64,000 nucleotides of DNA, taken from NCBI GenBank assembly GCA_002269645.1, contig NIVC01000412.1, positions 930,001 through 994,000 of the forward strand. The letters are read 5' to 3'. The notes beneath the pieces are model-generated. The model saw only the letters and a list, made by a program, of their open reading frames with translations. It had not been told where the DNA came from and did no database searches. Source of the DNA: Macrostomum lignano. Its lineage: Eukaryota. The position numbers and the translations under genes are program-made. The number at the start of each line of letters is the position of its first letter. Within the stretch, counting starts at the first letter, position 1. Positions 1-64,000 of this stretch are shown piece after piece.

Positions 1-1617
1 AACTCAGTCGTAGTAAGCTAGTATTTAACATTTAATACATCTAATAAGTTTTAATAATTTCATTAATTAGTGTTTGATTATCCCGTGCTTAATATTAATA
101 AGGAATTACAACAATTATTTATTCAATTGTTCCTAATTGAAGCCTCTAGTCTCTATTGAGTCATTTGCCTGCAGGGTGAAAACAATCAATTAGTCTCAAC
201 TCAAGAAAGCTCTGAGACCCTTAATGTTCTATAATACGAAATTATGGTGGTAGCAACGCTACTTTATTATTGACAGTAACAAATTGAGCATATTGACAAA
301 CTACAAATTTTTTGGTGTCTAAAGAACCATTTGAATGACCATGCGATGCTATTAAAGGCTGCTTGACTGCAAATCAAGACTACCCTCCCCCCAGAATTGA
401 GGACCCAGCAGACAGAGTATCAAGGAGAAGTTGAATGCATATGTTTGTGAAATTTTCCAGCTTTATGAGTGCCAAGACAATGCAGGCAGCAATTCAAATG
501 TGAAGTCTGCCTTACCTCATTGGTGTCAACAACTAATTTCAAACCACCAATTTCCAATAAAACTTTCTCCACCTCCACCTTAGACCTTAGTCACCTTATT
601 TTGTTAAAATAAGTTACTTATTTAATCAAAACTTTAATTTTGAAGCTAATTAATTAGTTAATATTAAAATACAAATATGGCAGTTTTAATAGCATTAGCA
701 AGTGCAACAGAAAGTTACAAAAGATTAGGTAAGAAATTAATCAAAGCAATCAATGTTCACAACCAAGCAGTAAACTTCACTAGGCCTATTTAAATTAATT
801 AGGCCTACTATTCACTAAAGTTTACTAGTATGAAGTTGTTATATTTGCATGATCATTGAATCATTGTTATAAACAAAGGTATTAATTAGGCCTAGGCATT
901 TAAATTCATAGGGTCTAATGTTGTAACTTCTCTTTAGACTTACGCTTATTGAAGCTTATTAACGGATCAACACTTATTAATGGACTGGTGAGTGGTACCG
1001 AACCTGCAACCTTGCAACAAAAAACGAATCGATCAGATTCAATCATTCATTAAGTACAAGTAGGGTCTAAACTCCTATGTACTAAATCGTTTGCTAAAGC
1101 TAAAAAATTAATATTTGACTATTTGCAAAATGACTCGGATCATTCTTAACACATTAGGCCTACATATTTGAATAAGCAAGGCCAGTGTATTGCTAGTGCC
1201 AGCTGCTTGAGGATCCACGAAAAAAATCGTTTTCCAAGAAAGAAAGGTTTCGTGGGAGTGGGAGGGAAGCAAACAGCAAAGTATCGTCGTCGTGTGTAAA
1301 ATATTTTTAGATTATTAAAATATTCAAAAGTCTTATTATTAACATACTTTTTAAATTCCTGTAGCAAACATGTAAAGACTGCAATAAAGTAAAACTTGTT
1401 TAATACATTAAAGAAATTAATATTTTGTTTTCTTAGAAGCGAAAAATTTGCTTGAAAGCGCACAAAAGTTGTTGACTATAGTGAGTAGTGACCTGTGACT
1501 TTGGGATCTTATATGATACAGCATATTACTATCTTAGTAGTTTTAATAGCAAATTTAGGTACTTCCTATTCAAAGGAATCATTTAATTAAGTTTTTTGTT
1601 CCAGCGAATCAGTAATT

Positions 1618-1774
1618 ATGGGAGAAAGCAAACTAGCAGGACAAGATTTTATTAAAAAAGTTTTTTCTCCAACTCTGGCGGTGCTTGCTAGTCATGATGC
1701 GGAAACTATCTGTCAGAAGAACAACCTTTCATTCTGTGAATTGCTTAAGCCATTCCTTAAAATTTCACAAGATG
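1618..1774 (+). CDS. TRAPPC8: TRAPPC8 (Trs85) coding exon 1
   Basis: Reads MGESKLAGQDFIKKVFSPTLAVLASHDAETICQKNNLSFCELLKPFLKISQD, matching the TRAPPC8 N-terminal motif (..NHLSFAELLKPF..). GTAAGT donor at 1775, phase 1. Confidence 0.9.
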
Positions 1775-1994
1775 GTAAGTTTTTGCTTTAAAGCCCTATT
1801 ATGATTAATATTATAAGTTATAAATCATAATATAGGCTAACTAATGTGTTTTCTCTTGGCCCTTGAATTGAGTTTAACCCAAATTTATAGCTGAAGTTTG
1901 AGTTGGAAGTTAAAACTTTGTTTAAATTATAGTTGTCATAGTCCTAATATTTTATTTGCGTAGGGCCTATTATATTAGCCATAAAAGGTCCTAT

Positions 1995-2290
1995 GGCAAT
2001 CCTACACTTCCGTTCGGTAATTATTTTCACATTTGAATTTTGAATTTGAAACCACTGCATTGCAGACAGCGTGTCCAGTGTGCTTCCGACCGGAAAAAAT
2101 ATCTATGGCTCAGTCAGAAGCCAAATAGTCTATGGTTTAGACTATAGTTTAGTTTAGAATAGTTTGCACCCCTTTAAACTCTGTTCGCTCAAACTTTTGG
2201 CCATAGACACATTGCCAATCGACGTCATTTGACTCGGTGGTACGAATTCAAATGTGAAAATAATTTACCGAACGGAAGTGTAGGATTGCC
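1995..2290. mobile_element. Non-autonomous DNA transposon (MITE), Merlin-like
   Basis: About 45-bp terminal inverted repeats (ggcaatcctacacttccgttcggtaa..., one indel), an 8-bp direct repeat ggtcctat on both sides (1987-1994, 2291-2298), and GGCAA termini. Confidence 0.85.
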
Positions 2291-2346
2291 GGTCCTATAA
2301 GCATAAGGTGGTAGGTAGGGCCTATTAATAATTTTGTGAGTTAATG

Positions 2347-2453
2347 GAAATTTCGGCATAGTTCTAGTTTACTGCATTAAATTATTTTGCCCTCTATTCA
2401 AGTGTAGGGGGGTTGGAATATATCAAAGTAAACTAGAACTATGCCGAAATTTC
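2347..2453. repeat. 27-bp perfect inverted repeat (foldback) with 53-nt spacer
   Basis: gaaatttcggcatagttctagtttact (2347-2373) is the exact reverse complement of 2427-2453. Confidence 0.9.
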
Positions 2454-3070
2454 ATTGTTAACATTAATGACAATGTCAATAAGACCAACAATGCTAATAA
2501 AAACAAAAAATATGTCTGACAAGAATTTACATTATGAATTTAGTTTAATTATATGCCTTATTAATCTTTTTGTTATAAATATAAGGATAGACCTAACCAT
2601 ATAGTATAGCAAATTTTTATTTTTCCCCTTTTTTTTATAAAATAGATTCACTTGTTTTATCATATGGGGAAATCCAAAAATCGGGGGCAAGTTTTATGAA
2701 AATTCGTTTTTTGGCAATTTGAAAGCAATAAAGCTATAAAATAAATTTATTCAAGTTTTTAAAAAGTAAAAAAGTCTATTAAAGCACAAATTATTTTCGT
2801 ATAGCTTTATTTTTAATAAAATGATTTGTTAAAACGGTAAGTTTAATTACGACCTAAAATGAGTCTAATGAAAATGATTGAAAAGCTATAATAATGTATT
2901 TTATTAACTTTAACTATCTTATAATGTTACACTCTATAATTCTACAACATATTTAACATTATTTTAAGGTTTTATTTGTTTATCACTTTCGTTACTCTTG
3001 ACAACGTGTATTTTGTAGAGTTCGTTTGCAATAAATTGTATTCAACGTAAGTTTATTATTTAAACATACA

Positions 3071-3780
3071 AATTCCCGTAAGGATCGGAAAATTGCATTT
3101 TACTCAGCTTCTACTAAAGCGATTTGGAAAATTCTTTTTTTCCTGCATACACGCCGCGATGATACATGTTTTAGTGTAATTTCATTGTTCTTCGTCGCTT
3201 AATAAGCATACAGTAAGCATCTGATTTGGAAGCCGGGTAACACATTGGAATTCCCATAAGGATTGGAAAATTGCATTTTACTCAGCTTCTACTGAAGCGA
3301 TTTGGAAAATTCTTTTTTTCCTGCATACACGCCGCGATGATACATGTTTTAGTGTAATTTCATTGTTCTTCGTCGCTTAATAAGCATACAGTAAGCATCT
3401 GATTTGGAAGCCGGGTAACACATTGGAATTCCCATAAGGATTGGAAAATTGCATTTTACTCAGCTTCTACTGAAGCGATTTGGAAAATTCTTTTTTTCCT
3501 GCATACACGCCGCGATGATACATGTTTTAGTATAATTTCATTGTTCTTCGTCGCTTAATAAGCATACAGTAAGCATCTGATTTGGAAGCCGGGTAACACA
3601 TTGGAATTCCCATAAGGATTGGAAAATTGCATTTTACTCAGCTTCTACTGAAGCGATTTGGAAAATTCTTTTTTTCCTGCATACACGCCGCGATGATACA
3701 TGTTTTAGTGTAATTTCATTGTTCTTCGTCGCTTAATGAGCATACAGTAAGCATCTGATTTGGATGCCGGGTTCACATTT
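3071..3780. repeat. 178-bp tandem repeat, 4 copies
   Basis: Unit starts (aattccc) at 3071, 3249, 3427 and 3605; copies are near identical. Confidence 0.95.
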
Positions 3781-4825
3781 TGTGGTACCATTTTTTACCC
3801 AAAATTTTTAAGTCTAAATATAGGCATATTACAAATACTAATACTATGCAAGTTGATATTTAAATGAAAGAAAACAACTTAAAGATTATTTTGCAACAAG
3901 GAATTAGTGATATATTTACTTTTAGAAAAAGATGTTTGCTGGCAAACTTTGCACTTTATATTAGTATGAATTTTTGCGAGTTTATATGGTTTTAGAAAAA
4001 CTTTGAAATCCTTAGAAATACTTCATCTTTTTGAATTGAATAAAAAGTAAAACACAGATTACTTTCTGTTTTGTAAGTAGTAAAAAAATTAGCCTTCTCT
4101 AAGGCCTACAAGTCTTAAAATTAATTGTTTAATAATGAAAAAAAGTGAAACAAAAAATTGCAAATCGGTCAACTCGGACTTTCAAAATGCTTTTTTGTGG
4201 TTTTTTCTTATTTATTCAACAATATAAAGCATGAAAACAATAGTTTTTATCCAGAACTATTTTCTAAAGACCTATCTATCTTTCAAAAACCTTTTTTAGA
4301 TACATTACTTTCCATCGAATGTCCGCAGATTTGTTTTACCGTTTTATCCCACGTTTTTGGATTTCGCCATATATTATCAATATTTTATAACTTTATGCTA
4401 TACCTAATAATATTACTAAAACAACTTTATATATAAAAAAGTATCAAAATTCAATAGCTAAGATAGAAATTCAGATCCTAGCATTGCTATAACAAATTAA
4501 CAAAGTCTAAAATTTATTAAGGCTTAACAACAACTAAATCCTAATCAAGTTACCAAATGTAATCAGTATAAAATATATAAATGTTTATAATAATTCTGAG
4601 ATACTAACTCATACATGCGCAATAGTCGGCCGAGTTGGCCAATCCGGCCAACCGATTTGGCGGCCAACCAAGTTGCAAAAATGCCCACCCAAAAGAATAC
4701 CAAAGTAGTAGTACTAAGTAGTTGATGAGGCATTTAGACTTAATAAGACAGTCATAGTTACTCCTGCCGTTTACCCAAAGTTGCGTTAATTTTGCGTTAG
4801 GTTTTTTACATATAAGTTACATATA

Positions 4826-6466
4826 AGTTGCAAAATCATAGAAGCGTCATGTAAAAAATCATAGAAGCGTCATGTAAACAATCATGAAAGCGTCATGAAA
4901 AAATCATAGAAGCGTCGTGTAAACAATCATAGAAGCGTAATGTAGAGAATCATAGAAGCGTCATGTAAAAAATCATAGGAGCGTCATGTAAACAATCAAA
5001 GAAGCGTCATGTAAAAAATCATAGAAGCGTCATGTAAAAAATCATAGAAGCGTCATGTAAACAATCATAGAAGCGTCATGAAAAAATCATAGAAGCGTCA
5101 TGTAAAAAATCAAAGAAGCGTCATGTAAAAAATCATAGAAGCGTCATGTAAACAATCATAGAAGCGTCATGTAAACAATCATATAAGCGTCATGTACAAA
5201 AGCATAGAAGCGTCATGTAAAAAAGCATAGAAGCGTCATGTAAACAATCATAGAAGTGTCATGTAAACAATCATATAAGTGTCATGTAAAAAAGCATAGA
5301 AGCGTCATGTAAATAATTATAGAAGCGTCATGTAAAAAATCATAGAAGCGCCATGAAAAAGTCATAGAAGCGTCATGTAAAAAATAATAGAAGCATCATG
5401 TAAACAATCATGAAAGTGTCATGTAAAAAAATCATAGAAGCGTCATGTAAACAATCATGAAAGCGTCATGAAAAAAATCATAGAAGCATCGTGTAAACAA
5501 TCATAAAAGCGTAATGTAGAGAATCATAGAAGCGTCATGTAAAAAAATCATAGAAGCCTCATGTAGAGAATCATAGAAGCGTCATGTAAAAAATCATAGA
5601 AGCGTCATGTAAACAATCAAAGAAGCGTCATGTAAAAAATCATAGAAGCGTCATGTAAACAATCATAGAAGCGTCATGAAAAAATCATAGAAGCGTCATG
5701 TAAAAAATCAAAGAAGCGTCATGTAAAAAATCATAGAAGCGTCATGTAAACAATCATAGAAGCGTCATGTAAACAATCATATAAGCGTCATGTACTAAAG
5801 CATAGAAGCGTCATGTAAAAAAGCATAGAAGCGTCATATAAACAATCATAGAAGCGTCATGTAAACAATCATATAAGCGTCATGTAAAAAAGCATAGAAG
5901 CGTCATATAAACAATTATAGAAGCGTCACGTAAAAAATGATAGAAGCGCCATGAAAAGTCATAGAAGCGTCATGTAAAAAATAATAGAAGCATCATGTAA
6001 ACAATCATGAAAGCGTCATATAAAAAAATCATAGAAGCGTCATGTAAACAATCATGAAAGCGTCATGTAAAAAATCATCGAAGCGTCAGTTAAAAAATCA
6101 TAAAAGCGGCATGTAAAAAATCATATAAGCGTCATATAAAAAATCATAGAAGCGTCATGTAAACAATCATAGAAGCGTCATGTAAACAATCATAGAAGCG
6201 TCAAGTAAACAATCATAAAAACATCATGTAAACAATCATAGAAGCGTCAAGTAAACAATCATAAAAACATCATGTAAACAATCATAGAAGCGTCATCTAA
6301 CAATCATAGAAGCGTCATGTAAACAACCATAGAAGCGTCATGTAAAAAATCATAGAAGCCTTATATAAAAACTAATGGAAGCGTCATTTGAGAAATCATA
6401 GAAGCGTCATGTAAAAAATCATAGAAGCGTCATGTAAACAATTATAGAAGCGTCATGTAAACAATC
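4826..6466. repeat. 23-bp satellite (atcatagaagcgtcatgtaaaaa), left part
   Basis: Directly visible tandem array. The variant gcgtaatgtagag recurs at about 4935 and 5509, indicating a higher-order unit of about 575 bp. Confidence 0.97.
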
Positions 6467-6567
6467 GCAGACTTGACTTTTGACTTAGCTGCAGGGCTGT
6501 CCCGGAGGGGACACAGCGGGAAGGCGCGGGCGCCCATTCCGCTAGTCCCTGAACGGCCGACGCGTCG

Positions 6568-9500
6568 CTATGGACGGAGGGTTGGCGCCGCCCAGGGAGG
6601 TCCCCCAGTGTCGCCAGCAGCTATGGTGCTCTCTGGAAAGGAGAGTTCAGCCCTGCGGGTGGCCCGAAGGTAGCGCATGAGCTGATTAAAGTTTTCGGGT
6701 TTGCACGCTTCAGTAATAGATGTGTGTGGCCCGAGGTAAGTGAGTCTGGCCCGCGTGAAGGCGGGACAGATGCTGACGAAATGCTCAGCGGTTTCGTCAC
6801 CTGAGTTGCAGAAACTACAGGTGGCGTTGGTGGCGTTGCCCTGCAGGTACTGGTGCCTGGAGAAGCAGCCGTGACCAGAGAGGGTCATGGTGGCAGCCCG
6901 GATGTCTCTGCGCGAGAGGCGCAAGAGGAGCTTCCGGAGCTGGTGAGAGGGCTGAGGGACAGCGCCTCTGGATTGCCTGCAGTTCGTGCGGTTCGCCCAA
7001 GTCGAGCGGTGCTGAGTCCTGATCCACGCTTTGATGCGCGAGTCGATGACACAGCCAGGAATCGGGACAAGAGGTTCGGGGCCGAGAGAGGAGCCGGAGG
7101 CACCAACTTTTGCAAGGGTGTCAGCCAACTCATTTCCTCGGATCCCCACATGCCCCGGAACCCACTTAAGGGTAATTTTGTTGGCGGAACCCAACGCATT
7201 GAGGAGTTTGATACAGTCAAGGACTGTAGCAGAGTTGGTGCTGCAGCCACTGATGGCGTGCAAGGCAGCTTGGCTGTCCGAATGGAAAATGATGTTCTTA
7301 CCAGTAACGCCAGTGGCGAGAAGCTCTGCAGTGCAGGAGCTGATGGCCAGAACTTCATTTTGGAAAACACTGGAGTTGACCCCAGTGTATTGAGCGTGGG
7401 TAGCGATGACCCTCCCATTCAGAAAGATTCCAACACCAAAGCCGGTGTTGGCTGACTGCTTAGAACCGTCGGTGTAGCAATGAAGCTCACCAGGGTTCCA
7501 ATGGTCATTGATGTTATCGCGCGAGTCGATAGCTACGGAGTAGCGCTGTCTCAGGTTGAGCGTTGAGGCAATGCCATCGGTGAAGACGCGATTGGCCTGA
7601 CACTCGTTGAGAAAGTTGAGGCACAGATCGCTATGCGGGACAAGGTTCCGCTTAGCAGGTGCTCTCATGTAAATGAATTTGACGCCGGCATCAATTAGAC
7701 GCCGCGTCGTTCTAGCCGCCTTACCCCTGATGAAGAGGTCAAGAGGCGGAAGATTAAGAAAGGCCCCCATGCCAGCAAAGGGCGTGTACCTGGTGGCGTT
7801 GCAGATAAGCCTACACGCTCTGCCTTGGATCGTGTTGAGCAGGTCTGCATGGCTTTTGACCTGGGTAGCGCTAACCCAGACAACAGAGGCGTACGTAATG
7901 GCAGGTCTAACTGCGGAAGTATAGATCCACCAAAGCCGCTTTGGGGATAGACCCCAAGAAGTGCCAAGTGCTCGTCGGAGCTGGGCCAGGATGGCTGAGG
8001 CACGCTTAGCTTTTGCTTTCACGTGGAAGGACCAGTTGAGCCGGTGGTCAAGTGTGACCCCGAGACATCTGGTCTGGTGCGCGAAGGCAATATCTCTGCC
8101 GTAGAGCTGCAGAGGACGTATGTTCCAGCGTAGTCTGCTGGTAAACATAATGGCAACGGTTTTGGGCTCAGAGAGTTCCAAACCATTGTCATTGGCCCAG
8201 GATTCTGCTTTGCGGATAAAGCTCTGCATCAGATCCCTGAGCGTGCTGGGAGACGGTCCTGCCACAATGGCCGTGACGTCATCAGCATACCCGACTTTGA
8301 AGACGGGGTCAGGTCGGGAGTCACTCAGAAGAGCGTCCATGACCAGGTTCCAGAGCGTCGGGGTGAGGACTCCGCCTTGGGGTCCACCCTTACAGACTCT
8401 GGTGGAGGCAGTTTGCCCAAGAAGTTGGGCAGTGACCGTACGGTTGGAGATCATGTACATGATCCACCGTATGAGGGTAGCATGAGCTTTGCGATTTTGA
8501 AGGGCCCTCTGAAACGCTTCAAAGATAACGTTGTCGAAGGCGCCAACAATGTCAAGAAAGAGAGCCAGGGCGTAACCGTCACCCAGTACCGCCCGTTCAA
8601 TCTTTTCGACAATCGCATGCAGGGCGCTGTCAGTCGACCTCCCGGTACGGAAGGCGTGCTGATTATTGCTGAGGGGCATCGCTGTCAGCTCGCAGGAGAG
8701 CAGCCGCCAGAGAATAAGCCTCTCAGTGAGCTTAAGCATTGCTGACGTTAAGCTAATTGGCCGGAAGGCCTTGACGCTTTGGTAGTCACCCTTCCCAGGT
8801 TTGGGAATAAAGACTACTCGAGCTTCAGTCCAGCTTTTGGGAACGTATCCCAGCTGGATAGAGGCCCGCATAAGATTGCGGGTGAGTCTCAGGAACGAGG
8901 GTATCTTGGCTGCTTCACGAAGGAGAACAGGGTAGATACCATCAGGTCCAGGAGATTTGAAGGGTTTGAAGGTTCTGACCGCACGAGCGATTAGGTCTTC
9001 AGTGACAATGCCCGCCGCTAGGGTGGCTCCATCCATCGAATGGTTGGGCTCCGGTCTAGCAGTAGGTACCCTCGGGAAGAATGTGCTAAGCATATGCTGA
9101 AGCACTTCTTCAGGGTCTTTAGTAAGAGAGCCATCATCTTTTTTGATCATGGCTAATTTGGACATTTTGTCCATTGTAAGGGCCTTGACAAGCCTAGAAG
9201 TAGGTCTGTCTTGATCCAATTCATTGCAGAATTGGCGCCACTTACATTCCTTGGCCTTGCGCACTTCAGATTTGAAATTGCGGGAGGCTTGCCGGAAAAG
9301 CTCCATGTCCTCCGGGTTTCCGGTCTTCATGGCACGGCGATGAAGGCTTTTGGCCTTCCGCCTGAGTTTCCCCAGCTCCGGGTTCCACCACGGCGCCGAG
9401 GTCTTGCCTCTGTAGGCGCGAGCAGGACAAGCCGCTTCGTAGGCTGCAATAATGCAACCTGTCAGCGTCTCAGCCATATGATCCACATCCTCGCAGGTCT

Positions 9501-10308
9501 CAATCGGACGTAAGTCCGTGAGTTCCTGCAGGTGCAGATCAAGGGCAGCCTTGTAGGCCGCCCAATCAGTGTTGCGGATATTGCGTCTCCAAGTGATCGG
9601 AGACTGGGTTTTAGTGTCCGCGATATTAAAGGCAATAAAGCAGTGGTCAGACAGGGAGGGCTCCTCAGACCAGACTCTCCACTCCTTGACTCTGTCAAAG
9701 AGTCTTGGGGTAACGAGTGTGGCGTCGAGGACCTCGGTCCATCTGCCATTATTAAAGGTAGGAGTGCTGCCGCGGTTGCAGAGCATGAGGTTTGTGTTAG
9801 AGATGAGGGCCAGAAGCTCCTCTCCTCTAGTGTTGGTATCTTTGCTGCCCCAGTGCTTGTGGTGCGCGTTGAGGTCGCCCCCTAAGCACAGCTCAGCGTT
9901 CTGGGACTCGCAGTACTGCGCAAGGCGCAGTAAACTCTCGGGAGCAGGGTCTCTGTCGCCTGGGATATAAACCGAGGCAACAAGACACGTACGCGGAGAG
10001 AAATGATTAGATTGGATGACGCAAAGGTCTCCATCAGAGAGATCAGTCCTCAGCCAAGCCTGGAGATGGCTAGCAGCGAGGATAGCCGCTCTAGGGCGGC
10101 TGTTCCCCGGGCCACACACATAAAAATCAGAGTAGCCAGAGGGAATGTTGGGCAACTTACCGTTGCGCATCCAGGGTTCCTGGATCAGGATGAGGCCTGG
10201 CCTGTACAGCTCAGCAATCTTCATCAGATTTACTGACGCAGATACGCAATGCTGTAAATTTATTTGCAGACAGAATGTCGCTCCTTTGGCAGCGTGGAGC
10301 TTAGTCAT
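6568..10308 (-). CDS. Retrotransposon ORF2: APE endonuclease, reverse transcriptase, RNase H, CCHC finger (1246 aa)
   Basis: APE motifs IQEPW, VYIP, GDLNAHH, SDH; RT motifs PKPGK, FRPISL, GPQGGVLTPTLWN, YADD; RNase H motifs YTDGS, HSDSQA, WVPGHVGIRGNELAD; C-terminal CX2CX8HX4C. Confidence 0.97.
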   Translation of the reverse strand: MTKLHAAKGATFCLQINLQHCVSASVNLMKIAELYRPGLILIQEPWMRNGKLPNIPSGYSDFYVCGPGNSRPRAAILAASHLQAWLRTDLSDGDLCVIQSNHFSPRTCLVASVYIPGDRDPAPESLLRLAQYCESQNAELCLGGDLNAHHKHWGSKDTNTRGEELLALISNTNLMLCNRGSTPTFNNGRWTEVLDATLVTPRLFDRVKEWRVWSEEPSLSDHCFIAFNIADTKTQSPITWRRNIRNTDWAAYKAALDLHLQELTDLRPIETCEDVDHMAETLTGCIIAAYEAACPARAYRGKTSAPWWNPELGKLRRKAKSLHRRAMKTGNPEDMELFRQASRNFKSEVRKAKECKWRQFCNELDQDRPTSRLVKALTMDKMSKLAMIKKDDGSLTKDPEEVLQHMLSTFFPRVPTARPEPNHSMDGATLAAGIVTEDLIARAVRTFKPFKSPGPDGIYPVLLREAAKIPSFLRLTRNLMRASIQLGYVPKSWTEARVVFIPKPGKGDYQSVKAFRPISLTSAMLKLTERLILWRLLSCELTAMPLSNNQHAFRTGRSTDSALHAIVEKIERAVLGDGYALALFLDIVGAFDNVIFEAFQRALQNRKAHATLIRWIMYMISNRTVTAQLLGQTASTRVCKGGPQGGVLTPTLWNLVMDALLSDSRPDPVFKVGYADDVTAIVAGPSPSTLRDLMQSFIRKAESWANDNGLELSEPKTVAIMFTSRLRWNIRPLQLYGRDIAFAHQTRCLGVTLDHRLNWSFHVKAKAKRASAILAQLRRALGTSWGLSPKRLWWIYTSAVRPAITYASVVWVSATQVKSHADLLNTIQGRACRLICNATRYTPFAGMGAFLNLPPLDLFIRGKAARTTRRLIDAGVKFIYMRAPAKRNLVPHSDLCLNFLNECQANRVFTDGIASTLNLRQRYSVAIDSRDNINDHWNPGELHCYTDGSKQSANTGFGVGIFLNGRVIATHAQYTGVNSSVFQNEVLAISSCTAELLATGVTGKNIIFHSDSQAALHAISGCSTNSATVLDCIKLLNALGSANKITLKWVPGHVGIRGNELADTLAKVGASGSSLGPEPLVPIPGCVIDSRIKAWIRTQHRSTWANRTNCRQSRGAVPQPSHQLRKLLLRLSRRDIRAATMTLSGHGCFSRHQYLQGNATNATCSFCNSGDETAEHFVSICPAFTRARLTYLGPHTSITEACKPENFNQLMRYLRATRRAELSFPESTIAAGDTGGPPWAAPTLRP

Positions 10309-10347
10309 ACTGTATTAAATGCAATATCTGGCTAGAGCCCAGGGTCA

Positions 10348-11853
10348 TCAAGGAGACTTGGACAACAGATCGTCCTCGTCCCAGGCCGCTGGGGCTTGAC
10401 TGGGAGATGGGAGTTGGTCGACGTCCATGGCCTCCTCACCCCCACCGGCCCCCCCAGCAGACTCCTCAGGCTCCGATGACAGGATGGAGGAAGCTTCCTC
10501 ACCTGCATCTTTACCTTCAGACCCCACCAAGGTGGCCGAGGAGAGCTCGGATTCCGAAGACCCGGCCTCGTCCTCAACTCCTTCTCCGACTGGCAGGTTT
10601 GGTTCCCGGGGCTCGGCCGGAGCCGTTACCGCGGTCGCCGAACTGCTGCTAGCAGAGGGGCGAGATGCAGCTTTGGCTTTGGGATCGGCTTGCGCCTTTC
10701 CTTGGGCCTTAGACTGCGCCCCGCTCTTGCCGGAGATGCCGGGGTTGGCAGTAGCCTTCCCTTTGGCAGACTTTCCTCGGCGCAACTTGAGCTTGAGGGC
10801 ACCCAGCTGGAAAGAGGATCCATTAGGGTACCGACTCGCCCAAGTGCTGGAAAGGCCGAGGACAATTGAGTTGCCCGTCTCCCCCCTGCGGACTTTACGG
10901 TGATACACCAGTCCACTAGCAGGGAGGTCGGGGTTCAGACGCAGTAGGACCCGGCGAATAACGTCTGGTCCAGCTGCGGTGCTCTTAGCAGGGACGAAAA
11001 CCACATAGGGTATCGTCTTTGGGCGCTGGCCCTCGCGAAGAAAAAGAGCTCCGCCAAGGTCAGCATCCAAGGAGACCGTCGGTAGCCGCTGGAGCAGCCG
11101 CCGAGCGTCCTCCTCGCTGCTAGGAGCAATAAGAACGAATGTGCTTCGCAGCACCATCCGCTCAACGCCGATGGAGATTCCCTCCTCGACAGTCAGCTCA
11201 ATCAGATAGGAGTCAACAGCACTCCACACTTTTTGAAGCTGATCAGTGGTCCAGTCCTGGTCGCGACCTTGGATGATCACTCCCGGGATTTTGGCCTTGG
11301 CCTTCGCCGCAAAGGTAGCTCCCGAAGGAACCTCCTTGTTGGCAGTGGCCATTTGTTGCGCCGTGGTTTCGGCCTCAGCAGCCGCGGCAGCAGCTCCAGG
11401 GAGCGCCGCCGCTGAACTACTGGAGCTTCCACCGGCCGGCCCGCCTGGTTGCCTTGGGACTCCAGTCGCTTCAGCATCCATGGTGGACGCCGCCGCTTTG
11501 GCCCCCGCAGCTCCCTTCTTGGCCTGCCTTTTGGCGCGTTGTTTAGCGCGTTTGCGCTCAAGCCGAGCCCGCTGAGCTTCATCGGATCTGCCAGATTTGG
11601 CCGGTCCTTTAGGCTCAGAGCTCGCGGTTCCCTTAGATCCACCAGCGGAGCTGGCAGGTGTTAGGGTATTTTGAGTTTGGTAGCTCTGGTCGGATCTGCC
11701 AGCAGAGCCAGCCGGTCCTTCCTTTGCCACAGTTGAATCAGTCGGTTGGGATCTGCCAGCAGGGCCGGCCGGTCCTTCGGACTGAGGTTGGGGTTTAGAA
11801 GGGTCCCCATCCCTAGAAATAGCTTGTTTATCCATAGTCGGCTCGAAGGCCAT
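10348..11853 (-). CDS. Retrotransposon ORF1 (gag-like, basic and low-complexity; no CCHC knuckle seen)
   Basis: Long open frame ending 39 nt upstream of ORF2. First ATG at 11853 (the track start at 11910 is GTG). Contains the basic tract RLERKRAKQRAKRQAKK and an acidic C-terminus. Confidence 0.85.
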   Translation of the reverse strand: MAFEPTMDKQAISRDGDPSKPQPQSEGPAGPAGRSQPTDSTVAKEGPAGSAGRSDQSYQTQNTLTPASSAGGSKGTASSEPKGPAKSGRSDEAQRARLERKRAKQRAKRQAKKGAAGAKAAASTMDAEATGVPRQPGGPAGGSSSSSAAALPGAAAAAAEAETTAQQMATANKEVPSGATFAAKAKAKIPGVIIQGRDQDWTTDQLQKVWSAVDSYLIELTVEEGISIGVERMVLRSTFVLIAPSSEEDARRLLQRLPTVSLDADLGGALFLREGQRPKTIPYVVFVPAKSTAAGPDVIRRVLLRLNPDLPASGLVYHRKVRRGETGNSIVLGLSSTWASRYPNGSSFQLGALKLKLRRGKSAKGKATANPGISGKSGAQSKAQGKAQADPKAKAASRPSASSSSATAVTAPAEPREPNLPVGEGVEDEAGSSESELSSATLVGSEGKDAGEEASSILSSEPEESAGGAGGGEEAMDVDQLPSPSQAPAAWDEDDLLSKSP

Positions 11854-12380
11854 GATAAAAGGTTGGTGGGCTACCCTCAAAGGGGCGCGGTACCCACCCG
11901 GCCGCTCCACCTGACCGGGCAGTAGGCCAATAGCACCCTCAAGGCTGGCCCGACACCAGGAGGGGGACCGCTTGCGACCGGACTACTCCCCGGCCTTCCA
12001 GCCCATCGGCACGGTCAACACCTTAGGCATTAGAGAGTACGTTGAGCAGTACCACGGCCTGCAGGTTGGCGAGCCAGACCCGCATACCCAAATTCGGCCG
12101 AAGCCACTGGATAGGGTCGCCAGCGCCGGAGCCCAGTCTGTCCAGCAGCCCTAGGGACTGCCTTGAACACACGCGGGGACGAGTACCCTGGGTCGACTTG
12201 CGAGACAGCGTGGGGGGGGGTCTGCGGCTGCCAGAGGCAAATAGAGGGTGCAGACCTCCCACCAGCCTTGACCTGCTGAAGATAGGGGCAGGCGTGAAGC
12301 ATCGCAGACCTTAGCCCATGGGCCTAGTCTGTCTCATACTTCACTGGCATGCTGAATACGCCTTCGCGTGCAAAAAAAAA

Positions 12381-13130
12381 AGCGTCATGTAAAAAATCAT
12401 AGAAGCGTCATGTAAACAATCATAGAAGCGTCATGTAAACAATCATAGAAGCGTCATGTAAAAAATCTTAGAAGCGTCATTTAAAAAATCATAGAAGCGT
12501 CATGTAAACAATCATAGAAGCGTCATGAAAAAATCATAGAAGCGTCATGTAAAAAATCATAGAAGCGTCATGAAAAAATCATAGAAGCGTCATGTAAAAA
12601 ATCATAGAAGCGTTGTGTAAACAATCATAGAAGCGTCATGTGAAAAATCATAGAAGCGCCATGTAAAAAAGCATAGAAGCGTCATGTAAAGAATCATAGA
12701 AGCGCCATGTAAAAAATCATAGAAGCGCCATGTAAAAAATCATAGAAGCGTCATGTAAACAATCATGAAAGCGTCATGTAAAAAATCATCAAAGCGTCAG
12801 TTAAAAAATCATAGAAGCGCCATGTAAAAAATCATATAAGCGTCATATAAAAAATCATATAAGCGTCATGTAAACAATCATAGAAGCGTCATGTAAAAAA
12901 TCATAGAAGCGTCATGTAAAAAATCATAGAAGTGTCATGTAAACAATCATAGAAGCGTCATGAAAAAATCATAGGAGCGTCATGTAAAAAATCAAAGAAG
13001 CGTCATGTAAAAAATCATAGAAGCGTCATGAAAAAGTCATAGAAGCGTCATGTAAAAAATCATAGAAGCGTCATGTAAAAAATCATAGAAGCGTCATGTA
13101 AACAATCATGAAAGCGTCATGTAAAAAATC
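12381..13130. repeat. 23-bp satellite, right part (same array as 4826-6466)
   Basis: The same unit resumes right after the A10 tract; the variant gcgtcagtt is shared with the left part. Confidence 0.97.
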
Positions 13131-13139
13131 ATACTGACA

Positions 13140-14208
13140 TAAAAAATCAAGTGACAATAAAAAATGTCAGACATGAAAGAAGTGTCATGTAAAAATTAAA
13201 TGAAGCCATCGTGCTGTGCTGGGGAGAATTACTAAGATGTCAAGGCTCTCAGAGAATAACTGAGATTACGGGGGGGGGGGTTTCTGAGATGTCAAAGCAA
13301 AAGTACATGTACTTTACTCAATTTTTTTATAACATTCTTTGTTGGCTCGCCACGGGGGGGGGCGCTGATAGAAGAAGAGTCATGTAAAAAAGAAAAGAAG
13401 CACTATGTATACATAAAAGAAGAGTCATGTCGAAGTTAAAAGATTCATTTGGGAATTGCCACAATGTCAAGGCTTGGAGGGAATTGCTATAGTGCTGTGA
13501 TTCTTGAAGAAAGAATCACTAAATTGTCAAGGCTTAGGGGAGAAGAATTGCTGTGATTTCAAGGCTTTTATAGGTTGGGTTAAAGTTAGGTTTAGGTCAG
13601 GTTTGGGTTGAGGGTTAGATTTTAGCGGGTTTCAAGGTTAACAGGGGATTTTTCAGATATCAAGGTTTATGCGGGGCATTGCTGACATGTCAAGGCTTAT
13701 AGGGGAATAGCTGAGATGTCAAGGCTCATGGGGGAATAAATGAGATGTCAAGGCTAAAGTCAGAAGCTACATGTATTCTATTGAAAACTTTTTTCATTAT
13801 TTGTTGGCTCCTCACGGGAGGGATTGCTGATAGAAAAAGTGTAATGTAAAAAATAAAAGAAGCTTCATGTCGAAGTTAAGAGATTCATTTGGGAATCCCT
13901 ACGATGTCGAGGCTTGCAGGGAATCGCTATAATGCTGTAGTGCTATAATGACTGTTTGAGAGAATTACTGAAATGTCAATGCTTTAGGGTTAGGGTTAGG
14001 GTTAGAAGGTTGACAGATTTTTTAAGATTGCAAGGCTTATGGGGCATTGCTAAGATGTCAAGGGGGTTGATATGCTAAGGCTTGTGGGGGGATTTTCTGA
14101 CATGTCAAGGCTTACAAGGTACAATGCAAAGAGACGCTTATATGTAGTTTATTAAAAAAACTTGTACTGCATTTTTTTGGCTCCCCAACGGGGGGCGCTG
14201 ATTGCTAG
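13140..14208 (+). mobile_element. Helitron-like non-autonomous units in tandem, with 3' terminus at 14208
   Basis: 7-bp GC hairpin gctcccc-aac-ggggggc, 8-nt spacer, CTAG, then T. Two degenerate copies of this end lie at about 13344-13372 and 13805-13833. Internal tgagatgtcaaggct repeats and TTAGGG x3. Confidence 0.7.
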
Positions 14209-14799
14209 TCCCATATACTAAAAATGAAATGTCTGTAGCTATGCGATAGATTTCAGAAAAATTGGCTCAACCGATTTTCTTCAAACTTGCACCATTTGAT
14301 CAGAAATTTTCCTGGGACGGTACATGCATCTTGGCTAAGAAATTGCTCAATGTTAAAGGGATTAAATGTTCGAAAAACATGCTTTTTTGCAAAGGTCAAG
14401 CCAAATTTTCGACTTGAAATGCATTGTAAGAATGCTAGAGAAAAAACTGACTGACTGAATTCCAATTGTGATAAAGATTGCATCACAACAAGTTGAAAAC
14501 AGTGCCGAAGAAATGCACACACGACTTGATTTAAATTGCGTAACCATATTGCTAACTTGAATTGAGACTGATACTGGCTGACTGAGAAATTGATTATGTC
14601 ATAACTTTTTACTCCAATTGACTTGCTGTAAGAATTGAATTATAAGGGCCACAATTCATGTTCTCCAATTGAAAAGAGATGGCCTGATGCGAACAGACTG
14701 GAATGCTAATGTAGCGACCTGGGTTCGAATCTTAGTAGTACAAAAAGATTTTTTTTATTAAAACACCTTAAAAACACAACAAAACTGCTAAACATCAAA

Positions 14800-17272
14800 G
14801 AAGCGCAATGTCAAACATAGAAGAGCCAACATATCGAACATAAAAGAGTTACCATATCAAATATAGAAGAGCCACCATGTCGAACATTAAAGAGCCACCA
14901 TGTAGAATATTGAAGAGCCACCATGAAGAACATTAAAGAGCCACCATGTCAAACATTTAGAAGGTTCCATGTCAAAGATTTAAGGGCCACCATGTCAAAC
15001 ATTTAAGAGCCACCCTGTCAAACATAAAAGAGCCACCATGTCAAACATGAAAGAGCCACCATGTCGAACATAAAAGAGCCACCATGTCAAACATAAAAGA
15101 GCCGCCATGTCAAACATAAAAGAGCCACCATGTCAAACATGAAAGAGCCACCATGTCAAACATAAAAGAGCCACCATGTCGAACATAAAAGAGCCACCAT
15201 GTCAAACATAAAAGAGCCACCATTTCGAACATTAAAGAGCCACCATTTCGAACATTAAAGAGCCACCATTTTGAACATTTAAGAGCCACCATGTCAAACA
15301 ATTAGAAGCCACCATGTCAAACATTAAAGAGCCACCATGTCGAACATTTAAGAGCCACCATTTCGAACATTAAAGAGCCACCATGTCGAACATTAAAGAG
15401 CCACCATGTCAAACATTTAAGAGCCACCATGTCAAACATTAAAGAGCCACTTTGTCGAACATTAAAGAGCCACCATGTTAAACATAAAAGAGCCACCATG
15501 TCGAACATAAAAGAGCCACCATGTCAAACATAAAGAACCACCATGTCAAACATTTAGGAGCCAGCATGTCAAACATATATGTGACTTTATGTCAAACATT
15601 AAAGAGTTACCATTTCAAACCTTAAAAAGCCACTATGTCGAACATTAAAGAGCCACCATGTCTAACATAAAAGAGCTATACCATGAAGAACATTAAAGAG
15701 CCACCATGTGGAACATAAAAGAGCCACCATGTAGAATATTAAAGAGCCAACATGTCAAACATTTAAGAGCCACCATGTCGAACATTAAAGAGCCACTATG
15801 TCAAACATTTAAGAGCCACCATGTCGAACATTAAAGAGCCACCATGTGAAACATTAAGGAGCCACCATTTCGAACATTAAAGAGCCACCATTTCGAACAT
15901 TAAAGAGCCACCATGTCGAACATTAAAGAGCCACCATGTAAAACATTAAAGAGCCACATTGTTAAACATAAAAGAGCCATTATGTCGTACATTAAAGAGC
16001 CACCATGTAAAACATTAAAGAGCCGCCATGTCAAAACATAAAAGTGCCATCATGTCAAACCAAAAAGACCCACCATGTCTAACAGAAAAGAGCCACCATG
16101 TCAAACATAAATCTGGCATGATGTCAAACATTAAAGTGCCACCATATCGAACATTAAAGAGCCACCATGTCGAACATTAAAGGGCCACCATGTAGAACAT
16201 AAAAGAGCCACCATGTCGAACATTAAAGAACCACCATGTTGAACATTAAAGAGCCACCATGTCAAACCTAAAAGAGCCACCATGTCGAACATTAAAGAGC
16301 CACCATGTCAAACATAAATCTGGCATGATGTCAAACATTAAAGTGCCACCATATCGAACATTAAAGAGCCACCATGTCTAACAGTAAAGAGCCACCATGT
16401 CGAACATTAAAGGGCCACCATGTAGAACATTAAAGAACCACCATGTCGAATATTAAAGAGCCACCATGTCAAACCTAAAAGAGCCACCAAGTCGAACATT
16501 AAAGAGCCACCATGTCAAACATAAATCTGGCATGATGTCAAACATTAAAGTGCCACCATATCGAACATTAAAGAGCCAACATGTCAAACCTAAAAGAGCC
16601 ACCATGTCGAACATTAAAGAGCCACCATGTCAAACATAAATCTGGCATGATGTCAAACATTAAAGTGCCACCATATCGAACATTAAAGAGCCACCATGTC
16701 TAACAGTAAAGAGCCACCATGTCGAACATTAAAGGGCCACCATGTAGAACATTAAAGAACCACCATGTCGAATATTAAAGAGCCACCATGTCAAACCTAA
16801 AAGAGCCACCAAGTCGAACATTAAAGAGCCACCATGTCAAACATAAATCTGGCATGATGTCAAACATTAAAGTGCCACCATATCGAACATTAAAGAGCCA
16901 ACATGTCAAACCTAAAAGAGCCACCATGTCGAACATTAAAGAGCCACCATGTCAAAAATAGAAGAGCCACCATGTCAAACATAGAAGAGCCACCATGTCT
17001 AACATTAAAGAGCCACTATGTCGAACATTAAAGAGCCACTATGTCTGACATTAAAGAGCCACCATGTCGAACATTAAAGAACCACCATGTCGAACATTAA
17101 AGAGCCACCATGTAAAACATTAAAGAGCCACATTGTTAAACATAGAAGAGCCACCATGTCTAACATTAAAGAACCACCATGTCAAACATTAAAGAGCCAC
17201 CATGTCTAACATTAAAGAGCCACCATGTCTAACATTAAAGAGCCACCATGTCTAACAGTAAAAAGCCACCAT
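14800..17272. repeat. 23-bp satellite (aacattaaagagccaccatgtcg)
   Basis: Visible array; the variant aatctggcatgatgtc recurs five times between about 16110 and 16860, indicating higher-order structure. Confidence 0.97.
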
Positions 17273-17274
17273 GT

Positions 17275-17795
17275 CGCCTGCTATCTGGGGGTGCTTGCTA
17301 TCTGGGAGAGCCTGCTATCTGGGGGTGCTTGCTATCTGGTGGTGCTTGCTATCTGGAGGTGCTTGCTATCTGGGGGTGCCTGCTATCTGGGGGTGCCTGC
17401 TATCTGGGGGTGCTAGCTATCTGGTGGTGCTTGCTATCTGGGGGTGCTTGCTATCTGGGGTGCTTGCTATCTGGGGGTGCTTGCTATCTGGGGTCGCTTG
17501 CTATCTGGGGGTGCTTGCTATCTGGGGGTGCTTGCTATCTGGGGTGCTTGCTATCTGGGAGATGCTTGCTATCTGGGGGGTGCCTGCTATCTGGGGGGTG
17601 CTTGGTATCTGGGGTCGCTTGCTATCTGGGGGTGCTTGCTATCTGGGGGTGCTTGCTATCTGGGGTGCTTGCTATCTGGGGATGCTTGCTATCTGGGGGT
17701 GCCTGCTATCTGGGGGTGCTTGCTATCTGGGGGGATGCTTGCTATCTGGGGGGTGCTTGCTATCTGGGGGGTGCCTGCTATCTGGGGGTATGCTT
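17275..17795. repeat. 17-bp minisatellite (gggtgcttgctatctgg)
   Basis: Visible array directly abutting the 23-bp array. Confidence 0.95.
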
Positions 17796-17917
17796 GCTGT
17801 CTTAGGATGTTTTCTTTTTGCATTGCACTTCATCTGAGCAGTTTTTCTATTGACTTTGTGAAGGCTTTGTTTGGCCATCTTATTGATACTTGTAGAGAAC
17901 AGAGATTCTATCTAGAT

Positions 17918-17946
17918 GTCCCCCATCGGGGGGCGAAGATTGCTAG
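17918..17946 (+). mobile_element. Helitron-like 3' terminus
   Basis: gtccccc-atc-ggggggc hairpin, 8-nt spacer, CTAG, then T; same geometry as at 14180-14208. Confidence 0.65.
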
Positions 17947-19315
17947 TTTGTATACTAAAATTTAGATGTAGATACAGATTATCATTTTGCAGAATCAACA
18001 GAGATATAATAGCAGAGGAAAAAATATAGATTTGTTTGGTCAAGACATTGATTTGTATTTTGCTTTATTTTTTTAGATAAATTGTTTTCATTCAAAATTA
18101 TTGTGAATAATGATAGAAAATATTTTTTTCCATTTAAAAAAAACTAATCATAATGAGAAAATTATTGAAAGATTTACATATATAGAATCTGTTAAATTGT
18201 GACAGAAGAGACTACTTAGGCATGGTAAACTATCCCGTCACTCACTAGAATTGGTCTACCTATGATGGAGTTTTCTATTTGGCACAATGGTTTCTAATTT
18301 TGGCATTAAAAACAAAAACCTGAATATATTTATAAGATTTTAGCACACCAAATATATATGCTAATAAAATCTGAAAGGCTAAAGTATACGAAAAATTGAC
18401 ATATAGAAAACCTTGACAGTAGGCAAGTCAAATAAATAGACAAGCAATCATCCATTTCATGCTTAGAGTTATACTAGAGGAAAATTGATCAATATTCATC
18501 AGTATGCTACAAGCCGTAGACTTAAGCTGCTGTCTACCTAACTTAATAGACGAATTCAAAATATAGCATAAAAACAATTAATAAAAATGAAACTATATGA
18601 TTTTGTATAGGAGTTTTTCATCTTAAAAGGTTTTGATATTTCCATTTATAGTTAAATCATTAACTTATAGATATATAAAAATGTTATAAGCATATAAACT
18701 TTTTACATTATAGACTAAATTCTAGAATTTTAACTTTGTTAAATTATTTTATACCAATGATAAAACATGATGTTATTTAAATTCTCCATTTTAAAATAAG
18801 TAATGGCTATAATACCATGCCAAAAATAATATTTAGTTGTTTTTCATGCTAGACATTATGCTAATCTATTTATTTTTATCAACTCTTATACTAGGTATTT
18901 ATGCCAATGCTACTCATAATTTTTTTCAAGACTTACTTTGGAGATTTCTAGCATAACTATAATGAATTAGACAATGGCACAAAAGCCATAATCTAGATCA
19001 TATAATTTGTACCAGAAATTTTTAGAAGTCAAAATTACCTTGGCATAGTTGGCATAGAAAATTCTATATTATTCTCCTTTTATAATTTGCATAAGATTAG
19101 CAAAATTGGCATGAGTAAGCTAGTAAAAAATTAATAAAGTAACAATTTTACAAACAAACTTCTATGGGAGAATGTGCTAATGTGCTATTACTTAAAGAAG
19201 AGAGATTTTTAGATACCAAGGTATATATAGATATATATACCTAGATATATTAATCTATCAAAGATAGATAGCCATAAAGAATAGCTAATAGCTATAGCTA
19301 TACTCTCTCATGTCA

Positions 19316-19592
19316 GGAGACTATAGCCGCTTAGTCTAGTGCAGTGCTCTTTTGTACCAGCAGCCTAGGCTCAATTCCAAGTGCAGTCACATCACATTAA
19401 TTTGGGGCTAAATTGAAATCTCAGCATGTCTAATGATAATAAAGTTAGGACTGCTAGATATTACTGTGTGAGTGTGTGCCTGTGCATATGACTGCATACA
19501 TATCCATGTGCTTGTGTGCCTGCTCAGCAGAGTCAGCAGAATAGACAGTAATGCCTCTTGCTGGTTGTGTGACAATGTTGCTTAAAGTGCTA
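19316..19592 (+). mobile_element. Degenerate tRNA-derived SINE (same family as 32734-33092)
   Basis: Collinear with the younger copy (ccaagtgcagtcacat, taatttggggct, gtgtgagtgtgtgcctg, cagtaatgcctct, gcttaaagtgc), with an internal deletion and CpG decay. Confidence 0.85.
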
Positions 19593-19793
19593 TCTCCTAA
19601 GTTATTTATATAGAATAACTTTAAGTTACTATAGAAGTGAAAGTAGATTTCTATGAGATTCAATTCTAGAAATAGAATCCAATAAGATCTATATTCAAAT
19701 GCCAAGTGTACTTTTAAAGCTATACTTGTCAAGATAATTAACTTGATCACATAAGTAGTCTACCCTAACGAACCCAATTCATTCCCTCCATAG

Positions 19794-20202
19794 TCCAATT
19801 CCGCGACCCGAACAACATCAGCATAACGGTGCGCAACATGTCACTTAACCTGGTTGACTGCAACGCCAGTCCACCGCAGCCTGCGGCTGTCAAAAAACTC
19901 CTGAACGATGTTGTCAGCGCCAGCCTCAATGTTGAGCCCCTGACAACCAGCATTAGCAACGGAATGTACGAGATCACCTATCAGGCTAACACGCCTTGGT
20001 TCGACGCCTACAGAGACTGTCTATTGGCCAACATTCCCCCCTCTGAGCACGAATTTCTCGGCCATTGCCTCGGCTGCGTGATGGCGGTGAGCTCCAGTCA
20101 CCCGGATCCGCTAGACTGCTTTGCCAAATTAACTAATCAGCAACTGATGCTGCAGCAGCAGGTTAATAGGCAGCCTAGGTGGCTGTGTTCTCAGGTGCTC
20201 AA
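19794..20202 (+). CDS. TRAPPC8: TRAPPC8 coding exon 2
   Basis: Acceptor ccatag; reads VQFRDPNN..PPQPAAVKKLLNDVVS..TPWFDAYRDCLL..SEHEFLGH..PRWLCSQVLK. GTGAGT donor at 20203, phase 2. Confidence 0.93.
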
Positions 20203-20294
20203 GTGAGTGCTTTGTGTGTTAACTAATGCCAGAGATTTTGTCTGGATCTTGCTACTCTGATCTTCTGGTCTGATCTGATTTCTGGGCCAGACTC

Positions 20295-20690
20295 CCAGAG
20301 TGTCAGTTGCTGGGTTAGCCTCCCAGATCCTCAGTTGCTAGGCCAGCCTCCCAGATCCTCAGTTGCTAGGCCAGCCTCCCAGATCCTCAGTTGCTGGGTT
20401 AGCCTCCCAGATCCTCAGTTGCTAGGCCAGCCTCCCAGATCCTCAATTGCTGGGCCAGCCTCCCAGATCCTCAGTTGCTGGGCCAGCCTCCCAGATCCTC
20501 AGTTGCTGGGCCAGCCTCCCAGATCCTCAGTTGCTGGGCCAGCCTCCCAGATCCTCAGTTGCTGGGCCAGTCTCCCAGATCCTCAGTTGCTGGGCCAGCC
20601 TCCCAGATCCTCAGTTGCTGGGCCAGCCTCCCAGATCTTCAGTTGCTGTGCCAGCCTCCCAGATCCTCAGTTGCTGGGCCAGCGTCCCGC
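20295..20690. repeat. 28-bp minisatellite (cctcagttgctgggccagcctcccagat)
   Basis: About 14 copies; the same unit recurs at about 22497-22565 and 51565-51750. Confidence 0.95.
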
Positions 20691-20704
20691 TGGCTGGTAA
20701 GTTT

Positions 20705-22499
20705 CCCGCTGGGATCCAACTCAGATTGTCATCCGACAGTCGACTGACGAAAATCAACACGATTTATCTACGATTTTCATCTTTGTCCGACTTTCAACGA
20801 TGAAAAAGGGTGGGGAAAACGGTTCGAAATTTATCTTTAACCCGACATTGTCTCTATTTTGTCGATCGATTCCTCAAAATCAAACCGAATTCGTCGCTGA
20901 CTCGCCGATTTTCGGTCAAAACCGTAGCGACAAGTCAGACTTTCGCTCGAAATAACTCCCGACATTCGTCCGCCACTTACTTGTAGATAAAAACAATCCG
21001 TTTGGGCAATAAAAGACTCAAGGGTGTCTTAAGACTGTGAGACATTGATTGCTAAAAGACTCAACAAGCGAACGAAAAATAACCACTAAATAGTGGACCA
21101 TACATTACGATAAAATTGGCAGCTGAAAACATGGCAGTACAGGAGGCGCACAAAAGTACTAATCATAGCCATACACTGCCATCAATTATTCACAGATTAA
21201 CATGTCATGTGTAAGACATGCTAAATCTGTATCTGACTGAGCGGCTAACTAAGCGGAACAACTTTGTCGACTGCGGCCTGCAAGCTAGAGAATGCAATTA
21301 CTCAGTGCAAAATTTAAAAACAGTTCGATCATGAATAGTGCAGTTGTCAGATTCATAAGAATGAAAGTTTGTGATGTTGTACGCTCGTATAGCTGAAACA
21401 ATTTTAAGCAAATACGACTTTTAAACTGCTGGGCAAGCTCCGGCTCCTGGGGGTTAGCGCATGTATTCTTCCTAGGACCCAATCGGATCAGGAAAATTAT
21501 CTAGTTCCATGTCTTTATCGGTACCTGCAGTACGCTGCTGAAGGGCCTGTATCTCACGCTGAGTGTCGCCAATTGCTGTGAAGCACGCTGAAGTTCTCTG
21601 CAAATTGAAGAGGGCCAGATAGCACACAGCCCAGCTCGGCTTGGGCTAGCCAAGTACATACCAAGCCCAGCTTCCATTTTCGCCTTTAATTGAACAAGGC
21701 TATCAATGCCAAAGTTGGCGTCATTGACTTCTTTGAAGCTTGTGCATCATCGACTTCTTCGAGAGGCAGAAGCGTCAAGACCCTTGTAGTTTGTTGAGGT
21801 TGTTTCTCGACTGTTGTATCGTTGGTGGTCAGCGTAATGATGCGGTCTTTTGAGCACGTGTCTGAATCCGATTTTGTCAGCAGGTTCTGCAATTCGAAAG
21901 GATAAATTAATAGTTTTTTTCACTGATAACACTAATAACTTTTTAAATAAATCTAACGACAATCTGAATCGATATTGGAATCAATAAATAAAAATATCTG
22001 TTCAAGCAATGAAGAAAATTTTAATGTTTTCACGAAGTTTCAAAGCAAGAACACTTAGCACAGGGTGTTCCAGTGACATATCTATTCAATAGATAGAGCT
22101 GCTATTGTAAAAGCCAATTCCTAGTCTTTCAGATGAGTATTAATGGACGAGAAAATTTTAAAATGCGACCTGTCACTATACCATTTCTTACATCTGAAAT
22201 TAGGATTGGATTAGCATGTTGCTTGTCAATAACAACGCACTGTTATTTGGAGCAGCTTCAGAAAAAAATAAGTTATTTTTGGATTACTATAAAAAGTAGC
22301 ACGAACATTTAAAAACTGATTTACAACATGCTAGGTTATAAATCGAGTGACAGCTACTCTACGTTTTACTTGACCCAGGTAACAAAAAATATAATCAGTT
22401 ATAGCTCAATTTCAATGGTTTGAATTGGATGGATCGATGAATCAATGGATCGATAATGCTCCGACAGGTTGCAAAAGGTCGGAGTTGGAGCCCAACAGG
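20705..22499. mobile_element. Possible decayed DNA transposon with diverged TIRs
   Basis: The left end cccgctgggatccaactcaga matches the reverse complement of the right end (cctgttgggctccaactccga) at 17/21 positions, and the element separates two parts of the 28-bp array. No TSD or transposase was recognised. Confidence 0.4.
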
Positions 22500-22680
22500 T
22501 GCTGGGCCAGCCTCCCAGATCCCCAGTTGCCGAGCCAGCCTCCCAGATCCTGAGTTGCTGGGGCCATCCTTTTAGATTCTCAGGGGTTGCTAGGCCTCCA
22601 TTCCAGACCCTCAGTCCTCAGTATCCAAGGGCGAGCATGTTCCTGAAGCCACGTCAGCAGCACTGCAACCCCAATCGCAG

Positions 22681-23467
22681 GTACTACGTGCTGATTCACG
22701 ACAGCCTAGAAGGCGACCAGCAGCGGGCGGACTCCACCCTCACCGCCATGCGCAGCACATACGGTGCCGCCGCCTGTCACCTGTTGCTCATCAACTCCAG
22801 GCCGGCGCACCTGCAGTCGGAGAGTAGCGGTGGCGCCCCCGCTCCGCCAGATCCGTGGGCTCAGCACCTGCCGCCATCCCGCCAGCTGCCGGCCAGTCAG
22901 CAACATCAGCATCAGTTTCACCAGCAGCAGCATCAGGTTGTTCAAGAGGCTTCATCGCCTACAGATCAGCAGCCGCCGCAGCATCCGCTCGACTACGGCT
23001 GGTCGTCAACCGATTCCGGCGACGTCGCTGGACCCGACGGTGGCGTCGGAGGCGGTGCGCCGGGCGGCGGCGTCGTCGGTCACGGCGCCTGGCTGAGCGC
23101 CGACGATCACAACCGACTGCGAGTGATGATTCTGGAGCTGGTCAACCGGGCTCTGATGCCGTGGGTTGAGAAGACTCTAAAGCTGTTAAACGAACAGATT
23201 GCGTCGAGAATGCGTGGCAAAGGATTCCTCGGTGGCGCTAAAAAATGGTTCTCGGTTGGCGGCGGCGGCGGCAGCGGCGGTAGCGGCAGCGGCGGCGGCG
23301 CCGGTAAAAGCGGCGGTCAGCATGCCGGCTCTGCCGGAGCCTCGTCGGTGGTGTACTCAAGCGACGCTCCGGAGCTGCAGTTGCGCCGGTACGCGGATTT
23401 GGCGTTCCTGTTCCAGCAGTACGAAGTGGCGCACCAGGCTTACCAGCAGCTGAAGAAGGATTTTCAG
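22681..23467 (+). CDS. TRAPPC8: TRAPPC8 coding exon 3
   Basis: Acceptor tcgcag; reads KYYVLIHD..LLLINSR..PDPWAQHL..HGAWLSADDHNRLR..AKKWFS..APELQLRRYADLAFLFQQYEVA..KKDFQ. Donor at 23468, phase 0. Confidence 0.93.
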
Positions 23468-23529
23468 GTTGATTTATAACTATGATTTATAATTGCGGCT
23501 AGTACTCTCAAGTCCAATCTAAAATACGC

Positions 23530-24250
23530 GGGATTGTAGCCTAGTGGAGGGGGTTGTAGTTTAGTGGTGGGGTTTTTTGCCTAGTGGAGGGGGTTGTAGC
23601 CTAGTGGAGGGGGTTGTAGCCTAGTGGAGGGGGTTGTAGTTTAGTGGTGGGGTTTTTTGCCTAGTGGAGGGGGTTGTAGCCTAGTGGATAGGGTTGTAGT
23701 TTAGTGGTGGGGTTTTTAGCCTAGTAGAGGGGGTTGTAGTTTAGTGGTGGGGTTTTTAGCCTAGTAGAGGGGGTTGTAGTTTAGTGGTGGGGTTTTTAGC
23801 CTAGTGGAGGGGGTTGTAGCCTAGTGGAGGTGGTTGTAGCCTAGTGGTGGGGGTTGTAGCCTAGTGGAGGGGGTTGTAGCCTAGTGGAGGGGGTCGTAGC
23901 CTAGTGGAGGGGGTTGTAGCCTAGTGGAGGTGGTTGTAGCCTAGTGTGGGGGTTGTAGCCTAGTGGAGGGGTTGTAGCCTAGTGGAGGGGTCGTAGCCTA
24001 GTGGAGGGGGTTGTAGCCTAGTGCGAAGGGTTGTAGCCTAGTGGAGGGGGTTGTAGTTTAGTGGTGGGGTTTTTAGCCTAGTGAAGGGGGTTGTAGCCTA
24101 GTGGTGGGGGTTTTACTGTTGTAGCCTAGTGGAGGGGGTCGTAGCCTAGTGGAGGGGGTTGTAGCCTAGTGTGGAGGTTGTAGCCTAGTGGAGGGGGTTG
24201 TAGCCTAGTGGAGAGGGTTGTAGCCTAGTGGAGGGGGTTGTAGCCTAGGG
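23530..24250. repeat. 20-bp minisatellite (gggggttgtagcctagtgga)
   Basis: Visible array filling TRAPPC8 intron 3. Confidence 0.95.
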
Positions 24251-24332
24251 GTTAAAGCTTTGGTTAGAGCTTGCACATCTGATCTACGGGTACAATTGGA
24301 ATCCTGTATTGATCCCTATTTTTGCACTGCAG

Positions 24333-24472
24333 GCCGATGCAGCATTTCTGCACTACGCCGGCACCATGGAGATGGCCGCCCTGTCTGCCTTCATGCAGGA
24401 GGGCACAAGCCAGAGAAATTATCCTCATCCTTATATGGAAAATGCCATAGCTACCTACCTGCAAAATTGCAA
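24333..24472 (+). CDS. TRAPPC8: TRAPPC8 coding exon 4
   Basis: Reads ADAAFLHYAGTMEMAALSAFMQEGTSQRNYPHPYMENAIATYLQNCK; acceptor ctgcag, GTAAGT donor at 24473. Confidence 0.9.
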
Positions 24473-24581
24473 GTAAGTCAGCTGTTATCTACTTAAAACT
24501 GCATATACATCACAGACTACTACTGTCAATCTGAAATATTCGGCATTCCAATGTGTTTTCGTCTTCTGCCTTTTTTCTCAG

Positions 24582-24687
24582 AAACCAACTGCTCGCCACC
24601 AGAGGTACTTTTCTTAGCGCTGAGGCTTTGAAAACTAAGAAAATGTACGCTGAGGCCGCCGTGCAGTACATTAAGATGACGACCGAG
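24582..24687 (+). CDS. TRAPPC8: TRAPPC8 coding exon 5
   Basis: Acceptor ttttttctcag; reads NQLLATRGTFLSAEALKTKKMYAEAAVQYIKMTTE; GTGAGA donor at 24688. Confidence 0.88.
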
Positions 24688-24705
24688 GTGAGACTGCGGT
24701 AATAG

Positions 24706-25289
<584 letters not shown>

Positions 25290-25323
25290 CACACTGACAC
25301 AGAATGCCCCACCGCCACTCCAG

Positions 25324-25758
25324 GACTCGGATCTGCGCAGCGCCCTCCTGCTTGAGCAGGCCGCCCACTGCTACCTGCGCATGCGGGTGCCGCACGTGCG
25401 CAAGTTCGCATTCCACCTCATCCTGGCTGGTCACCGGTTCTCCAAAGCCGCCCAGCGAGCTCATTCCCTGCGCTGCTATCGGGCCGCTCTGCGCGTCTAC
25501 CGGGACCGCGGCTGGACACTGGCCGAGGACCACATCAACCTGGTCCTCACTAAGCATTCGGCCGCCCTACGCGAGTTGGAGTCGGCTAAAGATTCAGCCT
25601 ACAGGCTGCTCCGCCACGATAGCCGGCAAAGTCCGGCCCAGCAGTCCACTTTCCTCAGAGATTTTGTGCACGTGTATCGCGAGTTTATTCCAACTGTGGC
25701 CAGTCCGCCTGACTACTGCCTCATTGGCGGGGCCTTGCCTGTGCTGCCTCTGCCGAAG
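25324..25758 (+). CDS. TRAPPC8: TRAPPC8 coding exon 6
   Basis: Reads DSDLRSALLLEQAAHC..RKFAFHLILAGHRFSKA..GWTLAEDHIN..LPVLPLPK, the most conserved TRAPPC8 block; GTGAGC donor at 25759. Confidence 0.96.
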
Positions 25759-25889
25759 GTGAGCGATGCAACGCCTGTGAGCTGGTGTGTGCCCCCTATA
25801 GGGGTGCAATCTTAGCTCTGTATATCAGGGGGTCGGCAAACTCCGACCTCAACTTCACACTAGTAATCTGGCCTGCTCAGGGTTTGCTT

Positions 25890-26495
25890 CTCTTCTCAGC
25901 TCTCCTCTCTCTAATCTTATCTCCTTTCCTCTTCTCCCTTCTCTCCTCCCCTCTCCCTTCTCTCCTCCCCTCTCCCTTCTCTCCTCCCCTCTGCCATCTC
26001 TCCTCCCCTCTCCCTTCTCTCCTCCCCTCTCCCTTCTCTCCTCCCCTCTCCCTTCTCTCCTTTCCTCTCCCTTCTCTCCTCCCCTCTCCCTTCTCTCCTT
26101 TCCTCTCCCTTCTCTCCTTTCCTCTCCCTTCTCTCCTTTCCTCTCCCTTCTCTCCTCCCCTCTCCCTTCTCTCCTCCTCTCTCCCTTCTCTCCTCCTCCC
26201 CTCTCCCTTCTCTCCTCCCCTCTCCCTTCTCTCCTCCCCTCTCCCTTCTCCCCTCTCCCTTCTCTCCTTTCTTCTCCCTTCTCTCCTTTCCTCTCCCTTC
26301 TCTCCTTTTCTCTCCCTTCTCTCCTCCCCTCTCCCTTCTCTCCTCCCCTCTCCCTTCTTTCCTCTCCCTTCTCTCCTCCCCTCTCCCTTCTCTCCTCCCC
26401 TCTCCCTGCTCTCCTCTCTTCTCCCTCATCTCATCTTCTCTCCTCTCCCTTCTCTCCTCTCCCTCCTCTCCTCTCCCTTCTCTATCCTCTCCCTT
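25890..26495. repeat. Polypyrimidine CT-rich minisatellite (about 19 bp, ctctcccttctctcctccc)
   Basis: Almost purine-free + strand in intron 6; a similar tract lies at about 36490-36850. Confidence 0.95.
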
Positions 26496-26789
26496 TGGCA
26501 GAACACAGCCGGCAGAACACAGTGACAGTCATGCCTAAATAAAAATCTTCGGGTCAAACATGGACCAAATTGATGCTTTTCGGACCAAATTAATGCTACT
26601 GGACCAGCCAATTGCTACCATAGACAAAAGCTGCGTTACATTGGCAAACATATCTTAGATTAAATTCAATGCGTGTAAGCCAAAAATGGGCTGCAAAAGC
26701 TTTATTACATCGAGTACAGTATTTACAATCATTGGATACTTAGTACGAAGAACCAGCAGTACATTTGTTCTCTCCTCACTTTCTCCAAG

Positions 26790-27223
26790 GTGTTAGAGCA
26801 GGAGCTCAAACTGTTGTTGAGTCGGCCATCCAGCCAGCTGGATGATCTGAGCATCCCGGCTAGAGGCGTGCACTTCCAGGACGCCGACCTGTGCCACCCG
26901 GAGTGGTCCGGCCTCGAGCGCGCCCTGCTCGAAGCGGCCACTGGCCGCTCAGCGCCGCCATCGTTTCGGCCAAGCCTGCCATGTCTGTCGCGGAACACGC
27001 CGAACGAGAATTGCCCAGTGGCTGTTGCTGGCGAGCCGCTGACCTATCAGATACCGCTGCGCAACCCGGCCCAGATACCCCTCATCCTGCGCGACGTCTG
27101 CCTGCTGTGGAGTCTGCGCAGGACTAACGGTGGCGGCGGCGAGACCCCGGCCGATGCAAACGCTGCGGCTGCGGTTGGGCTGGTTACTAACGAGATTGAG
27201 GCCAGCCAGATGCACTTTGCCAG
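26790..27223 (+). CDS. TRAPPC8: TRAPPC8 coding exon 7
   Basis: Reads ..[42 protein letters not shown]..; GTGAGC donor at 27224, phase 2. The 5' acceptor could be AAG at 26789 or the in-phase CAG at 26801. Confidence 0.85.
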
Positions 27224-27239
27224 GTGAGCGGCTGCTGGG

Positions 27240-27354
27240 TAGACAGACAGACAGACAGACAGATAGACACTAAGACAGACAGACTGACTGACAGACAGAC
27301 AGACAGACAGACACACACACACACACACACAGGAAGACAGACAGACAGACACTA

Positions 27355-27405
<51 letters not shown>

Positions 27406-27420
27406 TACACACACACATGA

Positions 27421-27453
<33 letters not shown>

Positions 27454-27706
27454 GGTAGACACACACACACACACACGGGAAGAAAGACAGACAGACAGAC
27501 AGACAGACAGACAGGCAGACAGACAGACAGACAGATAGACAGACAGACAGACAGGTACACACACACACACACACAGGAAGACAGACAGACAGACAGACAG
27601 ACCGACAGACAGACAGGCAGGCAGACAGACAGACCGACAGACAGACAGGCAGGCAGACAGACAGACCGACAGACAGACAGGCAGGCAGACAGACAGACAG
27701 GCACTA

Positions 27707-27739
<33 letters not shown>

Positions 27740-27746
27740 GGCAGGC

Positions 27747-27783
<37 letters not shown>

Positions 27784-27820
27784 CTAAGACAGACAGACAG
27801 ACAGGCAGGCAGACAGACAC
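27240..27820. repeat. (GACA)n microsatellite
   Basis: Starts 16 nt after the exon 7 donor; contains the variant gacactaagac. Confidence 0.98.
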
Positions 27821-28856
27821 TAACCACACCACACAAATACCCCAACAGTCATAAGTAGTACGCTAAGCACAATGTTCAAAGGCTTTGTGTACTGCATCCC
27901 GACAAAATAAATTTATCACTAAAAAGATGCTTTGCAAGGTACTCACAACAGTAGCTTATGAAAACTGTAAATGAAATGAAACCAAATGAAGCTGTGCTGT
28001 GAGTTGCGGTTAGAAATGCACAAAAAATGTCATGGGAAATTTCCTACTGTTGACATGGTCTGCCTGTTGTTTTTCAAGCTGACATTGCGGTCACCGATGA
28101 ATGCTTTTTGTAACCCTAATCCTAAGCCTAACCTTTTTAAGCTCTTGTTTCTGTCTGTTTCTTTTCCCTGTCAAATCCAGCATGTGTAGAGAGGGCTTTG
28201 AATTTGTCTGCAGTTTTAAGCATTTTCATGCGCACTCAGCACCTGCCGGTTGATGATTGGGGTTGGACTTCTGTTTACCTTAATTTTGTCTTTTTTCTGC
28301 GCATGTCTAACAGAAGTGGAGAAATCGTCACGTATTCCTATATGCTAATGCTTCATCCGGCTCGTTTTTTAATTATGCTGTTTTACAGCTTGAGCTGATC
28401 TGCTCTCTCTCTCTCCCATAGAAAGTGCGTCGCCCGTAACAATTCGTTCGCAAATGTACTTTCCTGCGCTATTTTCTGTTACTGAATTTATTAGCATTTT
28501 GATTGTAGGATATTGTGCGGCTTCTAGCGTTTCTCTGTCTCCCTTGTCTTTTTATCTCCTATCTATCTTCTACTCTCACTCTGCCTCTCCTCTCCCTCTC
28601 TTCTATCCTTTTCCTGTCTCCCTCTCCTCTCTCTACTCTCCTTCTCTCCTCTTCTCTCTCTGTCCCTAGTCCCTCTCTCCTCCCTCTTTTTACATTCTCA
28701 GTCTCTTCACTCCATCTCCTCATTTTCCTCTCCCTCCTATTTTTGCGTATCTTTCTCTACTCCCATTCTTTTATCTCCCATCTCTCCCAGCTTGTATTGA
28801 TGCTTGCTTATCCCCTATTTCTTCCATCACTATTATTTCTCTTTCCCATCTTTACC

Positions 28857-31460
<2,604 letters not shown>

Positions 31461-32019
31461 ATTTCCACCCCGTCTATTATGTTCCAATCGTGTTTACCTA
31501 TTCCAACAAATTATCAGAAAAATAATATTAACTTGTCCTTTGAAGCACCATCTCGACCTGGATTCAGTTTAGAATAAGAGTTTAAAATATAATTTAGACT
31601 CACGCGTGACCCGCTGCTAGGCAGCCCAGGTGCTGCAGCACATGCGCGGGCACAGGCAGTTATTGAGTAGGAAAGGAGAAGTTAGCAGCTCAACGAATTT
31701 CCCATTGTCACGCATCAGTTTTCAGAATTAATTTTCTCCACAGAGTTCATAAAGAAGACCGACTGTCGCCTCTAACTAATCTTTTACAAGCGGATTTGTC
31801 ATCGGCCTTTCTTTAGAGACACCCCCATCTATCCGACTGTGTAGTGAACTAATCAGATCGGAGACTTTAATCCGTGTGCCTCGTTAATCCTACTTGTTAG
31901 TTGGCAGAACAAGTCTTAGAAACAGCGTTTTTTGTCACTGCATTCTATCTGGCTTTCATCCTTCAACTTCGACTGTCAGACTTAACAAAATTTATGATGA
32001 TACTTACAGAGTATGAATT

Positions 32020-33370
32020 ATCCTTTTTTGCCGATATGTAATGTAATGATTCTTATTGTTTTTCTGCCGATATGTATCGGTTCTTTTCTGCCGATATGTA
32101 TCGATTCTTGTTCTGCCGATATGTATCGGTTATTTTTCTGCCGATATGTATCGGTTCTTGTTCTGCCGATATGTATCGGTTATTTTTCTGCCGATATGTA
32201 TCGGTTCTTTTCTGCCGATATGTATCGATTCTTGTTCTGTCGATATGTATCGATTTTTGTTCTGCCGATATTCATCGAATATTTTTCTACCGATATGTAC
32301 CGATTCTTTTTTCCCTATGTGTCAGTTTTTATTCTGCCGATATGTATCGATTCTTATTCTACCGATATGTATCGATTCTTTTTCTTCCGATATGTATCGA
32401 TTCTTTCTCTGCCGATACTCTTTTTCTGCCGATATATATTGATTCCTAATCTACTGATATGTATCGATTCCTTTTTTGCCGATATGTAATGTAATGATTT
32501 TTATTCTTTTTCTGCCGATATGTATCGATTCTTGTTCTGCCGATGTGTATCGATTCTTTTTCTGCCGATGTGTATCGATTCTTTTTCTGCCGATCTGTAT
32601 CGATTCTTTTTCTGCCGATATGTATCGATTCTTGTTCTGCCGATGTGTATCCAATATTTTTCTACCGATATGTAACGATTCTTTTTTTGCCTATGTGTCA
32701 ATTCTTATTCTGCCAATATGTATCGATTCTTAAGGGGGGCCGTAGCCCAGCGGTAGCGCAGCTGCTCTGGTGTGCCAGCGACCCAGGCTCGATTCCAAGT
32801 GCAGTCACATTAATTTGGGGCTGAATTGGAATCTCGGCTTGGCTCTGCTCGTGCAATTAACGGCCTTGAGAGCCAACCCCCCAAGGCGCAGTGAAGTGTA
32901 CATGCCTAACGATAATATAAAGTTAGGGCCGCTGTACACTCCTGTGTGAGTGTGTGCCTGCGTACGTATCCGCGCGCTTGTGTGCCTGCTCAGGGGAGTC
33001 GGCGTAATGGGCAGTAATGCCTCTCGCCGGTTGTGTGCCTATGTCGCTTAAAGTGCGCCAGGGTGCACACAACCCCCCTGCCTCTAATAAAAATGTATCG
33101 ATTCTTATTCTACCGATATGTATCGATTCTTATTCTGCCGAAATGTATCGATTAGTTTTCTATATATATGGATTCGTCTTCTACCGATATGTATCGATTA
33201 TCATTGTACTGATATCGATTTTTTTTCTGTCGATATTTTAATTACAAGCGTATTTTATTCTACCGATATTTACAGATTTTAATTCTACCCGTTTGTATGA
33301 ATTCGTTTTCTACCGATTTGTATCGGTTATTATTCTATCAACATGCATCGACTTTTTTACCGACATGTGT
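32020..33370. repeat. 24-25-bp minisatellite (ctgccgatatgtatcgattctttt), interrupted by a SINE
   Basis: Visible array on both sides of 32734-33092. Confidence 0.92.
32734..33092 (+). mobile_element. tRNA-derived SINE, young copy
   Basis: A box tagcccagcgg, B box ggctcgattcc, 3' tail ctaataaaaa. atgtatcgattctta on both sides (32718-32732, 33093-33107) is consistent with a 15-bp TSD, although it is also part of the host repeat. Confidence 0.85.
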
Positions 33371-33452
33371 TGATTCATGATTCCTAATCTACCAATTTGT
33401 TTATTATTGGTAGATCCTTATTCTCTCAATCCAAATCAAACCCCTTCCCCAG

Positions 33453-33747
33453 AGAGGCCGTCACCACTGAGCAGCTGGCTGAGCTCTCCCTTCTCCCCGG
33501 CGAGAGGAAGTGCGCCGAATTGGCCCTGATCCCTAAACAAGTTGGCCAGCTTCGCGTCACCGGCCTGGCTTTCACTCTCTGTTGTCAAGCGCCATTGGAG
33601 GCTTCCACCTATGGCGGTAGCGGCAGCAGCAGCAGCCAGGGTGTCCGCGGCAAAGTACCTCTGGAGGTCACCGGGCCGCGGTTGAACCGCCGACGCGAGG
33701 ACTGGCAATCGGTAGTGTACGCTCCGGACAGGCGGCTGGAACTGCAG
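33453..33747 (+). CDS. TRAPPC8: TRAPPC8 coding exon 8
   Basis: Acceptor ttccccag, phase 2; reads ..LIPKQVGQLRVTG..VRGKVPLEVTGPRLN..VYAPDRRLELQ; donor at 33748. Confidence 0.9.
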
Positions 33748-33789
33748 GTGATTTCCTCTTTGCTCTGTTATCACTCTATTAGTCATTCC

Positions 33790-34870
33790 TGACTCACCCT
33801 ATGAATCATCACTGAATCACAATATGAATCATCACTGAATCACAATATGAATCATCACTGAATCACCCTATGAATCATCACTAAATCACCCTATGAATCA
33901 TCACTAAATCGCCCTATGAATCATCACTAAATCACCCTATGAATCATCACTAAATCGCCCTATGAATCATCACTAAATCACTTCATAACTCATCACCGAA
34001 TCACCCGATTAATCATCACTGAATCACCCGATGAATCATCACTGAATCACCCTATGAATCATCACTGAATCACCCTATGAATCATCACTGAATCACCCTA
34101 TGAATCATCACTGAATCACCCTATGAATCATCACTGAATCACCCTATGAATCATCACTAAATCACCGTATAAATCATCGCTGACTCACCTTATGAATGAT
34201 CACTGAATCACCCTATGAATCATCACTGAATCACCCTATGAATCATCACTGAATCACCCTATGAATCATCACTAAATCACCCTATTAATCATCACTGAAT
34301 CACTCTATGAATCATCACTAAATCACCCTATTAATCATCACTAAATCACTCTATGAATCATTGCTAAATCACCCTATGAATCATCACTAAATCACCGTAT
34401 AAATCATCGCTGACTCACCTTATGAATGATCACTGAATCACCCTATGAATCATCACTGAATCACCCTATGAATCATCACTGAATCACCCTATGAATCATC
34501 ACTAAATCACCCTATTAATCATCACTGAATCACTCTATGAATCATTGCTAAATCACCCTATGAATCATCACTGAATCACCCTATGAATCATCACTAAATC
34601 ACCCTATGATCATCACTGAATCACCCTATGAATCATCACTGAATCACCCTATGAATCATCACTGAATCACCCTATGAATCATCACTGAATCACCCTATGA
34701 ATCATCACTGAATCACCCTATGAATCATCACTGAATCACCCTATGAATCATCACTAAATCACCCTATGAATCATCACTGAATCACCCTATGAATCATCAC
34801 TAAATCACCCTATGAATCATCACTGAATCACCCTATGAATCATCACTAAATCACCCTATGAATCATTCCT
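33790..34870. repeat. 23-bp minisatellite (atgaatcatcactgaatcaccct)
   Basis: Fills intron 8. Confidence 0.97.
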
Positions 34871-34927
34871 GAATAATTGTAAACTTTGTATAAATGTATA
34901 TCCCAAATTCAACTCAAATCTGCACAG

Positions 34928-35317
34928 GTGGCCCCTCCAATGCCCAGCCTCCAGTTAAGCTTCATCGGTTTCCCAGCCTACCTGCTAGCTGGCCAGGTGC
35001 GCCGCTTGTCTATGAAGGTGACGAACTGCGGCCAGGTGCCCCTGACCGGCCTCCGGTTGGCCTCCAAGCAGCTGGCGAACTTCACCTTCGGATTTGACGA
35101 ATTCTCCGACAATCTGCTGGACACCGCAGTGTTCCAGGAGTGCCAGCAGGCAGGCTCTGCTGGCGTAGCTTCGGATTCAATCCGGTTGAGGCCGACACCG
35201 ACTGTTGTGCAGGTGCCAATCAATGTGCCCGGTCAGGTTCCTGGCGTACTGCAGCCCGGCCACTCGGCCACTGTCAGCTGCTGGCTGCGTGCCGCCTCTG
35301 AGCCCGTGACGCAGCAG
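34928..35317 (+). CDS. TRAPPC8: TRAPPC8 coding exon 9 (probable GC donor)
   Basis: Reads VAPPMPSLQLSFIGFPAYLLAGQVRR..PLTGLRLASK..FTFG..LQPGHSATVSCWLRAASEPVTQQ. The best in-phase donor is CAG|GCAGGT at 35318; a weaker in-phase GT lies at 35306. Confidence 0.85.
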
Positions 35318-35369
35318 GCAGGTTTTGGAATTATTTTATTGATTAAGATTTTAATAATAATTCCCCATT

Positions 35370-35990
35370 AGATTGATTAAAAATTATCGATTAGAGTGTT
35401 TATAATAATTCCCCATGGGATTGATTATTAATTCCCCATTAGATTGTCGTCTGTCTAAAATGGCTAAAAAATTCCCCATTGGAATGATAAAAATTCCCAT
35501 TAGATTGAATAATATTCCCTATAAGATTTTTTTATAATTCCCCATTAGATTCATGACTAATTCCCCATTAGATATCTGCATAATTCCCCATAACATTGAT
35601 TTATAATCCCCATTAGATTGATAAATAATTCCCCATTCGATTGATGAATAATTCTCCATTAGATTGATAATTAATTCCAATTAGATTGAATAATATTTCC
35701 TATAAGATTTTGTTATTATTCCCCATTAGATTGACGAATAATTCCCCATTAGATTGCTGCATAATTCCCCATTAGATTGCTGCATAATTCCCCATTAGAT
35801 TGCTGCATAATTCCCCATTAGATTGACGAATAATTCCCCATTAGATTGCTGCATAATTCCCCATTAGATTGCTGCATAATTCCCCATTAGATTGATGAAT
35901 AATTTCCTATTAGATTGATAAATAATTTCCCATTAGACCGAATAATATTCCCTATAATATTTTTTTATAATTCCCCATTAGATTTATACA
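35370..35990. repeat. About 23-bp degenerate minisatellite (ataattccccattagattg...)
   Basis: Visible in intron 9. Confidence 0.9.
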
Positions 35991-36964
35991 TAATTCCGCA
36001 TTACAATCAAAAGAGATTTTCAATATCATTTCAACTTATCTGCATCACAAAAATACCCCAAATTATCTCATCTGAAAGCTGGGGGCCCCTGAGGCATTGA
36101 ATTGCCATCGTGAATAAGACTAGCAAAAATGGAGATTGTAAAAAAATAATAAGCGATGGCTGGTTGCCTACAGGGCTTGGGATCTCTGGTTTTGTTTAAC
36201 CGTACAAGCAGAATGCAGACTAAGATAAATTCGTTACCCTTATACTCCATTAGGCTGCTTTGTCTGGCTTCAGAGATAGCTAAAAATATTCCTAGCATAT
36301 ATTTTTTCTTTGCTGTGGCTCCCGATTTTCAAGCTGCTCGAGGCTTTGGGGCATTTTTATGCATGCATGCTATTCGCATAGGATACTCAAGTCTAGAATG
36401 ATCATACTCCTGTGCTGTTCTCAAATTGCTCATGTATCTACTTATTGCCTGGTTTTTATTGCCTTTCACTTAGCCCTATCTCCAGCCTACCATTTTCACC
36501 TTCCCTCTCCACCCTCCGTCTCCACCCTCTCCTCCACCCTCTCCTCCACCCTCCCTTTCCACCCTCTCCCTCTCCACCCTTCCTCTCCACAATTCATCTC
36601 CACCCTCTCCTTCTCCACCCTCTCCTTCTCCACCCTCCCTCTCCACCCTCCGTCTCCACCCTCTCCTCCACCCTCCCTTTCCACCCTCTCCCTCTCCACC
36701 CTTCCTCTCCACACTCCATCTCCACCCTCTCCTTCTCCACCCTCTCCCTCTTTACCCTCTCCCTCTTTACCCTCCCCGTCTTCACCTTTTCCCTCTCCAC
36801 CCTCCCCCTTTCACACTCCCCCTCTCCCTCTCCAGCCTCTTCCTTTTCACTCATTCACCCGCTATCTTTATCATCTCGTTTCGATCCTTTTCCTGAGTAC
36901 GGCCTAGCTGTGGATAAATATAGATAGATAAGGTGTGTCATATTGAACTTAAAAATATTCGCAG

Positions 36965-37210
36965 ATCGCAATGCTGTTTTACTACGAGAGCACCGAGCCG
37001 CCCGCTGGTGCAGGGCCATCTGGCCAGCAGCTGCACCACCGGGTGCTGCGACATTCCGCCACTCTCGAGGTGCTGCCAGGCCTGGCCTCCAAGTGCTGCC
37101 TACACGCTGCTCACAGTCACGCCCTGCCCGCGTGTCAGCTGCTCAGCCTGACCCTGACTAACACTCGGACGCCGGCCAATCAACCTGGCAACGAAGTTTT
37201 TATTACTCAG
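36965..37210 (+). CDS. TRAPPC8: TRAPPC8 coding exon 10
   Basis: Acceptor ttcgcag; reads IAMLFYYES..HHRVLRHSATLEV..EVFITQ; donor at 37211, phase 0. Confidence 0.88.
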
Positions 37211-37384
37211 GTTTGACTTTTTCTTCACCCTTTAGTTTACCCATATAAAATAAAATATACTGTAAAACGGCCCTTTCAAGGGCTGAAAATATCAGGAGCT
37301 AGGTCGGTTGGATATACGAGACGCCAAAGGCAATTTCTGTGACAGTATTGGCTGCTAAGGATGGAAAACGCGGTTGCTAGGGAG

Positions 37385-38120
37385 TAGACAACAAAGCTGC
37401 TAGGGTACATATCGGTTGCTAAGGCTATTACGGGTAATCTGAAAGCACTTGCTAGGGTACATATCGGTTGCTAAGGATAGAAAAGATATTCTAAAAGCAC
37501 TGTTGCTAGGGTACATATCGGTTGCTAAGGATAGATCGGGTATTCTGAAAGCACTGTTTCTAGGGTACAGATCGGTTACTAAGGATAGAACAAGTATTCT
37601 AAAAGCACTGTTGCTAGGGTACATATCGGTTGCTAAGCATGGATCGGGTATTCTGAAATCACAGTTGCTAGGGTACATATCAGTTGCTAAGGATAGATCG
37701 GGTATTCTGAAATCACTGTTGCTAGGGTACATATCAGTTGCTAAGGATAGATCGGGTATTCTGAAATCACTGTTGCTAGGGTACATATCAGTTGCTAAGG
37801 ATAGATCGGGTATTCTAAAATCACAGTTGCTAGGGTACATATCGGTTGCTAAGGATGGATCGGGTATTCTGAAATCACTGTTGCTAGGGTACATTCGGTT
37901 GCTAAGGATGGATCGGGTATTCTAAAATCACTGTTGCTAGGGTACATTCGGTTGCTAAGGATGGATCGGGTATTCTAAAATCACTGTTGCTAGGGTACAT
38001 TCGGTTGCTAAGGATGGATCGGGTATTCTAAAATCACTGTTGCTAGGGTACATTCGGTTGCTAAGGATGGATCGGGTATTCTGAAATCACTGTTGCTAGG
38101 GTACATTCGGTTGCTAAGGA
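37385..38120. repeat. 54-bp minisatellite (with a shorter variant at the 3' end)
   Basis: gttgctagggtacatatcggttgctaaggatagatcgggtattctgaaatcact; fills intron 10. Confidence 0.95.
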
Positions 38121-38176
38121 TAACATTAAAAAGTCCTCGGTTGCTATGCAGTGTTGTTTCGCAATTCCAAACTCAG

Positions 38177-38758
38177 GTGAGCTGCATCAGCCGGCGCTAC
38201 CGTCTGGTTTCAATTGGCGACTCTGGCTGCTCAGCAGCCGGCTGCAGCGTCAGTCTGCAGTCAGGCGAGACCTACAGCCTCTGTCTGGGCCTCGCCGAAG
38301 TCGCCGACGCGGCATCGACAGCAGTGCCATCCGACGATCCCAGCCGACTGCTGTCCCGCGTTCTACTCGGCGCCGACAGCGGCGGCTGTCGCTCTGCTGT
38401 TGTCGAAAGCGGCAGTCCAGTCGCTGATATGCTGGCCTCGGACAGGGACTGCTATTCGGCATCCTTGGCGTCTGATGGCGGCGGCGAGGCTGCTGTCGAC
38501 ACTCCCGCTCACCTGCTGGTGTTCTGGCAGCTGGCTGGCAGCGGCGCCGCCGGCAGGGACAGGGGCTTCTTCCAGCTGCCGGTCCGCCTGTCAGCTCTGC
38601 CTGCGAGCTCCGCAGCCACTGCTGGCATCGTCGGCGGCATCGACGATGTCGGCGCATCCACCGGTCTGATGTCGCAGCGGATGCCGCTGCCGCCCGGGGT
38701 TGATCAGCTGGTCAGGCAGTGCAAAATGGTCCGCTTGGCCATGCAGTACGAGGCGACC
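38177..38758 (+). CDS. TRAPPC8: TRAPPC8 coding exon 11
   Basis: Acceptor actcag; reads VSCISRRYRL..SPVADML..HLLVFWQ..VRLAMQYEAT; GTGAGT donor at 38759. Confidence 0.85.
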
Positions 38759-38929
38759 GTGAGTTTTTTGTGCTAGTTGTTTGCTTATCAGGAGTTAGAG
38801 TACTCAATTTTAGATCTGGGATGGGATCTTAAAACCTGGGGATCTGTGTTCTGGGATTTCAAATTTCAGCATTTGGAAGTGGAAGTCTGGGCTTTCATAT
38901 TCAAAGTTTGGAATCTAGGATTCGTGATT

Positions 38930-39150
38930 TTGAAATCTGGGAGTAGGTATTTGGAATCTGGAATTGGGGATTTTGAATCTGGAATTGGGGATTTGGAATC
39001 TGGGATTGGGGATTTGGAATGTGGGATTGGGTATTTGGAATCTGGGATTGGTGATTTGGAATCTGGGATTGGGGATTTGGAATCTGGGATTGGGGATTTG
39101 GAATCTGGTTTAGAGGATTTAGAACCTGAGATCTGGGATTCAGGGATGTG
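38930..39150. repeat. 21-bp minisatellite (ggggatttggaatctgggatt)
   Basis: Visible in intron 11. Confidence 0.9.
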
Positions 39151-39934
39151 GAATCTATACACCCGAGGCGCGAATTACCTGCCGCGGAATCGCATGCTGC
39201 ATTGTTTTGCCCTCAAAGCCCACACAACAGGGCCTAACCAGATTAGCGAGTGAGCCCCGCCTCTTATTTATTCAGTCGCAATGGATCTTTTTTATTAGTT
39301 TTTGTAAAAAAATCAAATTTCGTGCTGACTAATTGATTGCCGTGGGCTGGGAAAAAAACTGGGTTCAGAGAAATGTGAAAACAAAAAACTAAATCACAAA
39401 TATAGACCGCGTCTGAAAATTGAATTTCCGATTTGTACTTTTAATTTGATTGCATTGTAATGGTGCTTTTTTATTTTTACCGAATGGAACCCAATCAGTT
39501 GATTCCGAGCCTACTGAAAAAAGTTTTATTAGTACCCCAGTTGTCATTGGCCCAGTAATCCACGCGGTCCCCGTTCGGAGAGTCCAGGAAGTGGATGGTC
39601 GCTCCATATATAAATTCTCTGTCTTGGTGTCAGGACTGAAATACATGGATGATTGAAGCTGCAATTGCGATCTAGTGGTTGACGTAGGTACTTCTCCATA
39701 GTTGGAACAGAAAAGTCTACTTTTAGCCAGCCATGCACTTTTTCTAATCAATTCTATTAGGTACCCTGGTAGCTTCTGCATGAAAGATATTGACCTACCT
39801 CACTTGGGACGATTTTGAGGGTCAGCTGACCTCATTGACCTCCTCTGTATGCACAGGTCATAGATAATTCTATGACATTTATCTCGGGTCATAAATAAGC
39901 TATGGCATTGATGCACGGGTCATAGACAATCCCA

Positions 39935-40261
39935 CTAGCAATCTACGCCCCCCGTTGGGGAGCCAAAGAAATGCAATACACGTTTTTTAATAAGCTACAT
40001 GTAGCCTTGAAATCTTAAAAAATCTCCTGTCAAACCTTGCAAGCCTTGACATGTCAGTAATTCCCCCCCCACAAGCTTTAACATATCAACTCCCCCCTTG
40101 ACATCTCAGCAATGCCCCAATAAGCCTTGGAAATCTAAAAATATCTGTCAACCTTCTAACCCTAAACCTAGCCTAACCCTAACCCTAACCCTAACCCTAA
40201 CCCTAACCTAACCCTAAAGCATTGAAATTTCAGTAATAATTCTCTCTAAGAGTCATTATAG
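39935..40261 (-). mobile_element. Helitron-like 3' fragment carrying (TTAGGG)n, inverted relative to 13920-14208
   Basis: The reverse complement reads ggctccccaacggggggcgtagattgCTAGt and aligns with 13940-14208; the (CCCTAA)n tract at about 40156-40216 is longer than in the first copy. Confidence 0.72.
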
Positions 40262-41520
40262 CCATGACATTAATGCACGGGTCATAGACAATCCCATGAC
40301 ATTAATGCACGGGTCATAGACAATCCCATGACATTGATGCACGGGTCATAGATAATCCCATGACATTGATGCACGGGTCATAGATAATCCCATGACATTA
40401 ATGCACGGGTCATAGACAATCCCATGACATTGATGCACGGGTCATAGATAACCCCATGACATTGGTGCAAGGGTCATAGATAATCCCATGACATTGGTGC
40501 AAGTGTCATAGATAATCCCATGACATTGGTGCAAGGGTCATAGATAATCCCATGACATTGGTGGAAGTGTCATAGATAATCCCATGACATTAGTGCAAGG
40601 GTCATAGATAATCCCATGACATTGGTGCAAGTGTCATAGATAATCCCATGACATTGGTGAAAGGGTCATAGATAATCCCATGACATTGGTGCACGGTTCA
40701 TAGATAACCCCATGACATTGGTGCAAGTGTCATAGATAATCCCATGACATTGATGCACGGGTCATAGATAATCCCATGACATTGGTGCAAGGGTCATAGA
40801 TAATCCCATGACATTGGTGTACGGGTCATAGATAATCCCATGACATTGGTGCACGGGTCATAGATAATCCCATGACATTGGTGCAAGGGTCATAGACAAT
40901 CCCATGACATTGATGTACGGGTCATAGATAATCCCATGACATTGATGCACGGGTCATAGACAATCCCATGACATTGATGTACGGGTCATAGATAATCCCA
41001 TGACATTGGTGTACGGGTCATAGATAATCCCATGACATTGGTGCAAGGGTCATAGATAATCCCATGACATTGGTGTACGGGTCATAGATAATCCCATGAC
41101 ATTGGTGCACGGGTCATAGATAATCCCATGACATTGGTGCAAGGGTCATAGACAATCCCATGACATTGATGTACGGGTCATAGATAATCCCATGACATTG
41201 ATGCACGGGTCATAGACAATCCCATGACATTGATGTACGGGTCATAGATAATCCCATGACATTGGTGTACGGGTCATAGATAATCCCATGACATTGGTGT
41301 ACGGGTCATAGATAATCCCATGACATTGGTGCACGGGTCATAGATAATCCCATGACATTGGTGCAAGGGTCATAGATAATCCCATGACATTGGTGCACGG
41401 GCCATAGATAATCCCATGACATTGGTGCACGGGTCATAGATAATCCCATGACATTGGTGCACGGGTCATAGATAATACCATGACATTGGTGCACGGGTCA
41501 TAGATAATCCCATGACATTG
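40262..41520. repeat. 32-bp minisatellite (catagataatcccatgacattggtgcacgggt)
   Basis: About 39 copies, plus 2-3 degenerate copies at about 39855-39934 on the other side of the Helitron fragment. Confidence 0.97.
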
Positions 41521-41574
41521 AATGCTAAAAAATATTTTTACTGCACTTGGTACAACTTTTTTAATTCAAACCAG

Positions 41575-42012
41575 GTAAAGCACAGTTTTGCCGCCAAACG
41601 ACTGTGCCTTGTACCGGTCTCCGTGCATCTCAACAGCAACTGCGAAACTGATCTACTAGTAAGGCTGGATGCCAGAGAGATCCAGTCTTCTTCTAGCAGC
41701 TCGCAGCAACAGCAGCAACAACAGCAACAGCAGCAGCAACATCGCCAGTTGTCATCTGGCTACGCATGGGTCGGCTTTAGCGGCAAGACCCTCACCCTGC
41801 CAGCCGGTTGCAGCCGTCAGGTCAGTCTGTGCGCCGCTTTCTCCTCCCCCGGCGTGTACGACTTGCAGACGCTGACGCTGCGGTCAGCTCAGATCAGCTC
41901 GCCAGCTGGGTCTGGCGGCAGCGGCGGTGGTAGCGGAGATCCTGTGTTTGTGCGGCACGAGGCCGCCAACCTGGTTGCCGCTCGCTACCTGATCCAGGTG
42001 GTTGACTGCTGA
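41575..42012 (+). CDS. TRAPPC8: TRAPPC8 coding exon 12 (last; stop at 42010-42012)
   Basis: Reads VKHSFAAKRLCLVPVSVHL..YAWVG..AAFSSPGVYDL..YLIQVVDC*. The 12 exons sum to 4419 nt (1472 aa plus stop) with every phase consistent. Confidence 0.9.
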   Translation, partial: VKHSFAAKRLCLVPVSVHLNSNCETDLLVRLDAREIQSSSSSSQQQQQQQQQQQQHRQLSSGYAWVGFSGKTLTLPAGCSRQVSLCAAFSSPGVYDLQTLTLRSAQISSPAGSGGSGGGSGDPVFVRHEAANLVAARYLIQVVDC

Positions 42013-42094
42013 GCGAGTACAGGTCTTTTAAATTTTTTAAATTGACGTTTTGAGTGACTTTTTAATTGACCTGCTATTTTAAACATTTTAGATA

Positions 42095-42670
42095 TGATTT
42101 TGAATGGCATAGGGTGAAATTTTGAATGGCATAGGGTGAGATTTTGAATGGCATAAAGTGAGATTTTGAATGGCATAAGATGAGATTTTGAATGGCATGG
42201 GATAAGATTTTTAATGGCATGGGATGAGATTTTGAATGGCATGGGATAAGATTTTTAATGGCATGGGATGAGATTTTTAATGGCTTAGGGTGAGATTTCG
42301 AATGGCATAAAGTGAGATTTTGAATGGCATAAGATGAGATTTTGAATGGCATAAAGTGAGATTTTGAATGGCATAAAGTGAGATTTTGAATGGCATAGGG
42401 TGAGATTTTGAATGGCATGGGATAAGATTTTTAATGGCATTGGATGAGATTTTAATGGCTTAGGGTGAGATTTTGAATGGCATAGAATAAGATTTTGAAT
42501 GCATAGGATGATATTTTTATTGGCATGGGATGAGACTTTGAATGGCATAGAATGAGATTTCGAATTCATGGGATGAGATTTTGAATGACAGGATGATATT
42601 TTTTATGGCATGGGATGAGACTTTGAATGCATGGGATGAGATTTTGAATGGCATACGATGAGATTTTGAA
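42095..42670. repeat. 22-bp minisatellite (gagattttgaatggcatgggat), block 1
   Basis: Begins about 80 bp after the TRAPPC8 stop, upstream of the first clear AATAAA (42812), so it may lie in the 3' UTR. Confidence 0.93.
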
Positions 42671-43279
42671 TAAACGGATTTGAATGCAGCTAAATGATGA
42701 AATTTTGTATGTAATTTTTTCACTTTCAACAAATAAGGCTATTTATAGATATTTAAAACAATGGTAAGGATATTTGAATGGCTTAAATGGTATTATTATG
42801 GCAACGCTATGAATAAAAAGTCTGAGATTTTTTAAACGATTGAGAAGATCAGATTTTGAGTCAAAGCTATTCAGAACTGCAGCTTGTCCCAAATATTTAT
42901 TTGAAATGAAATTGCTTGCTTCCTTATTTACCTCTTATCGTTATAGAATTATTATGGTTACCGTACTACCGCATAATAATCAGCATTCACTGTTTAGTTG
43001 TTATATATGATTGAACAGCATTAATTGTTTTCAATTATTGACAGTTTAGTTTATGCTTAGGCAATGCTTTATTGTGAGTGTTAACTTCATTGATTGTTCA
43101 TTTTTCAATATAATTTTTACGATATATACTTCTAAGCCTGATATGTGCATTGAAATATGTCGAATGGATTATAAATTTTGAACTCGTTTTAATTAGTCAT
43201 TTAATGTGATTAATCAATTATTGGTTTTGTGAATTGTTATTTCTTTTATTTATGTAAGTATGGAATTTTTTTAAGCTGC

Positions 43280-45310
43280 GTAAAGGGTTTAGGATAGGGT
43301 GAGATTTTTAGAAGCTGCATCAAGGGTATGAGATCTACAGTGAGATTTCGGAGGCTCCATCAAGGGTGTGAGATCTAGGGTTAGATTTTGAAAGCTGCAT
43401 CAAGGGTATGAGATCTAGAGTAAGATTTCTGAAGCTGCATCTGGGGTATCAGATCTAGGGTGAGATTTGATTTCTGAAGCTGCATCTGGGGTATGAGATC
43501 TAGGGTGAGATTTCTGAAGCTGCATCTGGGGTATCAGATCTAGGGTGAGATTTGATTTCTGAAGCTGCATCTGGGGTATGAGATCTAGGGTGAGATTTCT
43601 GAAGCTGCATCTGGGGTATGAGGTCTAGGATGAGATTTCGGAAGCTGCATCTGGGGTATGAGATCTAGGGTGAGATTTCGGAAGCTGCATCTGGGGTATG
43701 AGATCTAGGGTGAGATTTCTGAAGCTGCATCTGGGGTATGAGATCTAGGGTGAGATTTCTGAAGCTGCATCTGGGTATCAGATCTAGGGTGAGATTTGAT
43801 TTCTGAAGCTGCATCTGGGGTATGAGATCTAGGGTGAGATTTCTGAAGCTGCATCTGGGGTATGAGATCTAGGGTGAGATTTGATTTCTGAAGCTGCATC
43901 TGGGGTATGAGATCTAGGGTGAGATTTCTGAAGCTGCATCTGGGGTATCAGATCTAGGATGAGAGTTCGGAAGCTGCATCTGGGGTATGAGGTCTAGGAT
44001 GAGATTTCTGAAGCTGCATCTGGGGTATGAGGTCTAGGATGAGATTTCGGAAGCTGCATCTGGGGTATGAGATCTAGGGTGAGATTTCGGAAGCTGCATC
44101 TGGGGTATGAGATCTAGAGTGAGATTTCTGAAGCTGCATCTGGGGTATGAGGTCTAGGATGAGATTTCGGAAGCTGCATCTGGGGTATGAGATCTAGGGT
44201 GAGATTTCTGAAGCTGCATCTGGGGTATGAGATCTAGGGTGAGATTTCGGAAGCTGCATCTGGGGTATGAGATCTAGGGTGAGATTTCTGAAGCTGCATC
44301 TGGGGTATGAGGTCTAGGATGAGATTTCGGAAGCTGCATCTGGGGTATGAGGTCTAGGATGAGATTTCTGAAGCTGCATCTGGGGTATCAGATCTAGGGT
44401 GAGATTTGATTTCTGAAGCTGCATCTGGGGTATGAGATCTAGGGTGAGATTTCTGAAGCTGCATCTGGGGTATGAGATCTAGGGTGAGATTTGATTTCTG
44501 AAGCTGCATCTGGGGTATGAGATCTAGGGTGAGATTTCTGAAGCTGCATCTGGGGTATCAGATCTAGGATGAGAGTTCGGAAGCTGCATCTGGGGTATGA
44601 GATCTAGGGTGAGATTTCTGAAGCTGCATCTGGGGTATCAGATCTAGGATGAGAGTTCGGAAGCTGCATCTGGGGTATGAGGTCTAGGATGAGATTTCTG
44701 AAGCTGCATCTGGGGTATGAGGTCTAGGATGAGATTTCGGAAGCTGCATCTGGGGTATGAGATCTAGGGTGAGATTTCTGAAGCTGCATCTGGGGTATGA
44801 GGCCTAGGATGAGATTTCGGAAGCTGCATCTGGGGTATGAGATCTAGGGTGAGATTTCGGAAGCTGCATCTGAGGTATGAGATCTAGAGTGAGATTTCTG
44901 AAGCTGCATCTGGGGTATGAGGTCTAGGATGAGATTTCGGAAGCTGCATCTGGGGTATGAGATCTAGGGTGAGATTTCTGAAGCTGCATCTGGGGTATCA
45001 GATCTAGGGTGAGATTTGATTTCTGAAGCTGCATCTGGGGTATGAGATCTAGGGTGAGATTTCTGAAGCTGCATCTGGGGTATGAGATCTAGGGTGAGAT
45101 TTGATTTCTGAAGCTGCATCTGGGGTATGAGATCTAGGGTGAGATTTCTGAAGCTGCATCTGGGGTATCAGATCTAGGATGAGAGTTCGGAAGCTGCATC
45201 TGGGGTATGAGGTCTAGGATGAGATTTCTGAAGCTGCATCTGGGGTATGAGGTCTAGGATGAGATTTCGGAAGCTGCATCTGGGGTGTGAGATCTAGGAT
45301 GAGATTTGAT
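43280..45310. repeat. 40-bp satellite (gagatttctgaagctgcatctggggtatgagatctagggt) with a 45-bp variant
   Basis: About 50 copies, with a higher-order repeat of roughly 600 bp. Confidence 0.97.
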
Positions 45311-45879
45311 GGTTTAGAAATATTTTTTCCAAAATGTCTAGTTAATTCTGTCAGCATATCATGATTCCAGAGAGTTAATTTAGCAGATTTAAAAAAGTCA
45401 ACATATTTTTTATCCGCATGAGCGGTTTGACAGTAAAGTCGCAGATGGTCAGTTTTAATTAGATTTCAGTTTAAAAAATCCTTAACCTTACGCAGTGTGG
45501 CTCCATTATTATGCTTGCGTGACCACTTTGAGCAGACTAATTCAACTCGGATTGAAATCAAAGCTTTTCATCCAACGTTCTTCTGTGTATCTTTTAATAT
45601 AAATTGAGAATAAATGTAATTTTTGTGAAACATTATGGAATATTTGATAGTCAAATTTATCATTTCTGATGCAGATAGGAAGTTGTCAGATTTTGTAGCA
45701 CAGATTTCCCAACATCTCACCTCATTGGGATTTCCCAATTTCAAATTAGAATTTCGTGCGAGGGGCGCCGTACACGATTTCTAAAGTGATTTTGCAATGC
45801 GTTCAATGGGGGTTTCCCATAGACGAATTTGTTTAGTATTTATCTAGAAAAAATACATTTAGGAAATATGGCGTCGGGT

Positions 45880-46790
45880 GAGACTTTGAATGACATGACA
45901 TGAGATTTTGAATGCATGGGATGAGATTTTGAATGGCAGGGGATGAGATTTTGAATGGCAGGGGATGAGATTTTGAATGGCATGGGATGAGATTTTGAAT
46001 GACAGGGGATGAGATTTTGAATGGCATGGGATGAGATTTTGAATGACAGGGGATGAGATTTTGAATGGCATGGGATGAGATTTTGATCGGGATTGGATGA
46101 GATTTTGAATGACAGGGGATGAGATTTTGAATGGCATGGGATGAGATTTTGAATGGCAGGGGATGAGATTTTGAATGGCAGGGGATGAGATTTTGAATGG
46201 CAGGGGATGAGATTTTGAATGGGATTGGATGAGATTTTGAATGGCAGGGGATGAGATTTTGAATGGGATTGGATGAGATTTTGAATGGCAGGGGATGAGA
46301 TTTTGAATGGCAGGGGATGAGATTTTGAATGGGATTGGATGAGATTTTGAATGGTATGGGATGAGATTTTGAATGGCAGGGGATGAGATTTTGAATGGCA
46401 GGGGATGAGATTTTGAATGGCATGGGATAAGATTTTGAATGGTATGAGATGAGATTTTGAATGGCATGGGATGAGATTTTGAATGGTATGGGATGAGATT
46501 TTGAATCGCATGGGATGAGATTTTGAATGGCATGGGATGAGATTTTGAATGGCATGGGATAAGATTTTGAATGGCATGGGATGAGATTTTGAATGGCATG
46601 GGATGAGATTTTGAATGGCAGGGGATGAGATTTTGAATGGCATGGGATAAGATTTTGAATGGTATGAGATGACATTTTGAATGGTATGAGATGACATTTT
46701 GAATGGCATGGGATGAGATTTTGAATGGTATGAGATGACATTTTGAATGGCAGGGGATGAGATTTTGAATGGCAGGGGATGAGATTTTTC
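45880..46790. repeat. 22-bp minisatellite, block 2 (same family and orientation as 42095-42670)
   Basis: Visible array ending about 110 bp before the SNX25-like ATG. Confidence 0.96.
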
Positions 46791-46900
46791 ATGGTACATG
46801 GTTCACAGTTTTCAAGCCTCAATTTTCAACGCCTGTAACAAATTGCGAATTGCAGCCGGCTGAGCAGTATATAATTGTCTAAACAGCTACATTGCGTCAC

Positions 46901-48037
46901 ATGCTTCTCACAATAGCCCTGTTCCTGCTGTGCTGCTCGCTCATCCTATTGATCCGCGCTGCCGCCTCCCTGGCCGATCGGCGGGGAGTCTGCAGCTTCG
47001 CAGTTGAAGAGCAGCAGCAGCAGCAGAAGCAACGGCCAGAAGAAGACCAGAAGGAAGCGGAAGATCCTGGAATCAAGCTGCTCGATCCGCAGGTTGCAGC
47101 GGCTGTGGCCGAACTGGCCGAGCTGGTCTTTCATCGGCAGCTGGCCGGTGAAGCGTGGTGTCCGGCCAGCCTGTCCAGACGTTTTCGTCGCCTTATTCAG
47201 CGGTTCCTGTTGGCCGCGGCCGTTCGGCTGGCTCGGGTCGACTGGCACCGCCTGTGCCATCGCCGACTGCTGCCGCTGGCCGCGGCGCACGCTCTCCAGC
47301 TTCGCCGATGCCAGCAGAGCCGACAGCAACTCGGACGGCCGGCTCGGCCAGCCGCCAAGCTGCCCGTGCCGGAGTTCCTTCGCAACGACGCCGACGAGCG
47401 TCGACTGCTGCAAGCCGTCGCCGGCCGCCTGCTGGACAGTCTGGACTCCGAGGCCGCCGCTCTCGGCCGCTGCCTGCCTGTGCGTGTGGCTTTGACTGAC
47501 TTGCTGGCCCGGTACGTCCTCCAGCCGGCCATGGACTCGGCCACCTGTCCGGAAGTCCTCGCCCGTCTCGTCTCCGGCCACTTGGCCGAGCGCAGTCGTC
47601 GGATTCGATACGAACGAATTGCGGCCGGCAGTTTTGAAGATTTCGTACGGCAAATTTTACAATGCGAATCGGCGCCAGCTCTGCGCCAATTGCGCGCCAG
47701 TGTGCGCGCCGAAATTTTGCACGCTAGCGCGCTGCGAACTCTGCAGCGTCAACAGCAGCAAGGCGCCCAGGCTGCTGTACAGTATTCATCTAAAGCTGGC
47801 CAGCTGATGAACCGCGATTTGCGACGCTACCTGAACCAGCTGGGCCAGTGCGAGGCGCTCTGCCAGCAGCGGCTGGCTGGCCTGCTGTCAGACAAGTCCG
47901 TCGGAGTCGGCGGCATTGGCGATGGTGGCGGAGGCGGCGGCTGTGACGACGGCTCAGGCGAGTCGTACAGTAGAGAATTTGACGATCTCGAAGACGTGGA
48001 AGCGGAGCGAGCGTCTTTGCAAGTTTACTCACTGCAG
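46901..48037 (+). CDS. SNX25: Sorting nexin-25-like exon 1 (TM segment and PXA domain)
   Basis: Hydrophobic N-terminus; PXA-like ..DERRLLQAVAGRLL..RCLPVRVALTDLLARYVLQP; SNX25-type SFEDFVRQILQC..LRQLR..RDLRRYLNQL..C. GTAGGG donor at 48038. An upstream exon cannot be excluded. Confidence 0.82.
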
Positions 48038-48108
48038 GTAGGGTGCGAAACCGAACTCTGTTCAATCGATTAACACTCACTTAACAACACTACACCTTTA
48101 ACTGCCAG

Positions 48109-49326
48109 GTAATCCTTGAGCACGAAGCCTTCCGAGCTGAATTTCGCAGATTCGTGTCGCAGCGACAACCTGACGAAGCCGTCCTGTTGGACTACTGGGC
48201 GGCTGCAAAACGACTATCGGAGCTCGCTGCTGCCGCTGACTGCAGCTCAGAACTGGCTCTGCGAAGATTATACGATGAGGCCTGGCAGCTGTACAAGCGC
48301 TACCTACATCGAGGCACTTCACAGTTAGTCTACATCGCTCCCGCAACCCAGAGTGCCGCTGTAAATTTTAACTTAGCTCGGGATTTTCTGCTTGGCCGTT
48401 CATTAAGCGTCGAGGGTTTTGAAGCGATTGCGCGAGATGTGGCCAACTGCGCCGAGCAGTTCTGGTACTGCACCTTCGTTATTAGTCCGCAGTTTGAGAA
48501 TTTCTGTAGGCGAGGCTTGACACCTGACAATGCTCTCGCTGACGGAGATAACTCTTCTTCTTTGGCATCTACTTATCTGTCGACGTCCGCATCATTAGGT
48601 ACAATATCCGCATCCGTAAAGTCGACATCCGCATCGTCAGGGATGACATCCGCATCCGTTAAGTCAACATCCGCATCGTCAGGGATGACATCCGCATCCG
48701 TTAAGTCAACATCCGCATCGTCAGGGATGACATCCGCATCCGTTAAGTCAACATCCGCATCGTCAGGGATGACATCCGCACCCGTTAAGTCAACATCCGC
48801 ATCTGTTAATTCAACATCCACATCTTCAGGGACAACATCCGCATCCGTTAAGTCAACATCCGCATCTTCAGGGATGGCATCCGCATCGTCAGAGATGACA
48901 TCTGCATCCTTTATGTCAACATCCGTATCATCAGGGATGGCGTCTTTAGCATCAGCTCCCGCAGAGACAAAATCCTCATTACCAGCAGCGTCATCTGCGG
49001 CATTGTCAAAACTTGCGACACTTCCGCCTGACGATCCGTGCAGCGATGCCCTCGCTGCTCTGGACGCGCGCATTCGCCGCAAACAAGTTCAGCTCGACGC
49101 GTTTCAACGACACAACGTTGACTGCGGCGACGACATTGATGCCGCCGTGTTTCCATCGGCCGCGTTCAGCGATCGTCTGGCCGCGGAGCTGTCCGGCTTG
49201 CATCTGGAGCGGAGGCGGCTGATCGCCTATGCTGAAATCGCCGATGCCTGGATGGAGCGTCTTGGTCGATGGCGAGTTCGGCTGTTGACCGACGCTCGCA
49301 GCGGCGCAAGTTCGGTGCTGTTTCAG
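48109..49326 (+). CDS. SNX25: SNX25-like exon 2 (RGS domain, Ser/Thr repeat, coiled coil)
   Basis: After a 71-nt intron, reads VILEHEAFRAEF..LLDYWAA..LYKRYL..FWYCTFVISPQF..; later DAWMERLGRWRVRL, like the SNX25 W..LG.W motif. Confidence 0.85.
48585..48930 (+). repeat. Coding 42-bp minisatellite (TSASSGMTSASVKS)n
   Basis: In-frame repeat inside SNX25-like exon 2, built from 21-bp subunits starting acatccgcatc. Confidence 0.93.
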
Positions 49327-49392
49327 GTTGGTACAAATGGCCGATTGTAAAGTTTGAAATCAACTTTTAAATTGTGCCGCGCGTTTGCACAG

Positions 49393-49853
49393 GTCTGCTG
49401 CCCGCCACAAGCCTCCGGTACCGAGTCAGTGCCAGCTGGGGACTGCATCGGCTGGCAGGTCAGCGTGTCGCTGGAGTCGGTTCGCCGGCTCAGCGTTGAG
49501 CTCAGCCAGCTGCTATCGTCGGCATCGGCAAGACGATCGTCGGCCGGAATCTCTCGAGCTCTGTCCCGCCCGGGGCCAGAATCGGCCGAGGCCTACTTGA
49601 ACGCGGCGCTCTCCGATCCGGTGGCCTGCGCTTGCGACTCGCTGCATCGACTGCTCACCGAGTCTGCCTATACTGCTCATCCCCGATCATCGCACGATCT
49701 GCCAAAGCCGCCGCCGTTGCCGCCTTTGCCTGTTTCGACAGCGGCGCCAGCCGACGGTCTTGGCCCGCTGTGCATCTCCCCGTCTCTGAAGTCCATCTCT
49801 GCTAGCCAGCAGCTGCAGCAGAAACAGTCTCAGGCCTCATCTTCAGCAGCCAG
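49393..49853 (+). CDS. SNX25: SNX25-like exon 3 (divergent PX domain)
   Basis: After a 66-nt intron, reads ..GWQVSVSLESVRRL..AEAYLNAALSDP..LHRLL; GTGCGA donor at 49854, phase 2. Confidence 0.75.
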
Positions 49854-50174
49854 GTGCGAAAAAGTTTTCATTTGGATGTTTGACGGCTCAGAAAGTCATT
49901 TCCGTTATTAAATTCATAGATTTATAAAAAGATTATCAGCTTTGCTAAGACAGATGGTTGGCTCGGTTTTTAGGAAATTAAACAGGCTATTTTTATGCTT
50001 GGTACTTATAGAACACCTGTTAGATATATTATGCCTCATTATAGTGACGTATTTTTTATGAGTTGTGCTAACTGCGTTCACCAGGGAAATTCAGGAGAGG
50101 CATACGGATTCACCTATCAAAATAGAATATATTTGCAATTACACCTCCTGCAACTCATCTATCTTAACACAATT

Positions 50175-51060
50175 ATCCGTTCACCAACCATCCGTTCACC
50201 AACCATCCGTTCACCAATCCTCCGTTCACTAATCCACTATTCACTAATCCTCAGTTCACCAATCCTCAGTTCATTAATCCCCAGTTCACTAATCCCCAGT
50301 TCACTAATCCCCAGTTCACCAATCCTCAGTTCACCAATCCTCAGTTCATTAATCCTCAGTTCATTAATCCCCAGTTCACCAATCCTCAGTTCACCAATCC
50401 TCAGTTCACCAATCCTCAGTTCACCAATCCTCAGTTCACCAATCCTCAGATCACTAATCCTCAGTTCACCAATCCTCAGTTCACCAATCCTCAGATCACT
50501 AATCCTCAGATCACTAATCCTCAGTTCACTAATCCTCAGATCACCAATCCTCAGATCACCAATCCTCAGATCACTAATCCTTAGATCACCAATCCTCAGA
50601 TCACCAATCCTCAGATCACTAATCCTCAGATCACCAATCCTCAGATCACCAATCCTCAGATCACCAATCCTCAGATCACCAATCCTCAGATCACTAATCC
50701 TCAGATCACCAATCCTCAGATCACTAATCCTTAGATCACTAATCCTCAGATCACCAATCCTCAGATCACCAATCCTCAGATCACTAATCCTCAGATCACT
50801 AATCCTCAGATCACTAATCCTCAGATCACCAATCCTCAGATCACCAATCCTCAGATCACTAATCCTCAGTTCACCAATCCTCAGTTCAACAATCCTCAGT
50901 TCACCAATCCTCAGATCACCAATCCTCAGATCACTAATCCTTAGATCACCAATCCTCAGTTCAACAATCCTCAGTTCACCAATCCTCAGATCACTAATCC
51001 TCAGATCACTAATCCTCAGATCACTAATCCTCAGATCACCAATCCTCAGATCACTAATCC
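50175..51060. repeat. 15-bp minisatellite (tcaccaatcctcaga)
   Basis: Fills the 3' part of SNX25-like intron 3, up to the acceptor. Confidence 0.96.
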
Positions 51061-51083
51061 TTCATCATTCGTCAATCCTCCAG

Positions 51084-51555
51084 GCAGCAGCCGCCGGAGC
51101 CGCTCGCCGACGCCGTCTTTCATCTGGCCGACGCCGTCTTCGACCTCGCTGGCTCGTCCAGCGCGCCCCGCCGCCTGCTGCACCTGTTCGCCATGCACGC
51201 CGGCGGCCAGACCACCGCAGAGCGCTGGTGCCGCGACCTCCTGGCGGCCTGGACGGGGCCGGAGGCTTCGCTGTCCTACTTGAGCGCGCTGCGGGACACC
51301 CTGTGGCCACCAGCGGAGGCAGCGGCCTCTCGTCATGACGACTTCGAGCAGCGGCGACAGGACGGCTCAGAATCGGCGCGGTGCCTGCAGCTGATGCAGG
51401 CCAGCCTCCCGGAGCCGGCGCTGCTGCTGCTGGGCGAGCGGAGCGCCAGGCAGGGGGTGGCCTTCCTGCACTGGATGTTCACCTGCAGCCAGGTGGCTAA
51501 TAAGGCCCTGCTGTACGGCTGGCTCTTGGCTCTCTTGGAGGAGGTCGCTCTATAG
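51084..51555 (+). CDS. SNX25: SNX25-like exon 4 (PXC/Nexin_C domain; stop at 51553-51555)
   Basis: Reads ..PLADAVFHLADAVFDL..YLSALRDTLWP..LPEPALLLLG..ANKALLY..; the four exons total 3288 nt, in frame. Confidence 0.82.
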
Positions 51556-52792
51556 GTTTGTACCCTCCCAAATCCTCAGTTGCTGGGCCAGCCTCCCAGA
51601 TCCTCAGTTGCTGGGCCAGCCTCCCAGATCCTCAGTTGCTGGGCCAGCCTCCCAGATCCCCAGTTGCTGGGCCAGCCTCCCAGATCCTCAGTTGCTGGGC
51701 CAGCCTCCCAGATCCCCAGTTGCTGGGCCAGCCTCCCAGATCCTCAGTCACTAAGCTGGCTGAAGTCCCTACTCTGCAATTTCATCTGTGTCAGGACTCA
51801 CTTCGATTGGTCTTCTTTTTTATTCGATACATCAATATTTTAAGGTTTTTTGCTTTTACTCTTTATAATTCCAAGTATTATTGTTGAACTTTTCGTTCGA
51901 TAGAATTATAAATTACACTTTAGTCATGCTTTTGTAGTCTTCCATATATTTGCGAACAATTTTAGCGTTTTCATTATAATTTCACATTCATCGGTTTGTC
52001 TGACATCATTGATCGCTATACTCGTAGTTATGTGCCAAATTTTCTCTAATTAAAACGCTGCAATTTATCTAGCAAATTTTCATTAACAATTATTTTCATA
52101 ATTAAATTATAATAGGTTGTACAGCAGAATTCTGTCAGAACACTTTGCCTGAGTATTTAATTAATTTCCAAGCTAACAAAAAGGTAATTTTGTTGTTTTT
52201 TGACGTAGGAAATGGTTGACGTGTGTCTCCTGCAGATTGCCGCGTTGATGAGGCAGCTGGTCCTGGCATTAGCGCCAGCGGATTATCGGGCGCTAATCCC
52301 CTGCTTGTCCGATCAGCATGGGCTGGGGAGTCCGTGGGATAGACAGATAGATCACTGCGACTCCGTACCCCCGCTGGGGAATTTCCGGCTGAGAAGCAGA
52401 GAGAATGCTATGCATTCTATATGTTTAGATAAAAAACATGGAATTGGATGTGGCACAACTGCCGAGGCAAGATACGGCACGGTAAGCCCCTGTCGTGACA
52501 GCTGTGGCGGAGGTTCTGCTGATACAAAATTTATACATACTATAAATAATAATAATGAAGCAGTCTTTGCTGATACTTTCGGTTCGACTCGCTGAAAACA
52601 TTGAACAAAAACACATTGAAACAATTTTCTCGCGCTTCAGCTTTGAGCATTGGACGTCGAGTAGGGATCCGTGTCTGTTTATCAGCTTTCTTCTCAATTC
52701 TGAGATGAGAAGTCAGCATGTCTGACTGTGATTCCACAAACAAAGGGGGGCAGACACTGTGAGTAAGACACAGAGTGCATGTGGATTTGCCA

Positions 52793-53057
52793 ATAATAAT
52801 CATAATTGGTTACACCTATCCAAAGGCAAATCCAAAGGCTGCGTACGGCTGTTCAGTCCAAGGACTGGGGGGTCGCCACACACACCCTCAATTACCCCAG
52901 CCAATGCTAGCACCCATTTTACAGCTGGGTGAACTGAAACAATGCAGAGTTAAGTGTCTTGCTCCAGGACACAAATTGTTCCAGTGGGATCAAAGATCGA
53001 ACCCCCGACCTTCAAGTCGTGAGCCCGACGCTCTAGCCACTAGGCTATACAACCCCC
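52793..53057 (-). mobile_element. tRNA-derived CORE-type SINE
   Basis: The - strand reads gggggttgtatagcctagtggctagagc (A box)..ggggttcgatc (B box)..tgtgtcctggagcaagacacttaactct..cagctgtaaaatgggt (like the MIR CORE domain as recalled)..(ATT)n tail. Confidence 0.78.
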
Positions 53058-56000
53058 TGCACAACCATTTGCCACTGCACATCCAGTGTATGTCTTATCG
53101 TGCTAGTCAGTTGAATGGGATTGTGACGGTCGAAGTCTGTCTTCAAGATGGTGATTACGAAATGGAGTGCAGGCGTTTCAATAAGCTTCCTTTTAGCGCT
53201 GTTAATTGGCATCGTCAGCAGCTGTCTCTGCTAAGGTTTCGGAGGCCTGCGGGTAATTAGTTCAAGCCTCATATCAGCTGCCAGTTCGGGTATTTTCTGT
53301 TCTGTCCTATGGAGGGCGAAAGACTGCAGTCTGCAGTTCTGACTGCATGAAAACCCTTCGCGATGCTGCCAGCGTACGAGTAAAACCTAAAGGAACTCGT
53401 CATCTTGTTAGTAAGGTTGCAACAAGCTACATTTGGAAAATACTACGGAAGATCACGAGGTTTGTCTTGTAGCACCTGGGAAGTTCTCCAATACAATTCT
53501 CCGAACTTAAATATCTAGGAACCAATAGAACTTGATGGTGAACTTTATAATTGACTTAGCACGACCAGAGTCCATCTGAATGAATGCAATTTCCGATAAG
53601 TGCTGCGTATGGCCATGGCAGGTTCGGCAGGAGTTGGATAAGACTGGCCAAGATTGCATGCTGTCGTCTGCACTGCTCAAATTTCTTTTTAAAAAACATT
53701 ACATGTACTGTACTGAGCGGATGTAATTTCCAGCCGCACTGGAGCGAGACTGTAATTTGAAGCGCTCATCAAAGTTCTGCTCCCTACTCTCCCACTGCCT
53801 AACTTTTATCTGATAAAAATTTAAGTCTTCAAACTGACTGTAATGTAAATTTTCGATTAAAAACACGTCGTTCTTTCAGTTCTTCGTCTATGCTGAAAAT
53901 TGAACTCTGCCGGCCCTTTGAAATGCCCTAAATTGTACGTAGTAAAAACCAAATAGGAAGCATATGGACGCCAGCACTTGGGAATTGCTGCCAAATAGGT
54001 TAGCTAGTTACATATACAATGTTTTCAGGGACTTTGCTCTCTAAATTAGCAAAACCCGTGTCTCACCTTGTGAACTCCTGGGTTGCAACTAAATTAAATT
54101 AAATACATGTGCTTTCTCTGAGTCTGATTCGCCTGTTCAGCAAGTTTCTTTCAGAAATGATCCTCAGCAAACTCTTTACTTGTTCCTAATCTACTAGTAA
54201 AGTTTTGGGTATTAAGGTAAGATAGCGTCTACTTAGCCGAGTTGCAACAAATGCCTTTTTTGGATTAAACAAGATTCATCTACGTTAGCCTTATGGTAGC
54301 TACATGTGGGCTCATCTCTTGCTTAGCACCCCGCGACCTGTTGCAGCCCTTTGACGCCGGCCGATCTTAATTAACCCAATCCAATATCCGGTTCCACTAA
54401 CCAGACACGTGACCCATTACATGTATATTTAATTTCCGCAGTTTCTTTCACCTTTGTTCTTTGTCTTTGTAGAAACGATAAATTAATTATTAGGTAAAGT
54501 TTGAAGTAGCAATTGGGGGGGGGGGTTAAACCATGTCCATATTAAGTCGGGGTCTACACTGTACCTGAGCGTAGGAGGTGTTAACAAGGAATACAATTAG
54601 GAAGATCGATACTGCCCATTCCACTGACTCTGAGCATACAATACTCAAATACTCAACGCGCGCAGGCACGCACTTATACATGTACACACGCTCACACGGG
54701 GTGTGCATGCATGTAAAATTGTCTTGCGATTTTCCAAGCGTCAGGAATCGAACCAAATTCGTGGGCGCTAGAGTGAAACGCGTTTACTAATGAGCTGTTC
54801 TGCCACCTAAACAATACTTGTCTTAAGCCGTCCTCGGGTTACTAATCGAAAGTGACTAGCTTAAGTCCCTCCCCCCAGAAGCGGAAAACTCTGCATACAT
54901 AACTGCTCGCGCCGCAGCTTCTTCCAATAGCACAGTTTTTCTCTCTCTCCTCCTGTGTTTGCCGATGCATAGCGAGTCTTCGTCCCTGACAATAGCTGTA
55001 TAGCCATCTTTGTTTGCTCTCCAATATCCTGAAGCTGTCATGTCATGGCAACTACAACGACGCCCCAAACTGGGCTGGTAGAGTACACTGTTATTTCCAA
55101 GCTGAGCAGCCTTTTATATTCGATAGTCTTTCCACGAAACAGGTACAATTGTTGCAACAGGTTTAGCTTGCCAGAAAGTGATGATTCGCTATAGCTGTTC
55201 CAATTGTAACTATCAAAAGAAGTGCTACATTTTACCAGCAAGCAAGTTGGCAGCGTCACCCTTATGTGCTGTCACGCGACTGGACCCTCAAGTTTGAACT
55301 TTGGCTGAAGCGCTGCACGGGAAAGTCAGTCATAACCCGTTGCAGCCTATGGGGATATATGATCCCTTATGGAATAAAGTTTAACTTTATTTGAGAAGAA
55401 AAACACGCTTGCGTGCACGTCAGATATGGGCTGTCTTTAGTCCTTCCTTGCCGCATTTATGAAGCGACAGAGTCATGACAATCGTCTTCAGAGTTTGAGT
55501 AATTTTTTTCCGATTTCGGACACCTGAACCAGGTATGAAGCAAGATCGTTATTCACTACTAGATACTGGTGGCTTTTTTACGGTTATTAAACAGCAAAAA
55601 ACACACAATTTTATTTCACAATATGCCGCCTGACGCAAACGTGAAGAACAATTCACTGTGACAGACGGAAAGCACAAAACAGCGTGGAGACATTAATGCG
55701 ACAAAATTAGTTCAGGACAAGGACAAACAAATACAACAAGCAAACTGATTTAAACTCAAAGAGCTCATGAGGGATTACTTAAGTAGAATGACGCCACTAG
55801 TGTGGAATCATACTATCATTTTGGTTGCCAACGTAGGCAGTCCACGGTAGAGTTCTTTCGGTCAAACTCGTTTGAGTTAACCGCCGTGACAGGAGGACTT
55901 TATGCAAGTTCCGATTTTAATACTATAAATAACAGCTATACTAAGCACAGAAAATGACGCATCATCGAACTGCAAAGGTCCAGAGAGTTCTGTAAAACTA

Positions 56001-56087
56001 ACAGACGCGCACATCACTATAAGACGGTACGACACAGATCACAAGCGTTTCAGAGTTTTCCTGAACCTCGTGTTGCTGCTTGTTGTT

Positions 56088-57416
56088 TCAGTCATCTTCC
56101 ATGGCTGGCACTTCAGCCGAGATCAGCGCGGCCACTACCTCGCGGCTGTCCCGGTCGGCCACCTCAGTCGACGGCGCAGCCTTTGCAGCTGTTGTTGTCA
56201 TCCGCAGCATCGGCAGCTCTGCTGACTGCTCCGCCTCGGGTCTCCCCTGCTGACGTCTTCGGGCTCTCTTGCCATCGCCGTTGACGCTTGAACCGTTGGA
56301 CGACCTGCGCCACGGACAAGCGTTCATCACGCGGCGTCTGAACGCAGTTGAGGAGATAAAATAAGCCAGAAAGTTGGTGGCATTGTTGGCGAACATAAGC
56401 GTCTTCAGAGCATTGTTTGTGACACCGCTGATCGAGTTTTTATCGCCGTAGACTTTCAGCTTCTGACCAATGGAAGCTGGCAAGGTGGTGATAATGTGGA
56501 TCACGGTGAGCACAGCCAGGATCTTCATGATACTCTCCGGCTTGCGACGAGCAGCCTCTCGTTTCTTCTCAACGTTGCTGGCTGCGTTTCCAGCCGATGC
56601 GCCCTGACGCTTCGGGTTGAGAACCTCCTGGTCAGCCGCTTTGCCCTTATCGGCCCGCTGGTTTGTGGCAGTCGGCTGAGCATGGCGACGCATTGCAGCG
56701 CTCTGACGTCGCATGGCGGTATAGATGTAGATGTTGCAAAACAGCAGAATAGTGTAGGGCAGAATCAGGTAGGTGACCATGTCCAGGTTGATGAAGAACT
56801 TCGCAAAGTCCTGATTGTAGTCGCACTTGTCCACCAGCTGGTAGTCAATGCCAGCTTCCATCTCGGCCAGGTCTGTCTCGTTCTGTTCTGTCAGGCTGGA
56901 GTTGAGCAGCCGGTAGCATTTGCTGGTGTGCAGAAAGAATGACAGCGGCATATTTTTAACCAGCAGCGCCAGCACCATCGCGCCGAACGACAGGCTAAAG
57001 TTGCGAGTAGTCAGAATCTGCTGCACCCGGTACGGGAACGCAACCACGACGAAGCGCTCAACTCCGATGGCGCACAGGGTGTACACAGCGACGTCGCTGA
57101 CCGTGGCCACTACTGGCTGGTGGAAGCGGCAGATAAAAGGGTGCAGATCGCGCAAATCAATGTTAAACGTCTCCCGGATCCAGTAGCGCACCACCGCTAG
57201 GAGGAGGACTCCGCTGTCACTCAGCGCAAGGCAGACCATCAGGAAGCGAGTGGTGACTCGGTTGGACCTCTCCGTGCCTTGGATGTAGGCCGCCGCCAGG
57301 TTGCAGGGCACGCCGCCAACAATGATGACGGCGCCTAAGAGACGAATTACCCACTCAGCGATCTCCGAAGTGTTGTCTTCTGGCCGCTGACGACAGGCTC
57401 CAACTCTGTCATACAT
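56088..57416 (-). CDS. Intronless class A (rhodopsin-like) peptide GPCR, FMRFamide/myosuppressin/Rho-L type, 442 aa
   Basis: Seven hydrophobic segments; LALSD in TM2, ERF at the DRY position, P..N in TM5, TTLP in TM6, NNATNFLAY in TM7; Cys residues in ECL1/TM3 and ECL2. Confidence 0.93.
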   Translation of the reverse strand: MYDRVGACRQRPEDNTSEIAEWVIRLLGAVIIVGGVPCNLAAAYIQGTERSNRVTTRFLMVCLALSDSGVLLLAVVRYWIRETFNIDLRDLHPFICRFHQPVVATVSDVAVYTLCAIGVERFVVVAFPYRVQQILTTRNFSLSFGAMVLALLVKNMPLSFFLHTSKCYRLLNSSLTEQNETDLAEMEAGIDYQLVDKCDYNQDFAKFFINLDMVTYLILPYTILLFCNIYIYTAMRRQSAAMRRHAQPTATNQRADKGKAADQEVLNPKRQGASAGNAASNVEKKREAARRKPESIMKILAVLTVIHIITTLPASIGQKLKVYGDKNSISGVTNNALKTLMFANNATNFLAYFISSTAFRRRVMNACPWRRSSNGSSVNGDGKRARRRQQGRPEAEQSAELPMLRMTTTAAKAAPSTEVADRDSREVVAALISAEVPAMEDD

Positions 57417-58570
57417 CGCGACTAACGGTGGGGTGAATCGGTGTGTCGAGGTTTTAGATTGTTAAAAGACTGCGCCAAGGCTGTTTGACTAGCCCTACAA
57501 GTAGTTATCAGCTTGGACCGAAGACCTGAGAGTGTGACGGCTTCATTAACTAAACATTGCCTTGAAGTCGTCCGTTGTTCTACCACCCATCGGTCTGGCC
57601 TGACAACGCCTCAGCCCCTCCTCTCTATCCAATATTGTGCCTCCCTCTCTGTAAACTCAAAGCAAGTCCCTATTGGCGGAGAACATGGAGGGAGCTCCCT
57701 CATTCCCACAGTCCCCTAACGGAGGATATGGAAAACGGGGAGAATCAGGGTGGGTCCAAGAGAGAGACAAGCCGAGTCTCCGCGGGCGCCCAAGTGTCCG
57801 TACTAGGCGCTTCTGTTGCTTTTGTACTTGACGCTTTCCGTTTTATTGGCAAAAATCCTGTCTTTTGTCTCAACTCGCAGGCAGCCAACCTCAAGCTAAC
57901 AGCGGTAGTTTCTGCCTACCGGTCGGTCTCTCCACTCTCTTTTCTAATGCTAGCGATTCTCAAATGTCCTATTTTCTCGCTCTGGAGCAGTTTCCATAAG
58001 CCCGTGCATCGCATGCTAATTGGAAATTCAGTCAAGCGTTACAGAGATGACAGATATAGAGGCAACCTCACCCTTCAATGCAACTGAGTAATTACATATA
58101 CGACGTAATTACTAATTTCGGATAAAGATTCGAGATATTATGAAGGTGAACGCTAAAATTTAACGATGAAGGCCGGCTACGATCTTGAGGCCGTCGTCTT
58201 TTAAGGCGAAAGTCCCACCTTTAGCGTCTCTACTTATCCACATTTTCTGTCTTTGACTGAAGCTTATCGGAACAAGCAAGATAGAGGTCGAATCCACGGT
58301 TGCAGTAGAAAACCAACAATTAATTTTAATTCTATTCAGTGTCCCCTTTGTCGTTTTATTTTATCTATCAGCTAAAGGTCTCGACTGACTATAGCGCGGA
58401 AATTAATTCAGAGGACTCAGAATTATTGTGGCTTAACCAATTTCCGATTGGATAATTAAATACCGCCCTCAGTATTTTGGCGATCACCAACCCGTATAAT
58501 GACGCATGAACGGCGTAGTTTATAATACAAGTTCAATAAAGTTCGATTGGTGACTATGAAATCAGATGGG

Positions 58571-58890
58571 TGTCTGTGACGTCAGCTTGGTGTCTGTGAC
58601 GTCAGCTTGGTGTCTGTGACGTCAGCTTGGTGTCTGTGACGTCAGCTTGGTGTCTGTGACGTCAGCTTGGTGTCTGTGACGTCAGCTTGGTGTCTGTGAC
58701 GTCAGCTTGGTGTCTGTGACGTCAGCTTGGTGTCTGTGACGTCAGCTTGGTGTCTGTGACGTCAGCTTGGTGTCTGTGACGTCAGCTTGGTGTCTGTGAC
58801 GTCAGCTTGGTGTCTGTGACGTCAGCTTGGTGTCTGTGACGTCAGCTTGGTGTCTGTGACGTCAGCTTGGTGTCTGTGACGTCAGCTTGG
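58571..58890. promoter_or_regulatory. 16 perfect 20-bp repeats, each containing the CRE palindrome TGACGTCA
   Basis: (tgtctgtgacgtcagcttgg)x16 with degenerate flanking units, about 1.15 kb upstream of the GPCR ATG. The repeat is certain; a regulatory role is inferred. Confidence 0.6.
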
Positions 58891-61385
58891 TGTCTGTGAC
58901 TTTAAATTGGTGTCTGAGACATCCGATGGGTGTCTGTGACATCATCAGTTCTTGGGTTAATTTACAGGAGGCATACCGAGTTTAGCGATATTTAAATACG
59001 CAATTAAATTCGTCGAAAAAATAACTCCAACATCACGCTCCTCCCAGCAACTACACGAGCCAATGCAAGGGGTTGCACTTCTGCCGCTGAGCAAGGCATG
59101 GCATAGATCACCCCAACGGTTTGCATAAGCCACTAAGTTCTCGGATGAGAACTAGCCGAAGATGCCTGCCTTTATTTGTCGGCTTCACCCGGCAGATAAA
59201 TCAAGCAGCGCGGGCGTTAAACCTCTGGCTAGGGGATCTACTAAGATTCAGCATTGGTACATATGTGTATATACTGCAACTTTCTGAAAGCTGGCTCTTC
59301 CTCTTCAAAGTGTCGGAGAAAAAGTTTCAAATTTCTCAGCTGACTCTGCAGTCTGCCTGCCTCTCTCCCGCGGGAAGTACTGAATTATATAAATTCGACT
59401 AAAGCGCTGCATGCCGCCGCACCATCCAGCTTCACCCCCCCCGCATCTGCTGTCAGAGACTGGGCACTAAAGCTGGTGTGCAATCTTTCTTTTTCTCTCT
59501 ACACCCTAAAGCCGCGCTGGGCTTGGTCAGAAAATCGATTAGAAGAACACCCCGTCTGACTGGATACTGAGAGATGAGGGAGAGGAGCGAGGCTATAGCT
59601 GAGTCTCCTTCCCAGACCAGCAGGTTGTGGAGTGGCAAAGTTAATGCAACAGTCTAAAGCTGTTCTAAGTCTGCTAAAGCAGAGTAGGACGCAGTCAGTA
59701 TAATTGCATGCAAAAGAGGGAGTGGGCGAATCTCCTGTCCCAATTCTTAACGACCAAAAAAGTTTAAACTTTCCAGCGGCTTTGTGGTTGAGACTTAAAT
59801 CTGGCTGAATAACAGTCCGTACTTTACACTTAAAAGTAGTTCGTGGTGGCTAAATTAAAAAATGCCACCAGCTGTGAATGCAGCTATGTGGATAATTTCT
59901 CTCGACATTTTTATTGTAGTACTCTCGTAGTTTTGCTAAAAGCTAAAACATCAACACTAGCTTTTACAAGCGCCGCCAGCCACACGCTCGCAAGCGCATG
60001 CATTTTTCACGGGCCATGCATTTAAACGCATGGCCCAGTAAAATACAATACATTAAAATTTAATCTATTAAACTGTTTCTAGAGTACTTTTGAGGCATTG
60101 ATTTAACTAAACGAAGCATACTACTATCGTACTACTAATAACATGGCCGGTCAAAATTTACGAAATTCAACTCAAATTTTATTTCCCTACGGTACGTATG
60201 CCCCACCCACCTATCAAGTATCAAGCTGCATGTTTCACACATGAATATTGCTGTCTTTCAATGTCTACAGCTAGGCTCCGATAGAACTGTGTAGCATGCC
60301 CTCGATGCTATCATTATTGTCATTATTAGCAAAAATCATCAAAGCCAAAACAGAAAAGGATTTCATATTTCATATCGCCCAATTCGGTCACTCAACCGCG
60401 AGGTAACGGATCAGGGCGGATCAGGGCGGATGCAATATAAAGCATACCTTTAATCAAAGCAACCATCCAACAACAACGCAATTTCGCCCACAGGAATAAG
60501 AAAAATTATATATTAAACGCAGAAACCGAGGTTGATGCAGCACCAAGAGTCAGACAACGGTGAGTAATTAATAGCTAGCAATATGATAATGTCATCCGGT
60601 ACTGTTCCGCTTTTTCAAAGCTTCCTGTTCCCGAGATTCAAATTTGCGTTCAAATTTTTACGATTAATAAAACAAAACCAATAAGATAGGTACTTATAAA
60701 GTGAATTTAGCATGGGGGTCGCGCTTTTCACTGCGGGCGAGCCGGTGTTTATTTCATTCAACACCCCCCCCCCCTGATCGGCGTGCGCGCCCTGCTGCCC
60801 CACTAGCTAAATATGGAATAGAACTGCTCCTTACTTATCTAACTGTTTCTTGGCACAAGTCCAGATTGTCTTCTAAAAGCAAAACTCGCAGCTTCTAGCG
60901 CAAAGTTTTAGAATAAGAAATCTATGATGAACGGCAACTAAAGCAGGTAAGAAAAAGGAATCCCAGACACCATCGCGCTAGAGTCGCAATCACAGGCAGC
61001 TGTGCATTCGTCAGATTATATTTCAAACGCAGGTACGTAAAAATTGCTTGCAAACGAGTAGAGACAACACAATTTGAAGTGAATATTTGAGCGTGCTCAA
61101 AGACGATGAACTTTGATACGAGTATTTACAATGAAATTTAAACGTGTGCGATAATTACAAGTTAGTAGCTCAACAGACCAGCCATGAGAAGTTGCTCGGG
61201 ACCATGCAGGTCGTAGCCCACCCCGGGTTCGAATCGCCCTTTGAGACGCGCATTCCGAAGCGCATATACAACAATAAAAGACAAAAACATGCAAATGCAC
61301 GGCAAGCCAGCGCCAAAATTTGAAGAAAAAATATCAGCAAAGATCAAAACTATACAAAATGTTTTATCCAAGAAAAATTTGCACG

Positions 61386-61961
61386 TCACAGCCACGCACT
61401 GTCAGCCTCGGGTGCGCAGTCCACCGCGACGCTCACAGCCGAGCTGTAGTACACGGGCTGCTCGGAGTCGCACAGCAGCTTGTAGATTCGCACGTCTCGT
61501 CGGACCTCCCTGCAGCTGTGCGGACACGACACGCCCAGCAGGAAGGTCGGCAGCCTCGGCCGCGTCACGCCTCCGGCGTCCAGCTCGTAGGTCGGAGCGC
61601 AAAGCCTCGGCTTGGCGTCGCTCGCTTCGAACAGCGAGGTCGGCAGTCGGCGATTCGTCTCGGAGACGTTGAAGCTCAGCTTGTGCCGAACGATGACCTG
61701 CTGCAGCTCCGAGAGCAGCTGCGACAGCTCCAGCTCCTTCGTCTGGTTGCTTAGCGACCGCTTCTCGACCAGGAAATCGACGCCGCTTCGACGGCGACTC
61801 GGCGACCAGCCGAGCGACAAGACGGCGAACTCGCGAGGACAAGCGAACTCGGCGAAGCTCGAGTTGACGCTGTCGAAGATCCGGCCGGATCCCGGCGAGG
61901 AGCTGGCGAGCGGCACCAGCAGGCCGCATATAAAAAGTATTAAAGTCGCCGCTGAAGTCAT
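61386..61961 (-). CDS. Secreted cystine-knot-like protein A, 191 aa
   Basis: ATG at 61961 (the track start at 62000 is GTG); signal peptide MTSAATLILFICGLLVPLASS; 6 mature Cys; paralogous to 62966-63541; TATAAA on the - strand about 75 nt upstream. Confidence 0.85.
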   Translation of the reverse strand: MTSAATLILFICGLLVPLASSSPGSGRIFDSVNSSFAEFACPREFAVLSLGWSPSRRRSGVDFLVEKRSLSNQTKELELSQLLSELQQVIVRHKLSFNVSETNRRLPTSLFEASDAKPRLCAPTYELDAGGVTRPRLPTFLLGVSCPHSCREVRRDVRIYKLLCDSEQPVYYSSAVSVAVDCAPEADSAWL

Positions 61962-62031
61962 TTTTTGGGCACAAAGAACTATCGCGAGGGAAGGTTGCAC
62001 AAATTCTATTAAAGATTAGTCTGCTGTGCGT

Positions 62032-62039
62032 ATTTATAG
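62032..62039 (-). promoter_or_regulatory. TATA box of secreted protein A
   Basis: The - strand reads tataaata about 70-80 nt upstream of the ATG. Confidence 0.5.
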
Positions 62040-62965
62040 TGCCCTGGCTGGTTCCCACCCACGGGTTTTGTCTGTCTGGGGGCTGTGGCCCTAATTAATA
62101 AACTACCCGATTCTAACAATATATATTTTCGACCGCATCATAGGACTGAGCTGACGCCCCCGCCCCCATTCAGTTGCTATTTTTGAACATTTACTGCGCT
62201 AAATTTTTAGCCAAAAGTTTCAGCGATTGGACGCTACTGACTGACAGCTGCGCCTAAAGCATTTCGCTGTCCGATGGAAGCAGAAAAGAATTCCGGTGTG
62301 CTTCCAATTGCTAATTATAGCTTTGAAAAGTTCCTTATTTAATCTTGAAATATAATGGCGCCTTTGTTTTGCTCTTTGCGTACACAATTTCACCTCAGAT
62401 GCTTGGTTCTTAAGACACTTCCTTGTTTTATTGCCAATTCAGAAGTATAGATCTATATACATTATCTACGCCTTAGTTCCTACGGGAAAATTAATGAACT
62501 GGTTTGTGCAGTGCCAGGGTGGCGGGGTGAGTGTTTAAACCCCGTCGTTGTCTGTCATTTTGTGCCAAATTCGTGTTTTGTCGCTTGTCCTTTGTCGCTG
62601 GAAACACAAAAAAATAAAAAAACTTTTCCTTTTTTGTTGAGCTCTTTTATTGAGCAGAGCTATTTAAAATGGGCGATGCATTTCAAAGAAATCCAAATAC
62701 GAGTCGTTATATAAAACATTAGCAAAAAGTTTTGAGCTTCAAGTTTCTTGCTGCCACAATTCGGTTCAAGGAAGTTCGCGGAATTAATGGTACAGTTTGT
62801 ATGTCAGCATTACCAAACATTCGAGCCTGTACAGGTATTGATTAAATTCATGCAAGAAGTGGTTAAAATAATAAAACTAAGTACTACTCCTAGATTACGC
62901 AAGATTAGATGGTGGCGTATAAAATAAAACAAAATATTTCAGCTGCAAGAAGTCCGTTAAGTGCG

Positions 62966-63541
62966 TTATCCGAAAAATTCGGTAACGCGATCCTTCGGAG
63001 CGCAGTGCACTCCAACGCCGACGAGCTTGGAGGCGTAAGCGACACTCCAGCTTGCCTTATCATCAGTGTCCGGATTCTCGCAGATCAGTTTGTACACCGG
63101 CACGGAGCGCATTACCGGAATGCAGTCGCCAGAGCAGGTGACATTCAGCAGGTAGGTTGGGACCGAGTAGCTCGACGAATACCTGATAAATCTGTATGTT
63201 GGCGGGCAGGCTCGGTTTGTTGCTTTGCTCGCGATTGAAATCTTTGTGAAATTTATCGGGTTCGTCTCAGTTTGATTGAAATCGACCCAGTTTTTGGCCA
63301 GAGTTCTCCTCAGCTCGGCGAGCAGGTCGTACGCCTCCAGAGTGGTCTGGTTCACCTGCGGTCGTTTCAGCTCGATCAGAAACGGGCCGTCGGGCACGCC
63401 GCCAGTCAGGTTGCACAGGGACTCGACGCGGCTGCCACTTGCCTCCTCAAATACTCGACCGCTACTTGACAGCTGCTGACTGTGGAGTACCAAGCTTGCC
63501 ATCAGCAGGGCTACATACATGTACTGCAAGCGGTGCAACAT
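62966..63541 (-). CDS. Secreted cystine-knot-like protein B, 191 aa
   Basis: ATG at 63541 (the track start at 63568 is TTG); hydrophobic signal YMYVALLMASLVL; 6 mature Cys including CSGDC (C-x-G-x-C); paralogous to protein A. Confidence 0.85.
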   Translation of the reverse strand: MLHRLQYMYVALLMASLVLHSQQLSSSGRVFEEASGSRVESLCNLTGGVPDGPFLIELKRPQVNQTTLEAYDLLAELRRTLAKNWVDFNQTETNPINFTKISIASKATNRACPPTYRFIRYSSSYSVPTYLLNVTCSGDCIPVMRSVPVYKLICENPDTDDKASWSVAYASKLVGVGVHCAPKDRVTEFFG

Positions 63542-63620
63542 GACTATTGTGTCTCCCGCTTCTATCAACTCTACAGACCGTTGTCAACCTTGCTAATACC
63601 TGCGGCGGAGTCTGGGTCAG

Positions 63621-63627
63621 TTTTATA
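63621..63627 (-). promoter_or_regulatory. TATA box of secreted protein B
   Basis: The - strand reads TATAAAA about 80 nt upstream of the ATG, a spacing similar to paralog A. Confidence 0.5.
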
Positions 63628-64000
63628 CAGCCAGCCTACATTTCCCGCGGGATTTATCACAGCATCACCGGCTTCATCTATGAGTCAGCATTGGTCAATT
63701 CTCGGCAAAATCTATTTTTACCTCAAAGAAGTCCCTAATTTAGCCATTAGATGGATCATTGCAATTCGCAGGGTAACCCCTGCTGCCCCCCTACGCGGAT
63801 GGGGTAATTCAGCATTACTGGCACCTGCAGAAATTCTGCTGACTATATTTAGAAATGAATCTAGCTTGTCATTGGCTGAATTCGACTTTTTGAATTTTCT
63901 GGATTTAAAATTGGCTCTAGCGTGTGGATTTGGCAGTGCAGATGCCAGTCTGAAACGAGTCATAGCGTTTAGGGAGGTCGCAGACAGTTTTAAATAGACG

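What the first reader, a model, noticed from the sequence alone, without database searches (positions are those of the whole stretch)
61386..63541. Tandem pair of orphan secreted proteins with an unusual cystine-knot cytokine-like Cys pattern
Seen: two intronless genes, both 191 aa from the first ATG, both with a signal peptide and TATA box. They share SGR(I/V)F, an N-terminal Cys, FL(V/I)E, NQT, LL.EL, FN.(S/T)ETN, R.C.PTY, PT(F/Y)LL.V.CxxxC, V.R.V.(I/V)YKL.C and V.V.CAP, while the rest is highly diverged, implying an old duplication under constraint. Established: a CP.Y..P..L...C..C..V.V....C..V.C.C layout marks the IL-17/PTTH/trunk/noggin/Spaetzle cystine-knot cytokines, and C-x-G-x-C (CSGDC in B) is the knot ring motif. 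Unusual: the first Cys of the terminal C-x-C is missing in both, and an extra Cys sits in the N-terminal region, so the disulfide topology must differ from the canonical knot. Basic sites (RRRS/EKR in A, LKR/LRR in B) suggest proprotein processing. Inference: an undescribed lineage-specific ligand family, possibly heterodimerising.
Basis: partly seen in the sequence, partly recalled or inferred. Interest (0 to 1): 0.75.

Follow-up and report, generated by a model that had tools for sequence, protein, structure and literature searches.

The report
Divergent IL-17-like cytokine gene pair, flatworm
Two neighbouring, unannotated genes in a Macrostomum flatworm genome encode secreted proteins that are most likely very divergent members of the IL-17 cytokine family, which the papers I searched do not describe in flatworms; the resemblance is statistically real but too weak to prove membership.

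Summary
Two intronless minus-strand ORFs of 191 aa each (A 61386-61961, B 62966-63541) are paralogues: 35% identity, E 4e-21. Each has an N-terminal signal-like hydrophobic segment, host-like codon usage, a TATAAA box and all the listed shared motifs.

The window is Macrostomum lignano or a near-identical genome.

No database homologue exists at normal thresholds:
- Pfam gives nothing.
- The 5.8-billion-cluster search gives nothing.
- HMMER against 1.84 billion representatives gives only junk repeats.
- AlphaFold models are low confidence (pLDDT 42 and 53), and Foldseek finds nothing significant.

An IL-17 profile built from 53 published IL-17 domains aligns collinearly with the C-terminal ~80 aa:
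- hhalign P = 1e-4; 0 of 400 column shuffles and 0 of 350 Cys-fixed shuffles reach the real score.
- NGF, VEGF-A, TGF-beta1 and noggin controls give P 0.07-0.57.

All six conserved Cys map to known IL-17 positions: the N-terminal Cys, Cys1, 2 and 4, the loop Cys, and Cys5. Cys3 and Cys6 are missing, which is the published "T1C" two-disulfide type. So the "unusual" pattern is a known IL-17 variant.

What differs is a near-deleted beta2-beta3 loop (3 residues against 11-24) and extreme divergence (8-12 bits against 46-99 for genuine IL-17s from a left-out phylum).

Verdict: probable new, highly divergent member of a known kind. Moderate confidence and moderate interest.

The parts
61386..61961 (-). 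Gene A coding sequence: 191 aa plus stop, no intron needed
   Evidence: ORF list and sequence; GC3 0.83 and the codon-position identity pattern; paralogue of B at E 4e-21
62966..63541 (-). Gene B coding sequence: 191 aa plus stop, no intron needed
   Evidence: GC3 0.69
61899..61961 (-). Gene A predicted signal peptide, about aa 1-21 (MTSAATLILFICGLLVPLASS)
   Evidence: The only strongly hydrophobic segment (KD 2.96), with small residues at -3/-1. This is inferred; no dedicated predictor was available.
63479..63541 (-). Gene B predicted signal peptide, about aa 1-21 (…YVALLMASLVLHS)
   Evidence: KD 2.45, LHS|QQ; inferred
61407..61613 (-). Gene A IL-17-like C-terminal domain, aa 117-185. Cys121 = Cys1, Pro138 = RxP proline, Cys146 = Cys2, Cys150 = Cys4, Cys164 = loop Cys, Cys182 = Cys5.
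   Evidence: Concordant hhalign, HMMER and MAFFT alignments to 53 IL-17 domains
62993..63220 (-). Gene B IL-17-like C-terminal domain, aa 108-183. Cys112, Pro128, Cys136, Cys140, Cys154 and Cys180 are the counterparts of the gene A residues.
   Evidence: In the MAFFT --add alignment the loop Cys of B is offset by B's 8-residue insertion, but it pairs with A Cys164 in the A/B alignment.
62033..62038 (-). TATAAA box 77 nt upstream of the gene A ATG
63622..63627 (-). TATAAA box 86 nt upstream of the gene B ATG

Best explanation
A and B are a tandem pair of old paralogues in Macrostomum lignano. They encode very divergent IL-17-superfamily cytokine-like ligands.

Each is made as a precursor of about 19 kDa, with a signal peptide, an N-terminal region of about 90 aa that is partly helical and glycosylated, and a C-terminal beta-strand domain of about 80 aa.

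The domain is held by the two-disulfide 'T1C' form of the IL-17 cystine knot. In A numbering, the predicted pairs are:
- Cys1-Cys4: 121-150
- Cys2-Cys5: 146-182

The Cys3/Cys6 pair is absent. The remaining N-terminal Cys41 and loop Cys164 are predicted to pair with each other. By analogy with the interchain N-terminal-Cys/loop-Cys disulfide of IL-17A/F (own knowledge), that bond may link the two chains of a dimer.

The inferred mode of action is secretion, dimerisation (homo- or A/B hetero-) and binding to an IL-17-receptor-like (SEFIR) receptor.

What is shown: the genes, their paralogy, secretory-type features, and a collinear, above-chance match to IL-17 that includes non-Cys motifs.

What is inferred: the fold, the disulfide pairs, dimerisation, the receptor and the biological role.
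For: 1. Profile-profile match. The hhalign comparison of A+B against 53 published IL-17 domains covers the whole domain. Full-length: P 8.7e-4. C-terminal block: score 26.1, P 1.1e-4, probability 56%. None of 400 column shuffles reaches this (maximum 24.6), and the reversed sequence scores 12.3.

2. Not just cysteines. With Cys columns fixed and all other columns shuffled, 0 of 350 reach the real score (maximum 19.6). With Cys masked to Ser the match still scores 14.9, P 0.026.

3. HMM scores. An IL-17 HMM run with --max and Z=1 gives B 12.2 bits (1e-5) and A 8.4 bits (1.6e-4) on the domains. Shuffles equal or exceed these in 2 of 3000 (B) and 5 of 3000 (A).

4. Three aligners agree on the register: CxPTY = CPW.Y; the RxP proline, invariant in 53/53, sits 8 residues before Cys2 exactly as in IL-17; C(I/R)(P/E)V.R.V.(V/I)YKL(I/L)C parallels oyster CEPVYRPVRVLSRTGNC; V.V.C = V.VGC.

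5. Cys5 without Cys6 occurs in 10 of 53 known IL-17s. It corresponds to the published T1C type (PMC11087794).

6. The full-length alignment to 22 invertebrate IL-17 precursors is collinear. It runs signal peptide, N-terminal CxEP Cys, Cys1, Cys2, Cys4, loop Cys, Cys5 (weak, P 0.033).

7. Controls. Single-sequence comparisons give NGF P 0.27, TGF-beta1 0.27, VEGF-A 0.07 and noggin 0.34-0.57. The best single IL-17s give P 0.004, in the correct register.

8. Architecture. Size (about 190 aa) and layout match invertebrate IL-17 precursors in the S1 dataset.

9. Secondary structure. The AF2 model of the B domain is all-beta in the positions aligned to IL-17 strands.
Against: - Pfam IL17 gives no hit, even on the isolated domains at E<=10.
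- Genuine IL-17s from a phylum left out of the model still score 46-99 bits, against 8-12 bits for A and B. By the family's usual criterion these proteins are not members.
- hhalign probability is only 23-56%.
- AF2 confidence is low (pLDDT 42 and 53). Foldseek finds nothing significant: IL-17A and neurotrophin-3 appear only at E about 9.
- The Cys2-Cys4 spacing is 3 residues, against 11-24 in all 53 known domains. The alignment therefore needs a deletion of about 15 residues, and the alternative reading (CxxxC = Cys2/Cys3) cannot be excluded.
- IL-17 was chosen for testing from a short list, so P values should be multiplied by about 5.
- No receptor, transcript or orthologue evidence is available.
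Confidence: 0.6

Rival explanations
1. A and B form a Macrostomum-specific, fast-evolving secreted protein family with no common ancestry with IL-17, for example a gland, adhesive, epidermal or seminal-fluid product. The Cys spacing and the few shared motifs would then be convergent or chance.
For: - No homologue at any standard threshold.
- IL-17 HMM scores are 4- to 10-fold lower than those of real IL-17s from left-out phyla.
- No confident fold.
- The Cys2-Cys4 spacing lies outside the known range.
Against: - A collinear match over the whole domain, with 0/400 and 0/350 shuffles reaching it.
- Signal survives Cys masking.
- The invariant RxP proline and its exact 8-residue spacing to Cys2 are present.
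- All six Cys land on conserved IL-17 positions.
Confidence: 0.25
2. A and B belong to another cystine-knot ligand family, such as noggin/noggin-like, neurotrophin/Spaetzle, PDGF/VEGF or TGF-beta, or to the Trunk/PTTH/CFSH branch, rather than to IL-17 proper.
For: - By eye, noggin has a similar CP.LY…WPRYVKVGSC…C layout, and noggin itself aligns weakly to the IL-17 profile (P 0.012).
- PTTH and CFSH are reported to cluster with IL-17 (PMC11087794). They have pro-regions cleaved at basic sites (own knowledge), which is reminiscent of the conserved KR here.
- Foldseek's weak list contains PDGF-B and neurotrophin-3.
Against: - hhalign against human noggin gives P 0.34-0.57; NGF 0.27; TGF-beta1 0.27; VEGF-A 0.07. 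All are worse than many single IL-17s.
- No Pfam hit to Noggin, NGF, PDGF, TGF_beta or Spaetzle.
- The terminal CxC/CxCxC and a complete ring are absent.
- PTTH, Trunk and CFSH were not tested because no verified sequences were at hand.
Confidence: 0.1
3. The ORFs are not expressed genes: chance ORFs or decaying pseudogenes.
For: - No transcript evidence.
- The products are absent from the protein collection under any start codon.
- No canonical AATAAA lies within about 385 nt downstream of A.
Against: - Two intact 191-codon ORFs that have diverged to 35% identity while keeping frame, length, six Cys and about ten motif blocks.
- Third-position identity is the lowest of the three positions, and GC3 is host-like.
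- TATAAA lies at a sensible distance upstream of both.
Confidence: 0.04

Closest known systems
Invertebrate IL-17 cytokines of the 'T1C' disulfide type (Cys1/4 + Cys2/5, no Cys3/6), e.g. C. elegans F25D1.3 and T22H6.1, Lottia 169526/159302, oyster EKC32654, amphioxus 117645
   Same: - Signal peptide, an N-terminal region of about 90 aa with a Cys, and a C-terminal domain of about 80 aa.
- The motif series C-P-x-(W/Y), RxP then 8 residues to Cys2, Cys4-x-P/E-V…V-x-(V/I)-(L/Y), a loop Cys, and V-x-V-x-Cys5 followed by a non-Cys.
- Total length of about 190 aa.
   Different: - Only 3 residues between Cys2 and Cys4, against 11-24.
- 'CxPTY' has an extra residue between Cys1 and Pro.
- Trp is replaced by Thr-Tyr.
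- The sequence is so divergent that Pfam IL17 does not detect it (8-12 bits against 46-99).
Vertebrate IL-17A / IL-17F
   Same: - Adjacent paralogous genes whose products form disulfide-linked homo- and heterodimers through an N-terminal Cys and a loop Cys (own knowledge).
- B has 'RSVPVY', resembling the vertebrate 'NSVPIY' motif (motif 3 in PMC4517768).
   Different: - Vertebrate IL-17s (T2 type) lack Cys1/Cys4 and keep Cys2/5 + Cys3/6. A and B keep Cys1/4 + Cys2/5.
- Dimerisation of A and B is untested.
PTTH / CFSH (arthropod IL-17-related hormones) and Trunk
   Same: Highly divergent cystine-knot ligands that standard domain models miss. PTTH and CFSH are reported to cluster with IL-17. 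Their precursors have a pro-region and basic cleavage sites (own knowledge).
   Different: Arthropod-specific and not compared here by sequence. Cleavage at the KR of A and B is unproven, and in B the KR is followed by Pro.
Noggin / planarian noggin-like proteins
   Same: Secreted, about 200 aa, with a C-terminal Cys-rich half that starts with CP.LY and …P.Y.K.G.C.
   Different: - hhalign P 0.34-0.57 against human noggin.
- No Pfam Noggin hit.
- Noggin has 9 C-terminal Cys ending in C-x-C-x-C, whereas A and B have 5 and end in C-A-P.

Membership tests
IL-17 (Pfam PF06083 / IL-17 superfamily) | Detected by the curated family model at its gathering threshold | tested here: not met
   No Pfam hit for the full proteins or the isolated domains at E<=10. 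My own 53-sequence HMM gives 8-12 bits, against 46-99 for IL-17s of a left-out phylum.
IL-17 (Pfam PF06083 / IL-17 superfamily) | Above-chance profile similarity, collinear over the whole domain | tested here: met
   hhalign P 1.1e-4. None of 400 column shuffles and none of 350 Cys-fixed shuffles reach the real score. HMM shuffles equal or exceed it in 2/3000 and 5/3000. Below conventional homology thresholds (probability 23-56%).
IL-17 (Pfam PF06083 / IL-17 superfamily) | Conserved knot cysteines in a recognised pattern (T1A/B/C, T2 or T3) | tested here: met
   Cys1, Cys2, Cys4 and Cys5 are present and Cys3 and Cys6 absent, which is T1C. This depends on an alignment that needs a deletion of about 15 residues.
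IL-17 (Pfam PF06083 / IL-17 superfamily) | Invariant proline of the RxP motif, 8 residues before Cys2 | tested here: met
   Pro is present in 53/53 known domains and in A (P138) and B (P128) with identical spacing. The Arg is kept in A and is Ser in B.
IL-17 (Pfam PF06083 / IL-17 superfamily) | beta2-beta3 loop of usual length between Cys2 and Cys4 | tested here: not met
   3 residues, against 11-24 (median 17) in 53 domains.
IL-17 (Pfam PF06083 / IL-17 superfamily) | Two-hairpin cystine-knot fold | tested here: inconclusive
   AF2 pLDDT 42 and 53; the model is all-beta in the aligned region. Foldseek best E is 0.7-9, with IL-17A at rank 5 (E 9.4) and IL-17F at rank 41.
IL-17 (Pfam PF06083 / IL-17 superfamily) | Secreted precursor with a signal peptide | tested here: met
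   A single N-terminal hydrophobic segment, (-3,-1) sites and conserved N-glycosylation sequons. This rests on a heuristic, not a dedicated predictor.
IL-17 (Pfam PF06083 / IL-17 superfamily) | Dimeric ligand that binds an IL-17R (FN3 + SEFIR) receptor | not testable with these tools
   No access to the rest of the M. lignano genome or proteome, and no paper in the library mentions SEFIR or IL-17 in flatworms.
Noggin | Noggin domain with 9 C-terminal Cys ending in C-x-C-x-C | tested here: not met
   No Pfam hit; hhalign P 0.34-0.57 against 1m4u_A; A and B end in C-A-P.
Canonical growth-factor cystine knot (NGF, PDGF/VEGF, TGF-beta) | Ring of C-x-G-x-C plus C-x-C with a third disulfide threaded through it | tested here: not met
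   There is no C-x-C, and G is present only in B. hhalign P is 0.27 (NGF), 0.07 (VEGF-A) and 0.27 (TGF-beta1).
PTTH / Trunk / CFSH | Sequence similarity to these IL-17-related hormones | not tested

The most novel reading that the evidence does not exclude
A and B found a flatworm-specific branch of cystine-knot ligands. It is either derived from IL-17 but rebuilt, or not IL-17 at all.

In the rebuilt case the beta2-beta3 loop is deleted, only two knot disulfides remain, and a pro-region may be cleaved at the conserved KR. That cleavage would leave an odd Cys for an interchain bond. The ligand would also have switched receptor or function, as PTTH did when it came to use Torso.

In the other case the fold and disulfide topology are new.
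Probability: 0.2. Interest if true: 0.65.

Novelty: new member of a known kind. Interest (0 to 1): 0.45.

Why it matters
IL-17 is described as the only interleukin family shared by vertebrates and invertebrates. Its surveys cover cnidarians, molluscs, annelids, nematodes, arthropods, echinoderms and chordates. None of the papers I could search reports IL-17 ligands, receptors or SEFIR adapters in flatworms.

Macrostomum lignano is a transgenic, regenerating model flatworm. A pair of IL-17-like ligands there would:
- give an entry point to cytokine signalling in flatworm immunity, wound response or neuromodulation;
- extend the known limits of the family, with the shortest beta2-beta3 loop and a sequence invisible to Pfam;
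- show that 'orphan' secreted genes in fast-evolving genomes can hide old cytokine families.

If the IL-17 reading fails, the pair is still a conserved, unannotated secreted gene family, but of only local interest.

Tried and rejected
- Pfam on the full proteins, C-terminal domains and N-terminal regions: only a spurious 9-residue match.
- Word-indexed search of 5.8 billion clusters with B and with the A+B profile: nothing.
- HMMER of the A+B profile against 1.84 billion representatives: four hits, of which the two retrieved are translated tandem repeats with 5 and 9 matched stretches, and the other two are long multi-stretch matches of the same pattern. Rejected.
- PDB sequence searches: weak activin-receptor ectodomain matches (E 0.04-0.13), driven by Cys and a different fold class. 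Rejected as chance.
- AF2 on full-length A and on the B domain with 2-sequence alignments: low confidence. Foldseek against PDB on both: nothing below E 0.7.
- Exact-product look-ups for A and B under three start choices, and for the neighbouring GPCR: not on record. So no orthologues, paralogues or transcript-derived contigs could be fetched.
- tblastn for further copies in the window: none.
- Promoter and UTR similarity between A and B: none.
- Rfam and tRNA scans: nothing.
- My first reading, that the window is a Macrostomum species other than M. lignano (70% identity), was wrong. The aligned blocks are about 100% identical and the rest is a gene-model difference.
- Noggin looked similar by eye but failed the same test that IL-17 passed.
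- Full-length IL-17 precursor alignment: collinear but only P 0.033. Used as weak support only.
- dN/dS was not attempted, because at 35% identity synonymous sites are saturated.
Full report
**What is there.**
Two minus-strand ORFs sit at the reported coordinates: A at 61386-61961 and B at 62966-63541. Each encodes 191 aa from the first ATG. They are paralogues, with 35% identity over 170 aa and E 4e-21. There is no third copy in the window.

**Are they real genes?**
Several features point to real coding genes rather than chance ORFs:
- GC at third codon positions is 0.83 (A) and 0.69 (B). The neighbouring GPCR, TRAPPC8 and PXA-domain exons have about 0.70.
- Identity between A and B is lowest at third positions (0.49/0.49/0.40).
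- 31 of the 62 identical residues use different codons.
- Flanking DNA shares nothing, so the duplication is old.
- Both genes have TATAAA 77-86 nt upstream of the ATG.

Each protein has one strongly hydrophobic N-terminal segment with plausible signal-peptidase sites. Each has two positionally conserved N-glycosylation sequons (NQT and N-x-S/T), six conserved Cys and a conserved KR. No transcript evidence could be obtained. The products are not in the protein collection under any start codon.

**Whose genome.**
The window is an animal genome. It contains:
- a LINE with endonuclease, reverse transcriptase and RNase H domains;
- a multi-exon TRAPPC8 gene;
- a PXA-domain gene;
- an intronless rhodopsin-type GPCR;
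- dozens of 15-50 bp minisatellite arrays.

The TRAPPC8 exon is essentially 100% identical, over more than 130 aligned residues, to UniRef proteins of Macrostomum lignano. The 70% figure in the table comes from a gene-model difference.

**Orphan status.**
- Pfam finds nothing, including nothing for IL17, Noggin, NGF or Spaetzle, on the full proteins or on isolated domains.
- The word-indexed search of 5.8 billion clusters finds nothing with B or with the A+B profile.
- A full HMMER scan of 1.84 billion representatives returns four hits. The two I retrieved are translated tandem repeats, and all four are long proteins matched in many short stretches.
- PDB sequence searches give only weak, Cys-driven matches to activin-receptor ectodomains.

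UniRef M. lignano proteins are in that collection, and the window is M. lignano itself. If that set is the complete proteome, these genes are unannotated there.

**Testing the cystine-knot idea.**
By eye the C-terminal half resembles IL-17, so I tested that resemblance formally. I took 53 IL-17 domains from the S1 dataset of PMC4517768, covering nematodes, an annelid, molluscs, Daphnia, sea urchin, Ciona, amphioxus and vertebrates. From these I built an alignment and an HMM.

- HMMER with filters off gives B 9.8 and A 5.8 bits for the full proteins. The isolated domains score 12.2 and 8.4 bits. Composition-preserving shuffles equal or exceed these scores in 2/3000 (B) and 5/3000 (A).
- hhalign of the A+B profile against the IL-17 alignment gives one alignment spanning the whole domain. 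For the full proteins P is 8.7e-4.
- For the C-terminal block the score is 26.1, P is 1.1e-4 and the probability is 56%. None of 400 column shuffles reaches this (maximum 24.6), and the reversed sequence scores 12.3.
- The signal is not only cysteine spacing. With the five Cys columns fixed and the rest shuffled, 0 of 350 reach the real score (maximum 19.6). With Cys masked to Ser the score is still 14.9, P 0.026.
- Other cystine-knot ligands, with sequences verified against PDB chains, do worse. NGF gives P 0.27, TGF-beta1 0.27 and VEGF-A 0.07. Noggin gives 0.34-0.57. Single IL-17 sequences reach P 0.004 in the right register.

**What the alignment says.**
HMMER, hhalign and MAFFT --add agree on the register. 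In A numbering:

| A residue | IL-17 position | Conservation in the 53 known domains |
|---|---|---|
| Cys121, in R.C.PTY | Cys1 of the invertebrate 'CPW.Y' motif | C in 38/53 |
| Pro138 | proline of RxP, 8 residues before Cys2 as in IL-17 | P in 53/53 |
| Cys146 | Cys2 | C in 50/53 |
| Cys150 | Cys4, in front of the beta3 motif | C in 37/53 |
| Cys164 | the loop Cys ('RTGC') | C in 18/53 |
| Cys182, in V.V.C | Cys5 | C in 50/53 |
| Pro184 | Cys6 position | C in 43/53 |

For Cys4 and beta3, compare oyster CEPVYRPVRVLSRTGNC with B CIPVMRSVPVYKLIC and A CREVRRDVRIYKLLC.

Ten of the 53 known IL-17s also have Cys5 without Cys6. These include both C. elegans genes, two Lottia genes and an amphioxus gene.

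Chen et al. (PMC11087794) classify IL-17 knots as follows:
- T1A: disulfides 1/4, 2/5 and 3/6
- T1B: lacks 2/5
- T1C: lacks 3/6
- T2: the vertebrate type, lacks 1/4
- T3

A and B fit T1C. A collinear full-length alignment to 22 invertebrate precursors also puts the N-terminal Cys41 on the conserved N-terminal 'CxEP' Cys of mollusc and echinoderm IL-17s. That alignment is weak, at P 0.033.

All six conserved Cys are therefore accounted for by known IL-17 positions. The predicted pairs are 121-150, 146-182 and 41-164. The last pair is possibly interchain, by analogy with IL-17A/F (own knowledge). It also reverses one detail: it is the second Cys of the terminal C-x-C that is missing, not the first.

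**Why membership is not proven.**
- The curated Pfam model does not see these proteins.
- When I leave a whole phylum out of my HMM, its genuine IL-17s still score 46-99 bits, while A and B score 8-12. That yardstick is partly circular, because the dataset was collected with the Pfam domain. PMC11087794 does note that many IL-17 relatives are too divergent for standard procedures.
- The alignment needs a deletion of about 15 residues. Cys2 and Cys4 are 3 residues apart, against 11-24 (median 17) in all 53 known domains. The alternative reading, in which C-x3-C is Cys2/Cys3, cannot be excluded. It would leave Cys1 and Cys3 without canonical partners.
- Structure prediction did not settle it. 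With only two sequences, AF2 gave pLDDT 42 for full-length A and 53 for the B domain. The model is all-beta where IL-17 strands align.
- Foldseek against PDB found nothing below E 0.7. The cystine-knot hits PDGF-B, neurotrophin-3, IL-17A (rank 5, E 9.4) and IL-17F (rank 41) appear only among insignificant matches.

**Most likely mechanism.**
The proteins are secreted, N-glycosylated cytokine-like ligands of the IL-17 superfamily. They are stabilised by a two-disulfide knot. They probably act as disulfide-linked dimers, perhaps including an A/B heterodimer, in the way adjacent IL17A and IL17F do in vertebrates. They would signal through an IL-17R-like receptor.

The genes, their paralogy, their secretory features and the above-chance IL-17 resemblance are shown. 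The fold, disulfide pairs, dimerisation, any processing at the conserved KR (followed by Pro in B, which is unfavourable for furin-type cleavage, own knowledge), the receptor and the biological role are all inferred.

I put this explanation at about 0.6. The rivals are:
- an unrelated lineage-specific secreted family, about 0.25;
- another cystine-knot family, including PTTH, Trunk and CFSH, which I could not test, about 0.1;
- non-genes, about 0.04.

**Novelty.**
IL-17 surveys in the held literature sample many phyla but no flatworms. No paper in the library links IL-17 or SEFIR with flatworms, planarians or Macrostomum, apart from incidental co-mentions.

I therefore rate this as a probable new, extremely divergent member of a known kind. 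Its one real structural peculiarity is the near-absent beta2-beta3 loop. It is moderately interesting, and worth a deep-alignment and structure follow-up in a tractable model flatworm.

Noticed in passing
window 22469-23479 (and exons up to 41512-42012), + strand: A TRAPPC8 (Trs85/foie-gras) gene with long introns full of minisatellites. The first large exon is about 100% identical over more than 130 aa to UniRef Macrostomum lignano proteins, which identifies the source genome. The UniRef gene models differ from the ORF here.
   Followed up: partly
window 6568-11910, - strand; arrays at 4832-6466 and 12380-13133: An intact-looking LINE ORF2 of 1246 aa with endonuclease, RT and RNase H domains, and a 520-aa upstream ORF with no Pfam hit, presumably ORF1. 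The element is flanked on both sides by arrays of the same 23-bp minisatellite unit, as if it had inserted into one array.
   Followed up: partly
window 40156-40218: A short interstitial telomere-like repeat, (CTAACC)n, the complement of TTAGGG. It has about 10.7 copies and lies inside a TRAPPC8 intron.
   Followed up: no
window-wide, e.g. 28859-31460, 14790-17275, 43295-45307, 20282-20688 and 51564-51748: Very dense tandem repeats. There are 47 TRF rows, including (TGTC)x650 and many arrays with 15-50 bp units. The same 28-bp unit occurs in two arrays 31 kb apart. Several long 'ORFs' are simply translated repeats, for example the 'extensin-like' ORF 49995-51338, which is a 15-bp repeat at 50179-51061.
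   Followed up: partly
window 56088-57416, - strand: An intronless 442-aa rhodopsin-family GPCR (7tm_1, E 3e-19), about 4 kb from gene A and on the same strand. Its exact product is not on record in the assembly collection. No link to the A/B pair was established.
   Followed up: no
window 46892-49350, + strand: An exon with a PXA domain (sorting-nexin type), followed by a 398-aa ORF with no Pfam hit.
   Followed up: no
window ~61200-61260: A GGGTTCGAATCGCCC stretch resembling a tRNA T-arm lies about 130 nt downstream of gene A's stop. Neither ARAGORN nor Rfam calls an RNA gene there. It may be a tRNA-derived repeat fragment or chance.
   Followed up: partly
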